Shown: positions 1 to 62,969 of the stretch, in pieces
Layout: every line of letters starts with the position of its first letter
Numbering within the stretch: the first letter of the stretch is position 1
IMG/VR virus record: IMGVR_UViG_3300025000_000012
Location: 1-62,969 of that record
Reading direction: 5' to 3' (one strand)
DNA from: a virus
DNA length: 62,969 nt
Notes under the pieces: model-generated
Database searches by the model: none
What the model saw: only the letters and a program-made list of their open reading frames with translations
What the model was told of the DNA's origin: nothing
Made by a program: the position numbers and the translations under genes

Positions 1-127
1 CCCCCTCCGCCTCTGCTGAAGTAGTACGCGCACCGCAGGGGGTTACTTCTACTGAGACCCCGACTCTTAAAGCTGCTAAGGCTAAAGTAGCAAAGAATAA
101 AAAAGCCACAGCACCTAAAGTCGCTAA
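1..127. repeat. Terminal overlap, an exact copy of 62843-62969 (circular closure of the contig or a short terminal redundancy)
   Basis: Bases 1-127 (ccccctccgcctctgctgaag...aaagtcgctaa) match 62843-62969 base for base. Offset is 62,842 bp. Confidence 0.95.
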
Positions 128-3100
128 GCCCAAGGTTGTCAAGCCTAGGGTTGCCAAAGTTGAGAAGCCCGCTAAAGCCGAGACGCCTAAGGTCGTCAAA
201 GCGGAGAAACCCGTTAAAACTGAGAAGCCCAAAATTGAGAAGCCTAAGGTCGCAGCTAAAGCAAAAGCTGTTGAGGAAAAGAAGACTGCTAAAGAGACTA
301 CTAAAGTCTTGAAGCAGAGTAATGACGAGCGCGCAGCCACTGCAGCTGCGAAGGCTACTGCTGATGCGTTAGCTAAAAATGAGTCCCAAGCTAAGAAGGA
401 CGCCGAGAAAGCAAAGGCCCGTGAAGAGCTCAAGGCGCGTATAACCCCTGAAAAATATAATGAGTATCTCTCTCTGGTTGACGAGATTACGAGCTATACT
501 ACTAAGATTAACAGGGCTGCTCAGAAAGGTGACTTCCAAACGGCCAAAGCCTTAGATCAGTCTAGAAAGATAGCTCAGGCTCGTGTAGCAGCTATAAAAA
601 GTGTACAAACGACCGTCACTGATCAGAAAAAAGATACTAATACGATTGATCAGGCCTCTTCGAAAGTTGAGCAAGACTCAAATGTACAGATTCAGAAAGG
701 GCAAGAAAAAGCGAGTGTAAATCAAGGCTCGCAAGGTAGTTCAGCAAAAGATGTAGAGTCTGAGTTGCAGACCAAACTCGGTGACACTTGGACCTCCCTC
801 AAAACGCTCGGAGCAGCTAAGAAACCCGGTGGTGTAACTATAGTTAATACTGTTCCAGAGGCTCTTGAAGCAATAGGCTCTACTGTTTCAAGACGGAGTG
901 CTAAAGATACTACGACTCAAGCGCTGTATAATCCTAACACCGGGTTATCTGCGATAATAGCTAACAATATTGAGGTAGCTGACGCAGAAGGAATACTGCT
1001 TCACGAAGCTAGTGTTCATGCAATAGAGAATTCTACCCTGGATATGGAAGCTCTGGCACTGTTTAATAATAATAGGCCAACTCCATTTATGCAGTACGTG
1101 GAAGATTCACTCCGCGCAGGTGGGCTCCTTGATGAAGATGGTAATGCTACTGACGCTAATGAGGTGCGCGCCTACATAGTTGAGCATGCTATTAACCTCA
1201 GTCCTCAAAAGACTGTTAACCAGAAGTTTTGGCAATGGCTCAGCTATAATCATCCTAGGATCGCCGCGTACTTGAAGAAAGTAGCTGCGGCTCTTGGGTC
1301 ACACTTTAAGAGTCTAGGTGTCAAGATAGACGAGGGACAGTTAAACGAGGGACAGTTAAACGCGGCAGTAGCTAGTCTTGCAAAAGAAGCTAGGGATGCC
1401 CTGGGTAACGCTGTAAAGACTAAAGACGCGCGGGCTGAAGTCCCTGTCGTAGCATCTGTTAAGGGCTATAAGGAGAACGAAGACGGTGTCTTAGTCAAAG
1501 GCGAAGCTCCAGTAAAACCTGAGAACGTAATACCTCTGAGCTCTGTTAAAGCAGAGAAACTCTCTAAGCAAGACGCCGAGGCTCTTAAAGTCCTTAAAAA
1601 CTTATTTCAGAGTAGACATAAGACTCTCGAGGAAGCCGCAGCTGAGGTTATAGATGACTTTGTTATCTCTACGTCAAATCCAGCCATGCGTAAATACTAT
1701 GAGCTTACGCAGCGGATTAGTAGTTATAAGAGAGACAAGAATAACCAGACGTCAACAGTTTTTGATCGGATAGTTAGCTCACCTGAGTTTTACTTCCCTA
1801 AGACTTCAGCGGGTAAAAAGATTCTGCAAGCCGCTGTTGATGACTCCGATATACGGTACCGTGCGCAGAAACAAGTGCTTGGTGATTTTCTGGATAAGGC
1901 GAACTTGATTCTTAAAAAGAAGCCTAAGGTTTACGCCGCAGTTAATAAGTATTTACTTGACACTGATAAAACCGGAGTAGGCTTCAAGCTTCGTAAAAAT
2001 GGTGAGACCTGGGAGGTTAGAGACCGTAAAGATAAAGTCGTCGCTACACATATGGACGAGGGCGCTGCAAATGCAGATCTTGTTAATGCTGAGCAGGAAT
2101 GGCTTAAGACGCAGCTTATATCAAAGGATGCGCGGGATCTGATTCTCGAAGCCCGGCTTCTTACCAACAGAGCTTTCGATATTCTTATTGCGGATATGCG
2201 TAAGCAGATTACTCGAGCTACTGAGAATGGACTTGACGAGCCCACCGCTATGTTCGTAGACGCGGATGGCAAGACTAATGAAGTATCGCTTACCGAGCTC
2301 ATCGCTAATATGGGTGATCTTCGAGGTACCTATTTTCCTCGTGAACGCGTAGCACGAAACTTTCATCTCGTAGCTGAACAAGAGGGTAAGCCTAGTATCC
2401 TCGAAACATTTGATTGGCACTTCGTTGAGAATGAACTTGGCAATAACCGTGTTCAGATGATGAAGCGTGCTTTTAATAACGCAGCTCCTGCTGGCCGACG
2501 ATACCAAGAGTTACTGAAAGCAGGTTACAAGGCTGAGAATATTAATATCAAGCCCGTGACTTCACCGACAGAGCTCTTATTTGACCTTCCAGGTGTTCTT
2601 GCTTCTCTCGACGCGATTTTTAGTTCTGCTACTGAGAAGATGAATATCGACAGTCTCGAAGAGTCTGATAAACTCTGGATGGGTACTGTTGATAAAGCCC
2701 TAGCTCTACGCGTTGCTGATATCTATAAGGCTAAGGGTAACTTTAGCTCTAGGATGTCTCGAGCTGATAAGCTATGGGAAGGGTATGAGCCTGACATGAT
2801 TCGTGCTCTTACAAGCTACGCTTCACGAGTATCTACGGGCGTAGCCAAGAGAACTACAGCTCGTAAAATGCTTGAGGCCCTAACTGGTCGAGGTGTATCC
2901 TGGAAGCAATACCAAGCACAAGCAGAGAAAGCTAAACAGAAGGTGACTTACCAGGATTACTTAGCATATGTTAAGTCTCAACGGGTAAGCCCGACACAGC
3001 AGAAGATGATGTATGAAGACCTGCGTCAGTACATCAAGTACTTCTTATCACCAGATGACGCGCTTGGTAGAGCTATAGGTTACTTTAAAGCTGCTACGGT

Positions 3101-4490
3101 TCTTAAGTACCTCGGCTTCCGTGTAGGCTCGGCCGCAGTTAATATGACAACCATGGCTATGTCCGTACCCGCTACGATCGCCGGACATACCGGGGCTAAT
3201 CTGTCAACAGTCTTTAAGAATATCGCTAGCGCTAGTAAGTCATACCTGGCGTACAAGCATAACCAGTTAATACAAAGGGGATATAAGTTTCTTGGTAAGC
3301 CTATGTTGGTGAATGAAGCTGACAACGCCATCCTGAATACGATTTATGATAATGGGTGGGCCGAGGCACAGTTCAATCATGACGCAGCTCAGGCTATGAC
3401 AGGTAAAGTCGGCGAGTCTATGAATAACCTCATGGCCGCTGCAATGTATATGTTCGGTGCAGTTGAAGAAGCAAACAGAGCTATAACGATTCTTGCAACT
3501 TACAAGTCTCAGCCTGCTACCCTGGGTATGGGCGATAAGCTGGAGCTCTCCAAGCATACCTCGGATAGAGCTCACGGCATTTACGGTAAAGCTGCGAAGC
3601 CTTGGCTGGTGCAGCGGTATAGATTCTTGGATGCTACGTATACGTTCCAGAAATTTCAGCATACGTACCATCTGAATATGCTCGAGCTCTTCGGAAAGTA
3701 TAAGTCCCCTAAGGCTGTAGCGTTTATGGGATTGATGCCACAGCTGGTAGCAGGAACCTCAGTGACCGCAACTCTCGGCTTTGCTATAGCTTCTCTGTTT
3801 GGCGCCGATGATCCAGAAGAAGAATACACAACTCTTCTGGCTAAGCTCCTTGGTGATAGTGACTTTGCTGAGTCATTTGCCAAGTTCGGTGTAGTAGGCG
3901 CTGCTTTGGGTGTTAACCTTAAAGGCTCACTTGAAGTTAAGTCGCCGTTCCCGTCTACCCTAAGCGAGCTCTTCGGTGCGCCACAGGCTCTCGTGACGGA
4001 CACTATAGAGGGTATAGGCGCTATATCCAGGGGTGAGGGTAGAAGAGGCGCTGAACAGCTTTTGCCTACCGCTTTAGCAGGACCGCTGAAAGGTCATCGA
4101 GAAATGACTGAGGGCGTCACCAAGAGTAATTACGCGCCGGTCTTTGATCAGGGTAATGTAGTTAAAGCGTCTCCAGTAGACTTCGCTAAACGGTTTCTTA
4201 GTTTTAATCCTACTGAGGTTTCTGATATACGAAACACCGCATGGAGGGCAGACGAGATTCGGCGTAAGTATACTACAGCGCGGAGTAAAGTCTCAGCTCG
4301 GTATAACAGACTTATTATCCAGAGAGTACCTGGAGATGATGCTCAGTGGGCTGAATTCTGGAAGTCGGTAGCTCAGTATAACAAGAAAGCGGCTCATGCT
4401 AATCCTAGATACATGATTCCATTCATTGACACGGATTGGCTCTCAGGTCAAGACAAGCGTAACTTCAAGCCTAACAAGTACACGAAGTAG
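3..4490 (+). CDS. Giant virion/ejection (polyvalent-type) protein, C-terminal 1,495 codons. Same ORF as 60760..62969 across the circular junction, 2,190 aa in total.
   Basis: The frame is open from base 3. The ORF-track start (TTG 309) is only the first start-like codon. After removing the 127-bp overlap the frame is continuous with 60760 (63151 and 60760 share phase). Contains a K/A/P basic tract, a coiled-coil-like region and hydrophobic helices near the C-terminus (VAFMGLMPQLVAGTSVTATLGFAIASLFG). Confidence 0.8.
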   Translation, partial: PSASAEVVRAPQGVTSTETPTLKAAKAKVAKNKKATAPKVAKPKVVKPRVAKVEKPAKAETPKVVKAEKPVKTEKPKIEKPKVAAKAKAVEEKKTAKETTKVLKQSNDERAATAAAKATADALAKNESQAKKDAEKAKAREELKARITPEKYNEYLSLVDEITSYTTKINRAAQKGDFQTAKALDQSRKIAQARVAAIKSVQTTVTDQKKDTNTIDQASSKVEQDSNVQIQKGQEKASVNQGSQGSSAKDVESELQTKLGDTWTSLKTLGAAKKPGGVTIVNTVPEALEAIGSTVSRRSAKDTTTQALYNPNTGLSAIIANNIEVADAEGILLHEASVHAIENSTLDMEALALFNNNRPTPFMQYVEDSLRAGGLLDEDGNATDANEVRAYIVEHAINLSPQKTVNQKFWQWLSYNHPRIAAYLKKVAAALGSHFKSLGVKIDEGQLNEGQLNAAVASLAKEARDALGNAVKTKDARAEVPVVASVKGYKENEDGVLVKGEAPVKPENVIPLSSVKAEKLSKQDAEALKVLKNLFQSRHKTLEEAAAEVIDDFVISTSNPAMRKYYELTQRISSYKRDKNNQTSTVFDRIVSSPEFYFPKTSAGKKILQAAVDDSDIRYRAQKQVLGDFLDKANLILKKKPKVYAAVNKYLLDTDKTGVGFKLRKNGETWEVRDRKDKVVATHMDEGAANADLVNAEQEWLKTQLISKDARDLILEARLLTNRAFDILIADMRKQITRATENGLDEPTAMFVDADGKTNEVSLTELIANMGDLRGTYFPRERVARNFHLVAEQEGKPSILETFDWHFVENELGNNRVQMMKRAFNNAAPAGRRYQELLKAGYKAENINIKPVTSPTELLFDLPGVLASLDAIFSSATEKMNIDSLEESDKLWMGTVDKALALRVADIYKAKGNFSSRMSRADKLWEGYEPDMIRALTSYASRVSTGVAKRTTARKMLEALTGRGVSWKQYQAQAEKAKQKVTYQDYLAYVKSQRVSPTQQKMMYEDLRQYIKYFLSPDDALGRAIGYFKAATVLKYLGFRVGSAAVNMTTMAMSVPATIAGHTGANLSTVFKNIASASKSYLAYKHNQLIQRGYKFLGKPMLVNEADNAILNTIYDNGWAEAQFNHDAAQAMTGKVGESMNNLMAAAMYMFGAVEEANRAITILATYKSQPATLGMGDKLELSKHTSDRAHGIYGKAAKPWLVQRYRFLDATYTFQKFQHTYHLNMLELFGKYKSPKAVAFMGLMPQLVAGTSVTATLGFAIASLFGADDPEEEYTTLLAKLLGDSDFAESFAKFGVVGAALGVNLKGSLEVKSPFPSTLSELFGAPQALVTDTIEGIGAISRGEGRRGAEQLLPTALAGPLKGHREMTEGVTKSNYAPVFDQGNVVKASPVDFAKRFLSFNPTEVSDIRNTAWRADEIRRKYTTARSKVSARYNRLIIQRVPGDDAQWAEFWKSVAQYNKKAAHANPRYMIPFIDTDWLSGQDKRNFKPNKYTK

Positions 4491-4522
4491 TACAAGATAG
4501 GTATAATATTTTACTAGAAGTA

Positions 4523-4551
4523 TTTACTTCTGGTCAAAAACTTGGTATAAT
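4523..4551 (+). promoter_or_regulatory. sigma70-type promoter, TTTACT-N17-TATAAT with TG-extended -10
   Basis: -35 TTTACT at 4523-4528, 17-nt spacer, TGGTATAAT ending at 4551. GTCCTtacAGGAC hairpin at 4561-4573. Sits upstream of the 4609 gene. Confidence 0.7.
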
Positions 4552-4608
4552 CAAAATAAAGTCCTTACAGGACTACGCGGAGTTTAATAAACTTAGGAGG
4601 CTTATCTG

Positions 4609-4965
4609 ATGGATGCTTTTAGAATTACTCCGGACCTTGCTGGCGGAACCGCTTTATCCGGTACTGAGGCTATAGACCTTACTGTACAAGTTCCTTTTAC
4701 ATATAGACTCGCAGAGGCTCGGCTTACTCTTGGTGCGGTGTCTGCAGACCTCGGTGACCTGTCAATTACACTCGACTCTGAACTTGGTGCTGGGTTTGAT
4801 AATGTTATATCAACTCCTGATCCAGATGAGGACCTAGCCGCAACTACGAGCTTCCGGTACGCCGATATAGTTCCGCCTATTATCTTTCCAGGTGATGCTA
4901 TTAAAATAGCTTGGCCAAATGTAGGTGGTAAAGCCTGGGCTCTTGACATCATCGGCGTAAGATAA
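4609..4965 (+). CDS. Hypothetical virion-associated protein (118 aa)
   Basis: ATG with AGGAGG (4595-4600) 8 nt upstream. First gene after the 4.5-kb promoter. No recognisable motif. Confidence 0.7.
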   Translation: MDAFRITPDLAGGTALSGTEAIDLTVQVPFTYRLAEARLTLGAVSADLGDLSITLDSELGAGFDNVISTPDPDEDLAATTSFRYADIVPPIIFPGDAIKIAWPNVGGKAWALDIIGVR

Positions 4966-4978
4966 GCTAAGGAGCTCT

Positions 4979-6736
4979 ATGAATATAATAGCTCCAGAAA
5001 GACCTCGTAGATTAATGACCAATGGTCGTGGATCCGGGGTCTATAATGGTTTACGTAAAGTTGGCGGTTATCCATCCGACCTGCTCTACTACTACTCCCT
5101 CTCGCCGACAGTCACAGACGCCAACGCCCTCCGCCCACGCAAGGGTGACCCACTCACTTACAGTGAGACCGCAGACACCCCAGACCGTGACGGCGTAGAC
5201 TCCCCCGGACCGCATGTCTATTTCAGCCCTGAAGGTTATCTCTGGGGCATCGGAGGGCAGGTTGTGGCAGGGCAGGAAATCAGCAAGGTAATGACGGATG
5301 CGGAGTTGGCTGCGCTTGGCTCCGGTATTTATACACAGTTTATTCCACACTCTGAGCCAAGTTTGTTGGTGCAGTTTTCGTCTCAGATCGGCATTTCTAT
5401 TGCGGCGTCTGCTGGAGAGATGGCAGCGCTTGCGGAAAACGTGATTGTTTTTGGGGACAATTCCACTCAAAGGCTGGCGTATCAGGACATAGACAACGTG
5501 TCAACATCCCAGATTATCTCTGCATACGTGTCAATGGATGACGGGAACGCGCCAGTTATCGGGAGTTCTATATCGACAGGGGATTTTTCCCTTGTAGCAA
5601 ACTCAACAATACTTGCTATCGGCGTAACTATAACGCACGTCTCAGGGAGTATTTACCGTGTGTCAGCAACCCGGGCAGCTACTGGAGTCGGGGCTAAATT
5701 CGGCATTGCTAAATATGTAGGGCAATCTGCGCGGTCGTTTAAAATCACCAGGATCAACGTCACACGTACCGGAAGTTTGGAAGAGTATGTTAAAACGATT
5801 GGTGTGGCAGCGACCGGCGGCAAAGCAGTGATGACGGTATCCTGCCTGATCGTTCCAGGGTTCAACGGCGCAGATCTTCCTGACAATACGTTCAATATCC
5901 CTGTGATGGCAGCAAACGGAGTTGCAGGGTATGTGCCTATAGGTATGGCCAAATCAGGGTCAAGCATGACCGTGGTATCCAGCGATGGCGTGTCCTTCGC
6001 AAGCATGGCAGCATCTGTCAATGACGGCGAACCTCTCCTTGTCTGCATGAGGACGAGTGCTGACGGGACACAGTTTCAGGTCGGCTCAAGGCTCTACAAT
6101 CCTGATATGTCACCTGACGATGCGTCCATAGTTTGGGGAAGTCTGACAACCTCTGACGGCCAGTTTGACCCGATTGAGAGTTTTCAGATATTCCTCGACA
6201 CGCTACATGAAACCTACGTGCGGATGATTCAGATCTGGAACAAATCATGCACGGATGCTGAGATACTGAAATATGTGCCTGGGGTGCAGGAGGTTGAATT
6301 TCCAACTGAGGACCTTGTGGCTGCATTTTGGGTCGCAAACAATTTGGTTGATAGTATCGGCTTATTGAGCATTACCATGACAACCGGAACGATTGCAGAT
6401 TTGCCGAATGCAACGTGGGGCTTCCCTTCCGATGCGGCCACACTACAAGCTGACTCAGACCTCGGAGGTGATGCCTTCTTCGACTCAGCTAATGCGATGG
6501 CTCCGATAGTCAGGTCAGGCGCTGAGTGGTACGCGCTGCTCAACGAGACACACGTCTGGATTGGGTTTCATCTGACGAGAGGCGGGATTGTTATCTATAC
6601 GAACAGCATGGCAGCTAAAGAGACTCAGATACTGAATTACCTTGGACGGTATTCTCCCGTTGTGAGCTTCAACGAGCTGACAGAAGAACAATTCAATGCG
6701 CTGACAGAAGAACAATTCAATAATCTGAGTATTTGA
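4979..6736 (+). CDS. Putative tail fibre / receptor-binding protein (585 aa)
   Basis: AAGGAG at 4969-4974 before the ATG. Long ORF in a visibly GC-richer block. C-terminal tandem LTEEQFNxL repeat (24-bp period, 6677-6721). Function inferred from position only. Confidence 0.6.
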   Translation: MNIIAPERPRRLMTNGRGSGVYNGLRKVGGYPSDLLYYYSLSPTVTDANALRPRKGDPLTYSETADTPDRDGVDSPGPHVYFSPEGYLWGIGGQVVAGQEISKVMTDAELAALGSGIYTQFIPHSEPSLLVQFSSQIGISIAASAGEMAALAENVIVFGDNSTQRLAYQDIDNVSTSQIISAYVSMDDGNAPVIGSSISTGDFSLVANSTILAIGVTITHVSGSIYRVSATRAATGVGAKFGIAKYVGQSARSFKITRINVTRTGSLEEYVKTIGVAATGGKAVMTVSCLIVPGFNGADLPDNTFNIPVMAANGVAGYVPIGMAKSGSSMTVVSSDGVSFASMAASVNDGEPLLVCMRTSADGTQFQVGSRLYNPDMSPDDASIVWGSLTTSDGQFDPIESFQIFLDTLHETYVRMIQIWNKSCTDAEILKYVPGVQEVEFPTEDLVAAFWVANNLVDSIGLLSITMTTGTIADLPNATWGFPSDAATLQADSDLGGDAFFDSANAMAPIVRSGAEWYALLNETHVWIGFHLTRGGIVIYTNSMAAKETQILNYLGRYSPVVSFNELTEEQFNALTEEQFNNLSI

Positions 6737-6743
6737 GGGCATT

Positions 6744-7697
6744 ATGAAAAAAAGAATATTATGTGGACTCACCCTACTTCTTCTGGCCAGTCCGGTACAT
6801 GCAGACCAGATTACTTTGCACGAAACTATTGCTGATCTTGGTGGACCCTTTGGGAATGATTTCAACCTAACAATGTTTGAAAACTGGATCAACCAGGGCT
6901 TGATGAACACCGAAATTTATGGCCTGGCTGCTGATATCCAAACATCTCTTGGGATTGCAGCAGGAGTAGAACATTTTGGGACGTTCACCGGGGCAGTAAT
7001 TACCGACAACCAAACGCTTAAAACAGTGCTTCAGGAACTCGAAACAGCCGTTGAGGGTATAGAGGTCGGTGGGCTTGCTGATCTTGATGACCTCCCCGGC
7101 GATACGGTTGATGATAACCTGATAGATTTTGCATTGCTTGAAGGTGTCCAAGAAAGTCTCCCCACATGCACTATAGATACGGAGATGCTCGAATGGGATA
7201 CCACAACCTCGGCTTGGGTATGTGTTGCTCTGCCATCTATTGAGGTCCAAAAAACGGCACCACTTACCGTCGGGGATAACAATGTAGTCGGGTCAACTTT
7301 AGCCTTGATTGGAGATACAGACGGAGACGGCAAGGCCAATGTTCTCGACATGGGCGCAGGGATGGTCAAGACTGATGCGGATGGGGTCGTCTCGGCAATC
7401 ACTCCAGGCACAGGAGTGGAAACATTTATTGTCACTCCCTCAACAACGAACTTCTTCTCAATGTTGACCGGAGAAGGGGCGTTTGCTGCGACCTTGTTTG
7501 GCTATGCAGATGCCGGGGAAGTAAGAACCGGATTAAGTCTTGTCCCCGGAACAAATGTCCAGGTGTATGATGTGGACCTTGATGACCTCGCAGACGGTTC
7601 ACTCACAGCCAGTAAGGTTGGCGATGGCCTCTATGTAGCCGATGACTGCACCTCTGTATCAACTCCTGCAACGGGGGCAATATGTTTCGAATATTAA
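6744..7697 (+). CDS. Tail-fibre-like protein with N-terminal signal-peptide-like segment (317 aa)
   Basis: N-terminus MKKRILCGLTLLLLASPVHA|DQ. Segment HFGTFTGAVITDNQTLKTVLQELETAVE resembles a motif I recall from phage fibre proteins. Confidence 0.6.
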   Translation: MKKRILCGLTLLLLASPVHADQITLHETIADLGGPFGNDFNLTMFENWINQGLMNTEIYGLAADIQTSLGIAAGVEHFGTFTGAVITDNQTLKTVLQELETAVEGIEVGGLADLDDLPGDTVDDNLIDFALLEGVQESLPTCTIDTEMLEWDTTTSAWVCVALPSIEVQKTAPLTVGDNNVVGSTLALIGDTDGDGKANVLDMGAGMVKTDADGVVSAITPGTGVETFIVTPSTTNFFSMLTGEGAFAATLFGYADAGEVRTGLSLVPGTNVQVYDVDLDDLADGSLTASKVGDGLYVADDCTSVSTPATGAICFEY

Positions 7698-8503
7698 TCA
7701 CCATACTGCTTTGCCTCGGGCTGACATCTCCCGCACTGGCATCAAAGCGCTGGAACGGTTCGGCGTGGGTTGATACGACTGCCAGGCGCTGGGATGGTGA
7801 TTCGTGGGAGGCTGTCGTTGAGAAGCGCTGGGATGGTGATTCGTGGGAGGTTATATCTGGCGGCGAGGCCGATTACTGCGCCGACAAACTCGGCTCCTAC
7901 TCACTTTATTACGATGCTGACCACCCAGACGGGACAACCACGGCGTGTATCTCAGGCGGAACTACCGCCGTAACTATTTCCGGGGTTACTGTCGATGCGT
8001 CTGCAAATATGACGAGCGGAGGAACATACGGGATAATATGGGACGGGGCATTAGATCATTTCCTGAGCATCCCGGCAGTTGGGATAACTCCATCAAACGG
8101 AAGGATTGAACTAAATTTTAAATTCAACTCCGCCGAAGCCTCGGCAAATGTAGGAATAATCGAGTGGAGATATTCGTCAGGAGAGCGTATAAAAGTTAAT
8201 CTTGTGCGCTCGGCTGGCCCGGTTTGGAAATTAGAACTTTTTCACGCAGATGGGTCAAATGTATCAGTTTACACAGCAGACACCGACCTGACCTCAGGGA
8301 CAGCAGTGCTTATAATACTCGATTGGTCCAGTAGTACCGGCAATCTGTTTGCGTCGCTAAATGGAGTGAGTGCAACTATTGCCGGGGGCGGGGCATTTAC
8401 AACTCCGGCTACTGGCGTGATACTCGGCGAGGATTTGAGCGGGAGTACATCCTCCACTGCTGTGAGTTTTGACGATATAAAACTTTCTGGGTCACAGCAA
8501 TGA
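7682..8503 (+). CDS. Signal-peptide-bearing protein with RW(N/D)GxxW repeats and a possible LamG/concanavalin-like C-terminal region (273 aa)
   Basis: N-terminus MFRILITILLCLGLTSPALA. Repeats KRWNGSAW / RRWDGDSWE / KRWDGDSWE. The fold assignment of the C-terminal part is an inference. Confidence 0.6.
   Translation: MFRILITILLCLGLTSPALASKRWNGSAWVDTTARRWDGDSWEAVVEKRWDGDSWEVISGGEADYCADKLGSYSLYYDADHPDGTTTACISGGTTAVTISGVTVDASANMTSGGTYGIIWDGALDHFLSIPAVGITPSNGRIELNFKFNSAEASANVGIIEWRYSSGERIKVNLVRSAGPVWKLELFHADGSNVSVYTADTDLTSGTAVLIILDWSSSTGNLFASLNGVSATIAGGGAFTTPATGVILGEDLSGSTSSTAVSFDDIKLSGSQQ
7786..7850 (+). repeat. 39-bp-period direct repeat (2 copies of gcgctgggatggtgattcgtgggagg)
   Basis: Identical 26-mers at 7786-7811 and 7825-7850, encoding RWDGDSWE twice. 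Confidence 0.9.
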
Positions 8504-10152
8504 GACACATCAAAATAATCATTGCTATTTTTTTGTGTTCTCCGTGTTATGCGGCATACACGCCAATAGTAGGGATACCAACACCAACATGGCCAAGCGG
8601 CGGTCTTGATATTGCTCGCCCCTCTTTGCCTGATCCATGGACCACAGACACGGCTGGGTTTTACTTTATCGAACGAGACGCCATTCCGGCATGTTCTGAC
8701 ACTCCAACAAACGGCGATCCGACGCACCCCCGTTGCGACTTTCCTTCCTCCATTCCAGCGGGGTCTGTTATCGTCATCAATGGAACATACGATCATTATA
8801 AGGTTCTGACGCTGACCGGAACCCTGAATAATGAAATATGGATTATGGGGTATGATCCTGAGAACCGACCGGTAATTCCAAACCATTTACAGTCTACCTT
8901 CGACTATGTGATAATGGACGGTATTGACTACACATGGAACTCCGACGATACCCCGTTTGAAGTTGCATCAGGGGCTCATGGCCATTTACTTGTACGTAAC
9001 TGTAACTTTACAAATCCATTCTACCAGAATGGCAATAACGGATCTGCACTCGGGCCAAAAGGTTCAAATATTATCATTTATAACAATACTTTTAATACAA
9101 TAGGAGATTGGGACAACACAGATTCAGGTGACACTGACAGACATGCGATCAAGCTAGACTCAAGCAATGTGAATATTAGTGATATTTGGATTTTGAACAA
9201 CACCTTTCAATATATCCAGGGTGATGCAATCCAGGTTGGGGATACTGAGGCAGCAAGCACAGTTGCCAACATATATGTTGGTGGAAATACAGCTAGTTAT
9301 TGCACACAGAACGGTTTTTGGGCGAAACAAGCAACTGATGTGATTTTCTCGTCCAATATTGCGTCCCACATGCCAAGGCCAAACCCCGATGGTGGTGGCG
9401 GTGGAGGCATGGGGGCGCAATATGACCCCGTAAGTGTCTGGTTCATAAACAACATTATTCACGACACAAAAGACGGAATAATGATTGCTGGTGCCAACAA
9501 TGGTGGCGGGGGACCATTTTACGCAGTCGGTAATTTAATTTACAACGTGCAAAATGACGAGAGCGTAAATGGGAGTTGCAATGCCTATAATTACGGGGCG
9601 TTGATGTACCGTAACGAGGGCGGTTTTTATGCAGTCAATAATACGATTGCTGACGTGGACTCATTTCTCGTTACCATTCGCACTTCCGGGGTTGTCGCTA
9701 TGGGTAATATTTTTTCATCAGCAAAAACTACCGTTTGTCCCGCAATAAATGTGGCTGAATATCCAGGAGCGATGGATTACAATCTATTCAATACAGATGC
9801 TGTTAAATTCGGGCATGATGGTGGTGCTGGTATAGATGATGCCACCATCGAATATACCTCAGTGACGGCTTTCAGGGCGGGAGAGTCGAAAGATGCTAAT
9901 GCCCCTGTATCTGCCGATCCACTCTTTGTGGCATCCGATAATTACTGCATCCAAACAACCTCACCAGCAAAAGACACTGGCATCCTCTCAGATGTTTATG
10001 TCACATTTCAATCCCTCTACGGCCTCGACATCCGCCGAGATATAACCGGAGGTGTCCGGCCATACAATACACTGTGGGATATCGGAGCCTATGAGTTCGG
10101 CGCTACCCCACCAGGCCAGAGATACCGAGTCAGGGCGGCGGTGAATGATTGA
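8500..10152 (+). CDS. Right-handed parallel beta-helix (pectate-lyase-like) protein, candidate tailspike/depolymerase (550 aa)
   Basis: Repeated beta-helix turns: NCNFTNPF, IIIYNNTFNTIGDW, IWILNNTFQYIQGDAIQVGD, VIFSSNIASH, WFINNIIHDT. Hydrophobic N-terminus MRHIKIIIAIFLCSPCYA. ATGA overlap with the upstream gene. Confidence 0.75.
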   Translation: MRHIKIIIAIFLCSPCYAAYTPIVGIPTPTWPSGGLDIARPSLPDPWTTDTAGFYFIERDAIPACSDTPTNGDPTHPRCDFPSSIPAGSVIVINGTYDHYKVLTLTGTLNNEIWIMGYDPENRPVIPNHLQSTFDYVIMDGIDYTWNSDDTPFEVASGAHGHLLVRNCNFTNPFYQNGNNGSALGPKGSNIIIYNNTFNTIGDWDNTDSGDTDRHAIKLDSSNVNISDIWILNNTFQYIQGDAIQVGDTEAASTVANIYVGGNTASYCTQNGFWAKQATDVIFSSNIASHMPRPNPDGGGGGGMGAQYDPVSVWFINNIIHDTKDGIMIAGANNGGGGPFYAVGNLIYNVQNDESVNGSCNAYNYGALMYRNEGGFYAVNNTIADVDSFLVTIRTSGVVAMGNIFSSAKTTVCPAINVAEYPGAMDYNLFNTDAVKFGHDGGAGIDDATIEYTSVTAFRAGESKDANAPVSADPLFVASDNYCIQTTSPAKDTGILSDVYVTFQSLYGLDIRRDITGGVRPYNTLWDIGAYEFGATPPGQRYRVRAAVND

Positions 10153-10185
10153 TAAGAAATTACTACCAATCAAAAGGAGATTTTC

Positions 10186-11028
10186 ATGTTAGTTGAAAAA
10201 GCCATAGAATTATACATGGAGTATCTCAGAAGTAATACTCGACCAAATACTGTCAGGGCGTTTTATTATACTCTTAGTAGATTTAAAGCGGTCTTCTCAG
10301 GCCAAGATTTAAATAATGTTAAGGATATTCAGATTATAGAATTTATTCATGATATATCCCCTGATTGTTCTTCTACAACTAAGAATACTAGGGTTAGCGC
10401 TCTTCGTGCATTCTATAACTTTATTAATGAAGTCGCGGATGACGGATTAGTTAATCCATGTATGCGCCCAATTGTACGTAAAATGTTTAAAGTCTCTCGT
10501 GGGTCTTCACCTAAGCTTTTAGATAAGGACTTAATTGATGAAATTATTTTTAGAACTATTAATGAACGTGACCGTTTGATTTTAGAACTTATGGGCCGAG
10601 CTGGAATGCGTGTAGGTGAAGTTCTTAATGTTCGTCCAAGTGATATAGATTCAGACGCCTCAACAATAGCAATCGCTGAGCCTAAGAGTGGCAGAGTTGG
10701 TGAAAAAGTTTTTATTACTAAGAAACTTTGTGGTAAACTTCAATCTTATATAACTAAACGGCCGTCAATCAAAAATAAAATTATTTTTGATATAAGTTAT
10801 TCTACTGCGCATCGTATGGTAAAGCGTTCTGGATTATTGGTTAATTCTAAATTAAGACCTCATGATCTACGAAGACATGCTGCTACACAGGCAAGTAGAA
10901 ATAGTATCCCTTTAGAAATAGTTTCAAAGGTTATTTTGAGACACGCAGATATATCAACAACCCAGCGATACTTAGGTACTGTTGACCCAAGTGAAGCGAG
11001 CCGTTGGATTGAACATTTAAATAGGTGA
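10186..11028 (+). CDS. int: Tyrosine recombinase / integrase (XerC/XerD-like, 280 aa)
   Basis: Catalytic signature GRAGMRVGE (Arg), HDLRRHAAT (HxxR), LRHADISTTQRYL (His...Tyr). N-terminal SAM-like core-binding domain. AAGGAG 7 nt upstream. About 33% G+C in a 60-nt sample counted by hand. Confidence 0.9.
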   Translation: MLVEKAIELYMEYLRSNTRPNTVRAFYYTLSRFKAVFSGQDLNNVKDIQIIEFIHDISPDCSSTTKNTRVSALRAFYNFINEVADDGLVNPCMRPIVRKMFKVSRGSSPKLLDKDLIDEIIFRTINERDRLILELMGRAGMRVGEVLNVRPSDIDSDASTIAIAEPKSGRVGEKVFITKKLCGKLQSYITKRPSIKNKIIFDISYSTAHRMVKRSGLLVNSKLRPHDLRRHAATQASRNSIPLEIVSKVILRHADISTTQRYLGTVDPSEASRWIEHLNR

Positions 11029-11144
11029 AAGAATGCGGTTTGAGAAACATCACGAAGAACTGTCACACTGGACAATAATGCTTGTGATCCTTGTATCGAC
11101 AGTATACAATTTCATAGCTGGAACAATCTACTAAAAGGAGAAAT

Positions 11145-11534
11145 GTGATGATGAGGACGGCGGGCTGTACAGGTGCTTGTGGAATAAAATTAATATTACT
11201 TATAGCCTGTCTATTTATCTCTTCTTGTGCTCCGATGCCGCAGCCGGATAAGATGTTTAAGGGTGTTCAACGCCTTACGCCGTTGGAAGATGTTGAGTTG
11301 ATAATCCATGAAGTAAGTCTTGGGGAATGTCTCTGGAAGTGCAACAAGATAGCCTGGGAAGTCAACCCGATTCTCCCAATTCTTGCCCTTGGTGCCGCTC
11401 CTGCATGTGGCAGAGCCTGGCATGACGGCAAAGGTGGTATCAGTAAGTGTGAAATCTGGGTGCCGAAAGGTGACAAGGGCGCGATGAAGCATGAGTTGAG
11501 GCACTGCCAGGGCATGGCGGATAGGTGGTATTAA
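11145..11534 (+). CDS. Small lipoprotein with HExxH motif (possible metallopeptidase, about 128 aa)
   Basis: Lipobox-like LFISSC after a hydrophobic segment. C-terminal MKHELRHCQG. The start is probably ATG 11148 (GGAG 7 nt upstream). Confidence 0.6.
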   Translation: MMMRTAGCTGACGIKLILLIACLFISSCAPMPQPDKMFKGVQRLTPLEDVELIIHEVSLGECLWKCNKIAWEVNPILPILALGAAPACGRAWHDGKGGISKCEIWVPKGDKGAMKHELRHCQGMADRWY

Positions 11535-11535
11535 T

Positions 11536-11808
11536 ATGAAATACGGCGACCAAGTATACGTTTGGAACGGAGAAAAGACAGCTACGCACTTGCAAGATTA
11601 TAATACTTGCCGACCAGACAAAGTTCATCGGCCTGGAGATATTTGGATGTTCATTCAGTATATTGATGATACCCTGGCTAAGCACTTAGCGGATAATAGG
11701 GCCCGATATATTTGTATACGAACAAAATCAAGAAGCGGTGGAAATGTTGTAGGAGTTCCAGTACTCTGGGAACATGCCGAAAAAATAACAAAAGGAGAAA
11801 TAGGATGA
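11536..11808 (+). CDS. Hypothetical protein (90 aa)
   Basis: ATG 1 nt after the upstream stop. Its own stop overlaps the next start (ATGATG). Confidence 0.55.
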   Translation: MKYGDQVYVWNGEKTATHLQDYNTCRPDKVHRPGDIWMFIQYIDDTLAKHLADNRARYICIRTKSRSGGNVVGVPVLWEHAEKITKGEIG

Positions 11809-12281
11809 TGCGGAGAGCAGAGAACGAGGCAATGAAGACCGTAGGACTAGCATGGTTGGTTGCTATTATAGCTGGATGTTTTGTTCTTGGTGGGTGTACT
11901 ATTAAGACTGCTGAGTATAATTTTAATCAGGGTGTGCCAGATAAAGCTACGCAGCAAGTAGCGCAGGCAAAAGGTTTGACTGGCCCATCAGATATTGGTG
12001 GTGGATGTGGAAACACCATCGTTATTGTCGAGGAAACCAAGCAGGATTCTGAAGCTGCTGCTAGTACTCAAGGTGCAAGTGCTGCAACAGGGGCTATGAA
12101 GGATGTAATCAGTAAGCTGACAAACGATCTGCGACAGACTGATAGCAATAACCCGACAACTACAACCACGACTACAACAAATCCGATTACACCAGTCACT
12201 CCGATTACACCAGTCACTCCGACTACACCTGAGCCTACTGCGCCACTACCTGGTCAAGGCGAATTTGAGGAGATTGAATAA
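11805..12281 (+). CDS. Lipoprotein with Thr/Pro-rich linker (158 aa)
   Basis: Start re-set to ATG 11805 (AAAGGAG upstream). Lipobox VLGGC. NPTTTTTTTTNPITPVTPITPVTPTTPEP tract (18-bp DNA repeat). Confidence 0.65.
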   Translation: MMRRAENEAMKTVGLAWLVAIIAGCFVLGGCTIKTAEYNFNQGVPDKATQQVAQAKGLTGPSDIGGGCGNTIVIVEETKQDSEAAASTQGASAATGAMKDVISKLTNDLRQTDSNNPTTTTTTTTNPITPVTPITPVTPTTPEPTAPLPGQGEFEEIE

Positions 12282-12970
12282 TGCCTACTTGTCCAAAATG
12301 CGGAAACGTTTTCACTGAGCAGCCGATACTTTCTGGAAAGCCATTCCCTCATAAAGTAACCTGGGAACTTGATAGTGATCAGGGTAACGGTTCTGCGTGT
12401 ATCTTGTTTAGAACTTTACAGGATGCTGACATTATTGCTGTTACAGTAAATGGTGAAAAAGCCAGAAAAGGTATTCCTTATAAAGGTTGTCCGGTTTTCT
12501 TGATGAGTAAGCCTGGAGGTAGTTATAAAAATCCTCTGATTATGGCTATTACAATGTCTGATAATGTAACTTATGCTTATGTTGCCAATGCTTCCGGTGG
12601 AGGAACAGGTGGTGGAGGCGGTGGTACAGGTAATTATCTTCACAAGGCTACGTACGATTCATATGGAGTTCGGAATGGTAGACAGGCATGGAGGATTGAT
12701 AAGCGGGGCGATAGTTTAGGTCCAGGCCCTGTGAAGTTTACTTTCTCTTCTGGAAAAACCTTTACAGTGAAATCAACTGCGAAAAATTGTCGCGATCAAG
12801 AATCAACTTGTAGCAGAAACAGCAAGTCACCTATGTACGGATTTGTTTTTAAGCCCGGAAACGGGCGACCGAACGGCGAAGGAGATAGCGATATTGGTAC
12901 GAGCCATGGTGGAATATATCTACATGCCCCACATGGAGACAGTAGTAAGCAAGTAATTATGGAATGGTAA
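12281..12970 (+). CDS. Hypothetical protein with N-terminal zinc-ribbon-like CPKC and a poly-Gly linker (229 aa)
   Basis: MPTCPKCGNVF. SGGGTGGGGGGTGNY linker. TAATG overlap with the upstream stop. Confidence 0.65.
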   Translation: MPTCPKCGNVFTEQPILSGKPFPHKVTWELDSDQGNGSACILFRTLQDADIIAVTVNGEKARKGIPYKGCPVFLMSKPGGSYKNPLIMAITMSDNVTYAYVANASGGGTGGGGGGTGNYLHKATYDSYGVRNGRQAWRIDKRGDSLGPGPVKFTFSSGKTFTVKSTAKNCRDQESTCSRNSKSPMYGFVFKPGNGRPNGEGDSDIGTSHGGIYLHAPHGDSSKQVIMEW

Positions 12971-12971
12971 A

Positions 12972-13253
12972 GTGATTATCTGTGAGTACTGTTTAGCTGA
13001 ATTTCATGGTAGAACATTTTGTCCAGGGTGTGGAGTGAGTATCTTGGAGACACGAACTATAGCAGATGAAAGTTTACTGATGATAACAATGCGTGGTGTT
13101 AAAGACAGATACGCGCAGTGTGAAGAGTTGTTTTGTTTTGCTTATGATATTATGGGAAAGCTACCAGATATATGGTGTCCGCACTTTCAGCAGATTAATG
13201 GAAAGAAGACTTGTGATAATTGTGGTACTACTAACAAAGAGGTGAGTAGATGA
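12972..13253 (+). CDS. Cys-rich (zinc-ribbon-like) protein (93 aa)
   Basis: GTG start. CEYC...CPGC and CDNCG pairs. Confidence 0.5.
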   Translation: MIICEYCLAEFHGRTFCPGCGVSILETRTIADESLLMITMRGVKDRYAQCEELFCFAYDIMGKLPDIWCPHFQQINGKKTCDNCGTTNKEVSR

Positions 13254-13603
13254 ATCTGAAGTTCATGACAGATGTATTTAGGGTAGGTCAGCAAGTTAGA
13301 AACCCCGAGACGTGGAAAAATGCCGGCACAATGTTTGCTACGGTAACAGGGCTTCTAGGTATTGCATTTGCAGCTTTACGACACTTCGGGTATATTACGG
13401 TTGAACTTACTGCTGCAGATGCGGAAGTAATAGCTGGAATCTTAATATCTCTCGGAAGTCTTTTCCATATTATCTGGACAAAAATAACGAGCAAAAAAGT
13501 TGGAGTTCCTGGATTAGATAAGGCCGAGCCCACAAGACCTGTTAAAGCTGAAGAACTTGAAAGACCATCCACACCTGGTCAAAGTGAGGTGCTGCGTGGT
13601 TGA
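13250..13603 (+). CDS. Two-TM membrane protein, holin candidate (117 aa)
   Basis: ATGA overlap with GAGGTGAG upstream. Hydrophobic helices GTMFATVTGLLGIAFAAL and VIAGILISLGSLFHIIW, then a charged tail. Confidence 0.55.
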   Translation: MNLKFMTDVFRVGQQVRNPETWKNAGTMFATVTGLLGIAFAALRHFGYITVELTAADAEVIAGILISLGSLFHIIWTKITSKKVGVPGLDKAEPTRPVKAEELERPSTPGQSEVLRG

Positions 13604-14006
13604 AGATGAACCTGAAAAAGAGGGAAATTTAAAAGGTTGCAGTTTCTCTGAAGACGGAGTATGTAAGCTACACGGCGTAGAAGTTGAGCGTAGAGTTAAG
13701 TCAGTTGCGATTCAGAATTGGCTTCTTGGGTGGTCAGTTCTCGTTATGGTGTTTGTCGGTGGGGCTTATATCTATACCCGGGAAGTGAAGAATGATATAA
13801 ATATTCGTCATGCATATGATACTAATTCAGCCAATACAAGTATCAAAGAACTAGCAAAACAAGTTGAGGCTCTTATGAATGGCCAGACTAGAACAGAAGA
13901 AAGATATGAGTCCTTGCTACGTGCCATAACAGACATGAATGCTAATATATCAGCACTCATGTATTTGCAGTTTGAAAAAGCTGATGCTAAGTCGAAAGGC
14001 AAATAA
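13557..14006 (+). CDS. Single-TM protein with C-terminal coiled-coil-like region (holin/antiholin or spanin-like candidate)
   Basis: TM LLGWSVLVMVFVGGAYIY. The real start may be GTG 13596 (GAGG 7 nt upstream) rather than 13557. Confidence 0.5.
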   Translation: MKDHPHLVKVRCCVVEDEPEKEGNLKGCSFSEDGVCKLHGVEVERRVKSVAIQNWLLGWSVLVMVFVGGAYIYTREVKNDINIRHAYDTNSANTSIKELAKQVEALMNGQTRTEERYESLLRAITDMNANISALMYLQFEKADAKSKGK

Positions 14007-14049
14007 GGTCATCCGGTGATAGTACCACAAATTTAATCATGGAGCCATC

Positions 14050-14280
14050 GTGGCTGAGAAACCTAGAGACTACAAAAGAGAGTACGCATTGTACCACGGC
14101 AAGCCTGAGCAGATCAAACGACGAGCTCAGCGAAACAAGTCACGGCGGGCCTTAGCTAAACAGGGTTTAGTTCACAAAGGCGATGGCAAAGATTGTCATC
14201 ATCGCGACAATAATCCCTTTAACCAAGGCCGGTCTAATCTGGCTATAATATCTAAGTCTAAGAATAGGAGTATGAAATGA
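14050..14280 (+). CDS. Small HNH-like nuclease-motif protein (76 aa)
   Basis: GTG start after GGAG. KGDGKDCHHRDNNPFNQGRSNLAIISKSKNR resembles an HNH core (H...N...N). Confidence 0.6.
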   Translation: MAEKPRDYKREYALYHGKPEQIKRRAQRNKSRRALAKQGLVHKGDGKDCHHRDNNPFNQGRSNLAIISKSKNRSMK

Positions 14281-14438
14281 CGGTAAGAGACTGGTTTAAG
14301 AAGAAAGGAAGCACTGCAGAAAAGAAACCCGTAACTAAACCTGTACAGGTGAAAGACAAGACGTCTACTACGATTAAAGGTGCCGTGAAGAATATCACGG
14401 ATCGGAAACGTATGCTTGACGAAGCAGCTGGAATGTAA
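14277..14438 (+). CDS. Unlisted small Lys-rich ORF (53 aa)
   Basis: ATG overlaps the upstream stop (ATGAAATGA) with GGAG 6 nt upstream. Translates MTVRDWFKKKGSTAEKKPVTKPVQVKDK... Below the ORF-track size cut-off. Confidence 0.4.
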   Translation: MTVRDWFKKKGSTAEKKPVTKPVQVKDKTSTTIKGAVKNITDRKRMLDEAAGM

Positions 14439-14471
14439 CTCCTGGTCACCTCCTACGGACCTTTATAATAC

Positions 14472-14576
14472 CCTTTCTTAAAGTGTACATTTGACTATAG
14501 CCGATCGAAATAAAAAAGTGTATAAACGTATTCGAGACTTTCGAAGAGTCAACCTCGATATGTTTATACACTTTTT
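14472..14576. repeat. Copy A of a ~105-bp inverted-repeat-bounded intergenic element, at the convergent junction (likely bidirectional terminator region)
   Basis: Co-linear without gaps with copy B (18843-18947). Identical blocks cctttcttaaagtgta (1-16), ataaacgtattcga (51-64) and tatgtttatacacttt (88-103). Extra internal arm AAAAAGTGTATAAAC (14512-) pairs with GTTTATACACTTTTT (14562-14576). Confidence 0.85.
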
Positions 14577-14603
14577 ATTTAGCTTCTAGAGGCCTAATCT
14601 GAG

Positions 14604-14885
14604 TTATATTTCAACTCGGTTAATGAGATACTTAATCTGCTCCAGGGTAACATGCATTTCATTTAAGGGCTCCGCGGTGCTTCTAAAGTACTCAGAACTT
14701 GGCGCAAAAAATGGTGGCGACGCTTCAGAGCATACTCGAGGATCTTCAACGATCAAGCAGCTTACGCGGGCCTGCACGAGGTCACGAATTTCAAAAATAA
14801 ATCCACGCATCTCATTTAACTTACGTACAAACTGCGCGCCTTCAGTATCTTTAGGATTTAACATTGGTCTACCTGCTTCTAACAT
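14604..14885 (-). CDS. Hypothetical protein (93 aa)
   Basis: GGAG 6 nt before the ATG. Last gene of the leftward block. Preferred over the antisense ORF 14623..14898 by strand context. Confidence 0.5.
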   Translation of the reverse strand: MLEAGRPMLNPKDTEGAQFVRKLNEMRGFIFEIRDLVQARVSCLIVEDPRVCSEASPPFFAPSSEYFRSTAEPLNEMHVTLEQIKYLINRVEI

Positions 14886-15327
14886 ACCATTCTCCTAGTA
14901 GCTCAGGTTCAATAAATACTACGGTTAGTTTTGCGTCCTCAATTAACTCAACAACAAACTCTTGATTCCATGATGACTCAGGGTCTATTGGTAGAGTCAC
15001 TATAGTCTTGATCCTCCCATTTTGAATTATGTTTCCGAGACACTGCGTACACGGTAAGCAGGGATAGATATAAATAGTATCCCCTATACCGTCAGCAGAA
15101 ATAAGACAGTTCACTTCAGCATGAACCATCAACAAGTTCTTCAGCTCTTTATCAGCCAATCTATATGGCGTGTCCTCTATACCTGTAGGAAACCCATTAT
15201 AGCCAACGCCTCGTATTCTATGACCCTCGGTGATGACTGCTCCGACTTTCTTATTGGGGTCCTTTGACCAGAGAGATACATGCCGAGCGAGCTGAAGATA
15301 TCGGACCCTCCATTTATCAATTTGCAT
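14869..15327 (-). CDS. dCMP (deoxycytidylate) deaminase
   Basis: Zinc-binding signature HAEVNCL ... PCLPCTQC. 152 aa. Confidence 0.9.
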   Translation of the reverse strand: MQIDKWRVRYLQLARHVSLWSKDPNKKVGAVITEGHRIRGVGYNGFPTGIEDTPYRLADKELKNLLMVHAEVNCLISADGIGDTIYIYPCLPCTQCLGNIIQNGRIKTIVTLPIDPESSWNQEFVVELIEDAKLTVVFIEPELLGEWYVRSR

Positions 15328-15328
15328 A

Positions 15329-16090
15329 TCAGTCTACTCGCATCATCGCTTCAAGCTCATCAATATCCTTCTGGGTAAGTCCTTCACCAGTCTCCGCAGC
15401 TTTCAGAAACGTAAATAACTTGGTCTTCCAGTCAAGATCTCGGTTATCCCAGTCAAGGAATAATCTAACTGCTTGCATAGGTGGAAGCCAGTATCCCTTC
15501 CTGGAGTACTTCATACATCGCAGAGTAGAGGATACCGGACAATGTATATTCTTTAACCGCAGGATTCTACGCGGCTCATCGTGCTCGAAGTCCGCGTCAA
15601 CTAACGCAGACTCTGCGGTCACTAACCCGCAGCGTACCACAGTAAAGTCAAAGTTTTCCAAGATATCCATCAAACTGCCAGTAGCGACGATTTTGCCCTC
15701 TTTTACTGGTTTAATAATCTGGATAACTGGCGTCTGAAACAGAGGACTCTCTGGGTCATCCACTTTTTTAAACGTTACAGCCATTGTGTTTTCGTGGACT
15801 ACGGAGACATTGTACTTCTTTTCCATCAACTCACGGAACTTGGTGAAGCTATCCTCATCTGGAAAATAAACATCGACATCGCCCGCGCGTTCTACGGACT
15901 TACTAGTTGAGCACATATACCGCACGTACCCTCCGCAGATAAGCCCGCCATACTCGCGTACAAGTGTAAACAACGTAGATATCTCAGTAAAGCCGCGGTA
16001 GACTTTGCTCGGTACAAAACCATCTTTTGATATATACGAGGGTTTCTTCTTTTCTTCCAAGTCGGTAGCATCGTCGATAAGATCTTCCAT
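15329..16090 (-). CDS. Nucleotidyltransferase-fold (Pol-beta superfamily) protein (253 aa)
   Basis: GGLICGGYVRYMCS...AGDVDVYF fits the G[GS]-x(n)-DxD head motif of Pol-beta NTases and resembles the GGxVRD..DxD head of CCA-adding/poly(A) polymerases. Inference from the motif only. Confidence 0.5.
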   Translation of the reverse strand: MEDLIDDATDLEEKKKPSYISKDGFVPSKVYRGFTEISTLFTLVREYGGLICGGYVRYMCSTSKSVERAGDVDVYFPDEDSFTKFRELMEKKYNVSVVHENTMAVTFKKVDDPESPLFQTPVIQIIKPVKEGKIVATGSLMDILENFDFTVVRCGLVTAESALVDADFEHDEPRRILRLKNIHCPVSSTLRCMKYSRKGYWLPPMQAVRLFLDWDNRDLDWKTKLFTFLKAAETGEGLTQKDIDELEAMMRVD

Positions 16091-16092
16091 AG

Positions 16093-17457
16093 TTAATCTC
16101 CTATTCCAGTTGTTTGTTTTAAATAATCCAGTAGAGCGTTCTGCCCTTTCAATTTCATCTGCAGTGCTTTCATAATCTTCTCATCCACGGTACCCTTAGC
16201 AACAAGATGATGAAATATACAGACGTGCTTCTGGCCTTGTCTCTCTATCCTGGCATTTAATTGCAGGTAATGTTCTAAACTCCACGGCAACGCGTACCAT
16301 ACCAAGAGGTGTGACCCCATTTGAAGGTTGACACTGTGCGATAGTGAGGCCGGATGACATATTAAGAGGGGCACCTCACCTCTGTTCCACGCATCAACAA
16401 TGGCCTTGAACTCTTCAATTTTAGATCCACCCACAATAGCCGGTGTTCCAGGGAATGCTTTAAGAAGCATGTCCAGCTCAAACCTAAACTGGATAGCACA
16501 AAGTATTCCCTGGCCATTAGCCTCTTCAACCAGGGATTTTAGTATCTCGAGCTTCTCTGTGTGGATAACTTCATAGTTCCGTTTCTCATCAATGTATAGT
16601 CCTCCCTGGATAACTTGCCTGAGCTTCATAGACAAGGACGCTGCGAAGTTAGCGGTAACCGTCGTCTCTTCACTCAGCTTAAGCATTAACTCTTTCTCAA
16701 AGGTCTTGATCTTCTGCATCACCGGAGCGGAGAGCTTGACACTTATGATATTGTCAACCCGTCCAGGCATGGTCAGATAATCTGCCGCTTCGAGTCTGAA
16801 TGTTATATCGGACACGCGCTTATGAATCTCTACTTCGTGTGCGGGTGACTGCAGCTCCCAGCAAAAGATGCTATACGGTTTTTGCCGAAAGAATGTTTTA
16901 CGGTACGTAGTGATGTCTTTACCAAGCCTCTTGCCTCCGTCAAGAAGATAATATTGGGACCATAGATCGAGTAACGAGTTAGGCGCAGGTGTGCCACTCA
17001 AAATCAAGATAAACTCTCTACATAAGTCCTTGATGTGCTTCAAGGACTTAAACCGCTTTGTAGCATGACTCTTGACCATGGAACCCTCGTCAAGAATCAT
17101 CGCCTTAAACGGCAAAGGCCTCTTAGCTTTAAACATCCGCTTTAGTTCTTCAAAGAGCCACTGTATGCCATCAAAGTTAATGATATACAGATCAGAGATT
17201 CCTGTAAACTTCTTACTAGGACCATGTAGTACTTGATACGTCAACTCGGGCGTCCACTTCTCGATCTCATCTGGCCAAGTAGTCTTTACAGCTCGTAGCG
17301 GCGCAATAACCAGGGTGGGTACCCGTACTTCCCGCACCACTTCTAAAGATATCCGCGTCTTACCTAACCCCATATCGATCATTTGATACACAAATCTACG
17401 AGCTAAACAGAACGCTATTGCCCGATCTTGATATGCGTGTAATGGTGGGGTCGTCAT
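16093..17457 (-). CDS. SNF2-family DEAD/DEAH-box helicase (454 aa)
   Basis: Motif I DMGLGKT, motif II MILDEGS, C-terminal helicase lobe (LLICHPASLSHSVNLQ). Confidence 0.9.
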   Translation of the reverse strand: MTTPPLHAYQDRAIAFCLARRFVYQMIDMGLGKTRISLEVVREVRVPTLVIAPLRAVKTTWPDEIEKWTPELTYQVLHGPSKKFTGISDLYIINFDGIQWLFEELKRMFKAKRPLPFKAMILDEGSMVKSHATKRFKSLKHIKDLCREFILILSGTPAPNSLLDLWSQYYLLDGGKRLGKDITTYRKTFFRQKPYSIFCWELQSPAHEVEIHKRVSDITFRLEAADYLTMPGRVDNIISVKLSAPVMQKIKTFEKELMLKLSEETTVTANFAASLSMKLRQVIQGGLYIDEKRNYEVIHTEKLEILKSLVEEANGQGILCAIQFRFELDMLLKAFPGTPAIVGGSKIEEFKAIVDAWNRGEVPLLICHPASLSHSVNLQMGSHLLVWYALPWSLEHYLQLNARIERQGQKHVCIFHHLVAKGTVDEKIMKALQMKLKGQNALLDYLKQTTGIGD

Positions 17458-17951
17458 ACGTTTCCCTTTTTATCCCAAGGGCCTCTATTACTGCACTGCT
17501 CTGAAGCCGTACTAAACTTACAGTTCGTCGGGGAATAGTCTGCGTCATTATCTATTCGGTCTATAGATAAACCTTCAACGTAGTTATCGTCATACCACTT
17601 ATAAAAGCTATATGAGTCTTTTAGCCATTCCACACAGATGCCTATACCTCGGTCACCGTAGTATTTAAAATCTCGGTTAGCATAATTATGACACCGCGTT
17701 TTCATATTCTTTAATGCGGTTACGCCTTCACGGTGCTTAATTACATATCTATTAGGTGATAAGCCCCTTTTACAGCCGCAGCTTACAGATTTTCCGCTTG
17801 ATAAACTAGCGCGGGCTATATATTTTGTAACTCCACACGAGCACTGACAATTCCAGTACGTAACACCGCGTCTAGCTTCATAAGGCCCTATTACTGTTAG
17901 GTCCCCGAATACCGACCCGGTTAGATCAATAAAATTATGTGCTACTCGCAT
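17454..17951 (-). CDS. HNH-family homing-endonuclease-like / DNA-binding protein (165 aa)
   Basis: WNCQCSCG...VSCGCKR cluster and LSIDRIDNDADYSPTNCKFSTASEQCSNR (H-N-N type core). Confidence 0.6.
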   Translation of the reverse strand: MRVAHNFIDLTGSVFGDLTVIGPYEARRGVTYWNCQCSCGVTKYIARASLSSGKSVSCGCKRGLSPNRYVIKHREGVTALKNMKTRCHNYANRDFKYYGDRGIGICVEWLKDSYSFYKWYDDNYVEGLSIDRIDNDADYSPTNCKFSTASEQCSNRGPWDKKGNV

Positions 17952-17967
17952 AAACCTCCTTTAGTAT

Positions 17968-18186
17968 TTAAATACCGGCTTTTGTACCCGTAAGGTACTC
18001 AAGTATCATTTGGTCCTCCTGCTCTTGAAACCACTTAGCAAGCTGGTCTTTCGCGAGCTCACGATAATTAACGTATACCTGAGCGGGTATAAACTCTTCG
18101 ATAAACGCAGCTGACGGTAGCAGCGTACTAGCTACCGCAGTCGCGAATAAAGACTTCATGAAGTTCCGTCTACTAAGAGTGCTCAC
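17968..18186 (-). CDS. 72-aa protein with a consensus twin-arginine (Tat) signal peptide
   Basis: MSTLSRRNFMKSLFATAVASTLLPSAAF matches S-R-R-x-F-[LM]-K plus an h-region and an AxA-like site. Confidence 0.65.
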   Translation of the reverse strand: MSTLSRRNFMKSLFATAVASTLLPSAAFIEEFIPAQVYVNYRELAKDQLAKWFQEQEDQMILEYLTGTKAGI

Positions 18187-18347
18187 TCATCCTCCCTTGA
18201 TATGCCCGGAAACCACGCGTCATCATAATCAAGATCCTCTTCGTCGAGGTCTTCATCGTCGTCGTCATCGTCTTCATCATCGTACGGCGTCATAGTGTCA
18301 AGTCTATGCTGACCCTCTGCCGCCGCATCTTTATATTTCGGTCTCAT
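18183..18347 (-). CDS. Hyper-acidic 54-aa protein
   Basis: Start re-set to ATG 18347 (AAGGAGG 8 nt upstream). MRPKYKDAAAEGQHRLDTMTPYDDEDDDDDDEDLDEEDLDYDDAWFPGISREDE has 18 of 22 residues acidic in the core. Confidence 0.65.
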   Translation of the reverse strand: MRPKYKDAAAEGQHRLDTMTPYDDEDDDDDDEDLDEEDLDYDDAWFPGISREDE

Positions 18348-18390
18348 GATTAGAGTCCTCCTTAACAGACATAGTACGTGGCTTACGTGG

Positions 18391-18498
18391 TCACGTAGGT
18401 AGTACCAGAATTTTATCTGGCTTAGTAGTACCGGCCCAGCGATCACAAGTTATATGACAATCATGCTGAGCTTCATTACATCCACAGTATAATATCAT
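18391..18498 (-). CDS. Unlisted Cys/His-rich mini-ORF (35 aa)
   Basis: TAATG stop-start overlap with the upstream ORF. Translates MILYCGCNEAQHDCHITCDRWAGTTKPDKILVLPT. Competes with the long version of ORF 18183..18446. Confidence 0.35.
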   Translation of the reverse strand: MILYCGCNEAQHDCHITCDRWAGTTKPDKILVLPT

Positions 18499-18632
18499 TA
18501 GCGCCACCTCCAAGTAGTTCGTTTATTACAGTGTTGTACCGCAGGACAGTATCTACAAAACCGATACTCTCCTGAGTAGCACCAGCTATGTATACCAAAG
18601 AAACATTTTACTTTTTGTATGAGGCCAGGCAT
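18498..18632 (-). CDS. Cys-rich mini-protein (44 aa)
   Basis: ATG 18632 lies 2 nt after the upstream stop with GGGAG upstream. Translates MPGLIQKVKCFFGIHSWCYSGEYRFCRYCPAVQHC... Confidence 0.5.
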   Translation of the reverse strand: MPGLIQKVKCFFGIHSWCYSGEYRFCRYCPAVQHCNKRTTWRWR

Positions 18633-18633
18633 A

Positions 18634-18834
18634 TCAATCTCCCTCAGGTACAGAGTCTTTAGCCTCAAACCATACACCACGAGACCCACAGTAGGCCTCG
18701 CTAAATCGCATATCCTTGGCGTCCTTATTATTAGTGAACACATGGCCGGAGATTAGGTCACTATGTCCTCTTGATTGCTGACAGGACCCAAACTCCACTC
18801 GATAATGTTTACATCTTCTGCAGGCGGGTATCAT
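18634..18834 (-). CDS. Cys-rich small protein (66 aa)
   Basis: ATG preceded by AAGGAGA embedded in the TACACTTTAAGAAAGGAG motif. CRRC...C...CG pattern. Confidence 0.65.
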   Translation of the reverse strand: MIPACRRCKHYRVEFGSCQQSRGHSDLISGHVFTNNKDAKDMRFSEAYCGSRGVWFEAKDSVPEGD

Positions 18835-18842
18835 TTACACTC

Positions 18843-18947
18843 TCCTTTCTTAAAGTGTATAATTGCTCTATACGAGACAATTATTTTGTCTAGATAAACG
18901 TATTCGAAGCGTATGAAAATCAGGCCGGCCTATGTTTATACACTTTC
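18843..18947. repeat. Copy B of the ~105-bp inverted-repeat-bounded intergenic element
   Basis: Arms AAAGTGTATAA (18851-18861) and TTATACACTTT (18936-18946) are a perfect 11-bp inverted repeat. Central ATAAACGTATTCGA is identical to copy A. The left arm carries the SD of gene 18634..18834. Confidence 0.85.
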
Positions 18948-19133
18948 TAGAACATGAATAGGAGCCTTGTTTCGACAGTTTGAACAAACCTGTACGTCGT
19001 CTATCCGCTCAACTCTTATATGTAATCCCAGATTCTCAAAGAGTGCTCGAATCTTTACAGCGTGTGCGTCACAGCAAAATATAGCTCGAGTTGGTGTATG
19101 CGCAATAAAGTACGCAGGATATTTGTTGCTCAT
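18936..19133 (-). CDS. Cys-rich small protein (65 aa)
   Basis: CCDAH...CSNC. ATGA overlap with the ligase gene. The last 7 codons are encoded by the repeat-element arm. Confidence 0.55.
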   Translation of the reverse strand: MSNKYPAYFIAHTPTRAIFCCDAHAVKIRALFENLGLHIRVERIDDVQVCSNCRNKAPIHVLESV

Positions 19134-20290
19134 TTATCTACCCGGATGGTCTTGAGTCTTGGATGACGAAGAGAACCATCCGGAGTCTCTTCGTGGTAAA
19201 GGGTCTCCGCAGTCTTACCGAGATACTCACTTTGGTTAGCCCAAATAGCATCTCGGAGGACATCGCTAAACCCGCCACCTACTTTAACAGCGGTACCATT
19301 ATGGTCAACGATGATACCGCCTAACGAGCCGACGTACTTGCCTTGGCCTTCGAAAAAACCAATGATGGGTAAATCTTTGGATAGCACATTCTTCAACTTT
19401 AACCAGTCTGAGGAACGCTTGGTTTGGTATATATGATTTGGTGTCTTTAATACAAGGCCTTCATAACCATTGTCTAAGGCTTTCTGAAACGTAGCAGCGA
19501 CCTTGTCTTTGTCCTTAACCAGGATATGTTTAACGAACCCGATATGAGGCTCAGGAAGATGGGACTTGATATTCTCGAGCTGTGACAAACGTATATGAAA
19601 GGGGTCTTGTGTAAATGGAACGTCGAAGATATTATAGACCGCGGTAGGACTGTCCGCGAAAGACCGGAGCGCACCGCTCGATGTTTGGAAATGCTCGCCA
19701 GGTACCATCAGCTCACCATCAAAAGGCCAATTGATTCGAGATAGTGCGTCAGTGATATGGCCTACACCCTGGATAACGTGACCATTACGTGTATACAGCT
19801 TACCGTCTTTATGAATGGCGCGGAGGCCGTCAAGCTTCAATGACATATAAAGACCAGATGCAGGCATCTGCCCGTCGTAAGTCTTGGCTAGCATAGTTCC
19901 AAAGACACTTATCAAACCTGGTATGGCCTTGTTGATAGTAGTCACACTGATTCCAGCTCGCAGATCCTTAAGAAGGATTTTCTTAAAGAGCTCGCCATGC
20001 GGTTTGTCTAATTGACTAATATATGATTCGACTTCCTGTTTGGCCGCATTGCCAGACAGCACGCCATTTCTGAGCCTCTCCAAGAGAAGAAATGCGTAAT
20101 CCGTAGTCCGTTCATAATACAGATTACCTTTAGGTCTACACTCGAATTGTTTAATACCGTACATCCAGAGAGGCTCGTACGTGTATCTCAGTACGCATTT
20201 ACAAAGACTGTCAGCTTGCCTAAGTACCGCAATCTTGGCGTTAGTACCGGAGACTTGTTCTAGCTGCTTAAAGTAGTCAACGACACGCAT
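19130..20290 (-). CDS. ATP-dependent DNA ligase (386 aa)
   Basis: Adenylation motif SLKLDGLRA (KxDG), plus EGLVLK and LKLK motifs downstream. Confidence 0.9.
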   Translation of the reverse strand: MRVVDYFKQLEQVSGTNAKIAVLRQADSLCKCVLRYTYEPLWMYGIKQFECRPKGNLYYERTTDYAFLLLERLRNGVLSGNAAKQEVESYISQLDKPHGELFKKILLKDLRAGISVTTINKAIPGLISVFGTMLAKTYDGQMPASGLYMSLKLDGLRAIHKDGKLYTRNGHVIQGVGHITDALSRINWPFDGELMVPGEHFQTSSGALRSFADSPTAVYNIFDVPFTQDPFHIRLSQLENIKSHLPEPHIGFVKHILVKDKDKVAATFQKALDNGYEGLVLKTPNHIYQTKRSSDWLKLKNVLSKDLPIIGFFEGQGKYVGSLGGIIVDHNGTAVKVGGGFSDVLRDAIWANQSEYLGKTAETLYHEETPDGSLRHPRLKTIRVDK

Positions 20291-20580
20291 TTTATTTGCT
20301 CCTTTATAGATTGAATAAAGAGGTCTACTCCGGCCTTAGTATCGATCACCTCGACACGGAATCCCATTTTGCGTATTATGTCTATAGTATACTGCTGAAG
20401 CTTTGTAGGCTTCTTACCCTCTGACTTAACCTCCACTAGAGCGAAGATACCAGGGCTGAATAAGCATATGCGGTCAGGCACGCCACGGTTAGCCAGAGAG
20501 GACCACTTAAAGCTTAAGCCAAAAATCTTTTTAATTTCAAGGGTTAAGTACCGCTCAGTTGCTTTCTCCGACTCGGACAT
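20260..20580 (-). CDS. VRR-NUC domain nuclease (106 aa)
   Basis: Start re-set to ATG 20580 (GGAGG 9 nt upstream). GVPDRICLF...ALVEVKSEG fits the D...ExK core. Confidence 0.75.
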   Translation of the reverse strand: MSESEKATERYLTLEIKKIFGLSFKWSSLANRGVPDRICLFSPGIFALVEVKSEGKKPTKLQQYTIDIIRKMGFRVEVIDTKAGVDLFIQSIKEQIKCVSLTTLSS

Positions 20581-20866
20581 CTGTAGAATCCTCCACGAGT
20601 AGAGGTTTCTTGGTACTTGTGAGCATGTGATTCCACGCACGGATTTCCTCGAGCTCGCGCTTCCGCCGCACTGAGTTATAGTGTGCGTAAATCCTCTGGA
20701 TAATGTAATACCGTTGCCGCGTGTTAAGCTCAATGTAAAGGAGCTTAAGAATGTGGTCTTCATTCTTGGACTCGTACAAGTCCTTTGCTACATTAACCCA
20801 GTGACTCATATTACGAGCTGCTCGGTTAACTTGTTCCTTGGTCAATCCTACGTCCGCTGCGATCAT
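20555..20866 (-). CDS. Hypothetical protein (103 aa)
   Basis: Start re-set to ATG 20866 (AGGAG 5 nt upstream), just after the polymerase stop. Confidence 0.55.
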   Translation of the reverse strand: MIAADVGLTKEQVNRAARNMSHWVNVAKDLYESKNEDHILKLLYIELNTRQRYYIIQRIYAHYNSVRRKRELEEIRAWNHMLTSTKKPLLVEDSTDVRVGESN

Positions 20867-20874
20867 TTGGTCTC

Positions 20875-21819
20875 CTATTTCTTGTAACGTTGTCCTATCC
20901 ACCCTTTAGCTTGTAACTGCGCGTCAGGGCACCATTCAATATTACACAGATGACGATTAAAAGTATCCATCGTTGTATCAGTGATATCTTCGTTTTTAAT
21001 TATCCCCATAGCTTCATCATGCACACTTGCCACTAACTCTACTTCAGGCATAAAGTCTCTGATGTTCTGCATTCCCTGTCCCATTACTTCTCTGGCAGAG
21101 CCTTGAGTCGCGTTCTCAGTTATACGGCCGGGGGTTAATCTTAAACGTACCCACTTTTTGGTGTAAGGATCTGTACCCATGTGGGTGACTGTAGGTACTG
21201 GTCCCATGTATTCGTAATCAGGGATAAGAAAATCTTTAACCTGCGGTTTCATGTAGTAGATACATTTACCGGAGGGTAACTTCATCGCTAGCCAGAGGAT
21301 ACCGTTAACCTTGGCTAAGCCGAAGGTAATCCTTTTATATGTACTCTGTTGACCAGAGATGACCGTACGAGCTGCGGCGTTCTTAAGTCCTGACCACAGC
21401 TCTTCGATCAGGAAGTACTTGGCGCGGTAAGACTTAATAGCGATGCTTGACTCATCTAGGGAAACCTCCATGCCAAACTGAACTTTAGCGGTCTCTTTAA
21501 ACTTCTTAGCACCCATTTGGTAACCCGCCCCGAGGACGATTACCTTACCCATTTGGCGTTGTGCCGCACAAACTGGGTCTTCAGCTTTATAGCCTTCATA
21601 AATATCTTTATAAGACTTGTTATACCGAGCAGCAGCCATTGTAATATACTGGTCAATGCCGTTCTTAAAATCGTTGAGAGTCTCGTAGTCTTCTGCCAGC
21701 CACGCAAGGATTCTGTTTTCAATACCCGAGTAGTCTGAGACGATGAGGGAGCAGCCGTTCGGTGCTTTGATCATAGGCCGTATTAAAGCCTTTGCTGTGC
21801 CAATCGGATTTTCAATCAT
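20875..21819 (-). CDS. Family-A DNA polymerase, C-terminal part (palm/fingers, 314 aa)
   Basis: Motif A SDYSGIENRILAWLA, motif B RQMGKVIVLGAGYQMG, motif C VASVHDEAM. ATG overlaps the upstream stop (ATGA) with GGAGG 7 nt upstream. Confidence 0.9.
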   Translation of the reverse strand: MIENPIGTAKALIRPMIKAPNGCSLIVSDYSGIENRILAWLAEDYETLNDFKNGIDQYITMAAARYNKSYKDIYEGYKAEDPVCAAQRQMGKVIVLGAGYQMGAKKFKETAKVQFGMEVSLDESSIAIKSYRAKYFLIEELWSGLKNAAARTVISGQQSTYKRITFGLAKVNGILWLAMKLPSGKCIYYMKPQVKDFLIPDYEYMGPVPTVTHMGTDPYTKKWVRLRLTPGRITENATQGSAREVMGQGMQNIRDFMPEVELVASVHDEAMGIIKNEDITDTTMDTFNRHLCNIEWCPDAQLQAKGWIGQRYKK

Positions 21820-22880
21820 ATTACCGCCTCCAGAAACTCTTGTATGCGCTCTTCAGGATTAGGGACTGATGCTCTAGGTAAGTTATGAACCTGGAATCCT
21901 CGGCCCGCCCATCTACCAGGGCCTGCGCCATGGAACTGTACATTGTCATGTACCCAGTATTGATCACCAACTTTACGTGCTTGAGCTGCAAGCTTTGTGA
22001 ACTTAGCAGTCGAGGATCGTCCAAGCTCTTGCCGCATCTCAAGAACCTCTCGAACATTCTCTGGACAACTAGGATCGTCAAGACCTGCTTGTACAGCAGC
22101 GGCATCAAGAGTATCCATAGGAAATCCGTTTTCACCGCACCATGCTTTAATCTTCTCTAACTGGCCAAGTGTCTTAAACGCGCCACCGCTCTTCTCAGGA
22201 ACACACTCAAGGGCTTTAAGGACATATGTACCCAGATAGTCACGAATAGCTACGATGGCTTTGTAGTCTATGGGCAGCCCGGTTGTATTCATCTCGTACG
22301 TAAGTTCCCAAAGTCTCTGCTCCTTGGGAATAAGAACCTTACGAGGCAGAGTGTAGACAATCTCACGCATAGCCTCGATGTCACGTTTGCAGTACTCATA
22401 AAGCCGGCCGAAGTGTACACCATTAACACCCCAAGGTGTAGGTTGAACCCCTGACTTGGTAGGTACACAGCAGAGCTTTATGAGCTTGAGGCCGTCAGCG
22501 CTCTTAGGCATAGAGATACCAAGAGCTTCACCTGCGTTATGAAGACTAGCAGGTACGCCAAATGTTTGGCACAGCGCCATCGAATCTATAACCTGACCAA
22601 GTGATAGTCGTGGCCAGCACAGCTGCTCGTGGCCGATGAAGTTCCAGATTCTATAGTCAAATGTGGCATTGTGCGCATACACGGGTTGACCAGAGAGTAC
22701 GTGCTCAATTATATCTGGGTGAAGCTCATCTGCAGGAGTGAATACCGACACTGGTTCTTTGTCAAAGGCGTAGCCCATGCAGACGATCTGAGTTGACGGA
22801 TGCGTGGCATAGTTCATGCCACCACGTTTCTTAATATCCACGGCTGAATATGTTTCAAAGTCTACGAAGAGGTCACTCAC
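21816..22880 (-). CDS. Family-A DNA polymerase, N-terminal part (3'-5' exonuclease plus thumb, about 354 aa)
   Basis: ExoI FVDFETYS, ExoII AHNATFDYRIW, ExoIII YCKRDIEAM. Start re-set to GTG 22880 (GGAGGAAG upstream, after the stop of the 22900 gene). Confidence 0.85.
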   Translation of the reverse strand: MSDLFVDFETYSAVDIKKRGGMNYATHPSTQIVCMGYAFDKEPVSVFTPADELHPDIIEHVLSGQPVYAHNATFDYRIWNFIGHEQLCWPRLSLGQVIDSMALCQTFGVPASLHNAGEALGISMPKSADGLKLIKLCCVPTKSGVQPTPWGVNGVHFGRLYEYCKRDIEAMREIVYTLPRKVLIPKEQRLWELTYEMNTTGLPIDYKAIVAIRDYLGTYVLKALECVPEKSGGAFKTLGQLEKIKAWCGENGFPMDTLDAAAVQAGLDDPSCPENVREVLEMRQELGRSSTAKFTKLAAQARKVGDQYWVHDNVQFHGAGPGRWAGRGFQVHNLPRASVPNPEERIQEFLEAVI

Positions 22881-22899
22881 TGTTTCTTCCTCCAGCGGT

Positions 22900-23160
22900 C
22901 TAAATATTCCATGAAGCAATTTCTGTTGGCTTTTCACCTTGAACAACAATAGTCTCAAACATCAGCGCATCACAGATATACTGCATGCATGTTCCAATAG
23001 TTTTGAATTCTACTACTGGATATGGCTTCTGTCTTTCATCCATAGCTTTATATTTTCCAGGGCCCCCGCGTATTCTAAAGGCGCGGCCTTCTCTAATATA
23101 GATGTCCCAATGCCCGGGATTACGATGAATGACTTCGAAACTTAGGGGTGTAGTATTCAT
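22900..23160 (-). CDS. Hypothetical protein (86 aa)
   Basis: ATGA overlap with the upstream gene. No motif recognised. Confidence 0.6.
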   Translation of the reverse strand: MNTTPLSFEVIHRNPGHWDIYIREGRAFRIRGGPGKYKAMDERQKPYPVVEFKTIGTCMQYICDALMFETIVVQGEKPTEIASWNI

Positions 23161-23435
23161 ATCTTTTTCTCCGGCTTATTAGAAATTTCCATCCCATGTT
23201 GAAGTGCTTCAATATATACCACGCAGAAAACTTTCCATAATGGATGTATTTGAATATGCTTGTCTACTTGTGGTCCTACTAATTTCCATACTTCTTCCAT
23301 GTGAATTTCATCCGGGATTTTATCCCATGAATTAATTGGATAATGAGGTACTTTACATGGGCCTATATTTACATGGGTACCTTCTAAAGCTTTTTTCTGA
23401 GCTTTTTGATCTTTATCAAAGCCTAGCTTATTCAT
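23157..23435 (-). CDS. Hypothetical protein (92 aa)
   Basis: ATGA overlap with the upstream gene. No motif recognised. Confidence 0.6.
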   Translation of the reverse strand: MNKLGFDKDQKAQKKALEGTHVNIGPCKVPHYPINSWDKIPDEIHMEEVWKLVGPQVDKHIQIHPLWKVFCVVYIEALQHGMEISNKPEKKI

Positions 23436-23959
23436 ATCTTTCCCTCTCGTTTAAGTCTAAACCAGATTAACGCCAGACTGTTCCAGCAAATCGCAACATC
23501 GTGTGGCATACCAGACTCTGGGTCAATGTTAAACCGGCCCTCGTTAATATGTCGCCAAAAGCCGTCGAGGTACCGTTGCTCTGCGTCCTCAACAAGCATC
23601 CATGACCCTCGGTTATACTTGCCGAAAGGCTTGTTATTCATAGACCCGAGCTTGGCCACCTCTTTAAGTGCGGGTAGAAAATCCTCAAGGACTCCGGCCA
23701 TATACTTACCCTGGTCGAGCTTGTTTTCGTCAGGCGGCATAAAGTCTTTATATGTGTCGTCAAGAGCTGGAAAAATTTTATTAACCGTAGTAGGTTCGGT
23801 ACGCGTAGTATTACAGAATATACAGACATACTGATATTTTTTATTAACGCAGTTATACCTGTACCTGAATATTGCTTTAGGGTTATCGCAGCCCGCGCAG
23901 AAGCCAACAATATCTTCTGTACAAGACTGGTGTGGTAGCTTTTGTACTAGAGGTGGCAT
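23432..23959 (-). CDS. All-alpha NTP pyrophosphohydrolase of the phage dATP/dGTP diphosphohydrolase (DUF5664-like) type with an N-terminal zinc ribbon (175 aa)
   Basis: KLDQGK...FGKYNRGSWM...YLDGFWRHINEG...DPESGMPHDVAICWNSLALIW resembles that family as I recall it. N-terminal CAGC...CIFC. Confidence 0.6.
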   Translation of the reverse strand: MPPLVQKLPHQSCTEDIVGFCAGCDNPKAIFRYRYNCVNKKYQYVCIFCNTTRTEPTTVNKIFPALDDTYKDFMPPDENKLDQGKYMAGVLEDFLPALKEVAKLGSMNNKPFGKYNRGSWMLVEDAEQRYLDGFWRHINEGRFNIDPESGMPHDVAICWNSLALIWFRLKREGKI

Positions 23960-23963
23960 ATTT

Positions 23964-23984
23964 CTCCTTTCTAAAAGTGTATAT
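23964..23984 (-). promoter_or_regulatory. Solo copy of the TACACTTTnAGAAAGGAG motif, directly upstream of the 23959 start codon
   Basis: Minus-strand reading is ATATACACTTTTAGAAAGGAGAAATATG. Same motif as at 18842-18863, 14471-14490, 41314-41332 and 41506-41530. Confidence 0.6.
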
Positions 23985-23995
23985 TTATTGCCATG

Positions 23996-24022
23996 AAAAA
24001 GGACCCTACTCTCGCAGGGCCC
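23996..24022 (-). terminator. Rho-independent terminator after the SSB gene
   Basis: Minus strand reads GGGCCCU-gcgagagu-AGGGUCC (7-bp stem with one G-U pair) followed by UUUUU. Confidence 0.6.
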
Positions 24023-24058
24023 TTCTTATTACGGGATATTACATCAGCTGTGGGCTAC

Positions 24059-24622
24059 TTAGAACGGTACGTCTTCTCCAAAACCACCCTGTGACAGGGC
24101 TTCGGGTTCTGTGAATCCTGCGAACGCATCCTCAGCCTTCTGACGACCGTCGAGGCGCTCACCTTCACGCACGAGCATGACATTGTTGAGACCCCAGCCG
24201 ACGCCGTGGTTGCCGCTATTTGAGTAGGGATACGGATTAACATCAGCGCGGACGTAACAGCCGGCGTAGATGGCACCCTGGTCAAAGAGGGGCTTAGCAT
24301 CCGGGCCTACAACACCAGGAGCAGTATTGGCAGCACAGTTGAGAAAGTAATGGCCCTCGTACTCTTTGGAAGTTTTTTCACCAGATGCTAGCTCAGCATC
24401 ACCGTCGCGCAGAGGTTCGTAACGAAACTTAGGAACCTTGCCCTTCCAAAGCTTTTCTTTGCCCTGCTCGATGGCCTTATCAACGGCTTTTTTAACGGCC
24501 TCAACACCAGCTACATCCGACTTAGGAATAAGGAGGGAGCAGGAGTACTTCAAGGCGCCTGAAGGGTTGGCTTTCGGTTCAAAAAGAGCGGGAAAAGAAA
24601 TTCTACATACACTTGTGATCAT
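24059..24622 (-). CDS. DUF2815-type phage single-stranded DNA-binding protein (187 aa)
   Basis: N-terminus RISFPALFEPKA... and an acidic C-terminal tail GGFGEDVPF. Sits in the classic DUF2800/DUF2815/PolA module. Confidence 0.7.
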   Translation of the reverse strand: MITSVCRISFPALFEPKANPSGALKYSCSLLIPKSDVAGVEAVKKAVDKAIEQGKEKLWKGKVPKFRYEPLRDGDAELASGEKTSKEYEGHYFLNCAANTAPGVVGPDAKPLFDQGAIYAGCYVRADVNPYPYSNSGNHGVGWGLNNVMLVREGERLDGRQKAEDAFAGFTEPEALSQGGFGEDVPF

Positions 24623-24642
24623 GATTAGTCCTTGTAATGAAG

Positions 24643-24671
24643 ATTATTAACGTTGTTGTCCTAGTAGTAAA
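24643..24671 (-). promoter_or_regulatory. Weaker sigma70-type promoter candidate (TTTACT-N17-AATAAT)
   Basis: -35 TTTACT (24671-24666), -10 AATAAT/TAATAA (24648-24643). About 20 nt upstream of the SSB start. Confidence 0.4.
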
Positions 24672-24732
24672 AAGATGCTGCACCCCTGCGAGGGACTCAT
24701 GTCCGGCATTTCGGGGTTTAATCCACACAGGA

Positions 24733-25137
24733 TTAAGAGGTGATAGTGGTGGCTAACGCCGGTGTCGATGCTTTCGTATCAGGAAATACCTCCTTATGTT
24801 CACCACTGGCCATACGCTTCAGGTTGTTCGCTAAGACCCATTCAAAGCGGGCCTGAAGGTCAAATGCGTCAAAGTCAAAACACTTAGCGATGTTGATTAA
24901 AAAGAAAAAACAGTCTATAATCTCGCGGCTTATATTATCCCGATCTATAGACCCCGTTTTCCATGAAGCAAATGGCCAGGAGGAGGCAAGTTCGCCGACT
25001 TCTACACTAAGAGCTAAGACACACTCATTAGCGTACTGTAGCTTCTTTTCTGGTGTTAAGTCTTGAAACACAACACCCCGAAGGTTAGCTTGTGCTACAA
25101 CTTGGCCCATCATTTTATAGAGTGTAAGCTCATTCAT
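24733..25137 (-). CDS. MazG / dimeric-dUTPase-like all-alpha NTP pyrophosphohydrolase (134 aa)
   Basis: LSVEVGELASS (ExxE) and REIIDCFFFLINIA (E..D) helices. Confidence 0.6.
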   Translation of the reverse strand: MNELTLYKMMGQVVAQANLRGVVFQDLTPEKKLQYANECVLALSVEVGELASSWPFASWKTGSIDRDNISREIIDCFFFLINIAKCFDFDAFDLQARFEWVLANNLKRMASGEHKEVFPDTKASTPALATTITS

Positions 25138-25949
25138 TATACCACCGGAGTCTTTGAGTAAAAACCGGCTGCGCCTTTATGTCCACCTCCGCCGTATTTA
25201 ATAGCGACAGTAGATACATCGATGTCAGGTTTTACAGAGTAAATTGAGTACTTAAATTCACCCGGCTTGACACCAAATAGGACCATAGCGTCATGCTTCT
25301 CCGGGTCATAGACGGAGTCGAAGATTTTGGAGTTCGCGTAGGCTTTATTAATAACGACGACACGCAAGCCCTCGAGCACCGCGTCGTATGCCATACCCTG
25401 TGCATACATAGCATTCTGCTTATCTTCGTACTTAATAATTGTCTTGCCGAGTTCAATGATTTCAGCAATACAATGATTCTTATCTTCAAAAATATCGGTC
25501 CAGATATTACTGTTTGGCCGAGTATCCTCAAAGGTTCGCATGCCATACTGAAACGGTAAAGTACGAGGATCAGAATGATCCCAGACGTCATACCGACCGA
25601 GCAAATGAACCGCGAGATTAGCGTTCTGGCTATTTACTAAATAGTCCCAGGTAAGCTCGCAACCCGCGCGGCCTATTTCACGAATACCTTTTACGTTTCT
25701 CAGCGCTTCAAGCTTCTCGATAGCGGTCTTATGGTGGTCAAGCCAATGGAGCTCAGAATGATCTGCTAAGAACGCCATGTCTTCTGGAGAGAATGAAAAA
25801 TCAACAACAAAAGTAATATCGCTGACCTTAGCGCGGTCTACGGTATCTAGGTAGTTTACGCCGATCATTTCACATGTCGGGAAGTATTGCTTTACTATAG
25901 CCCCCGAGCAATGACCATCGAGGTCTGACTTATGGTAAAAGCATTGCAT
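25137..25949 (-). CDS. DHH/DHHA1-family phosphoesterase (about 270 aa)
   Basis: HKSDLDGH (DxD), WLDHHKT (DHH), GGGHKGAAGF (DHHA1 GGGH). The start is probably ATG 25949 (GAGAGG 6 nt upstream); the ORF track gives GTG 25985. Confidence 0.85.
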   Translation of the reverse strand: MQCFYHKSDLDGHCSGAIVKQYFPTCEMIGVNYLDTVDRAKVSDITFVVDFSFSPEDMAFLADHSELHWLDHHKTAIEKLEALRNVKGIREIGRAGCELTWDYLVNSQNANLAVHLLGRYDVWDHSDPRTLPFQYGMRTFEDTRPNSNIWTDIFEDKNHCIAEIIELGKTIIKYEDKQNAMYAQGMAYDAVLEGLRVVVINKAYANSKIFDSVYDPEKHDAMVLFGVKPGEFKYSIYSVKPDIDVSTVAIKYGGGGHKGAAGFYSKTPVV

Positions 25950-25959
25950 AGTAGACCTC

Positions 25960-26631
25960 TCAGGGATTCCAGGATTGAGCTTCACATTGCAAGAAGCCTT
26001 GTTTGCAAGTATCCATGTAGCACTGAGGCCCTACATGGCAAAACAACTCAGGAAAATGCCCGTGTACCAGTGATAGTACCCGCTCAGCAAACACCTGCAT
26101 CTCGTCTACATTACGATTACAGGTACGCTGGCGCAAGAAGAACATGAGGTTACGGGCATCTATGGTCCATAAATAATTAACCGCAGCAGCGTTAGGTAAA
26201 ACCTGACGGGCTTCTTCCCGAGGAACATTGAGCTTAAGCAGATCACCGTATGCTTTGTATGTAGCATCTAAGGCGCTCTGCATTATAATTTGTGCAGTGG
26301 GCGATACATTGCCGGTGACGCATGGGTAGTCTGAGTAATCTTGGTAGTGCTGAGACCCACTTGTCGGGGACCCAGTTCGTTGACGGGTGATTTGTGCGAG
26401 AAATGACCTTGATACACCCTGGATAAGGAACGTATAAACTACGTGCTCGAACAAGGATGTGTGTTCGGCGTTGATTAAGAACTTAGCTTTTGCGGCGGTG
26501 AACTTTGGAATCTCCGCATCTGCTTGGGCATTCATGGTAATACTCTGAGCAAGAGCAACCATCTCCGCTGGATAAGGAGTTGCTTGCATGAGCTCGATAC
26601 TCATTTTGTCGTACGACTGGACGTTTGGCAT
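25960..26631 (-). CDS. thyX: Flavin-dependent thymidylate synthase ThyX homologue with an atypical signature (223 aa)
   Basis: EHTSLFEHVVYTFLIQGVSRSFLAQITRQRTGSPTSGSQHY aligns to the ThyX RHRxxSxxxxSxRY signature, but reads RQR...S....SQHY. Start re-set to ATG 26631 (AGGAGG 7 nt upstream). Confidence 0.75.
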   Translation of the reverse strand: MPNVQSYDKMSIELMQATPYPAEMVALAQSITMNAQADAEIPKFTAAKAKFLINAEHTSLFEHVVYTFLIQGVSRSFLAQITRQRTGSPTSGSQHYQDYSDYPCVTGNVSPTAQIIMQSALDATYKAYGDLLKLNVPREEARQVLPNAAAVNYLWTIDARNLMFFLRQRTCNRNVDEMQVFAERVLSLVHGHFPELFCHVGPQCYMDTCKQGFLQCEAQSWNP

Positions 26632-26650
26632 TCTACTTCCTCCTACTAGG

Positions 26651-26684
26651 AAAACCCCTTTCACGATTGCTCGCGAAAGGGGTT
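26651..26684 (-). terminator. Rho-independent terminator
   Basis: Minus strand reads ACCCCUUUC-gcgagcaaucgu-GAAAGGGGU followed by UUUCC. Lies between the wHTH gene and thyX. Confidence 0.6.
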
Positions 26685-26717
26685 ATAGTCATGGGCTGTG
26701 AAACTACAGTTTACATT

Positions 26718-27260
26718 TTACAGGAGCTCGTCGTCTCCGTCAGGATCTGTATCGTCTTCAGGAACATCTGCAACGACATTGGGCTCGGGCAACTTGGCAG
26801 CAGCGGCCTCGTTACGCTTGATCTTGATGCGCAGCAGGGTAGCATTAGCGTCGGCCTCTTCCTTGAGCTCGACAAGCTCTTCGTCATCCGGGTCTTCAGC
26901 GATATCAGCATTAACCTGGTCAACTTTGGCCTGAGCCTTGGCGTACGCAGCACGCTGGGTCTTGAGAGTCTTGGCAAGTGCGTCGGCCTGCTCTTGCGGA
27001 GTCTTGGCGCTGGTAGAAGCTTTGGCTTTGCGATTGGCAAGGACAACTTCCTGTTGGGCATTATACTCGTCCTCAGTACAAAAGCGGAGCTTCTTGTTCT
27101 CATCAGCGACGATGAAGTGGCCCATCCACCGCAGATACGTCATCTGAGATGAAACACTCGCATCTTTGACTTCCAGCTTGGCAGCGATTTCGGCTTTGGT
27201 ATACTCACCAGTCTCGATCAGTTCCTTAACTTGTTCACGGCGGTTAACTTTCTCACTCAT
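26718..27260 (-). CDS. Winged-HTH DNA-binding protein with a C-terminal coiled-coil/acidic region (180 aa)
   Basis: EQVKELIETGEYTKAEIAAKLEVKDASVSSQMTYLRWMG is paralogous to EQVVNLIRTNGRISIKDIGEAIGISERNVSSQLSYLRKDG in 40512..40808. First gene after the 27.3-kb promoter. Confidence 0.7.
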   Translation of the reverse strand: MSEKVNRREQVKELIETGEYTKAEIAAKLEVKDASVSSQMTYLRWMGHFIVADENKKLRFCTEDEYNAQQEVVLANRKAKASTSAKTPQEQADALAKTLKTQRAAYAKAQAKVDQVNADIAEDPDDEELVELKEEADANATLLRIKIKRNEAAAAKLPEPNVVADVPEDDTDPDGDDELL

Positions 27261-27327
27261 GGTCGTTCCTCCAGATTATTGTGTGGTTGTGTAATTAGTG
27301 AGGGTCTTCCTCACTTTCGTATAACTT

Positions 27328-27356
27328 ATTATAGTCTAAATCTAAGCTAAAGTAAA
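27328..27356 (-). promoter_or_regulatory. sigma70-type promoter TTTACT-N17-TATAAT
   Basis: -35 at 27356-27351, -10 at 27333-27328. GTGAGG/CCTCAC hairpin (27298-27314) at about +7. Confidence 0.7.
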
Positions 27357-27429
27357 CAATTATTTTTCAAAACTGAAAAATAAAAGGTTCAAAATTTTGT
27401 ACTTAGCGGGCCCATCTTGCGCGGCCTAG

Positions 27430-27774
27430 TTACTCAGTTTTTGTCGCGTCTTTAATCATCTTCTCGAGTTTCATGCGAGCTAGCTTTGCTAACTCTGGTG
27501 GGACTGCTTGAATGTCTTGATTATTTATTATAGCCGGAATAGCATAGATCAAAGCTATATCAGTCTTTGTAGGTATAGCTATGCACAGCAGTATGGCTCC
27601 TATGAATATATTTATCCACTTATTAATAATGCGGGGCCATACGTCGTCTTCTACGAGCTCGACTATACCAAATATAAGGACGCTGGCTAAACCTAAAACT
27701 CCAATAAGACCAGATAAAAAGCAGACTGTATCCACCCGTGTAATCACGTACATCTGAAAATGCGTTAATTCCAT
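27430..27774 (-). CDS. Membrane protein, about 3 TM helices (114 aa)
   Basis: VCFLSGLIGVLGLASVLIFGIV, INIFIGAILLCIAI and IALIYAIPAII segments. Variant motif CTTATACAATGTAAAAGGAGG lies upstream. Confidence 0.65.
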   Translation of the reverse strand: MELTHFQMYVITRVDTVCFLSGLIGVLGLASVLIFGIVELVEDDVWPRIINKWINIFIGAILLCIAIPTKTDIALIYAIPAIINNQDIQAVPPELAKLARMKLEKMIKDATKTE

Positions 27775-27834
27775 TTAACACCTCCTTTTACATTGTATAA
27801 GCCACGTAGAAAAGCCCGATCAGTATTACAGCCG

Positions 27835-28122
27835 TTAGCATTCTGTTGTTTCCTCCTGCGCGACTTCGACCTGCAAGTCTGTTATACGTGAAGCTATGTC
27901 GTCGAGAGCTTCACGAAATGTATTATGATACTCACTAAATAAACCGTCTGCCCCAATCATATCCGCAATATAAACACGTTTGTTCGGATGATCCATAAGT
28001 TTACCCTCATGCGAGTAGTACCATGCATTATGGTCAACGCAGCAGGCCTTACCCTTCGCGAGTACCATCAGCCGCTTAAGCGCGGTCTTGATGGAAATGT
28101 CTTTCAAGTATGGCGGTGACAT
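27835..28122 (-). CDS. Hypothetical protein (95 aa)
   Basis: ORF with its start 1 nt after the upstream stop. No motif recognised. Confidence 0.6.
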   Translation of the reverse strand: MSPPYLKDISIKTALKRLMVLAKGKACCVDHNAWYYSHEGKLMDHPNKRVYIADMIGADGLFSEYHNTFREALDDIASRITDLQVEVAQEETTEC

Positions 28123-28123
28123 G

Positions 28124-29323
28124 TTAATCCTCCGTAATCGCGAGGTTAGCGAAGACCTCCTCAGCGGTCTGAAATTTAACTGGCTCGCGCTTATCTGAGA
28201 CGTTAGCCAGAGTGAGTTTACCCTCGGGTTTGATGATCAGGTTCTTAAAGAACTCGGCTTGACGGTCAGCTTTACTCAGAACCTTTTCAACCTTGGCGGG
28301 CCCAAAGAACTTGACTTCACTCAGCTCGGAGACATCGTAGCCATGCTCTTCAAGAACTTGGCGGGCGACAGTCTCGTTTTCCCAAGTGCGGTTACTGCGA
28401 CCACGTACTACTTTATGATCTGGGACTTCACCTCCTGCGATGATGATGTTAAAAGCATAGTTGTTGATGTCCTTGATATATGACTCAAGGACAGGAGCCT
28501 TCACAAGAAACTCTGAAAGCTCGGCCAGAGGGACCCGATCTGGAATCTCTGCGTAGATCTTGAACACCTGAGACGCGATCTCGTTTGCCATTGCGAGGCG
28601 CGCACGGCAGGTCATCTTCACATCACACCAGCGACATGCGTCAACAGACGGTCGGAGGATCGGATAATCCGCGAGAGTCTCTTGCAGGGCCGGTGATAGT
28701 GTATGCTTGATCCAACGAAGCACCTCAGGCACAGTGTACTCAGTCTGTCTGAAGTGATCCTCGTTGTGTCCTCTAGGCTGCCCGATAACACAGACAACTT
28801 TATCGTACTTCTCAGCATTAGCAGGCGACTTGAGTGCACCAGCTGTATAGCCGAGAAGCTGACTTGAAGACGGATCAACAATGATACCTTTGCCGAACTT
28901 CCAGTCACATACATATAAGATACGGTTGACTGAGAAGATGTAATCAACAGTACCCTCTACTTCATCGAGTAGACTACAACCCGTATGCTCTTCAAAGTCC
29001 TTACAGGACAGCCGAGTCTCGATCATCTCAGTTGTCTCTTGACCAGAGTGTTGCGCTTTTAGGGCAAAGACCCAATCAAGGATCTCTTCAACAGCGTCTC
29101 TGAACTCTACGTGCTTCAGAGGGTCCTTGTGCAGGACCGTCGAGACTGAGTACTCATCCCTGGTCAAGTAGTCTTCTACTACAGAGTGGAGATACGTACC
29201 CTCTTGCGCATCAGATGATGACGGCATTCGGGGTACATTCTCACACATCTTTACTGAGCCAGGGCATTGAATAATACGTGGTAACTTGCTCGGACTGAAC
29301 CGTGCATGTCGTTCTTCAGTCAT
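28124..29323 (-). CDS. DUF2800-type PD-(D/E)XK (Cas4-like) nuclease (399 aa)
   Basis: RFSPSKLPRIIQCPGS N-terminus and C-terminal CRWCDVKMTC cysteine cluster. Start re-set to ATG 29323 (AAGGAG 5 nt upstream). Confidence 0.75.
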   Translation of the reverse strand: MTEERHARFSPSKLPRIIQCPGSVKMCENVPRMPSSSDAQEGTYLHSVVEDYLTRDEYSVSTVLHKDPLKHVEFRDAVEEILDWVFALKAQHSGQETTEMIETRLSCKDFEEHTGCSLLDEVEGTVDYIFSVNRILYVCDWKFGKGIIVDPSSSQLLGYTAGALKSPANAEKYDKVVCVIGQPRGHNEDHFRQTEYTVPEVLRWIKHTLSPALQETLADYPILRPSVDACRWCDVKMTCRARLAMANEIASQVFKIYAEIPDRVPLAELSEFLVKAPVLESYIKDINNYAFNIIIAGGEVPDHKVVRGRSNRTWENETVARQVLEEHGYDVSELSEVKFFGPAKVEKVLSKADRQAEFFKNLIIKPEGKLTLANVSDKREPVKFQTAEEVFANLAITED

Positions 29324-29358
29324 TTGTTCTCCTTGTGATAACTGTGTTTGTTGTTTAA

Positions 29359-29904
29359 CTACGCTATTTGTACTCGAGTCTCGATCAACGTATCCTTGAT
29401 ACACTCGAGTTGATCCGCGAGGCTGATACACTCTTCTTTTACGTACTCAAGAGACCGGACAAACCCGTCATTAAAGCTGAAATATTTTCGAAGAATATCC
29501 GCACGGTCTTTGCTAAAATACTTCTCAACCAAGTGACTTTCTTTAGCGTCCATATAATGGCCGCAGTCAAAACCGAAGTACCATTCTTCGTTGATATGAA
29601 GCATAGGGTACCTACCCGTTGGAGTAGATGAGGAGTACGTAAGCCCGCCGTGTACATTAACCAAGAGTGATAGTCGCGTCTCTTCGCCGTTCCAGCAGAA
29701 GACATCAATGATTCCGCGCTTACCTATTGAAGAATGCTGGAGTTCCTGAAGTAACTCCTTTGACTGTAAATTCTGGTTATACGGGATTCCGAAGAGTGGA
29801 TGCTCAGGACCTACTGCTACGTATCCGCAACGGTGTCCCATATCAGTGAATATCGTTACACACTTATAACCGCGGTGCCAAAATAAAGATTCAATCCGGT
29901 ACAT
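29359..29904 (-). CDS. Conserved-looking hypothetical protein (181 aa)
   Basis: Motifs GHRCGYVAV, VHGGLTYS and WYFGFDCGHYMD suggest a metal-binding or catalytic fold. No family name assigned. Confidence 0.65.
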   Translation of the reverse strand: MYRIESLFWHRGYKCVTIFTDMGHRCGYVAVGPEHPLFGIPYNQNLQSKELLQELQHSSIGKRGIIDVFCWNGEETRLSLLVNVHGGLTYSSSTPTGRYPMLHINEEWYFGFDCGHYMDAKESHLVEKYFSKDRADILRKYFSFNDGFVRSLEYVKEECISLADQLECIKDTLIETRVQIA

Positions 29905-29935
29905 TACTGTTCTCCGTGTAGTCCTTGTTGTTAGA

Positions 29936-30142
29936 TTATTTAATACGCCGAACCTCTAAGTCTTCGTTACTCCATGTCTCGTCGACTTGAAGGGTTACTA
30001 TAGTACAGACTTCGGTCTCTGTTAAAGAGTACCGATCGATAATGCTGACGCAGAGTTCTCTTAATGAGTACCGAGAGCCCGCGCCAAGTCTGTTCTTGCC
30101 GATTCTAAATCTGATGTTAAATATCATTTTCCTCCCTTTCAC
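29936..30142 (-). CDS. Hypothetical small protein (63-68 aa)
   Basis: GTG 30142 or ATG 30127 start (GGGAGG upstream). No motif recognised. Confidence 0.45.
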   Translation of the reverse strand: MKGRKMIFNIRFRIGKNRLGAGSRYSLRELCVSIIDRYSLTETEVCTIVTLQVDETWSNEDLEVRRIK

Positions 30143-30419
30143 TCGCTACAGCATGCTGAATCATCTTTACAATCTTTTTATGATCCGCGCGGTCGAGGAA
30201 ATTTGTTTCCAAAGCTTCAGCTAGATCTCGCTCAAAGTCGCTTGCAATCATAAACTGTACAGCAACTTTATATACCAGCCAGAAGAATAAAACTAATACA
30301 CCAGCCCAGAGTAGGTTGACGCCGATATCAGAGGCTAAGAATAAAAGCATCATGTCCTTGGCGTCTCCACCTGCGGTAGCTACGATCTTACCGATTTCCT
30401 GCAGTTCTTGAACAGTCAT
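30117..30419 (-). CDS. Membrane protein (100 aa)
   Basis: MMLLFLASDIGVNLLWAGVLVLFFWLVY hydrophobic region. ATGA overlap with the upstream gene. Confidence 0.6.
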   Translation of the reverse strand: MTVQELQEIGKIVATAGGDAKDMMLLFLASDIGVNLLWAGVLVLFFWLVYKVAVQFMIASDFERDLAEALETNFLDRADHKKIVKMIQHAVASEREENDI

Positions 30420-30796
30420 TTGTCATTCTCCTCAATTTGTGGAAGTATCTTTCTAGCACGGACTTTTATAACGTGCCTACTATAATCGTCGGTACTGGTT
30501 TCTGCAGTTTTTAAAGCTTCTGCGATTGTTTGAGCTACAACAGTTATTGATTCTTCTACATATCGCGTTACACGGTACGATTTTAAGACAAGCTCTTCGC
30601 CGTGATACTTGCACCGAGACTCATCCATAGTTGGGTTACAGCCTTGTCTTTCCCTCATCCTGATTCGGTGTTTAATTCCACATTCGTTACATCGGAACGC
30701 GCTATCTTCTGTCGGTTTGCCACAGCGGTCACAGAGTCCTTCCGCACGACGTTTTAATCGATGTTGTTTAACTCGCTCTGAAGGAGTCATAGTCAT
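30416..30796 (-). CDS. Zinc-ribbon protein (126 aa), paralogue of 33459..33683 in its N-terminal 45 aa
   Basis: Start re-set to ATG 30796 (GAGGAGG 9 nt upstream). KRRAEGLCDRCGKP...FRCNECGIKHRIRMRERQGCNP versus KAKGLCVACQGP...TFCNDCGVVHRIYERQRRGFNP. Confidence 0.65.
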   Translation of the reverse strand: MTMTPSERVKQHRLKRRAEGLCDRCGKPTEDSAFRCNECGIKHRIRMRERQGCNPTMDESRCKYHGEELVLKSYRVTRYVEESITVVAQTIAEALKTAETSTDDYSRHVIKVRARKILPQIEENDK

Positions 30797-30797
30797 A

Positions 30798-31199
30798 TCA
30801 ACGGTCCTCCTCAGTTTGTGGAATTTGTAATGGCGCAGCTGAGTATTCATGCAGTGCCATAGACATACTCATAAGCCGCGCGGCCCAAGCATCGGGCAAT
30901 TTACGGGTTTGTAGTTCAGGTACTATAGCTTTAACAGCTTCCAAGAAGTACTCAGCTGTGTAGAAGCTGTTAAAGGTATACTCATTAAAGGGACGGTACT
31001 TCAAGTGCTCTGGCGCGGAATGATTCCAGATCATCAAGAGCGTGTAGTATAGATGTCGAGTCTCCATAGTATTTATAGGATGGAATACTCCGTTCCGGTC
31101 GCGCCAACAAAACAGAGTAACCGCTTTTACTGATTCCAGTTCCATATCAGCCTTCCACTTTTTGAAGGGTTTTGGTATCGTACTTTTGGCCTTTACCAA
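30798..31199 (-). CDS. Hypothetical protein (133 aa)
   Basis: ORF in an operon context. No motif assigned. Confidence 0.6.
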   Translation of the reverse strand: MVKAKSTIPKPFKKWKADMELESVKAVTLFCWRDRNGVFHPINTMETRHLYYTLLMIWNHSAPEHLKYRPFNEYTFNSFYTAEYFLEAVKAIVPELQTRKLPDAWAARLMSMSMALHEYSAAPLQIPQTEEDR

Positions 31200-31350
31200 G
31201 GCCTAGTCCAATGCCGTATTCATTGAAGCAGTCTTCACACATATACGCCCACATACCTACACGCATACGAGCGTCATATACAAAGTCGATGTACTCGGCA
31301 TTACAGACTTGGCAACCAGTATCAACTGTTACTCGAGATATTGCGCTCAT
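31147..31350 (-). CDS. Cys-rich small protein (67 aa)
   Basis: CQVC...MCEDC pairs. GGAGG 6 nt before the ATG. First gene after the 31.4-kb promoter. Confidence 0.65.
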   Translation of the reverse strand: MSAISRVTVDTGCQVCNAEYIDFVYDARMRVGMWAYMCEDCFNEYGIGLGLGKGQKYDTKTLQKVEG

Positions 31351-31410
31351 AGAACCTCCGCGTTATGGTGTTTAGTGTTCGTGAGATTAACTTCTCACTC
31401 TTTATAATTA

Positions 31411-31439
31411 ATTATACACCAGTTTTATGCAAAAGTAAA
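31411..31439 (-). promoter_or_regulatory. sigma70-type promoter TTTACT-N17-TATAAT
   Basis: -35 at 31439-31434, -10 at 31416-31411. GTGAGA/TCTCAC hairpin (31381-31398) at about +6. Shares TATAATTAATTATAAAGA with the 35.7-kb promoter. Confidence 0.7.
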
Positions 31440-31443
31440 CTCT

Positions 31444-31593
31444 TTATTTCCCAGAGAGTGAATTAATATCTCTGTGAATCTTGGTGTACGCTTGGAAGTC
31501 TCCTGAGAACGCTAGAGTCTTCGGTCCATATATTGCGAATACTATACTAAACACGGTGATAAATGCGGCCAGAAAATAGAATAGATTCTTCAT
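31444..31593 (-). CDS. Unlisted small hydrophobic-N-terminus protein (49 aa)
   Basis: GGAGGAACTAACATG. Translates MKNLFYFLAAFITVFSIVFAIYGPKTLAFSGDFQAYTKIHRDINSLSGK. Below the ORF-track size cut-off. Confidence 0.55.
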   Translation of the reverse strand: MKNLFYFLAAFITVFSIVFAIYGPKTLAFSGDFQAYTKIHRDINSLSGK

Positions 31594-31640
31594 GTTAGTT
31601 CCTCCGACTCAAAGGTTTAAGGTTCTGTGCGTGATAGTAG

Positions 31641-31847
31641 CTATACCATTGCCTTGATGTAGTCAAACAGGCCGTCGATCTGCTTGTCAGAGTCTGCAGA
31701 AGAGATGACCTTAGTCGACATCTTCGCTGCTCCGGTATCTGATATAGATGTATGGGTTAATATTATATCGTCGCCCTTTGTGGCAGAGGCGGCAATTGTG
31801 AGTTGTACCTTAAGAAGACCATTATACTTGATGTCGAGTTGGATCAT
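31641..31847 (-). CDS. Hypothetical protein (68 aa)
   Basis: ATGA overlap with the upstream gene. Confidence 0.55.
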   Translation of the reverse strand: MIQLDIKYNGLLKVQLTIAASATKGDDIILTHTSISDTGAAKMSTKVISSADSDKQIDGLFDYIKAMV

Positions 31848-32047
31848 TTGTACACCTCACCGAGATACTTGAGAGCACAGTCGCCCTCGCCTTTAGCAAT
31901 CCAGCGCCACATCATACACTCAGGTCCTATACACCCTGGATGAGAATATTGTTTATTAACAGGATCGTGTTCAAAGTTAGTACCATAGTTGCCTCGATGA
32001 TGCGGACACCACTTGGTTCTTGCTTTATCTTCAGTCATCATCTGCAT
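31844..32047 (-). CDS. Cys/His-rich small protein (67 aa)
   Basis: WCPHH...HPGCIGPECMMW...GDC. Confidence 0.55.
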   Translation of the reverse strand: MQMMTEDKARTKWCPHHRGNYGTNFEHDPVNKQYSHPGCIGPECMMWRWIAKGEGDCALKYLGEVYK

Positions 32048-32271
32048 ACCTCCTCAATAGGTAGCTGTACAGTAGCGATATACTCTACACGGACACTCTC
32101 GCTACAGTGGACCATATACTTATACTTCTGGACAACAGGTTGCGGTGTCTTTGGTAACTCCCATACATAGTAACCTGCGATAAGGCATACCACAAATATA
32201 GCTAAGAAAAGGCTGAGCATCTTGCTATCTCCAGAGTTGGAAGAGGTTGTGCGCTTTGTCATCATAGCCAT
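32038..32271 (-). CDS. Single-TM small membrane protein (77 aa)
   Basis: MLSLFLAIFVVCLIAGYYVW helix. Confidence 0.55.
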   Translation of the reverse strand: MAMMTKRTTSSNSGDSKMLSLFLAIFVVCLIAGYYVWELPKTPQPVVQKYKYMVHCSESVRVEYIATVQLPIEEVCR

Positions 32272-32470
32272 CTTGAACTCCTATTAATATTTTGAGGGAA
32301 TAACCATTGTCTATACCGAAGTCTGTGACCAGAGAGAGTGCTCGAGTATTATGCTCGTAGGCCCCGATAGAGTCTGACATAAAGTCATACCATATACCAG
32401 AGACCCCATCGAGTTGTGTTAATATCTCGAAGACCTCTTTGGTTCGATTCATATTAGCTTGCTGACCCAT
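32225..32470 (-). CDS. Hypothetical protein (81 aa)
   Basis: ORF with AAGGAGAG upstream of the ATG. Confidence 0.55.
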   Translation of the reverse strand: MGQQANMNRTKEVFEILTQLDGVSGIWYDFMSDSIGAYEHNTRALSLVTDFGIDNGYSLKILIGVQDGYDDKAHNLFQLWR

Positions 32471-32484
32471 GAGCTCTCCTTATA

Positions 32485-32784
32485 TCAGGTTCTTACGACC
32501 ACAGTGTTTACAGAAGTAACTCTTTGCCGCGCGGTTTCGGTACGTGTACATTTTCTGTAAAATACATCACGCCACTCTTGATCAATTGCAGGGTCGGCGC
32601 CTCTGATGTACTCTTTAACATAGACCATGCGGGTATGCTCGATTGAAAGAGCTTTGGCTTTATCCATCGTGGCCCGCTTATCCTTGGATATAAATAAAGG
32701 ACTCCACGTGCCGATCGGGGTCTTGAAACAGGCCATCCATTTTCTCCCATCCCAGTTTTCTACAGGAGGTGCTTTCTTCATCAT
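32485..32784 (-). CDS. Hypothetical protein (99 aa)
   Basis: ATGA overlap with the upstream gene. Confidence 0.55.
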   Translation of the reverse strand: MMKKAPPVENWDGRKWMACFKTPIGTWSPLFISKDKRATMDKAKALSIEHTRMVYVKEYIRGADPAIDQEWRDVFYRKCTRTETARQRVTSVNTVVVRT

Positions 32785-33122
32785 AGCTTCACCCAGCCTT
32801 CGATACGCGCGATGATAGCGATACGCATATAGTTAATAGGAAGATTCTTTATGGGATACTTTTTAAATGACAGACGAATAAGTATCTCCGCTTCAGGGCT
32901 GACAACGTGACAGAGAGTGCCCGCGTTGTTGACGTACGCGACCCAGCGTAACACCGTGTTATTGCACTTGTCGTCAAGACTTGACCGTAGGTCATACGGA
33001 AATATAACGGCGATACCTGATCCTGGTTTTCTAGGGGTTGGCATCAGCTCATCCTTAATGAAGCGAGTAAATCTCGAAGGCTCCATCTCTTTAAACTGCG
33101 ACTTAGTTAGTCTTCTCTTCAT
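32781..33122 (-). CDS. Hypothetical protein (113 aa)
   Basis: ORF in operon context with GAGGA upstream. Confidence 0.55.
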   Translation of the reverse strand: MKRRLTKSQFKEMEPSRFTRFIKDELMPTPRKPGSGIAVIFPYDLRSSLDDKCNNTVLRWVAYVNNAGTLCHVVSPEAEILIRLSFKKYPIKNLPINYMRIAIIARIEGWVKL

Positions 33123-33150
33123 AGTCCTCGTAGTCCTTGTTTTAGTTGAT

Positions 33151-33456
33151 TTAAAGCTCTGGTCCTGCTTTCCAGTCAGCTATAACTTTATGACCGATGT
33201 ACATAAGCTTCTGAAGTAACTCGCCCGCCGGGTAGTTGACTGCATAACGCGTGTCACCCTTTTCAAGCTGAAAGAAAGTAGCTCGCGCAGAGTCAAGCTT
33301 AAAGTCACTTATAGCGCCGTACTTAGTGTGCTTAATCCGTATGTAGAAACATTCTTTGTCTTCTGTGCCGACTTTAATATCTTTACAGTCTCGAGGATTA
33401 AGATACTTATCAACGATCTTAGCGATTTGCTCCGGTGTTGCTTGTACACAATACAT
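33151..33456 (-). CDS. Hypothetical protein (101 aa)
   Basis: ATG 2 nt after the upstream stop, with GAGGGAG upstream. Confidence 0.55.
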   Translation of the reverse strand: MYCVQATPEQIAKIVDKYLNPRDCKDIKVGTEDKECFYIRIKHTKYGAISDFKLDSARATFFQLEKGDTRYAVNYPAGELLQKLMYIGHKVIADWKAGPEL

Positions 33457-33458
33457 GT

Positions 33459-33683
33459 TTATTCTCCCTCGCCTGGATAAATTGGTGGTCTGCCGGGACT
33501 CATCGGAATATGGGGATTAAAGCCTCGGCGCTGCCGTTCATAAATGCGATGTACTACACCACAGTCATTACAAAACGTATGACCCGCCTCAGTAGGACCT
33601 TGACATGCTACGCAGAGTCCTTTAGCCTTTAACTCAGCCCGTTTAGCTCGGGCCTTTGCACGTCGTTCTAATATCTTCTGCAC
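33459..33683 (-). CDS. Zinc-ribbon protein (74 aa), paralogue of 30416..30796
   Basis: GTG start with AAGGAG 6 nt upstream. CVAC...CNDC plus the RxRRGxNP tail. Confidence 0.6.
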   Translation of the reverse strand: MQKILERRAKARAKRAELKAKGLCVACQGPTEAGHTFCNDCGVVHRIYERQRRGFNPHIPMSPGRPPIYPGEGE

Positions 33684-33713
33684 ACTTGTCTCCTTGCTCA
33701 GTTGAGATGATAG

Positions 33714-33995
33714 TCAATTAAAGAATCTTGTGTCATCAATAATACAGGGTAACTGCATATCTATTCCTCTGTTCCATTCACCCCACCAACTAGCAAATGC
33801 GTAAGAATTCTCAGTGACCTTAAATATATCTGAGTCAGCTTCGAATATTACGTGAGGTGTAACTTCCATTGTGCCGCTTGATATGCCTCTAAGCAAGAGA
33901 CAGTTGAGTGACCCACAATAGAACAGGTCACCAGTATAAGTGTTGATGACATCTGGATGCACTTGGAACTTTAATCCTGTTTTAACGCATCTCAT
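33714..33995 (-). CDS. Hypothetical protein (93 aa)
   Basis: The ATG overlaps the stop of the unlisted ORF 33992..34141 (ATGA). Confidence 0.55.
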   Translation of the reverse strand: MRCVKTGLKFQVHPDVINTYTGDLFYCGSLNCLLLRGISSGTMEVTPHVIFEADSDIFKVTENSYAFASWWGEWNRGIDMQLPCIIDDTRFFN

Positions 33996-34141
33996 TTTAC
34001 TCTCCTTGTCTTACCACGTTTCTTCCACGCCTGTTTCGCATTAAGCCTACGCGGAGTAGGGTATCTTTTAGACGCTGAAGCCCAGGATGATATATCATAA
34101 AATACATCTGAGCTGAGACGGAACAGTATTTCACGAAGCAT
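33992..34141 (-). CDS. Unlisted basic mini-protein (49 aa) filling an apparent gap
   Basis: TAATG overlap at its start and ATGA overlap at its end. Translates MLREILFRLSSDVFYDISSWASASKRYPTPRRLNAKQAWKKRGKTRRVK. Confidence 0.45.
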   Translation of the reverse strand: MLREILFRLSSDVFYDISSWASASKRYPTPRRLNAKQAWKKRGKTRRVK

Positions 34142-34413
34142 TAGTCTTCCTCCAAGGGACTATAAAGATTAGCATATGGGTTAACGCCAGGTGCATCACT
34201 GTTTTGATCAGACATGCAGCGATTAGCCCTGACATCGTAAGATGGTGGAAACACGGTAGGTACACGGTTCGTGATGTTATCCACCGTCTCAACAGGACCG
34301 ATAGGTTCACCACACCAAGCGCATCCGTGGTACTTATATGTACGGGATACACCTGGCGCTATTACATGCGACCGAAGATACTTAGTTACTGAAGCCGTAT
34401 TGCAGTCACACAT
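34141..34413 (-). CDS. Cys-rich small protein (90 aa)
   Basis: MCDC...HGCAWCGEP. Overlaps the end of the CXX-repeat gene by 8 nt. Confidence 0.55.
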   Translation of the reverse strand: MCDCNTASVTKYLRSHVIAPGVSRTYKYHGCAWCGEPIGPVETVDNITNRVPTVFPPSYDVRANRCMSDQNSDAPGVNPYANLYSPLEED

Positions 34414-35077
34414 AGAGTTTCTCCTGAACGATTAAGTATTCAATGGTGCTGATATAAATCATATATTGATCAAAGAATTTGGTGCCTAAGTGTCTCTGGG
34501 TAACAGCTTCACGAAACTGATTCAAATCACCTCGGAAGCATCCGCAAACTACTTGAACAAGACCCTTTGACCAGTATGTTGTGACGTCTGCATTTCGGCT
34601 TCCGATAGATTGTTTAAGATACCTTGCGGGGTTCTCTTTGAAGTCTGTGCAGTCCGTGCAGTCCGTGCAGTCCGTGCAGTACCTGCAGTTCGTGCAGTCT
34701 GTGCAGTCCGTGCAGTACCTGCAGTTCGTGCAGTTCTCGCAGTCCGTGCAGTCCATGCAGTACCTGCAGTTCGTGCAGTTCTCGCAGTCCGTGCAGTCCA
34801 TGCAGTCCATGCAGTCCATGCAGTTCGTGCAGTTCGTGCAGTTCATGCAGTCCGTGCAGTTCATGCAGTCCGTGCAGTCCGTGCAGTCCGTGCAGTCCGT
34901 GCAGTTCGTGCAGTTCTCGCAGTCCGTGCAGTCCATGCAGTTCGTGCAGTTCGTGCAGTCCGTGCAGTCCGTGCAGTTCATGTTATCCATCTTACAGGCT
35001 TGTTTATCTGCGAGCTCTTGAGACTTATAACTTACGCCAGTATTGCCTTTTTCTGATTTAGCGGATTCATATCTCAT
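34406..35077 (-). CDS. Protein with 37 consecutive Cys-X-X triplets plus a non-repetitive C-terminal domain (223 aa)
   Basis: [24 protein letters not shown]...[15 protein letters not shown], then [54 protein letters not shown]-type coupling to the upstream gene. Confidence 0.75.
34643..34975. repeat. 333-bp tract of 37 tandem 9-bp units (gtgcagtcc-like)
   Basis: Units gca-gt[ct]-c[ga]t and similar. Higher-order 45-bp repeats ([15 protein letters not shown] twice). The tract lacks stops in several frames, which creates spurious plus-strand ORFs. Confidence 0.95.
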
Positions 35078-35301
35078 TATTCGTCCTCCTTAGGAAAGCA
35101 GTCATCACAGATGCCAGTGATGAGGAGCTCGCGCTCTCTGGCCGGGACTTTAGGCATTGCGCGCTGAATCATTGCACCACGCTGCCACACCATATACTGG
35201 TCATAGTCAACAGTTACTTTGTTCAACGCTCGGCAGAATGGACACAGCGTGGTGATAGTAACTGTGTTATCTATGTCAGATCTTTTTATGCTTGTAATCA
35301 T
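35077..35301 (-). CDS. Zinc-binding small protein (74 aa)
   Basis: CPFC...GICDDCF pairs. Confidence 0.6.
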   Translation of the reverse strand: MITSIKRSDIDNTVTITTLCPFCRALNKVTVDYDQYMVWQRGAMIQRAMPKVPARERELLITGICDDCFPKEDE

Positions 35302-35313
35302 TATTCATCTCCT

Positions 35314-35706
35314 TCAACTTAAGGTTCCGCATTTTCTGCAGTAATAGCCAAACTCGTCAAGATTAAATCTGGCTTGGTCTCTAATACTCTTCAGGTGAAA
35401 GTCTACTTGATTATGAATGAACTCATTTGTACGGCACTTAGGACAGCATAAGCCGAAGGTCGTGTTGACCAGTGTGGAGCTTGTGACTTGGCCCTCTGTT
35501 ATGTCTATAGAGGTTAATGTCCGAAGTTTATCTTCATCAAGCTTCGTGAACCATACGACCACACGAGTCTTGAATCCATCTTCAGTCGTGACTGCATCTC
35601 GTCGCTTGACAAGATAGCCTGCTCGATTCAGACGATCAGACCAATATACTAAGGGTTGCTTTTTCTGTCTCTCAAATGATATTATTCTCACTTTAGCCTC
35701 CACCAT
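35314..35706 (-). CDS. Hypothetical protein with a C-terminal zinc ribbon (130 aa)
   Basis: CCPKC...YYCRKCG. GGTGGAGG upstream. First gene after the 35.7-kb promoter. Confidence 0.6.
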   Translation of the reverse strand: MVEAKVRIISFERQKKQPLVYWSDRLNRAGYLVKRRDAVTTEDGFKTRVVVWFTKLDEDKLRTLTSIDITEGQVTSSTLVNTTFGLCCPKCRTNEFIHNQVDFHLKSIRDQARFNLDEFGYYCRKCGTLS

Positions 35707-35745
35707 AATTAATTTATTATAGACTGTATTTCTTCTTTATAATTA

Positions 35746-35774
35746 ATTATAAACTAATTAGTCACCAAAGTAAA
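35746..35774 (-). promoter_or_regulatory. sigma70-type promoter TTTACT-N17-TATAAT
   Basis: -35 at 35774-35769, -10 at 35751-35746. Confidence 0.65.
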
Positions 35775-35857
35775 TACTTTCTTTTCCAAAAGTGAAATTG
35801 GTGTAGGCTGGAAATAACAATGGCCACACTAAGAGTAGCATGGCCAGGTGATAGTAT

Positions 35858-36286
35858 TTATGATTTTAGTGGCGGCATCCAATAATAGACACAGCCTCGC
35901 GTATACTGAGCCGGTATATCAGGAGGTAGACCCTCTGGTCTTGGCCAGAAAGAGAACACGTTTTTAAGGTCTCTCGACACCTTGTCATTGCCACTAGGGC
36001 TATTACGAGGAATACCTAGAGCTCTTCGAATATCAGCGGCCGTCATCTTTTGCCATTGATCAAGAGGCGCTGCGGTGTCGAAGATACTCTCAATTTGCGT
36101 GATATACTTAGTAACTGCGGGCATATCAAGTTTAGCGTCTTGACGGTCAAGGTATTTGTCAATAAATTTCCGTAAGGCTTTAGCGAAGTCTTCATCAGTC
36201 TGAGGATCATTAATTACTTTAAGCGTGTACGCTATAGATTTATATAGCCGCGGCGTAATACAATTATAGATATTTGGAGTAGTCAT
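35858..36286 (-). CDS. Stand-alone paralogue of the primase C-terminal domain (142 aa)
   Basis: IFDTAAPLDQWQKMTAADIRRALGIP...YYWMPP aligns with FFDTTAPIDQWTKLTLRDVRALIGLG...FYWVPP at the C-terminus of 36289..38592. Confidence 0.7.
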   Translation of the reverse strand: MTTPNIYNCITPRLYKSIAYTLKVINDPQTDEDFAKALRKFIDKYLDRQDAKLDMPAVTKYITQIESIFDTAAPLDQWQKMTAADIRRALGIPRNSPSGNDKVSRDLKNVFSFWPRPEGLPPDIPAQYTRGCVYYWMPPLKS

Positions 36287-36288
36287 AG

Positions 36289-38592
36289 TTATTGAACCTG
36301 AGTTGAGGGTTGATGAGTGTCAAACATAAGAGCGCCGACCGGAGTCTGAGTACCTCTGGATGGGGGTACCCAGTAGAACGTACGTGATCTAGCATGTGCG
36401 CCCTTCTCAGGCGGAGGAGTATGCGGCAGTTGTCCGAGCCACGCTAGGAATGTCTGCTTGAACAGACGCTGTGATAGTGAGTTGCCACCTGATTTACGTG
36501 TCTCACCACCCAGCCCAATAAGCGCGCGTACATCACGTAATGTAAGCTTAGTCCATTGGTCAATAGGCGCAGTGGTGTCAAAGAAATCATCTAAGTCATC
36601 GGCTACCGCTTCATCGGCCATGAGTCTTGCTCGCGCGTTGATGTAGTCACGGTCTTGGACGGCTTGAGGATAACGTGTCTCTTCAGTTAGTTGAGAGAAC
36701 CACCACGGCTCACCCGTGACATAGAGATGATGGACCTGAGCCCATAACTGGTCAAGATCAATGTTATGCTTGAAGTTTAGCGAGGCTGTGTGTATAAGTA
36801 GCACGCGTCTATTTTGAGAGTCAGAGAGAAAAGATTGTAGGTTTGTAGACCCAATGAAAGAGGTACGTCTGGTCATCTCCACTTGATGCCGCCCGTAAGG
36901 TAGAACCTTCTTTTCAGTCGTTGCGTCAAGGAATTCCTTGAACTCGGAGAATGTGTTATGGGTGAACAGAGTGTCTATCTCATTGATATTACAGATTAGA
37001 GAGTTGCTGAGCTCCATGGTCAGCTTAGTGCTCTCAGTTTTAAACTTGCCGAGCTTGAGGTCCTTACTCGCGTCACAGTAGTGAATGAGGGCCTTAGGAA
37101 AGAGAGACTGTACCCACTTAGTCTTGCCTATGCCTTGCGAGCCTGTAAAGATAAGGACTTGGTTAAGCATGACTGACTGGTCCTTAGGATCGTGGCACGC
37201 ACCAGCTACGACTTGAATCAGCCATTTTTGTAAAAAGACTTTATATGATGACAAAAAGCGAGTATGAGATGGCATAACCTCGATAGTATTCATGAGAGCC
37301 GTTATGCGGTCTTGCCCATCCCAGGTAAGATTATTAAAGTAATCCTTGATAGGATTTATGAAATTTGTGTTACCAACAGCACCAAGATAATTAAATATGC
37401 GTCGGTCAGTAAAGCTACCAGAGATGGTATTCATCTTTAAGAAGTCTGAGCCAATGAGACTCGTGATTTGATCAAGAGATGCGTTAGAAGTTGGCATACC
37501 CCAGTCTGCTTGCTTAGATGGAGGTATGATTACATCCATCTGCATAAGTAACTCATTGACGACAGGTTTGATACCCGTAAACCTAAGATAAGTGTGAAAA
37601 TTATCAATAGTACCCTTTAACCGACCTTTCTTATCAACGTCAGGATAAGACGGGAATTGAGCATCAGCGAGCTTGATGATAGTCGCGATGGTTATAGGGT
37701 TGTCAGTATTCTTATCATTGAATGAGTGCCACACAGCATCTGCTGAGTCAGGATCGTACTTATTCCCTGATCGAGACCATTCTACCCAGAGAGAGAAGCC
37801 TTTAAGGGACCCGGAGTACTCATGATGAAGTGCTTGACCAATGATTAACCAAGGTGTGCGTGCTTCATCTGTGCAGTTGAGATCAAGAACCGCGGACTCA
37901 CCTTTTGAGACGCGGTCAAAGATATCGTCAGTTAAACATTGTACTGGAAGCCGGTTAAGCAGACTCTTAACATAAGGAATAGCGAGAGGCTCAGTCGACT
38001 TAGAAGACTTGGTAGGTGGAGAGGCTTCAGAGTCTTGCTGCTCTGTTTGGTCAACGTGACGTTGTGTAGTAAATAAGCCTTCAAGTATGCTGAGTAAGGT
38101 TGTAGACTCAATGACTCGGACCGGCAGAGGATTGTCATCCGCGATATTGTTGGTCACTGTAACAAAGCCAGTCGATATAAAGAGATCACGTTTATTGGTA
38201 GTGTTACGCTTACCCTTGCCATATTCAGCGATGATAGTCGCTTTGTCAGTCACTTCGACAACTACATGACAACCCATGCCGCTCGGTGAAACCTCAGTGT
38301 ATGAATCAAGGGACTTGACCAGGGAGAGATTTTCAGGAGTAAATTCGTCGACGTCAATACAGACAAATGGATGATCTTCGGTGTATGCAAAACCTAGGCC
38401 GAGAGTCTTACCGACTCGGAATCGTACATCTTCAAAGGGCAAGAGTTTAGTCGGCCAGTCCTTACCCAGGATAGGTTTCTTTAAAGTTTTATTAGGTATC
38501 TTCGGATGTGGTTGAGGAGACCACAATAGCCAGAAGGGTGCAGATTGTAAAGAAAGCGGAATAGTGCTAGGATCTACTGTGAGGTGTGCCAT
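36289..38592 (-). CDS. Bifunctional prim-pol / VirE(D5)-type P-loop primase-helicase (767 aa)
   Basis: Prim-pol motifs FVCIDVDEF and EVSPSGMGCHVVV. Walker A FTGSQGIGKTKW. Largest early gene. Confidence 0.85.
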   Translation of the reverse strand: MAHLTVDPSTIPLSLQSAPFWLLWSPQPHPKIPNKTLKKPILGKDWPTKLLPFEDVRFRVGKTLGLGFAYTEDHPFVCIDVDEFTPENLSLVKSLDSYTEVSPSGMGCHVVVEVTDKATIIAEYGKGKRNTTNKRDLFISTGFVTVTNNIADDNPLPVRVIESTTLLSILEGLFTTQRHVDQTEQQDSEASPPTKSSKSTEPLAIPYVKSLLNRLPVQCLTDDIFDRVSKGESAVLDLNCTDEARTPWLIIGQALHHEYSGSLKGFSLWVEWSRSGNKYDPDSADAVWHSFNDKNTDNPITIATIIKLADAQFPSYPDVDKKGRLKGTIDNFHTYLRFTGIKPVVNELLMQMDVIIPPSKQADWGMPTSNASLDQITSLIGSDFLKMNTISGSFTDRRIFNYLGAVGNTNFINPIKDYFNNLTWDGQDRITALMNTIEVMPSHTRFLSSYKVFLQKWLIQVVAGACHDPKDQSVMLNQVLIFTGSQGIGKTKWVQSLFPKALIHYCDASKDLKLGKFKTESTKLTMELSNSLICNINEIDTLFTHNTFSEFKEFLDATTEKKVLPYGRHQVEMTRRTSFIGSTNLQSFLSDSQNRRVLLIHTASLNFKHNIDLDQLWAQVHHLYVTGEPWWFSQLTEETRYPQAVQDRDYINARARLMADEAVADDLDDFFDTTAPIDQWTKLTLRDVRALIGLGGETRKSGGNSLSQRLFKQTFLAWLGQLPHTPPPEKGAHARSRTFYWVPPSRGTQTPVGALMFDTHQPSTQVQ

Positions 38593-38700
38593 GCGCGTCC
38601 TTTCTGTTGATGTTTAATGATGTAGGAGTTTGTTTGTTCGGTGTAACATGAAGCTGATTGATTAAATGAGCTTAACCAGGAGAGTGTAGGCTGAATAAAT

Positions 38701-38754
38701 GTCTTGATTTGACGACTTGGTTCATGATAGTACTTTAAGCCGCCAAATCAAGAC
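38701..38754 (-). promoter_or_regulatory. Perfect 11-bp inverted repeat in the primase 5' leader
   Basis: GTCTTGATTTG (38701-38711) and CAAATCAAGAC (38744-38754) with a 32-nt spacer. Lies between the 38.8-kb promoter and the primase ATG. Confidence 0.6.
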
Positions 38755-38811
38755 CGCCTCCTACAGCGCAGGGTATTCACTCACAGTGAGGATCACTCAC
38801 TTTCAATCGAT

Positions 38812-38840
38812 ATTATAGCATGGAGAGTCTCTTTTGTAAA
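38812..38840 (-). promoter_or_regulatory. sigma70-type promoter TTTACA-N17-TATAAT
   Basis: -35 at 38840-38835, -10 at 38817-38812. GTGAG/CTCAC hairpin (38786-38800) at about +5, with a third CACTCAC copy allowing an alternative pairing. Confidence 0.7.
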
Positions 38841-38905
38841 CGATAATAATTAAGATGAATCGAAAAAGTATACCTATATAGAATAAATTAATAAGAGAAG
38901 CGGAG

Positions 38906-38914
38906 TGTGGATAA
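38906..38914 (-). promoter_or_regulatory. Perfect DnaA-box 9-mer (TTATCCACA)
   Basis: The plus strand reads tgtggataa. It is embedded in the exact 11-mer TGGATAAGCAT, which recurs at 39314-39324. Confidence 0.5.
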
Positions 38915-39007
38915 GCATAATACAAGGCTAAGGTAGGCGGAACGTGAGAGTAAGTTGAGACTGAGAGTATGCACGAATTAGGTATATTGGGCCAAAACAA
39001 ATCGCTC

Positions 39008-39117
39008 TAGGCCTAAGTATATAATATAATTAAGAAAAAATGGAAAAAGCGAGTTCGCTTTATATTCACGGGCTGATTTGTAGGGCCTAAGTATATGAAA
39101 TAATTAGATAAATTTGG
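39008..39117. repeat. Two ~36-bp imperfect direct repeats (TAGGCCTAAGTATATnAnATAATTA...)
   Basis: Copies at 39008-39043 and 39081-39117, period 73 bp. Partial third copy ATAGGCCCTGAATAT at 39268-39282. Confidence 0.75.
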
Positions 39118-39311
39118 ACGCGTCGAATAAGCTGCTTTTTTTCCACTTAGTTTATACTTTTTTTAGAAAAAAAATATGTTTTATGTTGTATTTTATCTGC
39201 TATTCAACATATTTTAAAATATACGTAATAATATTATATACTTATAAAAGATGAATAGTATGCTCGAATAGGCCCTGAATATCCTACGAACATAACATAT
39301 CGTAAATACTC

Positions 39312-39320
39312 TCTGGATAA
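39312..39320 (-). promoter_or_regulatory. DnaA-box-like 9-mer (TTATCCAGA, 8/9)
   Basis: The plus strand reads tctggataa. Same orientation as the box at 38906. Further 7/9 matches at 39651-39659 and 40100-40108. Confidence 0.4.
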
Positions 39321-39470
39321 GCATTTTTATTCAACTATTCAACCGATAAACTCTTATACTAGTAAAATCAGATACTTAGACTAAGCGAATATCAAATTGA
39401 TTCGACCAAGCTCTTCAAATGACGGAACGGTGTAGCTCGATTTTAAGATACATTCTGGGTTTTCGTTGGG

Positions 39471-39600
39471 CCCCGCAAGATTTGCTGCTTAGCTGACACA
39501 ATTGGATTACCGAGTCTGCAAGTATCTTAGTAAGCGATGTCGAGAGGCAAGATTTGCGAGGTCCTTGAGTCAGTGATGCCGAGAGGCAAGATTTGCGGGG
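39471..39600. repeat. Three copies of GCAAGATTTGC, two of them inside 26-bp direct repeats
   Basis: Exact 11-mers at 39475, 39547 and 39586. GATGyCGAGAGGCAAGATTTGCGrGG at 39536-39561 and 39575-39600. Flanks CCCCGCAA (39471) and TTGCGGGG (39593) are complementary. Confidence 0.85.
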
Positions 39601-39665
39601 ATGATGTGCTCCTGCGCAGGATCCTCAACTCCAGTAATATTAATTTAATTCCTGGATAAAAAAGA

Positions 39666-39694
39666 ATTTACTTTTGCGTTAAAATATATTATAA
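39666..39694 (+). promoter_or_regulatory. sigma70-type promoter TTTACT-N17-TATAAT
   Basis: -35 at 39666-39671, -10 at 39689-39694. AAGCAGAA/TTCTGCTT hairpin (39707-39727) at about +6. Confidence 0.7.
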
Positions 39695-39756
39695 TATATT
39701 ATATAAAAAGCAGAAACTTCTTCTGCTTAATTAAAACTTAGTACTGGAGAAACACT

Positions 39757-39966
39757 ATGAATATACCTACCTGGTTATTAGCAGAAGTAGATAAACTACG
39801 TGGACAATTTCCAGATATTAATTATACTGATGCAGTACCACTAGAACAAAGCGATATTGAGTTATTTGTAATTCACGTGCATAACGACTTTAAAGAGTAC
39901 ATCATTATACTACGAAACAATACCAACTATGACACTTGGATAGATGTTAAAATTGTCGAAATGTAA
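39757..39966 (+). CDS. Hypothetical early protein (69 aa)
   Basis: GGAG 8 nt before the ATG. Only rightward ORF in the control region, driven by the 39.7-kb promoter. Confidence 0.6.
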   Translation: MNIPTWLLAEVDKLRGQFPDINYTDAVPLEQSDIELFVIHVHNDFKEYIIILRNNTNYDTWIDVKIVEM

Positions 39967-40022
39967 TGTAATGTTACATCATGTAACATCATGTAACATG
40001 ATGTAGCATGATGTAGCATGAT
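39961..40022. repeat. Six tandem 10-bp units, each a near-palindrome ATGT(A/T)ACAT
   Basis: ATGTAATGTA|ATGTTACATC|ATGTAACATC|ATGTAACATG|ATGTAGCATG|ATGTAGCATG|AT. Begins at the stop codon of 39757..39966. Confidence 0.9.
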
Positions 40023-40052
40023 TATAAAGTAAAGCTCTACAGCATCTGGTGT

Positions 40053-40426
40053 AATAATGCTAGGTGCTGTGCTTTATTCATCGGACCCAGTATGACTCTA
40101 CTGGATAATGGAGCTGAGCTCTCCAGCAGCACTATCACGTTGATACTGGAACTTTGGTGTGTTCGCGAAGTTAGTGTGTCACCGCGGTAATCGACACAGC
40201 TAAGCTCTTAGACAAGACTTGCGGGGACTATCATCACCACGTTGCTAGGTTGGGATAATATAATGCTGGGCTCTTCATTAGCACTATCATCCAGTGTGAT
40301 CATACTGGGTGTCATGATTAAGCCGAGCCCTCCAAGAACACTATCATCCAGTATAGTTATTTAATTAAATAGCAATGTAGTTAAATAACTAAATACCTTT
40401 GCAATATTAATAATCACTATCATCAG
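40053..40426. repeat. Iteron-like array: five CACTATCA(T/C)C boxes plus CCAGT-N8-ACTGG palindromes
   Basis: Boxes at 40130, 40226, 40282, 40339 and 40415 (the two central ones are the exact 14-mer CACTATCATCCAGT). ccagtatgactctactgg and ccagtgtgatcatactgg. ATAATGCTrGG...TTCAT leader occurs twice. Confidence 0.8.
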
Positions 40427-40511
40427 CGTATTTCACCAAATGATTAAATACCCAGCAAAAGAACAAGCCGCAGATAATCATTCTTATCTGCGGCTCATTC
40501 CTATCTAAGAA

Positions 40512-40808
40512 TCATTCCTCTTTTTCCTCATAAATCCGGCCCTTTGAATCCTTTCCAAACTTCAAACCATCCTTACGAAGATATGACAACTGACTCGACA
40601 CATTGCGCTCACTAATGCCGATCGCTTCGCCAATATCTTTGATGCTAATCCGACCATTTGTCCTTATCAGATTGACGACTTGCTCTTTCCGACCTTCACC
40701 TTTCTCGCCGACTTTCTTGACCAGCTCTTCGCGCTCCGCCTTCAAAGCCGCAATCTCTTCAAGCAGCAGTTCCATTTCCGATTTTGCACTCTCGTTTTCT
40801 TTCTTCAT
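40512..40808 (-). CDS. Winged-HTH DNA-binding protein with an N-terminal coiled coil (98 aa), candidate regulator
   Basis: ELLLEEIAALKAEREELVKK, then GRISIKDIGEAIGISERNVSSQLSYLRKDG. Paralogous to the N-terminus of 26718..27260. Confidence 0.7.
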   Translation of the reverse strand: MKKENESAKSEMELLLEEIAALKAEREELVKKVGEKGEGRKEQVVNLIRTNGRISIKDIGEAIGISERNVSSQLSYLRKDGLKFGKDSKGRIYEEKEE

Positions 40809-40863
40809 GATGTCACCCTCTCTTTGATTTTTAACTCCTTAACTACATCCTTCCTACAATTTA

Positions 40864-40892
40864 ATTATATCATATTTCACAATATACACAAC
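40864..40892 (-). promoter_or_regulatory. Candidate promoter for the 40808 gene (TATAAT -10, weak -35)
   Basis: TATAAT at 40869-40864. -35 GTTGTG/TTGTGT 16-17 nt upstream. Confidence 0.35.
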
Positions 40893-40942
40893 TATATTAC
40901 ACCTTATAACAAAATTAAAAATTTGCCTGCGGCGCTATAATT

Positions 40943-41075
40943 GTGGTCGCTACGCTCCCATTTAATATCCGTTCACTTCGTTCACTCTATAACATATATT
41001 CATCGCTACGCTCTTCATTCTAGTGGTCGCGCTGCTCCCATTAATAAATCGTTCACGCTGTTCACTTAATAACAT
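40943..41075. repeat. Two 53-bp imperfect direct repeats, period 80 bp
   Basis: GTGGTCGCTACGCTCCCATTTAATATCCGTTCACTTCGTTCACTCTATAACAT (40943-40995) versus GTGGTCGCGCTGCTCCCATTAATAAATCGTTCACGCTGTTCACTTAATAACAT (41023-41075). TCGCTrCGCTC and GTTCAC sub-repeats. Confidence 0.85.
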
Positions 41076-41228
41076 GAGATCCTGTCGGATCAATGACTTG
41101 CAGTCGCTGCGCTCCTGTCTGCAGGACCATAAAAATCAGGCAATTTGCAGACTAGGCGGGTGTACCCTGTCCAAATACTGTACAGCACTTCCTCTTTCCT
41201 ATAGCTCCGGAAAAAATTAGAATCCCTT

Positions 41229-41333
41229 AGACCTCTCAATACACTTTGTGTACAGCTTCTCTGAGTCATTACTCTCGTGAAATCTGGAATCCCTTAACTC
41301 GCCTGTACACATTTAGAAAGGGCTACACTGAAT
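41229..41333 (+). repeat. Two degenerate direct repeats: GAATCCCTTA followed by the TACAC(T/A)TT motif
   Basis: agaatcccttagacctctcaatacactttgtg (41229-) and ggaatcccttaactcgcctgtacacatttagaaaggg (41297-41333). Confidence 0.7.
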
Positions 41334-41414
41334 CTTAGCTACACCATATACCAGTTTACTTAATATTCAATCTTTCGGAGCCTGAAAACACTCGCCTATA
41401 TTATATAGTGAAAG

Positions 41415-41530
41415 CTCTCTAGAAAGTGTATAACAGCCCTTCTGCTCTCATTTCATCAAGTCCGAGTACAAACGTATACCTAAAATTTTCGGTCAGTCTA
41501 AGGCTCGTTTATACACTTTCAGAAAGGGCC
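41415..41530. repeat. Copy D of the ~105-bp inverted-repeat-bounded element, upstream of the late operon
   Basis: Arms AAAGTGTATAAC (41423-) and GTTTATACACTTT (41507-41519), central ACAAACGTAT. The right arm continues CAGAAAGGGCC (full motif, plus orientation). Confidence 0.8.
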
Positions 41531-41582
41531 ACCTCCTATCTCTCTGGTCAAACGGGTTTGGTATAAATTTTAAATAAGTCGG

Positions 41583-41611
41583 TTTACTTTTCAGCTTAAC
41601 TAGGGTATAAT
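41583..41611 (+). promoter_or_regulatory. sigma70-type promoter TTTACT-N17-TATAAT
   Basis: -35 at 41583-41588, -10 at 41606-41611. About 55 nt upstream of the 41666 gene. Confidence 0.7.
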
Positions 41612-41665
41612 ACAGAAAAGTAGAAGTATATCTTAATTTCATCACAAACAGTCAAGGAAACATAC

Positions 41666-42163
41666 ATGCTGGATTTAGAGCTCATGCGGTTGCAGTACGA
41701 AATCCTCAATAAGTCGATCGCTCAGATAGCGTCGGACGAGGAGACTAGTGCCACGCTGCTCCAGCGAGAGGCCACCGAGCTCGGCTGGAAACAATTCTGG
41801 CCAGACCCGCCTCAAAAGCCGTATGAAGAGACCGATGACGTCGATGAGATTATGTCTCTCGAGTCAGAACAGTATATCGACCGTGCCCGGAAACGCTTGA
41901 AGGTCTACTCCCTGGCCAAGGAAGTCCTGATGGCCCAGCGGTATCTTGCCCTTGAGTGCAAAATCGTAAAGACCGCTAGTGATATTCTGGATAACTTTGA
42001 GAGTAATGGGCTCGGCAGCTCACAGGCTATTAAGCAACTGAGTGCCCTGTTCAAAGACATGACTGCTGGGTCGAATCTTGCGAACTTAGCCTCAATGACG
42101 CTAGGCACTGACGATAATGGCTTACCGACAGTCACGATCAGGGACCTCTCTGGTCATAGATAA
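41666..42163 (+). CDS. Hypothetical protein, possible small terminase / DNA-binding subunit (165 aa)
   Basis: First gene of the rightward block, two genes upstream of TerL. The assignment is positional only. Confidence 0.45.
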   Translation: MLDLELMRLQYEILNKSIAQIASDEETSATLLQREATELGWKQFWPDPPQKPYEETDDVDEIMSLESEQYIDRARKRLKVYSLAKEVLMAQRYLALECKIVKTASDILDNFESNGLGSSQAIKQLSALFKDMTAGSNLANLASMTLGTDDNGLPTVTIRDLSGHR

Positions 42164-42252
42164 CCAATACGCTTTGACCTAGCGCCTGCAACGCGAAAAG
42201 GACTCCTCCACTCCCTGGTCAAAGTTTTTCGGAGAATATCTTAGGAGAAGAT

Positions 42253-43107
42253 ATGAAAACAGTAGAAGAGAAACAAGCGAACAACACAGCAAGCAGATTA
42301 TATTATGCTGAAATGAGTGCTGAGAAAAAGGCACGACGAATGGAGGCGCAGAGAATTTATCGGCAGAACCCGGTAAATCGAGAAAAAGCAAGAGAAGCCT
42401 GTAGAAAGGCTAGACTAGACCCCGAGAAGCGTGCCAAATACAACAATTGTACTAAGGCTTATAATACCAAGACTAGGCTTGACCCAGAAGTTCGGACACA
42501 ACAAAATGAAGCTAGCCGAATAGCTCGAGCTCTTGATAGGTTGGACCCGGAAAAGTGTGAAAAGTTTAATGAAGCGAGTAGATTGAGTACAGCGAAAGCC
42601 CGGTTAACCCCACAAGGTAAACATAAATCCAGTATGTCTAGTATCAAAAGTCGGTACTGCCTTTCTGAAGAGGATTTTCGGGACCTGATGGATGCACAAA
42701 AGGGGTGCTGCGCGATTTGTGGAACCGATTTTGGTGAGCTGTTTAGAAGAGCCTCAGTTGATCATTGTCATATAACTGGAAAAATAAGAAAACTGTTATG
42801 TAATAAGTGTAATACCTCAGTCGGACAAATAGAGTTTCTTAATCCTGAACACGCGATAGAGTACTTAGAAAAACCGGATACCCAGATACTGTATAATACA
42901 AGTTCTGCGCAGCAATATAAAAAGACACACGACGCGCATTGTGAATTATGCGGGCGTACTGAAAATTTAGTCATAGATCATAATCATTCTACTGGAAACA
43001 TACGAGGTATTCTGTGTAGTACTTGTAATAACGCACTTGGCGCGGTAGAGTCCCACATGTTTTCTGCATACGTTCAGTACGCACGAGGCGGCAATTGTGC
43101 GGTTTGA
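42253..43107 (+). CDS. Endonuclease VII (HNH-superfamily) protein with two nuclease cores (284 aa)
   Basis: CCAICG...VDHCHITGKIRKLLCNKCNTSVG and CELCG...IDHNHSTGNIRGILCSTCNNALG. N-terminal ~21-aa repeats RLDPEKRAKYN / RLDPEVRTQQNEASR / RLDPEKCEKFNEASR. Confidence 0.85.
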   Translation: MKTVEEKQANNTASRLYYAEMSAEKKARRMEAQRIYRQNPVNREKAREACRKARLDPEKRAKYNNCTKAYNTKTRLDPEVRTQQNEASRIARALDRLDPEKCEKFNEASRLSTAKARLTPQGKHKSSMSSIKSRYCLSEEDFRDLMDAQKGCCAICGTDFGELFRRASVDHCHITGKIRKLLCNKCNTSVGQIEFLNPEHAIEYLEKPDTQILYNTSSAQQYKKTHDAHCELCGRTENLVIDHNHSTGNIRGILCSTCNNALGAVESHMFSAYVQYARGGNCAV

Positions 43108-44560
43108 ATTAATAACAGATACTTTAGATCCTGTACTCCAAGCTTATTTAGACTCTAGAGCCCGCGTTAGTATTATAATAGGCCCTTTGGGGTCAGGTAA
43201 AACTTATACTAGCTGCCAAAAGATGTTTACCTTGATGTGCGGACAAAAACCAAATCAACAAGGGTATAGAAAATCACGTTGGATAGCAATTAGAAATACA
43301 TTTCCAGATCTATTAACAACAACTGTAAAAGACTGGATAGACTTGTTTGGTGAACTTGGTACGTACAAAGCTGGTGGAACATCACCGCCTAGTCATACAC
43401 TAAGATTTAGACTGCCAGATAAATCGTTAGTATTAGCAGAATTAATTTTCATAGCTCTAGATAGACCCGCTGCTATTAAAAAGCTTCGTGGTACACAGGT
43501 TACCGGCTTTTGGTTAAATGAAATAAAGGAGCTCGATAAATCTATTATTGATATGGCCGACTTTAGACACGGTCGATATCCAAGCGCAATGGACGGCGGG
43601 CCCAGCTGGCATGGAATATTCGGTGATTCGAATCAATGCGATGACGACCACTGGATGTACACTATGGCTGAAGAAACAAAGCCTGAAGGATGGGAGTTTT
43701 TTACACAGCCTGGTGGTTTGATGCGTGAGATGATTGATACTGATGGTACCCAAGAGTGGACTGGTAAATGGGTTAGTAACCCCGCCGCTGAAAACATACG
43801 GAACTTGCCGGGTCGAGAATTATATTATATGAACGGGCAGCAAGGTAAAGATCAAGCGTGGATCGCGGTTAACTTGGGAAATCAATATGGAACAGTCGAA
43901 GATGGTAAAGCAATCTACGCCGAGCAGTGGCACGACGACGTTCACGTCTCTACTTCTATAGAGCTGATTGAGGATCACGAGATTATAGTTGGCATGGACT
44001 TCGGTTTGACACCTGCTGCAATCATTGGTCAAGAGACGCCGAACGGTACGCTGCATATCTTAGAAGAGCTCGTCGCAGAGGGCATGGGTATTAATCAATT
44101 TGCCACAAACATCCTTTTGCCGGCTCTACGTGCTAGGTACAGCAAGTGTGAATGGGTATTCGTTGGAGACCCTGCAGGAAACAAGAGGGCTGATACTGAT
44201 GAGCAAACTGTCTTTAAAGAACTTGACGACCTTGGGATATCCGCTGAGGCTGCAAACTCCAATGACCCAACTATACGCTGGGAAGCAGTTCGATACTTCT
44301 TACAGCAGATGCGCGGCGGCAAGCCCGCGTTCAGACTTCATACTCGCTGTAAGATGCTCCGCAAAGGGTTTAACGGTGGTTACAAGCTTAGACGCATTCA
44401 GCTAGCTGGATCAACTAAGTATGCCTCTAAGGCAGATAAAAATAAATTTAGCCATCCCCATGATGGTTTACAATACCTCTGTATGTACGTCAAGGGAGAA
44501 ACTGGTGCTACATCAAACAACGACTTTGAGAGACCTGAGGAAAATAGATGGTCAGCTTAG
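43097..44560 (+). CDS. terL: Terminase large subunit (487 aa)
   Basis: Walker A IIGPLGSGKT, Walker B-like GFWLNEIKE, C-terminal nuclease-domain acidic motifs (VGMDFG, VFVGDPAG). Confidence 0.9.
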   Translation: MRFELITDTLDPVLQAYLDSRARVSIIIGPLGSGKTYTSCQKMFTLMCGQKPNQQGYRKSRWIAIRNTFPDLLTTTVKDWIDLFGELGTYKAGGTSPPSHTLRFRLPDKSLVLAELIFIALDRPAAIKKLRGTQVTGFWLNEIKELDKSIIDMADFRHGRYPSAMDGGPSWHGIFGDSNQCDDDHWMYTMAEETKPEGWEFFTQPGGLMREMIDTDGTQEWTGKWVSNPAAENIRNLPGRELYYMNGQQGKDQAWIAVNLGNQYGTVEDGKAIYAEQWHDDVHVSTSIELIEDHEIIVGMDFGLTPAAIIGQETPNGTLHILEELVAEGMGINQFATNILLPALRARYSKCEWVFVGDPAGNKRADTDEQTVFKELDDLGISAEAANSNDPTIRWEAVRYFLQQMRGGKPAFRLHTRCKMLRKGFNGGYKLRRIQLAGSTKYASKADKNKFSHPHDGLQYLCMYVKGETGATSNNDFERPEENRWSA

Positions 44561-44569
44561 GTGTGATAA

Positions 44570-44899
44570 ATGAGTAAAGTGAAAAATATCGAGGAAGACA
44601 ATGGTAGGATAACCTGGGTACTTGAGTGCCCCGGCTGTGAATGCCAGCATATGATATGGTCTGGAGCCGGGCCAAGACCAGTATGGGCCTTTAACGGTGA
44701 TACTGAGAAGCCTACATTTTCTCCAAGCTTGCTCGTAACTATGGGGCTTAAGCCGGACCCAGTAACTCACCTCGCACCGAAGGGTGCCCCAAAACAAATA
44801 TGTCACTCTTTTATTCGTGATGGCAAAATTGAGTATCTTGGAGACTGTACCCATCCACTTGCTGGACAGACAATTGACTTACCCGAGGTGGAGTGGTGA
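44570..44899 (+). CDS. Cys-rich conserved phage protein (DUF6527-like, 109 aa)
   Basis: ECPGCECQH...WAFNGDTEKPTFSPSLLV...CHSFIRDGKIEYLGDCTHPLAGQ. The family name is from memory. Confidence 0.55.
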   Translation: MSKVKNIEEDNGRITWVLECPGCECQHMIWSGAGPRPVWAFNGDTEKPTFSPSLLVTMGLKPDPVTHLAPKGAPKQICHSFIRDGKIEYLGDCTHPLAGQTIDLPEVEW

Positions 44900-45246
44900 A
44901 GATTCCTGAGTTTCCCTCAACCGATACGCAGGTATCTACAATTGGACGGTACGAGTGGTCTGTAGCTCGGCTTATTCAGTTAGCAAAGGACTTGCCTGTT
45001 ATGGAGGTTCCACTTAATCATTTATATGTGTGGCATAAGTATGAAAAGCTTACGCTGCGTGAAATGGTTATGCATATGCGTACAGTACAGGCTGCAGACT
45101 TAAGCGCTCCTATAATTCTCGATGAAGACGGAGAGATAATGGACGGTCGACACAGGGTGATGAAAGCTATGCTATTAAGTGAGAAAACAATCAAGGCTGT
45201 ACGGTTCGACGAGAACCCTAGACCTTGTAGAATAAACGAGAACTAG
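44893..45246 (+). CDS. ParB-like nuclease (ParB/Srx fold) domain protein (117 aa)
   Basis: APIILDEDGEIMDGRHRVMKA. Confidence 0.65.
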   Translation: MVKIPEFPSTDTQVSTIGRYEWSVARLIQLAKDLPVMEVPLNHLYVWHKYEKLTLREMVMHMRTVQAADLSAPIILDEDGEIMDGRHRVMKAMLLSEKTIKAVRFDENPRPCRINEN

Positions 45247-47262
45247 ATGGTCAACTTGATAAATAATAAGCCAAGTATACAGACCTTCTTATCTTGGGTT
45301 GGTGAGGCGCAGTCCGCACATTCAGACTGGCGCTCCCAGAGTTGGGAAGATTTCGAGTTCCGAGATGGTAAACACTGGACTCAAGCTGCATTCAACAGAC
45401 TCAAAGATAAGGGTATTAATCCTCTTACCATAAACAGAATCTTTCCGATACTTAATCTTATTCAGGGACACTTTTTACGTAATCAACAGGATATCGTCGC
45501 CAAAGGCCGTTCTAAAGACGACAATGAGCTCGGCCAGGTTATGAGTGAGGCTCTGGCATATGTTAAAGATCAAAACAAGGGTGCGGAGTTAGTATCATCG
45601 GCCTTTGGCGACGAGATTACTGCAGGCTATGGCTGTATTCAGGTCGGTAAAAACAGTGACCCGCGATGCGAGCCTGTGCAGTGGAAGGCTACACCCTGGT
45701 ATTCTGCGTGGTGGGACCCATTTGCTACACCCTGGATAAACAAGGACGAGTGTCGGTACTTTTTTACAGCTGGTTGGAAAAACCTCGAGGATACATGCCT
45801 TATCTTCCCAGAGAAGACAAAGGACCTTCTGGATAAGTTCAGCCAGTTGAGTAATACATATTACGTCCCTGACATCTACGACCAAGGAACTGCTATTGAG
45901 GATTACCACAGATATCTTTCCTCGAATCATTGGGTTAACAGCGATCGGAAGCGTATTCGTCCAATAGAGATGTGGTATACACAGATAACTAAGGGCTGGT
46001 TTGCTATAATGCCGGACTCTAGAGTTATCGACCTTGATACACTGCCTAACCCGCAAGACCAAATTCAGGTTGTTCAGTACTCGAAAGAGCTTATAACAGC
46101 CAATGTCAAGAAGATGCGTGTCGCCACGTTTGTCAGTGACTTACTCCTGCAAGACGTGGCTTCACCTTACGCACATGACTTATACCCCTTCGCGCCATTT
46201 GTAGGATACCTTGACCGCTTTAACTGTCCCTTTGGTGTTCCGAGACAAGTTAAAGAGCAGCTTATGGAAGTTAATAAACGTCGATCTATGGCGTTGTCTC
46301 TCATAAGCAATCGTCGGGTCATAGTTGAGGAAGACGCCGCGAAGGATATCAACAAGCTTTACGACGAATCAAACCGGCAAGATGGCCTCATCGTTCTCAA
46401 GAAGGGCAAGATGAGCGCTTTCCAGATCCAGGAGATGGCTACTTTAGCCGCTCCGCAAATTGACTTAATGAATCAGTCAGAACGCGAGATCCAGGAAATA
46501 GTCGGCGCTAATGACGAGGCCCTATCCAGGGATTCTAGACTGCAATCTGGCATCGCGATCGATAAAAAGCAGGAACTCGCAGCTACAGTCACCGCCTCTT
46601 TGATCGAGAATGCTAAGTACTCACAACGGCGGCTTGGTGAACTTACCCTGGCTATGGTTCAAAAAGAATGGACAGGCCCGAAAGTACTCCGCGTGACTGA
46701 TCGTATGTCGGGTGCAGAGAAGTTTGTTGAAATAAATCAAAAGCTTTATAACCCAGAAACGGGGGCTATAGAAGTTCGAAACAATATAACTGAAGCAACA
46801 TTCGATATAGTCATTGCAAACGTGCCTATTACAGACGTTATGCGTGAAAAGAATATGGAACTGTTGTTTGGTGCCATTAATAAAGCACCGCCTGAGGCAA
46901 TCGGTCCTCTGCTTAACATGGCATTTGAGATATCTGATATCCCGAATAAAGACGCCTTGCTTAAGCAGATTCGTGCAGCTACTGGCATGGAGCCTATGGA
47001 CGAGAATCTTTCATCTACGGAGCGTGAAGCACAAGCTGCACAGATGAAAATGCAGAAGGAACAAGCCCAGGCTGAAGAGTCTGACCTACAGCGACGTGAA
47101 CGCGAGACTGCTATAGCAGAGAGTGTTGCTAAGATTGAAAAAATGAAGGCTAGCGCCGTTGCTGAAACCCGTGCGGCTGAGCGTGAGGATTGGAAAGCTG
47201 GTGCCGAGCTCGGGCAAGAGATTTTGAAAGCACAAACTGAAAAAACGGAGAAAGCTAAATGA
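45247..47262 (+). CDS. Portal protein (671 aa)
   Basis: Size and position downstream of TerL. C-terminal charged coiled-coil tail (EREAQAAQMKMQKEQAQAEESDLQRRERE). Confidence 0.75.
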   Translation: MVNLINNKPSIQTFLSWVGEAQSAHSDWRSQSWEDFEFRDGKHWTQAAFNRLKDKGINPLTINRIFPILNLIQGHFLRNQQDIVAKGRSKDDNELGQVMSEALAYVKDQNKGAELVSSAFGDEITAGYGCIQVGKNSDPRCEPVQWKATPWYSAWWDPFATPWINKDECRYFFTAGWKNLEDTCLIFPEKTKDLLDKFSQLSNTYYVPDIYDQGTAIEDYHRYLSSNHWVNSDRKRIRPIEMWYTQITKGWFAIMPDSRVIDLDTLPNPQDQIQVVQYSKELITANVKKMRVATFVSDLLLQDVASPYAHDLYPFAPFVGYLDRFNCPFGVPRQVKEQLMEVNKRRSMALSLISNRRVIVEEDAAKDINKLYDESNRQDGLIVLKKGKMSAFQIQEMATLAAPQIDLMNQSEREIQEIVGANDEALSRDSRLQSGIAIDKKQELAATVTASLIENAKYSQRRLGELTLAMVQKEWTGPKVLRVTDRMSGAEKFVEINQKLYNPETGAIEVRNNITEATFDIVIANVPITDVMREKNMELLFGAINKAPPEAIGPLLNMAFEISDIPNKDALLKQIRAATGMEPMDENLSSTEREAQAAQMKMQKEQAQAEESDLQRRERETAIAESVAKIEKMKASAVAETRAAEREDWKAGAELGQEILKAQTEKTEKAK

Positions 47263-47444
47263 CTAGACAAGAAGAAGCAGCATTTGAAAAACGAGTAGAG
47301 AAAGAGTTTAAATCACAGAGGCCTCTTCAAAATGGACGTGACTTTCGCTGGAATCAGCCTCATCAGTACGCAGTTCAAGGTGACAAGAAATTTAGAGATA
47401 ATTTTGACCGCATATTCCCATCGGCTCCAGGCGCTGGGATTTAA
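47259..47444 (+). CDS. Hypothetical small protein (61 aa)
   Basis: ATGA overlap with the portal stop. Confidence 0.5.
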   Translation: MTRQEEAAFEKRVEKEFKSQRPLQNGRDFRWNQPHQYAVQGDKKFRDNFDRIFPSAPGAGI

Positions 47445-47509
47445 TTTCACCCTAGAGGTGTAAAACTTGTAGTACCTCGTCCACTAAAGAGACGTTAAAG
47501 GAGAACAGT

Positions 47510-48580
47510 ATGGCTGAAGTAACACGAGCAGTAGAAGGATCAGAGTCCACAGAAGCATCTGCACCAATGTCAAATTCCGCAGTAGTTGAGTTACAGGGCT
47601 TGACAGAAGTCTCAGAAGCAGAATTAATGGGTTTTACACCGGAAGCAGCAGAGGAAAAATCGGCGCCCCCTGAGTCGTTAGCTGAAGAAACAAAACCTGT
47701 TGAGGAAAAACCAAAAGATACTCCTCTGAAGGAAGTCGTCAAAGAGGAAACACCGAAAGAGGAAACACCGAAAGAGGAAACACCGAAAGAAGAGCCTGTA
47801 AAGCCTCCTAAAGGATTCGTTCCGATAGCGGCTATACATGAGGTTCGTGGTGAAAACAAGTATCTTAAGGAGCAACTTGCTGAGATTAAAGCGCAGTTAG
47901 AGAATCGTCCGGTCACTCCAGTAGTAACAGAAACACCTGAACCAAGTGAGTTTGACGATTTTTCAGAGCTGAGTGACGCTGAATTCCAAGAGCTAGCAAC
48001 AGATTCACCCGCAGAAGCTTTGCTGTACATGAAGCAGTTGAATAAATACCAGGAGTTCAAGAGAAAATCTGCTGAAGAGACCCAACAGGCCGCTGCAGCG
48101 CAAGAGTACTTGGACACGGTATTTGAGAAAACTAATTCAGAAATGGAGCAGATTGTTCCGGGGATTTTTGATCCGGAGTCTCCAGCCGGTACAGAGTTTA
48201 GGGAATTTGCAGTAGACCTAGGATTCACGGATGATATGTTTTATCTGACGAATCCGGCCACGCAGATCATACTCCCTGGTGAAACTGAGCCACTACTGCT
48301 CGGAGAACAAGCCGCACAAGTAATACGTCTTCTGGCTAACGCCAAGACGAAAGTAAGTGCTACACAAGTCGTTGATGTTGAGAAAATTAAAGCCGAGACT
48401 CGCGCGATTGTTGAAGCCGAGTTTCTTGCAAAAATAAAAACAGGCCAGCCATTTAGGTCCTTGTCTGACGTACCAGTTAGCAATGAAAATCGCCCAGAGT
48501 TTAAGGGTAAAGAGCTTTCCGAAGCTGAATTTGCACGACTGAATGCAAAAGAACAAGAGTTATACTTGGCCGGCGAATAA
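47510..48580 (+). CDS. Scaffolding protein (356 aa)
   Basis: Acidic and helical, lying between the portal and capsid genes. KEETPKEETPKEETPKEE from three 15-bp repeats at 47741-47785. Confidence 0.7.
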   Translation: MAEVTRAVEGSESTEASAPMSNSAVVELQGLTEVSEAELMGFTPEAAEEKSAPPESLAEETKPVEEKPKDTPLKEVVKEETPKEETPKEETPKEEPVKPPKGFVPIAAIHEVRGENKYLKEQLAEIKAQLENRPVTPVVTETPEPSEFDDFSELSDAEFQELATDSPAEALLYMKQLNKYQEFKRKSAEETQQAAAAQEYLDTVFEKTNSEMEQIVPGIFDPESPAGTEFREFAVDLGFTDDMFYLTNPATQIILPGETEPLLLGEQAAQVIRLLANAKTKVSATQVVDVEKIKAETRAIVEAEFLAKIKTGQPFRSLSDVPVSNENRPEFKGKELSEAEFARLNAKEQELYLAGE

Positions 48581-48590
48581 GGAGTTATAA

Positions 48591-49682
48591 ATGGCCGATC
48601 TTACAGAATTTGCGTTAAATGATCCGTTGGCAGTACAACGGTGGTCCACCTCTCTGGCAGTAGAAGCTGCTAAGAAACAGTATTTTGCCCCGTTTATCGG
48701 TACGGGTCATGATTCCCTGTTAACCCTCAAAGACGAGCTCAATAAGGGTGCTGGCGATAAGGTCACCGTTGGTCTGCGCATGAAGCTTTCCAAACCTGGT
48801 GTTGAGGGTGACGGAATCATCGAAGGTCATGCGACTGGTGAGGAAGCACTCATCTTCTTCAATGACGCTCTGTTCATTGACCAATTGAGAAAGGGTACCA
48901 AGTCCAAGGGTAAGATGTCCGAGCAGCGCGTTCCTTATAACCTTCGTAAAGAGGGTCGGGATGCTTTGTCTACCTGGTGGGCTGAAGAGCTAGACGAAGA
49001 GATTATGTTCTATCTGGCCGGGGCTCGCGGTGTAGGAACCTCTTATCATCAGCCTACATCCTGGACGGGCCGCGCGAGTAACGCTCTGCAGGCTCCTGAT
49101 ACAGCCCATGTAATGTACGCTAGCACCGCTACCGCCAAGACTGGTATTACGACCTCTATGCCCATCACTCTGATGGACGTTGAGCGCTTGGTTGCTCGTG
49201 CTGAGCTGACAGATCCGATGATTCAGCCCTTCAACGTCAATGGTCAGAAGAAGTTCGTCCTGCTTATGCACACCATCCAAGCATATCAGCTTCGTACTGG
49301 TACTTCTACCAATGATTGGATGACTATTCATAAAGCCACGGATTCCAGTGAAGGCGCCAAGTCTATGATCTATACCAATGCTCTCGGTGAGTACGCTGAT
49401 GTCGTTCTGCATAAGCATCGTAACGTGGTAACCTTCAGCGACTATGGTTCTGGCGCTAATGTCGCCGCTGCCCGCGCGCTGTTTATGGGTGCTCAGGCCG
49501 GTCTGATCGCTTATGGTCAGGGCGGAAGCGCTCAGCGCTACAACTGGAATGAAGAGACTGATGACCGTGGAAATGCTTTGGCTATTACTGCAGGAACGAT
49601 CTTCGGCGTTAAGAAGGCTCAGTATAACTCAAAAGACTTCAGCACCATCGCTTTTGACGCATACATGCCCGCTTCTATCTAA
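48591..49682 (+). CDS. Major capsid protein (HK97 fold, N4-gp56-like family, 363 aa)
   Basis: WSTSLAVEAAKKQYFAPFIGTG...LNKGAGDKVTVGLRMKLSKPGVEGDGIIEGHATGEEAL...FIDQLRKG fits the pattern I recall for N4-gp56-type capsids. GGAG upstream. Confidence 0.8.
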   Translation: MADLTEFALNDPLAVQRWSTSLAVEAAKKQYFAPFIGTGHDSLLTLKDELNKGAGDKVTVGLRMKLSKPGVEGDGIIEGHATGEEALIFFNDALFIDQLRKGTKSKGKMSEQRVPYNLRKEGRDALSTWWAEELDEEIMFYLAGARGVGTSYHQPTSWTGRASNALQAPDTAHVMYASTATAKTGITTSMPITLMDVERLVARAELTDPMIQPFNVNGQKKFVLLMHTIQAYQLRTGTSTNDWMTIHKATDSSEGAKSMIYTNALGEYADVVLHKHRNVVTFSDYGSGANVAAARALFMGAQAGLIAYGQGGSAQRYNWNEETDDRGNALAITAGTIFGVKKAQYNSKDFSTIAFDAYMPASI

Positions 49683-49690
49683 TATCTACT

Positions 49691-49723
49691 ATTAATGATG
49701 TAGCTTCATGCTACGTCATTAAT
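49691..49723 (+). terminator. Strong 14-bp stem-loop after the capsid gene (attenuator/stabiliser, no U-tract)
   Basis: ATTAATGATGTAGC-ttcat-GCTACGTCATTAAT, with one G-U pair. Confidence 0.5.
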
Positions 49724-49741
49724 TAAGGAGACTACAATCAC

Positions 49742-50230
49742 ATGGCTAATGTAACAAAGAAAAATATAGCACTCTCGCATGCGAAAGTGCTCGGTGGAAA
49801 ACCCTACGGGAACTTGTCAGTTCTTACATACTCCTTGGCTACTAATGCCTCAGGTGTATGGGTAGACTCAGATCAAGCTACCGCAGTAGCAATCAACGAT
49901 GTACTACGCTTGGGAATTATCCCTAAGGGCACCAAGATCGGTATTGACTATGTCAATAAAGTCAGCACCGCATTTAAGACTGGTACTACCGGTAAAGTCG
50001 GTTTCTTGTATGTTGATGGCGTAGATTCATCTGCAGTACCTGAAGATGATGATTATTTCTGCGCCGCTACTACTTTGGCCGCTGCCGCAGTTCTTCGGCA
50101 GACTAATGTCGCAGTAAGACCAGTTACGCTCCCGAAAGATGCGTACCTTACCGTGACTATAGCTGGCGCTGCGCAAGATGCGGCTGCTCAGCTGGATATC
50201 TCGATTATCGGTGTAACTGACGCAGCTTAA
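49742..50230 (+). CDS. Hypothetical head protein (decoration/auxiliary candidate, 162 aa)
   Basis: AAGGAG upstream. Lies immediately after the capsid gene and is followed by a terminator. Confidence 0.6.
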   Translation: MANVTKKNIALSHAKVLGGKPYGNLSVLTYSLATNASGVWVDSDQATAVAINDVLRLGIIPKGTKIGIDYVNKVSTAFKTGTTGKVGFLYVDGVDSSAVPEDDDYFCAATTLAAAAVLRQTNVAVRPVTLPKDAYLTVTIAGAAQDAAAQLDISIIGVTDAA

Positions 50231-50259
50231 TCTTTATTGCTGACGTTAGAGTTTTATAG

Positions 50260-50288
50260 ACTGGTTAACTTGTTTAACCAGTTTATTA
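50260..50288 (+). terminator. Rho-independent terminator candidate
   Basis: ACTGGTTAA-cttgt-TTAACCAGT followed by TTATT. Confidence 0.55.
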
Positions 50289-50313
50289 AGCCCCTAACCT
50301 CAAAGAGGACCAA

Positions 50314-50952
50314 ATGACACTAGCTGAACTTATATCGGCATTTAGAAGTACGACGTCAGACACCGCGCTTCCGTACCTATGGTCTGACGCTGAAGTTACT
50401 ATGTACCTGAATGCTGCTGAGATCGAAGCCGCTACGAGGGCTAATCTCTTGCAGGTTACTGGTGGTACATATGGTATGATTACTACAGTACCAGAGACTT
50501 CTGAGTATACGGTGAGTCCACTTGTTCTTGAGATTAAACGAATTAAGATTGGCGAGGTTATTCTTAGCAGGAAAACTAAAGAAGCGCTGGACGATGAATG
50601 GCCGGGATGGGAAATAGCAACGGGATCGCCAACTCGGTATATTCTTACTGGTCAAACGCTTCGAGCAGTACCAATACCAGAAGCCGCAGAGAATATGATT
50701 ATGGACGTCGTAAGGCTTCCAATTACGATGGCTTCTACAGGACCCGAGATTCCTGCTAAGTATCATTTAAAGTTAATGGACTGGGTATTCTTTTTAGCAT
50801 ACTCAAAGCAGGACGCGGATACTTTTAATGCTGATATGGCAAATATGTATTCAAGGCGTTTTGACCAGTCTTTTGGTGAATCCCAAACTGCGAATGTTCA
50901 GCGTCAGCAGTTAACTCAGATGCCTACACAGAATCGGCCAACCTGGATTTAA
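50314..50952 (+). CDS. Head-tail adaptor/connector-like protein (212 aa)
   Basis: N-terminus LAELISAFRSTTSDTALPYLWSDAEVTMYLNAAEIEAA resembles adaptor families. Inference. Confidence 0.55.
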   Translation: MTLAELISAFRSTTSDTALPYLWSDAEVTMYLNAAEIEAATRANLLQVTGGTYGMITTVPETSEYTVSPLVLEIKRIKIGEVILSRKTKEALDDEWPGWEIATGSPTRYILTGQTLRAVPIPEAAENMIMDVVRLPITMASTGPEIPAKYHLKLMDWVFFLAYSKQDADTFNADMANMYSRRFDQSFGESQTANVQRQQLTQMPTQNRPTWI

Positions 50953-50953
50953 T

Positions 50954-52204
50954 ATGCCTAAATTCTCATTAGAAGATCAAACACGAGTTCTAGGACCTTT
51001 TCCTCATGGAATGAATAATAGACAACCTAGTCATGCGTTACCTGTGGGTACAGCTAGAAACTCTGTGAATGGTGTCTTTGATAATCTAGGCAAGTTTCAT
51101 CGCCGAGGCGGATTAACTAAGGTATATTCAGGAATGGGTTTATCTAATGGGTACCGGTGTGAGCTTGGTAGATTTTTTGTAGAGAACGGACAATTACGAC
51201 GACTTTTGCCTAATAATACTTCAGAGGTGATCTGTGAAGGAATCTTGGGTTCAGATCTTACATATAATTATTTTAACGGTACTTTATACTTTAGCGATGG
51301 TTTAGTAAATAAAAAAGTCACAAGTAGTACCTGTTATAATTGGGGCCTGACTCCGCCAGCTGAGTTATCAGTATACTCAGTATCTGGTACTTACGGTGCT
51401 GGAACTTATCTCGCCGCATGTGTATGGGTAGACCATGACGGAGTAGAGTCCGGAGCATCTGATGTTATATCAATAGACGTGCCCTCTAATTCAGGATTTG
51501 TATTTACCAATTTACCAAATAAGTCTGACCCACAGATTAGCGTTCTAAGGATTTACTTAAGCACGGCTAACGGTGAACTTTTATATCGCGTAGCTGATAT
51601 TAGTCCAGGAACGTATTCATATACGATACTGTCAGGTAGGTATGACGCGGGTATAATCTGCGCGTCTCTCGAGGTTACACAACCGCCTCCTGGTCGAGTT
51701 ATTCGGTTCTATAATGGTCGTGCGTATGTAGCAGACAGTGTAGGAACTATATGGTATTCTGACCCATACGAGTATGACCGGTTTAGACCCGCAGATAACT
51801 ATATCATGCTGACTAAGCCTGTAGATATCCTGGAGCCGGTAACAGCGGGTATCTTTATAGCTTACGGAGATACCACGTATTTTTACGGCGGTACCCCGGA
51901 GAACGGCTTTAACCCAGTGTTGAAGTTTAACTATGGTGGGGTATTTAAAACAGGCGCGCCGATTCCAAATTCACCACAAGTATCTTGGCAGTCCCAGCGA
52001 GGGATGATAGTGGGATCGCCAGATGGTTCGTGCGAGAATCTCCAAGAAAAACACGTAGCGGTAGAATCAGCCGTGTCTGGTGCTACTTTAATACAAGAGT
52101 CAAACGGACTTCGTCAGTATATTGTAAGTCTTAATCAGCCGACCACTTCAAGGATGGCCGCAACTAGTTGGATTGATGCCGAGATTATACGGCGAGGAGC
52201 TTAA
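50954..52204 (+). CDS. Virion structural protein (416 aa)
   Basis: Tightly packed in the structural operon. No motif recognised. Confidence 0.65.
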   Translation: MPKFSLEDQTRVLGPFPHGMNNRQPSHALPVGTARNSVNGVFDNLGKFHRRGGLTKVYSGMGLSNGYRCELGRFFVENGQLRRLLPNNTSEVICEGILGSDLTYNYFNGTLYFSDGLVNKKVTSSTCYNWGLTPPAELSVYSVSGTYGAGTYLAACVWVDHDGVESGASDVISIDVPSNSGFVFTNLPNKSDPQISVLRIYLSTANGELLYRVADISPGTYSYTILSGRYDAGIICASLEVTQPPPGRVIRFYNGRAYVADSVGTIWYSDPYEYDRFRPADNYIMLTKPVDILEPVTAGIFIAYGDTTYFYGGTPENGFNPVLKFNYGGVFKTGAPIPNSPQVSWQSQRGMIVGSPDGSCENLQEKHVAVESAVSGATLIQESNGLRQYIVSLNQPTTSRMAATSWIDAEIIRRGA

Positions 52205-52714
52205 ATGGAACAGTACGAAGTTGGATTCACCTACACGCTGAAACATATCGGCGTAGACGGAAAGCTAATCTCCGTAGAGCAAGTCCACAACATAATGCCT
52301 ATAGTAGGCATCGACTACTTGCTTAACACGGCGTTTAAAGGCGGTAGCGCGTATACCTCATGGTACGTCAGTTTATTTGACGCCAATAGGCTTCCGTTGT
52401 CTACAGATACTATGGAGACGCTGATGGCAGACTGCACGGAGAATACCGCGTATACTGTTACCGGTGGTGCGCGTAAGTTGATTACGTTTCCTGCGGTCAA
52501 CTCAGGCACGCTGTCAACACTTGATGACGCCAACGAGAATGAGTTTGACTTTGTAGGAGCGTCGACTGTTCGCGGCGCCTTTATCACGACTAATGTAACT
52601 CGGGGAAATAACGCAGGCCTGCTCATCTCGGCCGTGTTGTTCCCGAGTCCTAAGGTCATATCAGCAGGTGAATCTTTGCGAGTCCCAGTTGGATTTGCGT
52701 TAGTCTCGGTATAA
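52205..52714 (+). CDS. Small structural protein, paralogue set member 1 (169 aa)
   Basis: GIDYLLNTAFKGGSAYTSWYVSLFDAN, compared with LVLTWLFSTAAATRPTTWYVSLHTGDP in the next gene. Confidence 0.65.
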   Translation: MEQYEVGFTYTLKHIGVDGKLISVEQVHNIMPIVGIDYLLNTAFKGGSAYTSWYVSLFDANRLPLSTDTMETLMADCTENTAYTVTGGARKLITFPAVNSGTLSTLDDANENEFDFVGASTVRGAFITTNVTRGNNAGLLISAVLFPSPKVISAGESLRVPVGFALVSV

Positions 52715-52723
52715 GGGGGACCT

Positions 52724-53122
52724 ATGTCAGCATTTTCTACATTCTCAGCAAACCTGGTACTTACCTGGTTATTCAGCACGGCTGCTGCGACTAGACCTAC
52801 GACGTGGTATGTATCTCTGCATACGGGTGATCCTGGCACGGACGGTTCTGCTAATGAAGTAACAACTGGCCTAGACGCTAACTACGTCCGTAAAGCTTTA
52901 ACAATGGGTACCGCTGCAGCTAAACAGATGCTCAATTCAGCACAGTGTTCGTGGACAGCCGCTGCAAGTATTACGCCATACACGATCACTCATGTCTGTA
53001 TCAAGGATGCATTGACCGCGGGTAATACTTTGTTTATGGCAGCTAAGCCAGTGCCGACCTCAGTCACTAATAACGCAGTCACAACCTTTGCGGTCGGTGA
53101 AATTATCGCCGCCTTACTCTAA
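52724..53122 (+). CDS. Small structural protein, paralogue set member 2 (132 aa)
   Basis: Shares the WYVSL(F/H) core with 52205..52714. Confidence 0.65.
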   Translation: MSAFSTFSANLVLTWLFSTAAATRPTTWYVSLHTGDPGTDGSANEVTTGLDANYVRKALTMGTAAAKQMLNSAQCSWTAAASITPYTITHVCIKDALTAGNTLFMAAKPVPTSVTNNAVTTFAVGEIIAALL

Positions 53123-53131
53123 GAGGATACT

Positions 53132-53602
53132 ATGGGTGATTTCAAACTTAGTACAGGAATGAAGAATGCGATAGCCGCTGTGATGGCTACCGACTGGAAC
53201 GCTAATAACATGGTGCTCCGGATCTACGGCTCCCCGACCAGCCAAGCCGCGGCTGACGCGCTTATCCCAGCCGCTACCAATACGGCTATCGGCGCCGCAA
53301 CTCTACTGGTCACGATCAGCAACAACTCGGCAGGTACGGCTATAACCTTGAATACAACCCCGACTGATGGTGTGCTGACCAAGACCGTCGCTGAGACTTG
53401 GAGTGGCGTGATCGCAGCTTCTGGCTACCCCTCGTTCTACCGGGCGTCCGCAATTGCAGATACCGGTGCTCTCAGTACGACGGAGAAGCGCTATCAAGGG
53501 ACCGCAGGAGCGCTAAACAAGAGCTTGATTGTCCAGGCATATATGACCCTCGGCCAGACTCAACCTATCGATGGTTACGCACTCGGAGTTCCTGGAGAGT
53601 AA
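53132..53602 (+). CDS. Small structural protein, possible distant member 3 (156 aa)
   Basis: Same N-terminal helix-then-strand layout (KNAIAAVMATDWNANNMVLRIYGSP). The similarity is weak. Confidence 0.6.
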   Translation: MGDFKLSTGMKNAIAAVMATDWNANNMVLRIYGSPTSQAAADALIPAATNTAIGAATLLVTISNNSAGTAITLNTTPTDGVLTKTVAETWSGVIAASGYPSFYRASAIADTGALSTTEKRYQGTAGALNKSLIVQAYMTLGQTQPIDGYALGVPGE

Positions 53603-53605
53603 GAG

Positions 53606-54148
53606 ATGTCTAATATTCTTACATATCCAGAGTGGTCTGAGTTCATTTTACAAGGTAATGCTTGGTGGAACGAGTCTACTGGGCTGTTTGAGTCGTTTAC
53701 TGCAAGTTCGCCCATCGACCCAAGAGAGTATGGAACAATAAGTCTTCAGTACAATGGTACTGATGCGCTTTCAGTATTCGGGGGCCATAAAATTATTATT
53801 GTTGTTGATGTCCTTAGGTTTGGTAGCCTTCTTATTGACGACGGTACATTTACAGAAACTAACGCTGTACAACTTCGGTTCGAAGGGCAGTATATCGGAA
53901 CTGGAGCACCTGCGTGGACCCACACGGGCGTAATTATTGAGCGAAGTCAAACACAGTATGTCGTTGAAGTTCAATTACCAGAAGTGGTAAACGGGATGTT
54001 CTGGTGGTCCGCAGTGACCGCGGTAGACCCGCCGTTCTGGGCGCCTAGGCAATTCGTGGCGACTTATAGAATGTATCTTGATGTTTTCGAAGACACCGCA
54101 CCAGAGTTTTGGACAAACTTCTCCGGGCAGACCGAGATCATCATATGA
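53606..54148 (+). CDS. Virion structural protein (180 aa)
   Basis: Packed ORF. Its stop overlaps the next ATG (ATGA at 54145). Confidence 0.6.
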   Translation: MSNILTYPEWSEFILQGNAWWNESTGLFESFTASSPIDPREYGTISLQYNGTDALSVFGGHKIIIVVDVLRFGSLLIDDGTFTETNAVQLRFEGQYIGTGAPAWTHTGVIIERSQTQYVVEVQLPEVVNGMFWWSAVTAVDPPFWAPRQFVATYRMYLDVFEDTAPEFWTNFSGQTEIII

Positions 54149-55989
54149 TAACCCCCGATGGCGACAGGAGTAAAAAGCGGCTCTGGTTCGCGGAGAAGCA
54201 ACTTGCTGTCATCAAGGATATCGATGTCCCTGCCAAGGCTGTCAAGTGGGATGGTTTTACCTTTAAAGTTTGGCAGCAAGGAGACCTGACCGGTGGCCGT
54301 GTTATCGCCCCAATGGGGGCAGTTGTCGTCTGCTCGACCAAGCAGGGGGTGAAGATCTCTGTTGCTGATCATTGGGCCGGGGCGTTCACTACCCTCGCCG
54401 ACCTTTACGTGCTATTCTACAAAGTCGCTGATGAAGAGGCCGAGGTCATTATTCTGAACAAGACCTCACTTGAGGATCTCGCGCTCGCCAGTTTAGAAGA
54501 AGTGCTGATTGACGGTGAGATGGTTACGAAAGACTTTCAGACTATTAAATTCCGGCCTATGGTAGCCCTTGATCCATATGGCTTAGTAGACGGAGTTTCC
54601 ACTGGGGTAGATACAGTATGGATAGAGAGTTACCCGCAGTCTCCCGGGCTTATGCCGTACAAGGCAGGCGAAGCGTTCTCGCTTACTGTTACTGAGAATA
54701 TGTTCGTTGACCTGAACGGCAACGGTGAAGCCGACGAGATTAAGTACATGACTGATTCGTCTTTATTATTCTACGCGGCTAATGGTTTAAACCTCGGTGG
54801 CCGATTAACGATGGCCTATGAGACTGGCTGGGGGCAAATAGCTAATCCGTGGAGGACCATTCAACAACTGACTGCAGACTGGCAGGTTATGTGGCAAAAC
54901 GTCAGTTATGAAGTAGTAGATAACCAGAAGATTATCGCCCGTAACTTTCAGTTTCCAAACACTTGGGTGATAACCAAGGAGTCAATGATTCCTGAAGATA
55001 CTGTACCTGATGCGCTTAGGCTTATTTTACTTGAAGGGCCTCACGATCTTTCAAGTATTCCGATGGGCTCGTATTCATTTGTTTCAAATAATATACAAAC
55101 ATTTTTGCACTGCTTCAACTTAACATTTACAGGAACTGACGCGAGTCAGTACTTCTTTGATAATCCTGATGAAGTAAAGTGGCGACTCTTTTACTCACTG
55201 AAAGTAGGTAGTACTGTACACGTAGTTGACTCTTCACAGTTTATTGACTTACTAGATACCCTCGCAACTGTTGACATTTTAGAGGGTGGAACTGATTGGG
55301 AAAACGCTCGGCGTATGCTGCAACAGCTTATCGGAGGGTACCCAAATAAGACCTTTACAGTACCCTATGATACAAGTATGTTTCACGCGCATGACGGAAA
55401 CATCTATACCTGGACAAGAGAATACGGAACTGTAAAGTTTACACCGTATGGTTTATTTATCGCGTCAGTAATAGTTCCTGCTGAAGTATCACTTAATGAA
55501 GGCACTCGACCTGAAATTTCATACGCTGGTACCTATGACACTGTTCCGCTTTACCTATGTACCTGTAATGACGTAAAAAATGAAATTAGAGCAGTATACT
55601 ACGGGTCCCCATTTGTAGGTTGGGTCTTGCTTCCTGGAGTAGCTGCGGAACTGACACTAGTACATGCTAGGCCTGTACGGGTATCTCCTACGAGTATCTT
55701 CCTTACTGGTGTTATTAAAGAGACTCTTACTGTAGACGATGTAGAGACTGAAGTTTACTCCTTCGCGTGCTTACAGTGGAAGATAGATGAAGAAGGCCTT
55801 GCGAGTACAGCGCCCTGGCAGAAACTTGGTAGACTACCTTTTGTTGTTGGTGAAGAAGATAACTTTAACACCTGCTTATTTGGCGCGGATAAATTAGTCG
55901 ACGACCTTGCTAATTATTTATCTCCTCCACCAGTTTCACCGCAGCAATCTGTTGGGCCCTATAATCTTTACGCAATCGGGATGCCATGA
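54145..55989 (+). CDS. Large virion/tail protein (614 aa)
   Basis: Start re-set to ATG 54145 (ATGA coupling). The ORF track gives 54109. Confidence 0.65.
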   Translation: MITPDGDRSKKRLWFAEKQLAVIKDIDVPAKAVKWDGFTFKVWQQGDLTGGRVIAPMGAVVVCSTKQGVKISVADHWAGAFTTLADLYVLFYKVADEEAEVIILNKTSLEDLALASLEEVLIDGEMVTKDFQTIKFRPMVALDPYGLVDGVSTGVDTVWIESYPQSPGLMPYKAGEAFSLTVTENMFVDLNGNGEADEIKYMTDSSLLFYAANGLNLGGRLTMAYETGWGQIANPWRTIQQLTADWQVMWQNVSYEVVDNQKIIARNFQFPNTWVITKESMIPEDTVPDALRLILLEGPHDLSSIPMGSYSFVSNNIQTFLHCFNLTFTGTDASQYFFDNPDEVKWRLFYSLKVGSTVHVVDSSQFIDLLDTLATVDILEGGTDWENARRMLQQLIGGYPNKTFTVPYDTSMFHAHDGNIYTWTREYGTVKFTPYGLFIASVIVPAEVSLNEGTRPEISYAGTYDTVPLYLCTCNDVKNEIRAVYYGSPFVGWVLLPGVAAELTLVHARPVRVSPTSIFLTGVIKETLTVDDVETEVYSFACLQWKIDEEGLASTAPWQKLGRLPFVVGEEDNFNTCLFGADKLVDDLANYLSPPPVSPQQSVGPYNLYAIGMP

Positions 55990-57266
55990 CAATATTAGTA
56001 AAAGAAATGGTTCGGACAGTAGTACCAGTCATCGGAGGTAGCCCCGCTACGTCTAGCTATAACTCGACAACAACAGTTATTCAAAATACTAGCTCTACAG
56101 GGCCAAATGCTACATGGACTCCTGCAGTTCCAGGTAGTAATGCGGGTTCTAACCAGCCAGACTCAACGAAGAGTATCCGGCTCGCTACTAGCTCAGAGAC
56201 ATATTTAATCTTGGATACATTATTTCCAGGGTATTATCAAATAAACTCTCTTCCACACACGTACGGCCCGTTTTATACTTACACTAAGAATGTTATATTT
56301 GGTACCCCCGCGTACACTTGGTCAGATGGTCGGTACGCTGCATACTGGAGTGGTTCAGCTGGTATAGGCTTCTATATATTTACTGGCTACGATGTTAATA
56401 ATTATCCAACACAAAGTATCAACGTAGCCCCGGTTGAACAAACATATGTAAACCGTAACGAGTACTTACAAAATCCGGATGCTACTTCCGAGATCTACAA
56501 GTATGTTATTGAGCGGGCAGAACGAGAAGTAGAAGAGTATACTATAAAATACGGGGCTGACGCTCCTGAGACCCAGGCGAAAAAACAGGATCTCGCTGAC
56601 TTAAAGCGCCTTCAAAAAGACACAGTAGATGAAATTTACGGTATACCAGAAGGCCCCAATATATTTGGCACTGGGTATGATACTTTAACAACTGATGCTT
56701 CTTCAGGGATTCCATATTTTATACAACCGAGTTCAGCGTCTACAGTGGAAGTTACCACACACACGAGCATGCCCGCTGTAGCCGAGTCCCCGGCTATTCA
56801 GCTACAGACTTGGCAGATTAATATGATCACTAACCGTGGGTGGAATACCTGGGCGCGGAGCATAAATCCGTTGCTCCCTGGTAACTACCTATTATTCGCT
56901 ATGCCCCAAAGTATTGATAGCGGATGCCTAGCAATCGGTCCAAAGAATATGGAGGGCCTTGGTATAGCACGGTTTTCCAACTCTATTATTGTGGATAAAG
57001 ACGGTGCAAAAGCACATGAGTACGGTGTAGTAGTTCAGTCAATGAACAGCGCCCACAGTGGCCTCTCGGCCCTGCGGATATATCGACACACCGACGGGAG
57101 CATCGCCTACGTGGTAACTACTGGGACAGAGACTTTTGTACATACAAGTTCTAGCCCGTATCCTCTGGCTACGCCGCTTTATATCTACGGATACTTATAC
57201 GCTAGCGGTGACCAGGTTAGTTCAGCATCTTTTGTAACAGGTGAAGTCAATTATGGGAGCGTATAA
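55986..57266 (+). CDS. Virion/tail protein (426 aa)
   Basis: ATGA overlap with the upstream gene. Confidence 0.65.
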   Translation: MTILVKEMVRTVVPVIGGSPATSSYNSTTTVIQNTSSTGPNATWTPAVPGSNAGSNQPDSTKSIRLATSSETYLILDTLFPGYYQINSLPHTYGPFYTYTKNVIFGTPAYTWSDGRYAAYWSGSAGIGFYIFTGYDVNNYPTQSINVAPVEQTYVNRNEYLQNPDATSEIYKYVIERAEREVEEYTIKYGADAPETQAKKQDLADLKRLQKDTVDEIYGIPEGPNIFGTGYDTLTTDASSGIPYFIQPSSASTVEVTTHTSMPAVAESPAIQLQTWQINMITNRGWNTWARSINPLLPGNYLLFAMPQSIDSGCLAIGPKNMEGLGIARFSNSIIVDKDGAKAHEYGVVVQSMNSAHSGLSALRIYRHTDGSIAYVVTTGTETFVHTSSSPYPLATPLYIYGYLYASGDQVSSASFVTGEVNYGSV

Positions 57267-58456
57267 TGATAGGTGAGGGTTTTCTCTTTATATACGACTT
57301 TGCTGTATTCTTTGAGGGCGAAGGTACACTTTCTGTCGGTCAGTCTACCGCCAACCTCGTGACTTTTACGGGCATAGGTGAGTTGTCGATTGAGTCCTCA
57401 AGTAACTATGGCTTCGCATTAATCCCGGCTATTGTCTCACAGGGACAAGAGAGCGCAGACTTTCCAGGCTGGGGTGACGCGATGATTCCGCCTATATTCT
57501 CAAGTGGCACTGGCGGGTTCTATACTCCTCCGGATCCTGAGTACGGGTTTGCATTTATTCCAGCTATTCAGTCCTTCGGGTACATGAACGAGCCCGGAGG
57601 TCAAGGCTCTGCGTATATTCCTTCGCTCGTCTCTCAAGGTGTTGAGGGTCCATATGGTTCCGGCGTAGCGTCTATCCCAACGATTCAGAGTTTCGGTTGG
57701 GACGATTTTGGACCACAAGAAGCGCCGATTATATCCATAGTGTACGCCTTCTCTGGTGCGGGCGCTAAAGTGGATATGATTGTTTTTATAAATGAACGCG
57801 GTGAGATAACTGATACTATATCTGGATCACGGATTCAACTAGAGTCGATTTTAGCATCAATTAATGCTACTGGCTCCATAGTATCTATAGGGTCTTTCCT
57901 CGCTTCCGCGGTATCGCAAGCTTATGCAACTACATCCAGTAGCGGTATTGTAGAGTACCTCGATGAAGATATTGTAATAAGTAAACCTTCAGTTAATGAC
58001 ACAAATAGAGTATGGGTCGTTAACATTGATACGGGCGCCTCCGGTCAGTACGATGGGTACGGCTTTAATTCATTCTTTGAAGAAGACGGTATTTGTTACG
58101 GCGTAGCGGAAGATGGTATCTATCAGCTTGACGGCACTACTGATAGCGGTCAAGATATTGACGCACTGTTAGAGATCGGTAAATCTAACTTCGGTATCCA
58201 GGAAGAGAAGAAGATCATAAATGTTTACGCTGGTGTAAGATCAGATAATACCATGCTGCTCAAGGTAGACGCTGATGGTGAGTCTTATATCTACGAGGCC
58301 CGACGAGCTAACGACGAATTGTCAAATACTCGATTCGACGTCGGCAAGGGCCTTAAGGGTAACTACTATAACTTTACGCTGCTTAATAACGAAGGCGGTG
58401 ACTTTGAGTTAGAAACAATGTCATTTGAACCTGTAACCCTTTCAAGGAAGATATAA
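57266..58456 (+). CDS. Virion/tail protein (396 aa)
   Basis: TAATG overlap. Internal repeats of the type FALIPAIVSQG / FAFIPAIQSFG / SAYIPSLVSQG / VASIPTIQSFG. Confidence 0.65.
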   Translation: MIGEGFLFIYDFAVFFEGEGTLSVGQSTANLVTFTGIGELSIESSSNYGFALIPAIVSQGQESADFPGWGDAMIPPIFSSGTGGFYTPPDPEYGFAFIPAIQSFGYMNEPGGQGSAYIPSLVSQGVEGPYGSGVASIPTIQSFGWDDFGPQEAPIISIVYAFSGAGAKVDMIVFINERGEITDTISGSRIQLESILASINATGSIVSIGSFLASAVSQAYATTSSSGIVEYLDEDIVISKPSVNDTNRVWVVNIDTGASGQYDGYGFNSFFEEDGICYGVAEDGIYQLDGTTDSGQDIDALLEIGKSNFGIQEEKKIINVYAGVRSDNTMLLKVDADGESYIYEARRANDELSNTRFDVGKGLKGNYYNFTLLNNEGGDFELETMSFEPVTLSRKI

Positions 58457-59424
58457 TGGCTACACCGCAAGAGTTCATAGATAATATAATCAGTAATGCC
58501 TTAGACACCGCGGATAATCAAACTGAAGCAGCGTCTGACGCAGCAGATGATTTGATCCGAGTCAACGCAGGTTTCTACCTCACTCCTCCGGACAGCTCAG
58601 CGGGCTTTGCAGTAGAGGCAGTAGAGCCCGAGATTCCTACTGCAAAGGACTCTACATATACGTACGAGGTAGAGTTGGAAAAATTGATAGCACTTCTCTC
58701 TGGCCAATTAGCTAGCTTCTTTCAGCTTTATTATCCATTAAGCTCAGATGCGTTTGATGAAGCTACAACATGGCTTGTTAATACGATAACTGTAGGCGGC
58801 ACGGGTATACGTCCTGATATCGAAGATCAGACATGGCAACGAGACCGTGAAAGAATAATCACCGAGGGTAATCGTCTTGAAGCCCAGGTAACAATAGGCT
58901 TCGCAGCTAAAGGCATTATGCTTCCTGCCGGTGCAATGAATAAGCAGATACGCAATATACGTCAAGCTGGTTACGCGGAGATAGGAAAAGCTTCTACAAC
59001 TATAGCAGTTGAGCAGCTCAAGATTGAAATTGAGACAATCAAGTTTGCAGTTGGTAAAGCTCTTGAGTCTCGTCAAATGGCTATGCAAGCCGCAGCAGAT
59101 TATATTCGCGCTATAGCGTCAGCGCCAGACGCTGCTGCTAGAGTCGCTGCTCTTAATAGTGACGTACAAGCCAAGATGATGGCTGCAGCAGCGAGTTTCT
59201 ACGGCGTACGGCTCGACCGTGATAAGATCGTTCTCACGTCCAAGCTCGCTGAGATGGAGTCACGTGATACGATCTACAGGCATCGTCGTGACAATGCAAC
59301 ACAGAATGACCAAGTTAAAGTACAGGCCTTAGCCGCCGCTGCTGATGTATTTGCAAGAACCGCTTCAGCTGCGCTCTCTAGCCTTAATAGTATCGTGTCC
59401 TCAGCCACTAACGCGTTTGCATAA
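58456..59424 (+). CDS. Internal virion protein candidate (322 aa, Ala-rich helical)
   Basis: TAATG overlap. Position and composition are comparable to the podovirus internal core proteins that precede a giant ejection protein. Confidence 0.6.
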   Translation: MATPQEFIDNIISNALDTADNQTEAASDAADDLIRVNAGFYLTPPDSSAGFAVEAVEPEIPTAKDSTYTYEVELEKLIALLSGQLASFFQLYYPLSSDAFDEATTWLVNTITVGGTGIRPDIEDQTWQRDRERIITEGNRLEAQVTIGFAAKGIMLPAGAMNKQIRNIRQAGYAEIGKASTTIAVEQLKIEIETIKFAVGKALESRQMAMQAAADYIRAIASAPDAAARVAALNSDVQAKMMAAAASFYGVRLDRDKIVLTSKLAEMESRDTIYRHRRDNATQNDQVKVQALAAAADVFARTASAALSSLNSIVSSATNAFA

Positions 59425-59434
59425 GGAGAAGACT

Positions 59435-60760
59435 ATGGCATGGCCTAATGATAAAGCTGCTTACAAAGCACCAGTTAAAAGTAAGTTACAGAAAAAGATT
59501 GATGCAACTCCTGTTGGTACAGTAGCGGGTGCCCTCGGAAAAGCCGCTACTATTCCGCCGCGGGTTTTTAGTACAGTAGTTGAAAAAGCACCGGTTACTC
59601 AAGTAGCTAGCGCTGTGGCTAATACACTTTCTCAGGACAGTGCTACACAGAAACAAGCTATTGGTGCTATAACGCGTAAACGTGTTGGGGATAGCCGTAG
59701 AGGCTTGGTAACTCCGTTTAACTCAGACCTTAACGCACCTGCTACTGTTATACGTACACCCCCAGTTGAACCAGTAAGTGCTCCAGCTGTAGCAGTTCCT
59801 GTTTCGGCTTCGGTACAGCCTACTAGGTCTAGCCAGGTAGCACGTCAGGCGTTGATCAGTAAAGCGATGACCCGAGGTTCTGTACAACAGCCTTTTGCGG
59901 GTACTCAACAAGTCGGTAACATGGACGTAACCTTCGATAAGTCAGTACCTACTGCAGCACGACAAGCTTTTATGACTAATCCAGTGGAACCTACCGCGGG
60001 TATTCAGCGTTACCAAGATTATATGAATACACCGCGAGGTAGATTCTTCGGCGCTACTCCGGTGTCTGACGACACCGAGAGACCTATTGTCATGAATACA
60101 TTTGGCCAAGTCATGCAGGAAAAAGCACGCCGCAGTCTGATCAAAGACAACGCTGCAATGGATGCAGTATCTGAGAAGAACAGGATTGATGACCAGAGTA
60201 ATAAAGCATATAATGCTAATCAAGTCGAGAAAAACCGTATCGATGAAGAGGGCAACCTCCGAACCGCTGGTATAGAGAGCGCCAAGAATGCGCTGACGGC
60301 TAAAGAGGTCGCTTCACAGTCGGGCCTCAGAAGTGCACAAGCCGATCAAGCACAAACCGAGACAGAGGTTAAGCAGCAGCAATTCCTTCAGGAACGTCAA
60401 GTTGCTAAGCTTACTGATACAGTTATTAACGGTAAAACTCCTGAAGCACGTAAAGAAGCTGCGGAGATGCTTAAGTCTATTGGTGAGGTTAAGGGAAGTA
60501 CTTCTCAGCCTGAGATTATCCAGACTCCACCTATAGAAGAGCGTGATCCTGAAACCGGCGCACTGCGAACAGTACCTGGGACAATTTATAGAGTTGACAA
60601 GCAAACTGGCACATCCCGGGAAGTAGTTCCTGAGGGCGTTAACTTACCGTCAATCGCAGATGGTCAGGCAAGTTACCTGAAGTACAAAGGCACCGCTAAA
60701 GAAGCCGCGGCTAAAGCTGCATTCATAAAACAATTTGGATTAGACCCAGAGACATTATAA
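59435..60760 (+). CDS. Internal virion protein candidate (441 aa)
   Basis: Start re-set to ATG 59435 (AAGGAGAA upstream). Its stop overlaps the ATG of the giant ORF (TAATG). Confidence 0.6.
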   Translation: MAWPNDKAAYKAPVKSKLQKKIDATPVGTVAGALGKAATIPPRVFSTVVEKAPVTQVASAVANTLSQDSATQKQAIGAITRKRVGDSRRGLVTPFNSDLNAPATVIRTPPVEPVSAPAVAVPVSASVQPTRSSQVARQALISKAMTRGSVQQPFAGTQQVGNMDVTFDKSVPTAARQAFMTNPVEPTAGIQRYQDYMNTPRGRFFGATPVSDDTERPIVMNTFGQVMQEKARRSLIKDNAAMDAVSEKNRIDDQSNKAYNANQVEKNRIDEEGNLRTAGIESAKNALTAKEVASQSGLRSAQADQAQTETEVKQQQFLQERQVAKLTDTVINGKTPEARKEAAEMLKSIGEVKGSTSQPEIIQTPPIEERDPETGALRTVPGTIYRVDKQTGTSREVVPEGVNLPSIADGQASYLKYKGTAKEAAAKAAFIKQFGLDPETL

Positions 60761-62969
60761 TGGCAAAACCTTTTGACTTGCTGGAAGAAGAGACAACTTC
60801 TGTAAACAAACCTTATGATCTTCTGGAAGGTACTGAAAGTACTACGACAGATCCGACATTAGGCGGTATAACTGATACTCCTGTTGAAGGTGGCTTTGTA
60901 GCCTCTGCTAAGCAGTCCGTAGGCTCGACGATTAAAGGCATTGGACAAGCTGCTGCAGATTATATTCCAGGAGTAGAACAAGATAATCCTCTGACCTCTT
61001 ATGGTCAAGAAGTAATTGAAGCGAATCCTACAAAGATTCAAAAGCTGTCAGACGTTCCCGAGAATCCACTTACTACTGTAACTGAAGCAACGGGCGGCTC
61101 TGTTCCTCCTTTAGCTGGTATGATGGGTGTCCGGGCTCTTGGCGCGGGTATTACCGCTGTAGCTCCGCTCACAGGTCCCGCTGCTCCTGTAGTAGCTGGG
61201 ATCGGCGCATTCACCTCCTGGGCAGGCCCCGCTATTATCGCAGCACTTCCGTCCTATAGCAGCATCCGTGATAAGCAAATCTTTAAAGACCCTGATGCGC
61301 AGGAAGCCGCCGCGTCTAAATTCAAGGCTCTTCTTGGCGCTGGTGTAGTCGGCGCTATTGAAGTAGCCTTCGGTCCACAAGAGTGGGCCCTCGCTGCGAT
61401 GACTAAAGAGGGCCGTAAGGCCCTTGCTAAGAAGATCGAGAAGCTCGGTCTTGGTCAATCGTTTGTCCATACAGTAGGAACCTCCGCTGCTATTGAGGGA
61501 GCTGAAGAGCTTGTACAGAACCCAGTTGAGCAACTCGCCGCAGGTGATAACCCACTCACTGAAGAGAGTCTCATGGAGACAGCTCTTGGCGGTGTTATGG
61601 GTGTAGCCGGTGGCGGTGTCATGGGTGGAGTTACACACGTTCTTCTTCCTAAGAGCAAGACTAAGGGAGATCCCTCTGAAGCGGTCCTCTCGCATATCGA
61701 GAAACAGAAGCCTACTGCTCTGCAGCTCACAGCTCTTAAGAACTCACCTGAGCAGTTGAAGAGAGTAGGACTCACGCCCGCGCACATAGACTCTCTCCTG
61801 GCTAAGCATGATAGTGGGACCGTTGAGACTGCACAATTCCAGTCCCTCTTAGACTCCGCACCCAACGATACTATACGCGCAGGTCTACTTGCTACTGCAG
61901 CAGGTGCTAAACACCTCTCAATCGAGAACGCCGAGACTATACGTAAGACCGCAGAAGCTAAAGCAAAAGAGCTTTCACACGCTAATGCTTTAACTTTAGC
62001 TGAGTCTCGGCGTACCGAACTCGCTGCTAAAATCGATCTTACACCTGACGAGGCCGTTCAGCTTACTCTCCTTAATAAAGCTGGCGTAGACCCAATAAAA
62101 CTCGGCCGCGCACTCAACAAGACTATAACAGAGGTCCCAGATTCTGCTAAGCCTGTTCCTCCGCCGAGTACTGACCTTTTACACTCAGACGCCAAGACTC
62201 TTATTGATGCTCGTGCTAATGAGCTTGCTAACAAGAAGTTCAGAACAACTAGCGAGAAGCATGAGCTTCTTAAGCTCGGCAAGATTCAGTCCGGTGGGTA
62301 TAGGATTGGCGATGTAGCAAAGACTCTTGGTCGTACGGTCCTTAAAGATCCTAAGGTCGCGACTCCTGTTACTGAGACTCCTGTTGTACCTAAGAATTAC
62401 TTAACCGCACAGCCGGGTGACATAATTACGCTATACCGCGGTGAGAACTCAGAGAATACTAAAGACGGTGAATGGTGGACTACTGATAAAGCTAAAGCAG
62501 AACGGTACGGTGTAGTAACGGAAGTATCGCTTCCTGCTGAAGTAGCCGCAGCTCATGCGGCGATGGGACATCATGGTCCAGACGAGTATGTCTTCTCAGG
62601 TAAACGCCCTGCTGAACTCGTCAATACACAGACTACTGCTACTCCTGAAGACATTGAAGCGCAGATCGCGGAGCAAGAAGCACCCGCTCCCGAGTTTGAT
62701 CTTCTTGCTAATGAAGCTGGATCTGAGGTCAATGACATTATGTATGACCTCGCTGATCAAGCCGTCGATACGCAGGATCAAGCGGATACCCGTGCTCGAG
62801 CTCAGAGATTCAAGACTCTCCAAGCTGCTGTACCTAACAACACCCCCTCCGCCTCTGCTGAAGTAGTACGCGCACCGCAGGGGGTTACTTCTACTGAGAC
62901 CCCGACTCTTAAAGCTGCTAAGGCTAAAGTAGCAAAGAATAAAAAAGCCACAGCACCTAAAGTCGCTAA
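60760..62969 (+). CDS. Giant virion/ejection (polyvalent-type) protein, N-terminal 736 codons (continues at 3..4490)
   Basis: ATG 60760. I translated the frame by eye to the window end and found no stop. Gly/Ala-rich hydrophobic segments (GMMGVRALGAGITAVAPLTGPAAPVVAGIGAF) and a compact YRG...WWTTD...DEY module at 62421-62601. Absent from the ORF track because it has no stop in the window. Confidence 0.8.
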   Translation, partial: MAKPFDLLEEETTSVNKPYDLLEGTESTTTDPTLGGITDTPVEGGFVASAKQSVGSTIKGIGQAAADYIPGVEQDNPLTSYGQEVIEANPTKIQKLSDVPENPLTTVTEATGGSVPPLAGMMGVRALGAGITAVAPLTGPAAPVVAGIGAFTSWAGPAIIAALPSYSSIRDKQIFKDPDAQEAAASKFKALLGAGVVGAIEVAFGPQEWALAAMTKEGRKALAKKIEKLGLGQSFVHTVGTSAAIEGAEELVQNPVEQLAAGDNPLTEESLMETALGGVMGVAGGGVMGGVTHVLLPKSKTKGDPSEAVLSHIEKQKPTALQLTALKNSPEQLKRVGLTPAHIDSLLAKHDSGTVETAQFQSLLDSAPNDTIRAGLLATAAGAKHLSIENAETIRKTAEAKAKELSHANALTLAESRRTELAAKIDLTPDEAVQLTLLNKAGVDPIKLGRALNKTITEVPDSAKPVPPPSTDLLHSDAKTLIDARANELANKKFRTTSEKHELLKLGKIQSGGYRIGDVAKTLGRTVLKDPKVATPVTETPVVPKNYLTAQPGDIITLYRGENSENTKDGEWWTTDKAKAERYGVVTEVSLPAEVAAAHAAMGHHGPDEYVFSGKRPAELVNTQTTATPEDIEAQIAEQEAPAPEFDLLANEAGSEVNDIMYDLADQAVDTQDQADTRARAQRFKTLQAAVPNNTPSASAEVVRAPQGVTSTETPTLKAAKAKVAKNKKATAPKVA
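62843..62969. repeat. Terminal overlap, an exact copy of 1-127
   Basis: See the feature at 1-127. Confidence 0.95.

Follow-up and report, generated by a model that had tools for sequence, protein, structure and literature searches.

The organisation of DNA ends, replication and packaging can be read from short oligomers with strict strand polarity, among them Chi, KOPS and nick motifs. To our knowledge, such oligomers have been described only in a few cultured phage groups. FtsK gamma, which reads KOPS, and RTP both belong to the winged-helix proteins.

In the phages LLS, MD8 and P1, Chi is the most frequent octamer, occurring about once per 1.9 kb with an orientation bias of 20:3 or 32:0 and clustering toward one genome end, and among lambdoid phages the Chi-rich genomes are those without a Rec module (Zheng et al., 2025; PMC12315714). 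The stretch of viral DNA analysed here (62,969 nt; hereafter the window) resembles these Chi-rich genomes in its top octamer (about one site per 1.3–2 kb), near-total orientation bias, sites within ORFs, clustering toward one map position and G/T-rich motif sequence. It differs from them in that the octamer is not a known Chi sequence, that the phage has nuclease and ssDNA-binding genes, that the wrong orientation is depleted in late genes and that inverted copies also form a tight cluster, with hairpins and accessory motifs around them and a 10-mer consensus.

Phage tf carries 14–17 copies of the 9-mer TACTRTGMC, all on one strand whatever the direction of transcription; relatives have kept them, and they crowd into one half of the genome (PMC3517423). 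The motif of the window shares with the 7–9-mer nick motifs of tf/LUZ24-like phages, T5 and phiKMV (PMC3517423) the dispersed, one-stranded copies irrespective of transcription, the greater density in one genome half, the retention in relatives and a match at 7/9 positions to one tf variant. Unlike in those phages, it also forms an other-strand cluster with hairpin-flanked copies; the window phage is not related to phages of the tf, T5 or phiKMV nick-motif type.

Origin iterons and ssi sites (lambda ori, P1 oriR, RSF1010 ssiA/ssiB) also consist of repeated short boxes in a non-coding control region. As at such origins, an AT-rich stretch, a primase-helicase gene and a small winged helix-turn-helix (wHTH) gene are close by, and a hairpin with a conserved single-strand-like tail recalls ssi sites. 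Unlike iterons, the boxes are shorter and irregularly spaced, with a core spread over tens of kilobases in strict polarity. KOPS/dif and the Ter fork traps likewise have two polar groups of sites that converge on one locus. However, neither a translocase nor a dif-like site was identified here, about 20 kilobase-spaced sites lie on one arm, unlike at Ter, and the orientation logic does not suit forks leaving the control region.

The window carries a new polar 8-mer with very clean statistics, found in an uncultured phage lineage, and a compact, hairpin-flanked inverted cluster marking a single point of polarity flip, an arrangement not described before.

The box array and the control region

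The window represents a complete 62.8-kb phage genome of a podovirus-like lineage with genomes of about 60 kb. The initial annotation had reported an iteron-like array of five boxes interleaved with dyads beside a wHTH gene. The five boxes were recovered (Table 1), with start-to-start distances of 96, 56, 57 and 76 bp, as were the identical 14-mer CACTATCATCCAGT at 40282 and 40339, both CCAGT-N8-ACTGG dyads and the leader ATAATGCTRGG (40054 and 40260). Its placement of the array also held: 87 bp separate box 5 from the end (40512) of the wHTH ORF, and the first gene on the packaging side starts at 41666.

Exact matches to CACTATCATC are found at boxes 3, 4 and 5, while box 2 (GACTATCATC) has one mismatch and box 1 (CACTATCACG) two. 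With at most one mismatch, the 10-mer occurs 13 times in the 62.8-kb genome versus 4.2 ± 1.9 in shuffles. The + strand of the 62.8 kb contains ACTATCA five times, all inside 290 bp, and these are the five boxes, each an asymmetric single copy. Box 1 is the array copy nearest the polarity switch, and the equivalent last box in the relatives L127 and L129 likewise reads GTGATAGTG. The composite of box 2 and its accessory motif recurs in L127 (4462) and L129 (1277), and the position of box 5 is kept in L127 (4373), L129 (1110) and L162 (6687). Other contigs with an identical wHTH gene are 100% identical across the region.

A 36-nt unit recurs, with 67–75% identity, at 40108, 40260 and 40317, and the accessory motif that lies 4–5 nt after box 1 also follows boxes, as GGAGAGCCCGG, in L146, L137, L162 and L138. 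Positions 40034–40360 form a GC-richer island (45–50% versus 22–33% in the flanks), within which 40074–40115 is complementary at long range to 40280–40321; the array region folds better than shuffles (z-scores of −3.8 and −3.5 for the two strands). A hairpin precedes the non-coding boxes and hairpins adjoining boxes are enriched, with no clear strand or template preference (13 versus 9, P = 0.06). A tRNA-like identity, considered because the repeated unit resembled a T-arm plus acceptor stem, was dropped when ARAGORN found no tRNA or tRNA-like gene. Rfam searches at E <= 10 gave only spurious miRNA matches on the 10-mer palindrome; this speaks against a structured non-coding RNA, as does the setting of the array in L127, L129 and L162, with a terminator on one side and, on the other, the next promoter, which fires outward. 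In the window, too, the boxes have a terminator to one side and the next promoter to the other.

The recognition helix of the 98-aa wHTH protein is invariant in 20 homologues, and the protein is a candidate reader of the boxes; a structure search with its model returned generic ArsR/MarR-type folds only. On the opposite side of the array, the composite with the degenerate box (39586–39608) has counterparts of the form ACTATCATC-CCC-GCAAATCTTGC in L127 (5201, 5539) and L129 (1958), and two extra copies of GCAAGATTTGC lie at 39475 and 39547. An inverted TTTACT(TT) repeat flanks the segment 39667–40033, whose orientation is opposite to that in L127 and L129. Next to the switch are the primase gene and a stretch rich in A and T, and the interval itself holds a variable small-ORF cassette without a conserved cos-like sequence. 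The phage further encodes a PD-(D/E)XK nuclease, an ATP-dependent ligase, an SNF2 helicase, a 767-aa AEP-type primase-helicase and, adjoining the terminase, an Endonuclease VII/HNH protein.

Table 1. Features of the window, in nucleotide positions.
Feature	Position	Strand	Remarks
Dispersed RTGATAGT copies	3853, 14016, 22601, 24740, 26070, 28693, 29667, 31631, 33707, 35252, 35848, 36471, 37676, 38231	+	
Further dispersed RTGATAGT copies	52004, 61808	+	
First + strand copy, replication-gene side	38723–38731	+	CATGATAGT; 132 nt upstream of primase start
Degenerate opposite-orientation box	39586–39608	+	GATGATGTG (39600–39608) fused to GCAAGATTTGC-GGG
Segment inside switch interval	39667–40033	+	sigma-70-like promoter, leader hairpin, ORF69, palindromic array
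Sigma-70-like promoter	39667–39695	+	ORF69 promoter; reads into box array
ORF69	39757–39966	+	
Palindromic array of 10-nt repeats	39961–40025		
Dyad CCAGT-N8-ACTGG	40087–40104		CCAGTatgactctACTGG
Accessory motif	40113–40124	-	GGAGAGCTCAGC; 4–5 nt after box 1
Box 1	40130–40139	-	- strand reads cGTGATAGTG; + strand core ACTATCAC at 40131–40138
Accessory motif at box 2	40213–40226	-	CCCCGCAAGTCTTG; + strand CAAGACTTGCGGGG
Box 2	40226–40235	-	GATGATAGTC on - strand; fused to accessory motif (composite 40213–40235)
Further copies of accessory motif at box 1	40265–40276, 40322–40333		
Box 3	40282–40291	-	GATGATAGTG on - strand; abuts dyad 40291–40308
Dyad CCAGT-N8-ACTGG	40291–40308		CCAGTgtgatcatACTGG; - strand hairpin ends directly at box 3
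Box 4	40339–40348	-	GATGATAGTG on - strand; 3' of AT-rich hairpin 40354–40391 on that strand
Box 5	40415–40424	-	GATGATAGTG on - strand; first box past wHTH terminator
wHTH terminator hairpin	40461–40500	-	GCCGCAGATAA...TTATCTGCGGC then T-rich tract; parts gene from array
wHTH gene	40512–40808	-	98 aa; long N-terminal helix and winged helix-turn-helix; recognition helix RNVSSQLSYLRKDG

Strand polarity in the genome and in relatives

The five boxes are clustered, inverted copies of a genome-wide strand-polar signal with the core 5'-RTGATAGT-3', which is extended to GATGATAGTG in non-coding copies. RTGATAGT, the reverse complement of the box core, is present in 17 + strand copies outside the array and in five - strand copies, all of them in the array and none elsewhere in the genome. 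The most over-represented non-tandem octamer of the genome is GTGATAGT (11:1 by strand), and GRTGATAGT occurs ten times on the + strand versus 0.6–1.0 expected. The motif strand is G/T-rich and lacks C; array boxes and dispersed copies have only 7–8 nt in common.

Read 5' to 3' on the G/T-rich strand, all copies face 38.7–40.1 kb, between the replication and packaging blocks, and this convergence holds in the window and in four independent relatives. The polarity switch was placed between 38732 and 40130, since the first + strand copy on the replication-gene side ends just before this interval. Polarity tracks the DNA strand and not the direction of transcription, and most dispersed sites fall mid-gene. 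In the replication-gene cluster the copies stand close together at even distances (intervals of 0.5–3 kb on that side), and they become sparser away from the switch and control region; random placement would give a less even spacing (P = 0.012, 0.0008 and 0.022). The 35-kb late region has five copies and no enrichment.

Early regions of relatives gave ratios of sense ACTATCA to TGATAGT of 11:0 (L156), 11:0 (L157) and 5:0 (L158). The pooled early regions (82 kb, being 24 kb of the window with 14 sites plus four relatives including L162) contained 42 sense ACTATCA versus no TGATAGT, with 11.4 expected. In the late regions (91 kb) sense ACTATCA was absent versus 6.2 expected, and sense TGATAGT occurred nine times. 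Inverted clusters of three (L159) and five (L162) boxes have the same map position as in the window, and generally in relatives inverted non-coding clusters of three to five boxes adjoin the wHTH gene. The absence of the boxes from related genomes, named at the outset as grounds for discarding the array, was not borne out: GATGATAGT stands beside the wHTH homologues of L127, L129 and L162, and 15 of 28 non-redundant wHTH-family loci (26 of these loci from a metagenome scan) carry GATGATAGT boxes. A genuine, conserved cis cluster beside the wHTH gene therefore stands, but the view of it as a local repeat array does not, as the motif is a genome-wide, strand-specific 8-mer.

The motif appears to be under nucleotide-level selection, homologous codons being kept as identical synonymous codons at some sites. 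The DUF2800 'LSP' site is CTA TCA CC in four of four genomes, and additional sites occur at shared codons in the PolA gene (three relatives) and the primase gene (L127 and L129). More distant relatives have inverted box pairs 85–130 nt upstream of the wHTH promoter and boxes again after the gene, and L121 has three palindromic TATCATC-N4-GATGATA sites beside it. Relatives additionally encode an Enc34-type ssDNA-binding protein.

All wHTH loci fall in one phage lineage, so the co-occurrence of boxes and wHTH gene may be mere shared ancestry. The motif was not present in more distant phage relatives, including a Desulfospira prophage; distant portal relatives occur in Desulfobacterota genomes without it, so its presence follows the phage lineage no less than any host. 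Among cultured phages neither close DNA relatives nor a wHTH homologue were found, the portal being about 29% identical to the best cultured matches, and a scan of GTDB genomes for this wHTH gene found none. The lineage is uncultured and comes from sediment and groundwater metagenomes.

Scanning IMG/VR for the 14-mer CACTATCATCCAGT gave single chance matches only. The ACTATCA polarity in a few of the 14-mer loci was attributed to codon context (gAC TAT CA), without the eighth-position rule. A scan for paired boxes returned only coding Asp-Asp-Ser repeats, with no wHTH gene. Alternative polar motifs in the wHTH-bearing L121 and L122 were set aside as ribosome-binding-site and start-codon contexts.

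Candidate readings of the polar sites

From the observed polarity, conservation and clustering we infer, tentatively and as the leading reading among several, Chi-like sites that converge on a DNA end or replication start at 38.7–40.1 kb, one side of which the array would guard. The sites would be read on the 3'-ending strand by a helicase-nuclease, either the host's RecBCD/AddAB or an enzyme of the phage, that had entered at a DNA end, or a rolling-circle tail, arising in this interval. Any end on the replication-gene side, for example from successive headful cuts, would quickly meet an active site in the graded series; the nuclease would there switch from degradation to recombination, and the genome could circularise or form concatemers. 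On the other side, five sites within 300 bp would do the equivalent job. Hairpins, accessory motifs and the wHTH gene may be part of the end- or origin-forming machinery.

Chi was taken as the most over-represented octamer with a strong orientation bias and about one site per few kilobases; GTGATAGT is the top non-tandem octamer, and the strand ratios are 11:1 for it, 17:0 for the non-array core copies and 42:0 for the pooled early regions. The even spacing, the density falling from the switch, the same polarity in relatives, the inverted clusters at one map position (L159 and L162) and the synonymous-codon conservation also argue for Chi-like sites, and the G/T-rich motif strand without C resembles known Chi sequences. 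Several observations fit less well. The interval holds a variable cassette instead of a conserved cos-like sequence, the phage has its own PD-(D/E)XK nuclease and relatives an Enc34-type protein, and the motif is missing from more distant relatives, among them the Desulfospira prophage. Chi-like sites need no hairpin before non-coding boxes, no 10-mer extension and no accessory motifs, nor would they lead one to expect that ACTATCA is depleted from the sense strand of late genes; the inverted pairs around the wHTH gene in distant relatives fit a protein-binding or processing site equally well or better. Should the sites be host Chi, the Chi sequence of a bacterial group not yet characterised can be read from the phage, and the genome ends lie at the flip point.

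It is doubtful, but conceivable, that the polar signal is instead phage-encoded, a Chi/KOPS-like guidance code of the virus lineage. At modules of hairpin plus GATGATAGTG in the control region, a DNA end or replication start would then be made or capped by a phage protein (the 98-aa wHTH protein is a candidate, possibly with the PD-(D/E)XK nuclease, SNF2 helicase or primase-helicase), and bare 8-mers along one strand would steer or restrain that machinery in transit. A phage-encoded reader would constitute a new kind of viral genome-guidance system. Under either host or phage ownership, the flip point predicts precisely where ends, nicks or replication starts should map.

Nick sites are an unlikely explanation. 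A phage nickase would cut virion DNA on one strand at ACTATCAY (or its complement), as in T5, phiKMV and tf, with the array as a special other-strand cluster near the end packaged or injected first. The statistics of RTGATAGT are the same as those of the tf 9-mer, the tf variant TACTATGAC agrees with CACTATCAC at 7/9 positions, and depletion of the wrong orientation is expected if nicks in both strands are harmful. The nickase is hypothetical, however, and the ATP-dependent ligase and the Endonuclease VII/HNH protein beside the terminase, which would suit it, are of kinds common among phages. No nick-motif phage is known to have an inverted cluster, five opposite-strand nicks in 300 bp are without precedent, and the nick sites of tf and T5 have neither hairpins nor accessory motifs.

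We consider it similarly improbable that the boxes are an operator, iteron-like or looping array bound by the 98-aa protein and controlling adjacent promoters or an origin. Boxes accompany wHTH homologues across a broad family, in many cases flanking the gene on either side and forming inverted pairs ahead of its promoter; in L127, L129 and L162 the last box precedes a strong promoter by 30–110 nt, and L121 has its palindromic sites. The invariant recognition helix and a long N-terminal helix, which could give oligomerisation and bridging, are consistent with binding, although the fold is generically ArsR/MarR-like. The 42:0 polarity, even spacing and synonymous-codon conservation within ORFs are left unexplained by such binding. 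The initial annotation had also proposed origin iterons and an operator bank, and neither agrees with the boxes. Iterons were taken as at least three direct repeats of about 17–22 bp, spaced evenly in helical phase and restricted to the origin, where the initiator of the replicon binds them; the boxes are asymmetric single copies of 9–10 bp, their spacings are irregular and differ among relatives (115/48/208/137 in L162 and 138/29/175 in L129, with L127 differing again), and the core is found at 17 other places in the genome. The boxes stay clear of the predicted -35 and -10 elements, and the window boxes are not dyads as dimer operators would be. As to a partition or centromere-like site, another of its proposals, a small wHTH gene adjoins the array, and no partition NTPase (ParA/ParM/TubZ) was found among the 26 different ORFs (28 queries) scanned with Pfam or PHROGs.

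Primase recognition has a low probability. The AEP-type primase-helicase would recognise 5'-ACTATCAY-3' on a single-stranded template, giving primers that start 5'-RTGATAGT and thus with a purine; dispersed copies would prime the lagging strands of a fork leaving the control region and the hairpin-flanked array copies would be single-strand initiation signals at an origin. NrS-1 offers a precedent in an AEP prim-pol that recognises an 8-nt sequence (PMC8718748), and the primase gene and AT-rich stretch adjoin the switch. For forks that diverge from the switch interval, every site falls on the template of the lagging strand, the even 1–3 kb spacing is on the scale of Okazaki fragments and the layout of hairpin plus box resembles ssi signals. 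The density gradient is unexpected for priming, though; hairpins show no clear template-strand preference, close F...R pairs in relatives would prime convergently and, with no enrichment in the 35-kb late region, lagging-strand priming there is unexplained.

An RNA tag is likewise quite improbable. ACUAUCAY would mark early transcripts for processing, decay or factor loading and be avoided in late ones; the array would act as a sponge with five tags if transcription ran rightward from the 39667 promoter, and as a multi-seed antisense RNA complementary to the tags if it ran leftward. The excess on early and deficit on late sense strands, the position of array boxes between hairpins, the ORF69 promoter reading into the array and the better-than-shuffled folding are all compatible with this. 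Against it, there is no Rfam family and no tRNA, the array is not bracketed by its own promoter and terminator in L127, L129 and L162, and array and dispersed copies share just 7–8 nt. Site accessibility equals that of composition-matched control words, and hairpin stability has no clear strand preference.

Four further candidates were rejected: a T7-/N4-type phage promoter (CACTAT resembles CACTATAG), because no RNA polymerase was found among the large ORFs and most sites are mid-gene; a sigma-70 -10-like pause element, the copies lacking its critical T because most end in C (TATCAC); a replication fork trap, as the site orientation would block the main fork; and type III restriction-site avoidance, which accounts for the orientation bias and not the enrichment.

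The array had further been suggested as a pac recognition region; the wHTH gene stands between it and the terS-like gene, which is 1.2 kb away. A separate repeat set of TCGCTACGCTC and CGTTCAC (40947–41114) lies directly upstream of the terS-like gene, likewise so in L159, L161 and L162, and from this placement it is a better pac candidate than the boxes.

Genome setting and the array

The window holds the whole of a phage genome, circularly closed at 62,842 bp; its first 127 bp are repeated at the end. No DNA-level relatives were found among cultured phages; identity to the best cultured matches was about 49% for TerL and about 29% for the portal protein. Around the array is a control region of 3 kb, most of it non-coding. 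A leftward replication block (primase-helicase, PD-(D/E)XK DUF2800 nuclease, PolA, ligase and SNF2 helicase) is situated on one side and a rightward packaging/structural block (terS-like gene, Endonuclease VII gene, TerL and portal) on the other. The adjoining wHTH gene encodes a 98-aa protein with a long N-terminal helix and a generic winged helix. Coordinates are collected in the table, in which L-numbers denote loci or contigs of related uncultured phages.

The initial annotation had described five boxes, interleaved dyads and a repeated leader, and all were recovered. CACTATCATC was exact at 40282, 40339 and 40415, whereas the copies at 40226 and 40130 carried one and two mismatches, respectively; CCAGT-N8-ACTGG was present at 40087 and 40291, and ATAATGCTRGG at 40054 and 40260. 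Three copies of a 36-nt unit occur in the array region, which was identical in other contigs of the same phage. The segment 40034–40360 stands out from the AT-rich non-coding DNA around it by its higher GC content. It shows long-range self-complementarity, and either strand folds more stably than shuffled controls (z = −3.8 and −3.5). Searches of this segment for tRNAs and Rfam families gave no match.

Coordinates of features in the window and in loci of related phages
Feature	Window	Related loci	Remarks
DNA polymerase A	20875–22958	L156, L157, L158	Two adjacent ORFs (380 and 314 aa) overlapping at 21816–21819; one gene of 659–668 aa in the relatives
Second, distant wHTH paralogue	~27102–27260 (− strand)		Early region; tblastx match from L143, L144 and L163
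Tandem 9-nt repeats (AGTCCGTGC)	34642–34977		37 copies, 85% matches, source of the genome's top octamers; inside a 223-aa early-region ORF (34406..35077, − strand), which thus encodes a tripeptide-repeat protein
PriCT-2/VapE primase-helicase	36289–38592
Extremely AT-rich stretch (14–25% GC)	39100–39260	L127 5870–6000; L129 2290–2420; L162 5100–5400	Between boxes and primase gene; recurring CTGATTTTATT-like motif and (TA)n runs in the relatives
GCAAGATTTGC, three copies	39475–39596	L127, L129	Flanked by G or C runs; in the relatives joined to boxes as ACTATCATC-CCC-GCAAATCTTGC, directly past a terminator
Promoter–ORF69 cassette	39667–40033	L127 4690–5150; L129 1500–1918	Inverted relative to these homologous cassettes
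Inverted TTTACT(TT) repeat	39667–39672, 40028–40033		Bounds the ORF69 cassette
Palindromic array of 10-nt repeats (ATGTAACATG)	39961–40025		About five copies; near-perfect long hairpin just past ORF69, within the polarity-switch interval; source of spurious Rfam miRNA matches
wHTH gene terminator	40461–40500		Between gene and box 5 (40415)
TCGCTACGCTC ×3 and CGTTCAC ×3	40947–41114	L159 7130–7410; L162 7595–7735; L161 1–60	Between wHTH promoter and terS-like gene; conserved in relatives
Further repeats upstream of terS-like gene	41220–41296	L159 7500–7750; L160 160–310	GAATCCCTTA ×2 in the window; ~100-nt tandem units in L159; also units with the palindrome TACACTTTGTGTA
terS-like gene (165 aa)	41666
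Two-domain Endonuclease VII/HNH protein	42253–43107		Between terS-like gene and TerL
Tandem ~70-nt units, about four		L163 1880–2200	Upstream of wHTH promoter, replacing boxes
TerL C-terminus-like fragment (KFSHPHDALQYLCMW)		L160 1–130	End of contig Ga0206662_1000137, upstream of terS-like gene

A genome-wide polar motif

RTGATAGT has 17 copies on the + strand of the window and is present on the − strand in the array only; in the opposite sense, the core ACTATCA was found on the + strand at the five array places alone. GRTGATAGT was present ten times on the + strand (0.6–1.0 expected under Markov models of order 1–4), and among the non-tandem octamers of the window GTGATAGT is over-represented most strongly, with a strand ratio of 11:1. 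The replication block holds 13 of the 17 core copies, whose spacing widens from about 0.5 kb near 38.7 kb to 2–3 kb and then 5–10 kb.

Early regions of relatives were reached via DUF2800 homologues and late regions via portal homologues. In gene sense, ACTATCA occurred 11, 11 and five times in the early regions of L156, L157 and L158, respectively, and TGATAGT in none of them; the sense strand of the late regions carried one TGATAGT apiece and no ACTATCA. Gene-sense counts were pooled and compared with Markov-3 expectations. The early regions (82 kb) gave 42 ACTATCA (11.4 expected) and 0 TGATAGT (2.4 expected); the late regions (91 kb) gave 0 ACTATCA (6.2 expected, P = 0.002) and nine TGATAGT (5.8 expected). 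Polarity is thus tied to the DNA strand, not to the direction of transcription. Sites in the early regions were spaced more evenly than at random (P = 0.012, 0.0008 and 0.022). The polar sites lie mainly within ORFs, several of them at homologous codons where the same synonymous codons are used: in DUF2800 the 'LSP' site reads CTA TCA CC in four of four genomes, and the genes for PolA (three relatives) and the primase (L127 and L129) contain further shared sites.

Reversed orientation was confined to the arrays (five copies in the window, three in L159 and five in L162). Read 5′ to 3′ on the G/T-rich strand, all copies point toward 38732–40130. The switch interval of each phage contains a variable cassette in which a strong sigma-70-like promoter is combined with a small ORF and a terminator; that of the window (ORF69) is inverted with respect to L127 and L129. 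What the cassette encodes differs by phage: ORFs of 69, 141 or 111 aa, with a second wHTH instead in L162. Such variety suggests a 'moron' slot whose contents can be swapped.

Conservation in related phages

Syntenic loci were reached via homologues of the wHTH protein (77% identity in L127/L159, 61% in L129 and 58% in L162, which has two wHTH paralogues). The same boxes follow the wHTH terminator in these loci. On the wHTH-sense strand they read GATGATAGT, in three to five copies, the final copy always being GTGATAGTG; their surroundings have diverged and the irregular spacing is not kept. More widely, the 9-mer was found in 15 of 28 non-redundant wHTH-family loci (a density of 3.2 per 10 kb where about 0.15 would be expected), mostly short metagenome contigs with 41–57% wHTH identity. 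There, boxes are frequently paired in inverted orientation upstream of the wHTH promoter, and a further copy lies past the gene. Accessory motifs recur beside the boxes: GGAGAGCCCGG 4–5 nt downstream, CCCGCAAGATYTGC, and CCAGCTG or CCAGTGG.

Non-coding boxes are preceded by a hairpin ending 0–3 nt before the box (mean MFE −9.1 versus −3.7 kcal/mol at random non-coding positions, P = 3 × 10⁻⁶). The hairpin sequences vary between phages, and neither strand was clearly favoured. At the edge of the L163 locus, which comes from a MAG assigned to Bacteroidetes, a hairpin precedes GTGAT and may mark where a box array begins.

All wHTH loci belong to one phage lineage. The wHTH gene was absent from the GTDB genomes scanned, distant portal relatives in Desulfobacterota MAGs and a Desulfospira prophage were without the motif, and two IMG/VR pattern scans returned chance or coding-repeat matches only.

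Interpretation and neighbouring elements

The array is an inverted cluster of a genome-wide polar 8-mer and not the iteron set or operator bank initially suggested, nor, probably, the centromere-like site; features of iterons and operators that were open to testing were absent. We consider it likely that DNA-processing machinery reads the motif as a strand-polar DNA signal and that the array marks the inversion point of this signal. The polar motif of this uncultured phage lineage is new, and the compact hairpin-flanked inverted cluster has not been described before.

Two documented phenomena appear to share its statistics. Chi is the most frequent octamer of phages LLS, MD8 and P1 (once per 1.9 kb), with an orientation bias of 20:3 or 32:0 and concentration toward one genome end, and is thought to let RecBCD promote recombination for circularization and concatemer formation (PMC12315714). 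The window motif shows the defining sequence features of this type. Localized nick motifs are known from tf, T5 and phiKMV; all 14–17 copies of the tf 9-mer lie on one strand and are denser in one half (PMC3517423).

A Chi-like role is tentatively favoured because it alone would give the inverted cluster a natural role, opposite orientations being needed on the two sides of a DNA end, and because the motif strand is G/T-rich. A third reason is the graded, evenly spaced series of sites, which would be of use if successive ends came to lie on one side, in the manner of headful packaging. Against a Chi-like role, the phage itself encodes a nuclease, and an ssDNA-binding gene is present in relatives in addition; such a role does not account for the hairpins, the accessory motifs or the extension to a 10-mer, nor does it predict the depletion on the sense strand of late genes; and close inverted pairs in distant relatives resemble protein-recognition or processing sites. 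Nick sites are an unlikely alternative. The window motif follows their one-strand rule except in the array. Equally doubtful are boxes serving as putative binding sites of the wHTH protein, whose recognition helix is identical across 20 homologues. Recognition by a primase, or ssi sites, is less probable still, the 8-nt site of the NrS-1 prim-pol being a precedent (PMC8718748). An early-transcript tag acting at the RNA level, with the array as sponge or antisense, seems just as improbable; RNA accessibility of the polar sites equalled that of composition-matched controls. These readings are partly compatible: the wHTH protein could read hairpin-box modules and another enzyme the bare 8-mers.

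The AT-rich stretch before the primase gene is a candidate unwinding element or origin. On the packaging side, the TCGCTACGCTC/CGTTCAC set is a candidate pac/cos or terS-binding site; L161, an independent contig, begins inside it. The Endonuclease VII/HNH gene is probably a mobile nuclease gene; its slot is empty in L159, and L160 and L161 carry an Endonuclease VII gene after the portal gene. The TerL-like fragment of L160 may be a remnant or a duplication.

What the first reader, a model, noticed from the sequence alone, without database searches (positions are those of the whole stretch)
60760..62969. A 2,190-codon ORF appears only after the contig is circularised
The ORF track shows a 1,393-aa ORF at 309..4490 and nothing on the plus strand after 60760. 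The frame of 309..4490 is in fact open back to base 3. Bases 1-127 equal 62843-62969, and the frame starting at ATG 60760 (TAATG-coupled to the preceding gene) has no stop up to the window end and is in phase across the overlap. The true gene is 6,573 nt, about 10% of the genome. It follows two internal-virion-type genes, so it sits where T7 gp16-like or N4-like giant ejection proteins sit. Its parts are: Gly/Ala-rich hydrophobic N-terminal segments, a small enzyme-like module, a histone-H1-like basic tract, a coiled-coil-like region and a C-terminal cluster of hydrophobic helices. That architecture fits the polyvalent virion proteins of phages, but none of its domains could be named from the sequence alone.
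Basis: partly seen in the sequence, partly recalled or inferred. Interest (0 to 1): 0.65.

Follow-up and report, generated by a model that had tools for sequence, protein, structure and literature searches.

The report
Split gene for giant virion protein
The two ends of this circular phage contig cut one real 2,190-codon gene in half; it encodes a giant multi-domain protein of a known kind that related phages carry in the virion and are thought to inject with their DNA, so it is a correct but fairly ordinary finding with a few new details.

Summary
Bases 1-127 equal 62843-62969, and the frame from ATG 60760 runs in phase across the join to a stop at 4488-4490 (2,190 aa, 10.5% of a 62,842-bp circle). 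An independent assembly (L006) carries the same 6,573-nt gene unbroken, with 0 mismatches. The exact protein is on record from 11 contigs.

It is a new member of the giant "polyvalent"/PLxRFG virion proteins of Bcep22-, Parlo- and 933W-type podophages. The ~900-aa C-terminal body matches NCBIfam NF032893 (E 6e-27) and Parlo's 3,764-aa protein (E 1e-122). Its predicted fold matches 51 viral giant-protein models but nothing in the PDB.

Between conserved ends lie variable modules:
- an ~80-aa high-confidence domain of unknown function, also found in an N4-like virion RNA polymerase;
- a Lys/Ala/Pro-rich basic tract;
- a coiled coil;
- a metallopeptidase-like module (invariant H-E-H-E-Y, here HEASVH).

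It has no methylase or helicase, so the "DarB-like" label does not fit.

Packaging and injection are inferred from relatives (JC1 gp69 and phi24B gp47 found in virions; PTXU04 gp25 needed for fitness).

New detail: a duplicated aromatic/acidic motif at the extreme N-terminus across the family, possibly a capsid-targeting signal.

The parts
60760..62969 (+). 5' part of the giant gene (codons 1-736 plus 2 nt). ATG 60760 overlaps the TAA of the upstream gene.
1..4490 (+). 3' part of the giant gene. Bases 1-127 duplicate 62843-62969; the unique continuation is 128-4487; the stop codon is 4488-4490.
62843..62969 (.). 127-bp terminal overlap, identical to bases 1-127. It is the MEGAHIT k=127 signature of a circular or circularly permuted genome, not a biological repeat.
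60760..60861 (+). N-terminal leader (aa 1-34) with a twin motif, KPFDLLE (aa 3-9) and KPYDLLE (aa 17-23). A candidate capsid-targeting signal.
   Evidence: precedent for P1 DarB
60862..61644 (+). Conserved N-module (aa 35-295). It opens with GGF and has Gly/Ala-rich hydrophobic segments at aa 117-162, 188-206 and 278-296. It is 50-62% identical in about 100 giant proteins and has no Pfam model.
61648..62379 (+). Helical region (aa 297-540), shared with P0104 (56% identity), P0103 and P0147.
62389..62637 (+). Small alpha/beta module (aa 544-626) with the pattern TLYRGE..G.WWTT..KA..YG..GHxG.DE[FY]VF. Invariant positions are R560, T575 and G585. Function unknown.
62638..62904 (+). Acidic linker (aa 627-715), including a third motif-like PEFDLLA at aa 644-650.
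63..317 (+). Lys/Ala/Pro-rich basic tract (aa 716-800, 28 Lys in 85 aa). Its first 65 nt are also present at 62905-62969, so the contig break lies inside it.
318..719 (+). Ala/Lys/Glu-rich, coiled-coil-like spacer (aa 801-934). No homologues found.
720..1412 (+). Metallopeptidase-like module (aa 935-1165) with HEASVH at aa 1029-1034. Family-invariant residues are H1029, E1030, H1034, E1082 and Y1086.
1413..1754 (+). Linker predicted to be disordered (aa 1166-1279; pLDDT below 50 over most of it).
1755..4487 (+). C-terminal body (aa 1280-2190). It is mostly alpha-helical with hydrophobic helices around aa 1933-1998. The NF032893 'tail-700/PLxRFG' match covers aa 1620-2160 (nt 2775-4397).
59345..60760 (+). 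Conserved upstream partner gene. The ORF is 471 aa; gene callers start it at 59435, giving 441 aa. Homologous ~490-aa genes sit directly upstream of the giant gene in relatives.
58456..59424 (+). 322-aa gene of the same conserved block. It shows weak similarity to the 322-aa gene at the same position in L002.

Best explanation
This is one real gene for a 2,190-aa 'polyvalent' virion protein of a temperate, roughly 63-kb podophage from groundwater. The phage has Bcep22/Parlo/933W-type head genes.

**Shown here**
- The gene is contiguous.
- The protein is built as a conserved chassis with swappable modules in between.
- The chassis consists of an N-terminal leader with a twin motif, the N-module, and a ~900-aa C-terminal body ending in the PLxRFG/tail-700 domain.
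- The modules are a small conserved alpha/beta domain, an H1-like basic tract, a coiled-coil spacer and a zincin-like module.

**Inferred from relatives**
- The protein is made late and loaded into the capsid. The N-terminal leader is the most likely address label, as in P1 DarB.
- The metallopeptidase-like module may contribute to loading, as the corresponding region does in N4 vRNAP.
- It is held loosely folded as beads on a string and is expelled through the tail at infection, ahead of or with the DNA.

**More speculative**
- The hydrophobic N-module and C-terminal body help build or extend the trans-envelope DNA conduit. That would explain why a comparable polyvalent protein is needed for fitness in PTXU04.
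- The middle modules act inside the cell. The basic tract may bind the incoming DNA. The zincin-like module may self-process the protein or cleave host targets. The small domain has an unknown activity.
For: **Contiguity**
-.

**Phage type**
- Portal, major capsid, adaptor and head-closure families.
- Major capsid protein about 40% identical to Burkholderia JC1/DC1 and Serratia Parlo, with 933W-type Stx phages also matched.
- Integrase present.

**C-terminal homology**
- NF032893, E 6e-27.
- tblastn matches to the Parlo, LASTA and SopranoGao 'PLxRFG/DarB-like' giants.
- Tail-700 profile against the Parlo giant, E 1e-122.
- 41 proteins share the C-terminal domain.
- Relatives fall in phrog_10089 and related PHROG families.
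- AF2 model with pLDDT 77 matches 51 BFVD viral models, best E 1.6e-22.

**Chassis and cargo**
- The N-module is 50-62% identical in about 100 proteins whose middles differ.
- At least 12 proteins carry both the N-module and the C-terminal module.
- Five proteins carry both the small module and the tail-700 domain.

**Position in the genome**
[quoted passage not shown] 933W has the same layout with a 421-aa gene.

**Virion presence of relatives**
- JC1 gp69 was detected by mass spectrometry, and the paper relates it to Bcep22 gp75 (PMC9144972).
- phi24B gp47 was detected by proteomics, was invisible in cryo-EM, and was proposed as an ejection protein (bioRxiv 10.64898/2026.04.10.717836).

**Other support**
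- Fitness requirement: PTXU04 gp25 (PMC11879866).
- Capsid-targeting precedent: the N-terminal 30 residues of P1 DarB suffice to target a reporter to the capsid (PMC9024508).
- The region of N4 vRNAP containing the metallopeptidase domain is required for encapsidation (PMC5512222). The window's module profile aligns to that HELVH site.
- Beads-on-a-string ejection model for N4 (PMC13434306).
Against: - There is no experimental data for this uncultivated phage.
- The query matches no Pfam or PHROG model. Its NF032893 score of 94.4 bits is just below the curated cut-off of 100.
- The N-module and the small module are absent from all 50,697 GenBank phage records searched. The relatives with virion evidence therefore share only the C-terminal body (Parlo/Bcep22 type) or only the zincin-like module (933W/phi24B type).
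- A membrane or conduit role rests only on moderately hydrophobic Gly/Ala-rich segments and on analogy.
- No solved structure resembles the C-terminal body.
- T7 gp14-16 show no convincing sequence match.
- The metal-binding motif has an extra residue (HEASVH), so catalysis is uncertain.
Confidence: 0.65

Rival explanations
1. The protein is a packaged cargo carrier only. It would be an accessory anti-defence or host-takeover effector injected with the DNA, with no role in forming the DNA conduit. It would be dispensable on permissive hosts, as P1 DarB is.
For:
- The middle region is highly variable between relatives, which is typical of arms-race cargo.
- The basic tract is unique to this protein among 135 giant proteins examined.
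Against: - The conserved termini make up more than half of the protein, and the N-module is conserved far more strongly than any cargo.
- PTXU04 gp25 is required for fitness.
- No other candidate ejection proteins could be recognised in the virion module.
- The phi24B authors propose a conduit role for gp47.
Confidence: 0.25
2. It is a DarB-type antirestriction protein. It would methylate or shield the incoming DNA through the methylase plus SF2-helicase pair, as the annotation of its closest named relatives suggests.
For: - Its C-terminal relatives are annotated 'DarB-like antirestriction'.
- Relatives fall in phrog_10089, which carries the same label.
Against: - There is no methylase, helicase or LPD36 match even at E <= 1.
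- Similarity to Parlo's protein is confined to the tail-700 domain and the zincin-like module.
- At 2,190 aa the protein has no unassigned stretch large enough for a methylase-helicase pair.
Confidence: 0.04
3. The genome is linear with a genuine 127-bp direct terminal repeat. The two ORF pieces would then be separate and truncated, and the in-phase join would be a coincidence.
For: Some podophages, such as T7, have short direct terminal repeats (general knowledge).
Against: - 127 equals the MEGAHIT k-mer, and the contigs are named k127_.
- L006 and L007 are broken elsewhere and read straight through the junction with 0 mismatches.
- The full-length protein has been called on 11 contigs.
- Homologues carry both halves in one polypeptide.
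- Relatives of this phage type are circularly permuted headful packagers (PMC9144972).
Confidence: 0.01
4. It is an external structural component, such as a tail fibre, a spike scaffold or a tape-measure-like ruler, rather than an internal ejected protein.
For: It lies among tail and virion genes. The downstream genes of 585, 317, 273 and 550 aa are uncharacterised, and one of them has a weak 'virion structural protein' PHROG match.
Against: - The predicted structure is a chain of helical bodies with disordered linkers and shows no beta-helix or fibre folds.
- phi24B gp47 is abundant in virions but absent from the cryo-EM reconstruction of the tail and capsid shell.
- Podophages have no tape measure (general knowledge).
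Confidence: 0.03

Closest known systems
Giant 'DarB-like / PLxRFG domain' virion proteins of Bcep22-like and Parlo-like podophages (Serratia Parlo gp081, 3,764 aa; Burkholderia JC1 gp69, 4,515 aa; Bcep22 gp75; Klebsiella LASTA, SopranoGao)
   Same: - Same capsid lineage.
[quoted passage not shown]
- Homologous ~600-aa tail-700/PLxRFG C-terminal domain (E 1e-122).
- Shared metallopeptidase-like module (E 5e-16).
- JC1 gp69 is virion-associated by mass spectrometry.
   Different: - The window protein is about half the size.
- It lacks the methylase-helicase pair that gives these proteins their name.
- It has a different N-terminus. Parlo's starts with a transglycosylase-like sequence, and the N-module profile reaches only E 0.002 against it.
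- It carries a small module and a basic tract that these proteins lack.
- Its metal motif is HEASVH, whereas Parlo's is HEAFH.
Stx-phage giant polyvalent protein (phi24B gp47, 2,811 aa; 933W ST933Wp72, 2,806 aa, 'LPD5 domain-containing protein')
   Same: - Related major capsid and portal lineage.
- A giant gene at the end of the virion module, preceded by a ~420-aa gene.
- Shared metallopeptidase-like module (E 8e-18).
- gp47 was detected in virions, is not visible by cryo-EM, and is proposed to be an ejection protein.
   Different: - The C-terminus is of the LPD38 type, not tail-700; the tail-700 profile gives no hit.
- The N-module is not detected.
- The metal motif is the classic HEIIH.
Polyvalent proteins as defined by Iyer, Burroughs, Anand, de Souza and Aravind 2017 (PMC5512222)
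   Same: - A very large phage protein that joins disparate modules.
- Encoded next to late virion genes.
- Includes a zincin-like module of the kind proposed to process or help load such proteins.
- Homologues of its N-module carry ART-PolyVal, LPD38, LPD23, RadC and ParB-like domains.
   Different: - None of the Pfam LPD, ART or metallopeptidase models built from that study hits this protein.
- Its N-module, small module and this variant of the zincin-like module have no Pfam model.
Coliphage N4 virion RNA polymerase gp50 (3,500 aa) and N4-like vRNAPs
   Same: - A giant, capsid-packaged, ejected, beads-on-a-string protein with a putatively membrane-active N-terminal region.
- One N4-like vRNAP (P0100) carries the same small module at 53% identity.
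- The N4 gp50 HELVH region aligns to the window's zincin-like module in the same motif order.
   Different: - The window protein has no RNA polymerase domain.
- N4 itself lacks the small module.
- The match to N4 gp50 scores only 10.6 bits.
T7 gp16 (internal virion protein D) and the T7 gp14-gp15-gp16 ejectosome
   Same: - It is the largest protein of the virion module in a podophage.
- It is predicted to be internal and ejected.
- A Roseobacter phage CRP-4 protein annotated 'Internal virion protein D' matches the predicted C-terminal body structurally (E 3.5e-7).
   Different: - No convincing sequence similarity to T7 gp14, gp15 or gp16. The best match is E 0.004 over 50 aa in a five-sequence search.
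- No PDB structural hit.
- No lytic transglycosylase domain detected.
Phage P1 DarB (2,255 aa class; antirestriction, capsid-packaged)
   Same: A giant protein packaged in the head and delivered with the DNA. Its N-terminal 30 residues act as a capsid-targeting signal, which is the model for the twin-motif leader here.
   Different: - No sequence similarity.
- No methylase-helicase pair.
- P1 is a myophage and needs five helper Dar proteins.

Membership tests
PLxRFG domain-containing proteins (NCBIfam NF032893, 'tail-700') | HMM score at or above the curated cut-off of 100 bits | tested here: inconclusive
   The score is 94.4 bits, E 6.1e-27, covering profile positions 117-647 of 681 at aa 1620-2160. 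This is just under the operational cut-off but far beyond chance.
PLxRFG domain-containing proteins (NCBIfam NF032893, 'tail-700') | Homology of the C-terminal ~600 aa to annotated members, located at the very C-terminus of a giant phage protein | tested here: met
   - tblastn matches to the Parlo, LASTA, SopranoGao and ZX1 'PLxRFG' proteins.
- An iterated profile hits Parlo gp081 aa 3159-3732 at E 1e-122.
- 41 relatives share the domain, including P0050, which NCBI names a PLxRFG protein.
- 51 BFVD structural matches.
Polyvalent proteins (Iyer et al. 2017) | Several unrelated modules in one very large polypeptide | tested here: met
   At least six separable modules, each with its own set of homologues. 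The AF2 model shows discrete bodies joined by disordered linkers.
Polyvalent proteins (Iyer et al. 2017) | Encoded by a portal-terminase phage among late/virion genes | tested here: met
   Terminase, portal, major capsid, adaptor and head-closure genes lie upstream on the same strand.
Polyvalent proteins (Iyer et al. 2017) | Contains domains of the described repertoire (LPD1-40, MPTase, ART-PolyVal and others) | tested here: inconclusive
   No Pfam model hits the query. However, its N-module is fused to ART-PolyVal, LPD38, LPD23, RadC and ParB-like domains in homologues. Its zincin-like module is shared with the 933W 'LPD5' and Parlo giant proteins.
Polyvalent proteins (Iyer et al. 2017) | Packaged in the virion and delivered with the DNA | not testable with these tools
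   Known only for relatives: JC1 gp69 and phi24B gp47.
DarB-like antirestriction proteins | LPD36 plus N6-adenine methylase plus SF2/SNF2 helicase | tested here: not met
   No such Pfam match at E <= 1. Similarity to 'DarB-like' phage proteins is limited to the tail-700 and zincin-like modules.
Zincin-like metallopeptidases (gluzincin / polyvalent-protein MPTase type) | HExxH on a helix plus a downstream Glu as third metal ligand, on a zincin fold | tested here: inconclusive
   **For**
- H1029, E1030, H1034, E1082 and Y1086 are invariant across 23 aligned relatives.
- The family mixes classic HExxH members with HExGxH members.
- 933W, Parlo and N4 have classic HExxH at the aligned site.
- The model shows beta strands, then a helix carrying the motif, then a helix carrying the Glu, with pLDDT 85-96.

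**Against or unresolved**
- The query has HEASVH, with one extra residue.
- Pfam and PDB matches are sub-threshold: DUF6782 in 6 of 23 members, and HtpX, IrrE and PepO at E 0.16-0.6.
- No separate fold search of the module could be run.
ADP-ribosyltransferases (ART-PolyVal PF18760 / R-S-E ARTs), considered for the small module | ART fold with a catalytic triad in canonical strands | tested here: not met
   - Only 1 of 38 members touches PF18760, at E 0.0012.
- hhalign against 38 genuine ART-PolyVal domains gives 14% probability over 35 columns, and the LYRG motif is not aligned.
- The best Foldseek PDB hit is Tpt1 at E 0.77 and TM 0.42; PARP13 scores TM about 0.4.
- The domain is about 80 aa, roughly half the size of an ART fold.
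T7 gp16-type internal virion protein D | Sequence or structural similarity to T7 gp16 | tested here: not met
   The best profile hit is E 0.004 over 50 aa in a five-sequence search. No PDB fold match has E < 0.5. The only link is a structural match to a differently sourced protein that carries this name (CRP-4).
N4-like virion RNA polymerases | Single-subunit RNAP domain (Pfam vRNAP domains) | tested here: not met
   The query has no vRNAP Pfam match. P0100, which shares the small module, does have them.

The most novel reading that the evidence does not exclude
The twin aromatic/acidic N-terminal motif, the GGF-initiated N-module and one of a few alternative C-terminal bodies may together form a general 'address label and delivery chassis'. 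A large, mostly uncultivated class of podophages would use it to load any cargo into the capsid and inject it. On this reading the two motif copies dock on a phage-specific partner, perhaps the conserved ~480-aa upstream gene product or the portal. The C-terminal body would be the functional analogue of T7 gp16. The small LYRGE-WWTT domain, shared with N4-like virion RNA polymerases, would be a previously undescribed injected enzyme or host-factor-binding domain.
Probability: 0.3. Interest if true: 0.6.

Novelty: new member of a known kind. Interest (0 to 1): 0.35.

Why it matters
**Practical point.** Gene callers run on linearised circular contigs silently lose or truncate the largest gene of this phage. 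The ORF track showed a 1,393-aa TTG-start fragment and nothing for the first 736 codons. Any catalogue built from such contigs under-counts giant virion proteins.

**Biological points.**
- The protein extends the PLxRFG/polyvalent family to a form without the methylase-helicase pair. This shows that the widespread 'DarB-like antirestriction' label is attached to the conserved C-terminal body rather than to any antirestriction activity.
- The conserved ends, the variable middle and the duplicated N-terminal motif suggest a testable packaging and delivery logic. That logic could be reused to load foreign proteins into phage heads, as has been done with T4 and P1.
- The small domain and the HExGxH-type metallopeptidase-like module are recurrent domains in injected phage proteins that have no family model.

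Tried and rejected
- **Whole-protein family scans.** Pfam and PHROG scans found nothing significant.
- **Word-indexed homologue search of the middle region.** It returned nothing and even missed P0100, probably because low-complexity words filled the candidate list. The exhaustive HMMER scan replaced it.
- **Searches for close relatives by peptide patterns.** Scans of viral, metagenome and genome contigs found none. The junction was instead verified by exact look-up of the neighbouring 441-aa protein.
- **ART hypothesis for the small module.** Rejected as membership.
- **Sequence-profile searches of solved structures.** None was significant for the small module, the zincin-like module or the C-terminal body.
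- **Foldseek of the 1,200-aa model against the PDB.** Only noise.
- **Upstream genes.** The 471-aa and 322-aa genes have no Pfam match and no GenBank-phage match, and no informative PHROG match.
- **Upstream partner comparison.** Parlo gp080 and 933W p71 show no detectable similarity to the window's 471-aa partner.
- **T7 gp14-16.** No convincing match to any module profile.
- **The Bcep22 paper (Gill et al. 2011).** Not held in the library.

Full report
**1. The observation**

The first 127 bases of the window are identical to the last 127, and no other terminal overlap length is found. The 127-mer occurs only at the two ends. ATG 60760 overlaps the TAA of the preceding gene. The nearest upstream in-frame stop is at 60712, with no other start codon between them.

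From 60760 the frame is open to the end of the window (736 codons). The frame of ORF 309..4490 is open back to base 3. With the overlap collapsed the two pieces are in phase and give 2,190 codons (6,573 nt) with a stop at 4488-4490. That is 10.46% of a 62,842-bp circle. No 15-mer near the junction is repeated anywhere in the circle, so a repeat-driven misjoin is unlikely.

**2. Independent proof of the junction**

The neighbouring 441-aa protein is recorded on many other contigs. One of them, L006, comes from a different sample and assembly and is 55,212 bp long. It has a called 2,190-aa gene well inside the contig, flanked by the same genes of 322 and 441 aa upstream and 118, 585 and 317 aa downstream. 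That gene is identical to the joined window ORF at all 6,573 nt. An 800-nt junction-spanning segment is contiguous in L006 and in L007.

L007 is a 62,969-bp MEGAHIT contig named k127_115315, from groundwater project PRJNA268031, and it is broken at a different place. The 127-bp overlap is therefore the assembler's k-mer signature for a circular or circularly permuted genome. The exact 2,190-aa protein is on record from 11 contigs.

**3. What phage this is**

The + strand from 41.7 kb onward encodes an endonuclease VII-like protein, large terminase, portal, major capsid protein, adaptor/head-closure proteins and other virion proteins. An integrase lies at 10186-11028. The capsid protein is about 40% identical to those of Burkholderia phages JC1, DC1 and BcepMigl, Serratia phage Parlo and Ralstonia GP4-like phages. 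It also matches 933W-type Stx phages.

All of these podophages of roughly 60 kb encode one enormous protein at the end of the virion module. The Bcep22-like ones are reported to be terminally redundant and circularly permuted (PMC9144972).

**4. Family assignment**

Whole-protein scans against Pfam and PHROGs find nothing significant. NCBIfam NF032893 ('tail-700', PLxRFG domain) matches aa 1620-2160 at E 6e-27, scoring 94.4 bits against a cut-off of 100. tblastn matches the same region to the 'PLxRFG / DarB-like' giant proteins of Parlo, LASTA, SopranoGao and others. An iterated profile of this region hits Parlo's 3,764-aa protein at E 1e-122 and 41 metagenomic giant proteins. Relatives fall in phrog_10089 ('DarB-like antirestriction') and sister families.

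An AlphaFold2 model of aa 960-2159 (mean pLDDT 77) has three parts:
- a confident globular module at aa 960-1134;
- a disordered linker at aa ~1138-1279;
- a large, mostly helical body at aa 1280-2159.

Foldseek finds nothing for this model in the PDB (best E 0.59). It finds 51 significant matches among predicted viral structures (best E 1.6e-22). These are C-terminal pieces of giant phage proteins annotated as polyvalent, methylase, helicase or ART proteins. They also include ~1,400-1,500-aa virion proteins of other podophages: Roseobacter CRP-4 'Internal virion protein D', a Cellulophaga phi14:2 structural protein, and proteins of Vibrio ICP2 and Celeribacter P12053L.

**5. Anatomy (amino-acid coordinates)**

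(a) *aa 1-34, leader with a duplicated motif.* The two copies are KPFDLLE and KPYDLLE.

(b) *aa 35-295, the N-module.* It is 50-62% identical in about 100 proteins of 1,200-3,800 aa whose middle regions differ. It has Gly/Ala-rich hydrophobic segments. It has no Pfam model and is absent from GenBank phages.

(c) *aa 297-540, helical region.* It is shared with P0104, P0103 and P0147.

(d) *aa 544-626, the small domain.*
- It has 38 homologues in proteins of 146-4,997 aa.
- One of these is an N4-like virion RNA polymerase, 53% identical over the module. Five are tail-700 proteins.
- It folds at pLDDT 92 but has no significant structural neighbour.
- Its LYRG / WWTT / DE[FY]VF pattern suggested an ADP-ribosyltransferase. 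Profile-profile comparison gives 14% probability. Foldseek's best hits are Tpt1 at E 0.77 and PARP13, with TM about 0.4. Neither supports membership.

(e) *aa 716-800, Lys/Ala/Pro-rich tract.* It has 28 Lys in 85 aa. It is unique in strength among 135 giant proteins and is built on degenerate 15- and 42-nt repeats. The contig break falls inside it.

(f) *aa 801-934, coiled-coil-like spacer.* No homologues were found.

(g) *aa 935-1165, metallopeptidase-like module.*
- It is present in more than 40 relatives. H1029, E1030, H1034, E1082 and Y1086 are invariant.
- Relatives carry either HExxH or HExGxH. The query has HEASVH.
- The module profile hits the 933W giant protein (E 8e-18, motif HEIIH) and the Parlo giant (E 5e-16, motif HEAFH). 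It aligns weakly to N4 gp50 at HELVH.
- Direct Pfam and PDB evidence is only sub-threshold: DUF6782, HtpX and IrrE.

(h) *aa 1280-2190, the C-terminal body.* It is described in section 4 and includes hydrophobic helices around aa 1933-1998.

There is no methylase or helicase, so 'DarB-like' describes neither the content nor the likely activity of this protein.

**6. Genomic context**

The 471-aa gene directly upstream is homologous to the ~490-aa genes directly upstream of the giant genes in L004 and L002 (E 6e-9 and 9e-8). The 322-aa gene and the C-terminus of the 396-aa gene also have counterparts there. 933W has a 421-aa gene in the same position, but with no detectable similarity.

None of these partner genes has a family assignment. 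In JC1, the 510-aa protein encoded just upstream of the giant gene is virion-associated.

**7. How it most likely works**

*Evidence from relatives.*
- JC1 gp69 is found in purified virions.
- phi24B gp47 is found in virions by proteomics, is invisible in the cryo-EM reconstruction, and is proposed to be an ejection protein.
- Knock-down of the 2,198-aa polyvalent protein of coliphage PTXU04 strongly reduces plating.
- The first 30 residues of P1 DarB suffice for capsid targeting.
- The metallopeptidase-containing region of N4 vRNAP is needed for encapsidation.
- N4 vRNAP is thought to travel as loosely folded beads on a string.

*Inference for this protein.* It is made late and loaded into the capsid through its N-terminal leader and module. 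It is then ejected at infection.

*Speculation.* The hydrophobic termini contribute to the trans-envelope conduit. The basic tract binds the incoming DNA. The zincin-like module processes the chain or a host target.

**8. An unplanned finding**

In 49 of 88 N-module proteins, the short leader before the conserved GGF contains two 7-mers that are at least 5/7 identical (13 pairs are 7/7). The copies are 9-27 residues apart and rich in Asp, Phe and Leu. In 55 of 88 proteins the pair beats shuffled controls at p <= 0.05.

The motif differs between proteins (FDDLIP, FDFDxxGN, NPFGD, LLSDADVFG and others), but the two copies co-vary within each protein. This points to two equivalent docking sites on a phage-specific partner. 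I found no description of it in the papers I read.

**9. Verdict**

The object is a new member of a known kind, the giant polyvalent/PLxRFG virion proteins. It has an unusual cargo set and some domain-level novelties. Interest is moderate to low.

Noticed in passing
window 60766-60828 (aa 3-23); also the N-termini of about 100 homologues (P0001-P0102): There is a duplicated aromatic/acidic 7-mer before a conserved GGF. In 49 of 88 family members a pair of 7-mers is at least 5/7 identical, with the copies 9-27 aa apart. The motif differs between proteins but co-varies within each protein. Some variants (FDDLIP, FDDIF) recall the SSB C-terminal tip; that resemblance is from memory only. It is a possible capsid-targeting or partner-docking signal.
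   Followed up: partly
window ends versus L007 (contig k127_115315): Two 62,969-bp linearisations of the same circle both break inside the giant gene: at codon 736 in the window and at codon 1998 in L007. The gene is 10% of the genome, so two independent arbitrary breaks landing in it has about a 1% chance. Strain-level variation in this gene may be ending the assembly paths there.
   Followed up: no
window 38593-41665: About 3 kb between the leftward and rightward gene blocks holds only small ORFs, the longest being 98 aa. It includes an AT-rich core at 39000-40000 (32-34% GC, against 45.5% for the genome). There are no tRNA genes and no Rfam matches anywhere in the window. It is probably a divergent regulatory or origin region.
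   Followed up: partly
giant protein, whole length: There are no cysteines in 2,190 residues.
   Followed up: no
window 63-317 (aa 716-800): The Lys/Ala/Pro-rich tract has 21 Lys in its best 60-aa window, against 14 or fewer in 134 other giant proteins. Shorter KP-rich tracts occur at a similar relative position in P0047 and P0070. The DNA shows degenerate 15-nt and 42-nt tandem repeats.
   Followed up: partly
homologue lists; GenBank phage searches: The N-module and the small module are common in metagenomes. They also occur in Nitrosospira, Nitrosovibrio and Quatrionicoccus genomes (P0029, P0034, P0050). They are absent from all 50,697 GenBank phage records searched. This hints at betaproteobacterial hosts and at a phage group with no cultured representative.
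   Followed up: no
window 59345-59435: The 471-aa ORF overlaps the preceding 322-aa gene by 80 nt. Gene callers on other contigs start it at 59435, giving 441 aa, so the ORF-track start is probably too early.
   Followed up: partly
window 42253-43107: An endonuclease VII-like gene with two HNH-type matches lies immediately upstream of, and overlapping, the large terminase gene (43097-44560). No small terminase was recognised.
   Followed up: no
window 4609-10152: The five genes downstream of the giant gene (118, 585, 317, 273 and 550 aa), lying before the integrase, have no family assignment apart from a weak 'virion structural protein' match for the 317-aa one. The C-terminus of the 585-aa protein resembles the N-terminus of the 696-aa protein at the same position in L004. 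These are probably tail fibre or receptor-binding genes.
   Followed up: partly
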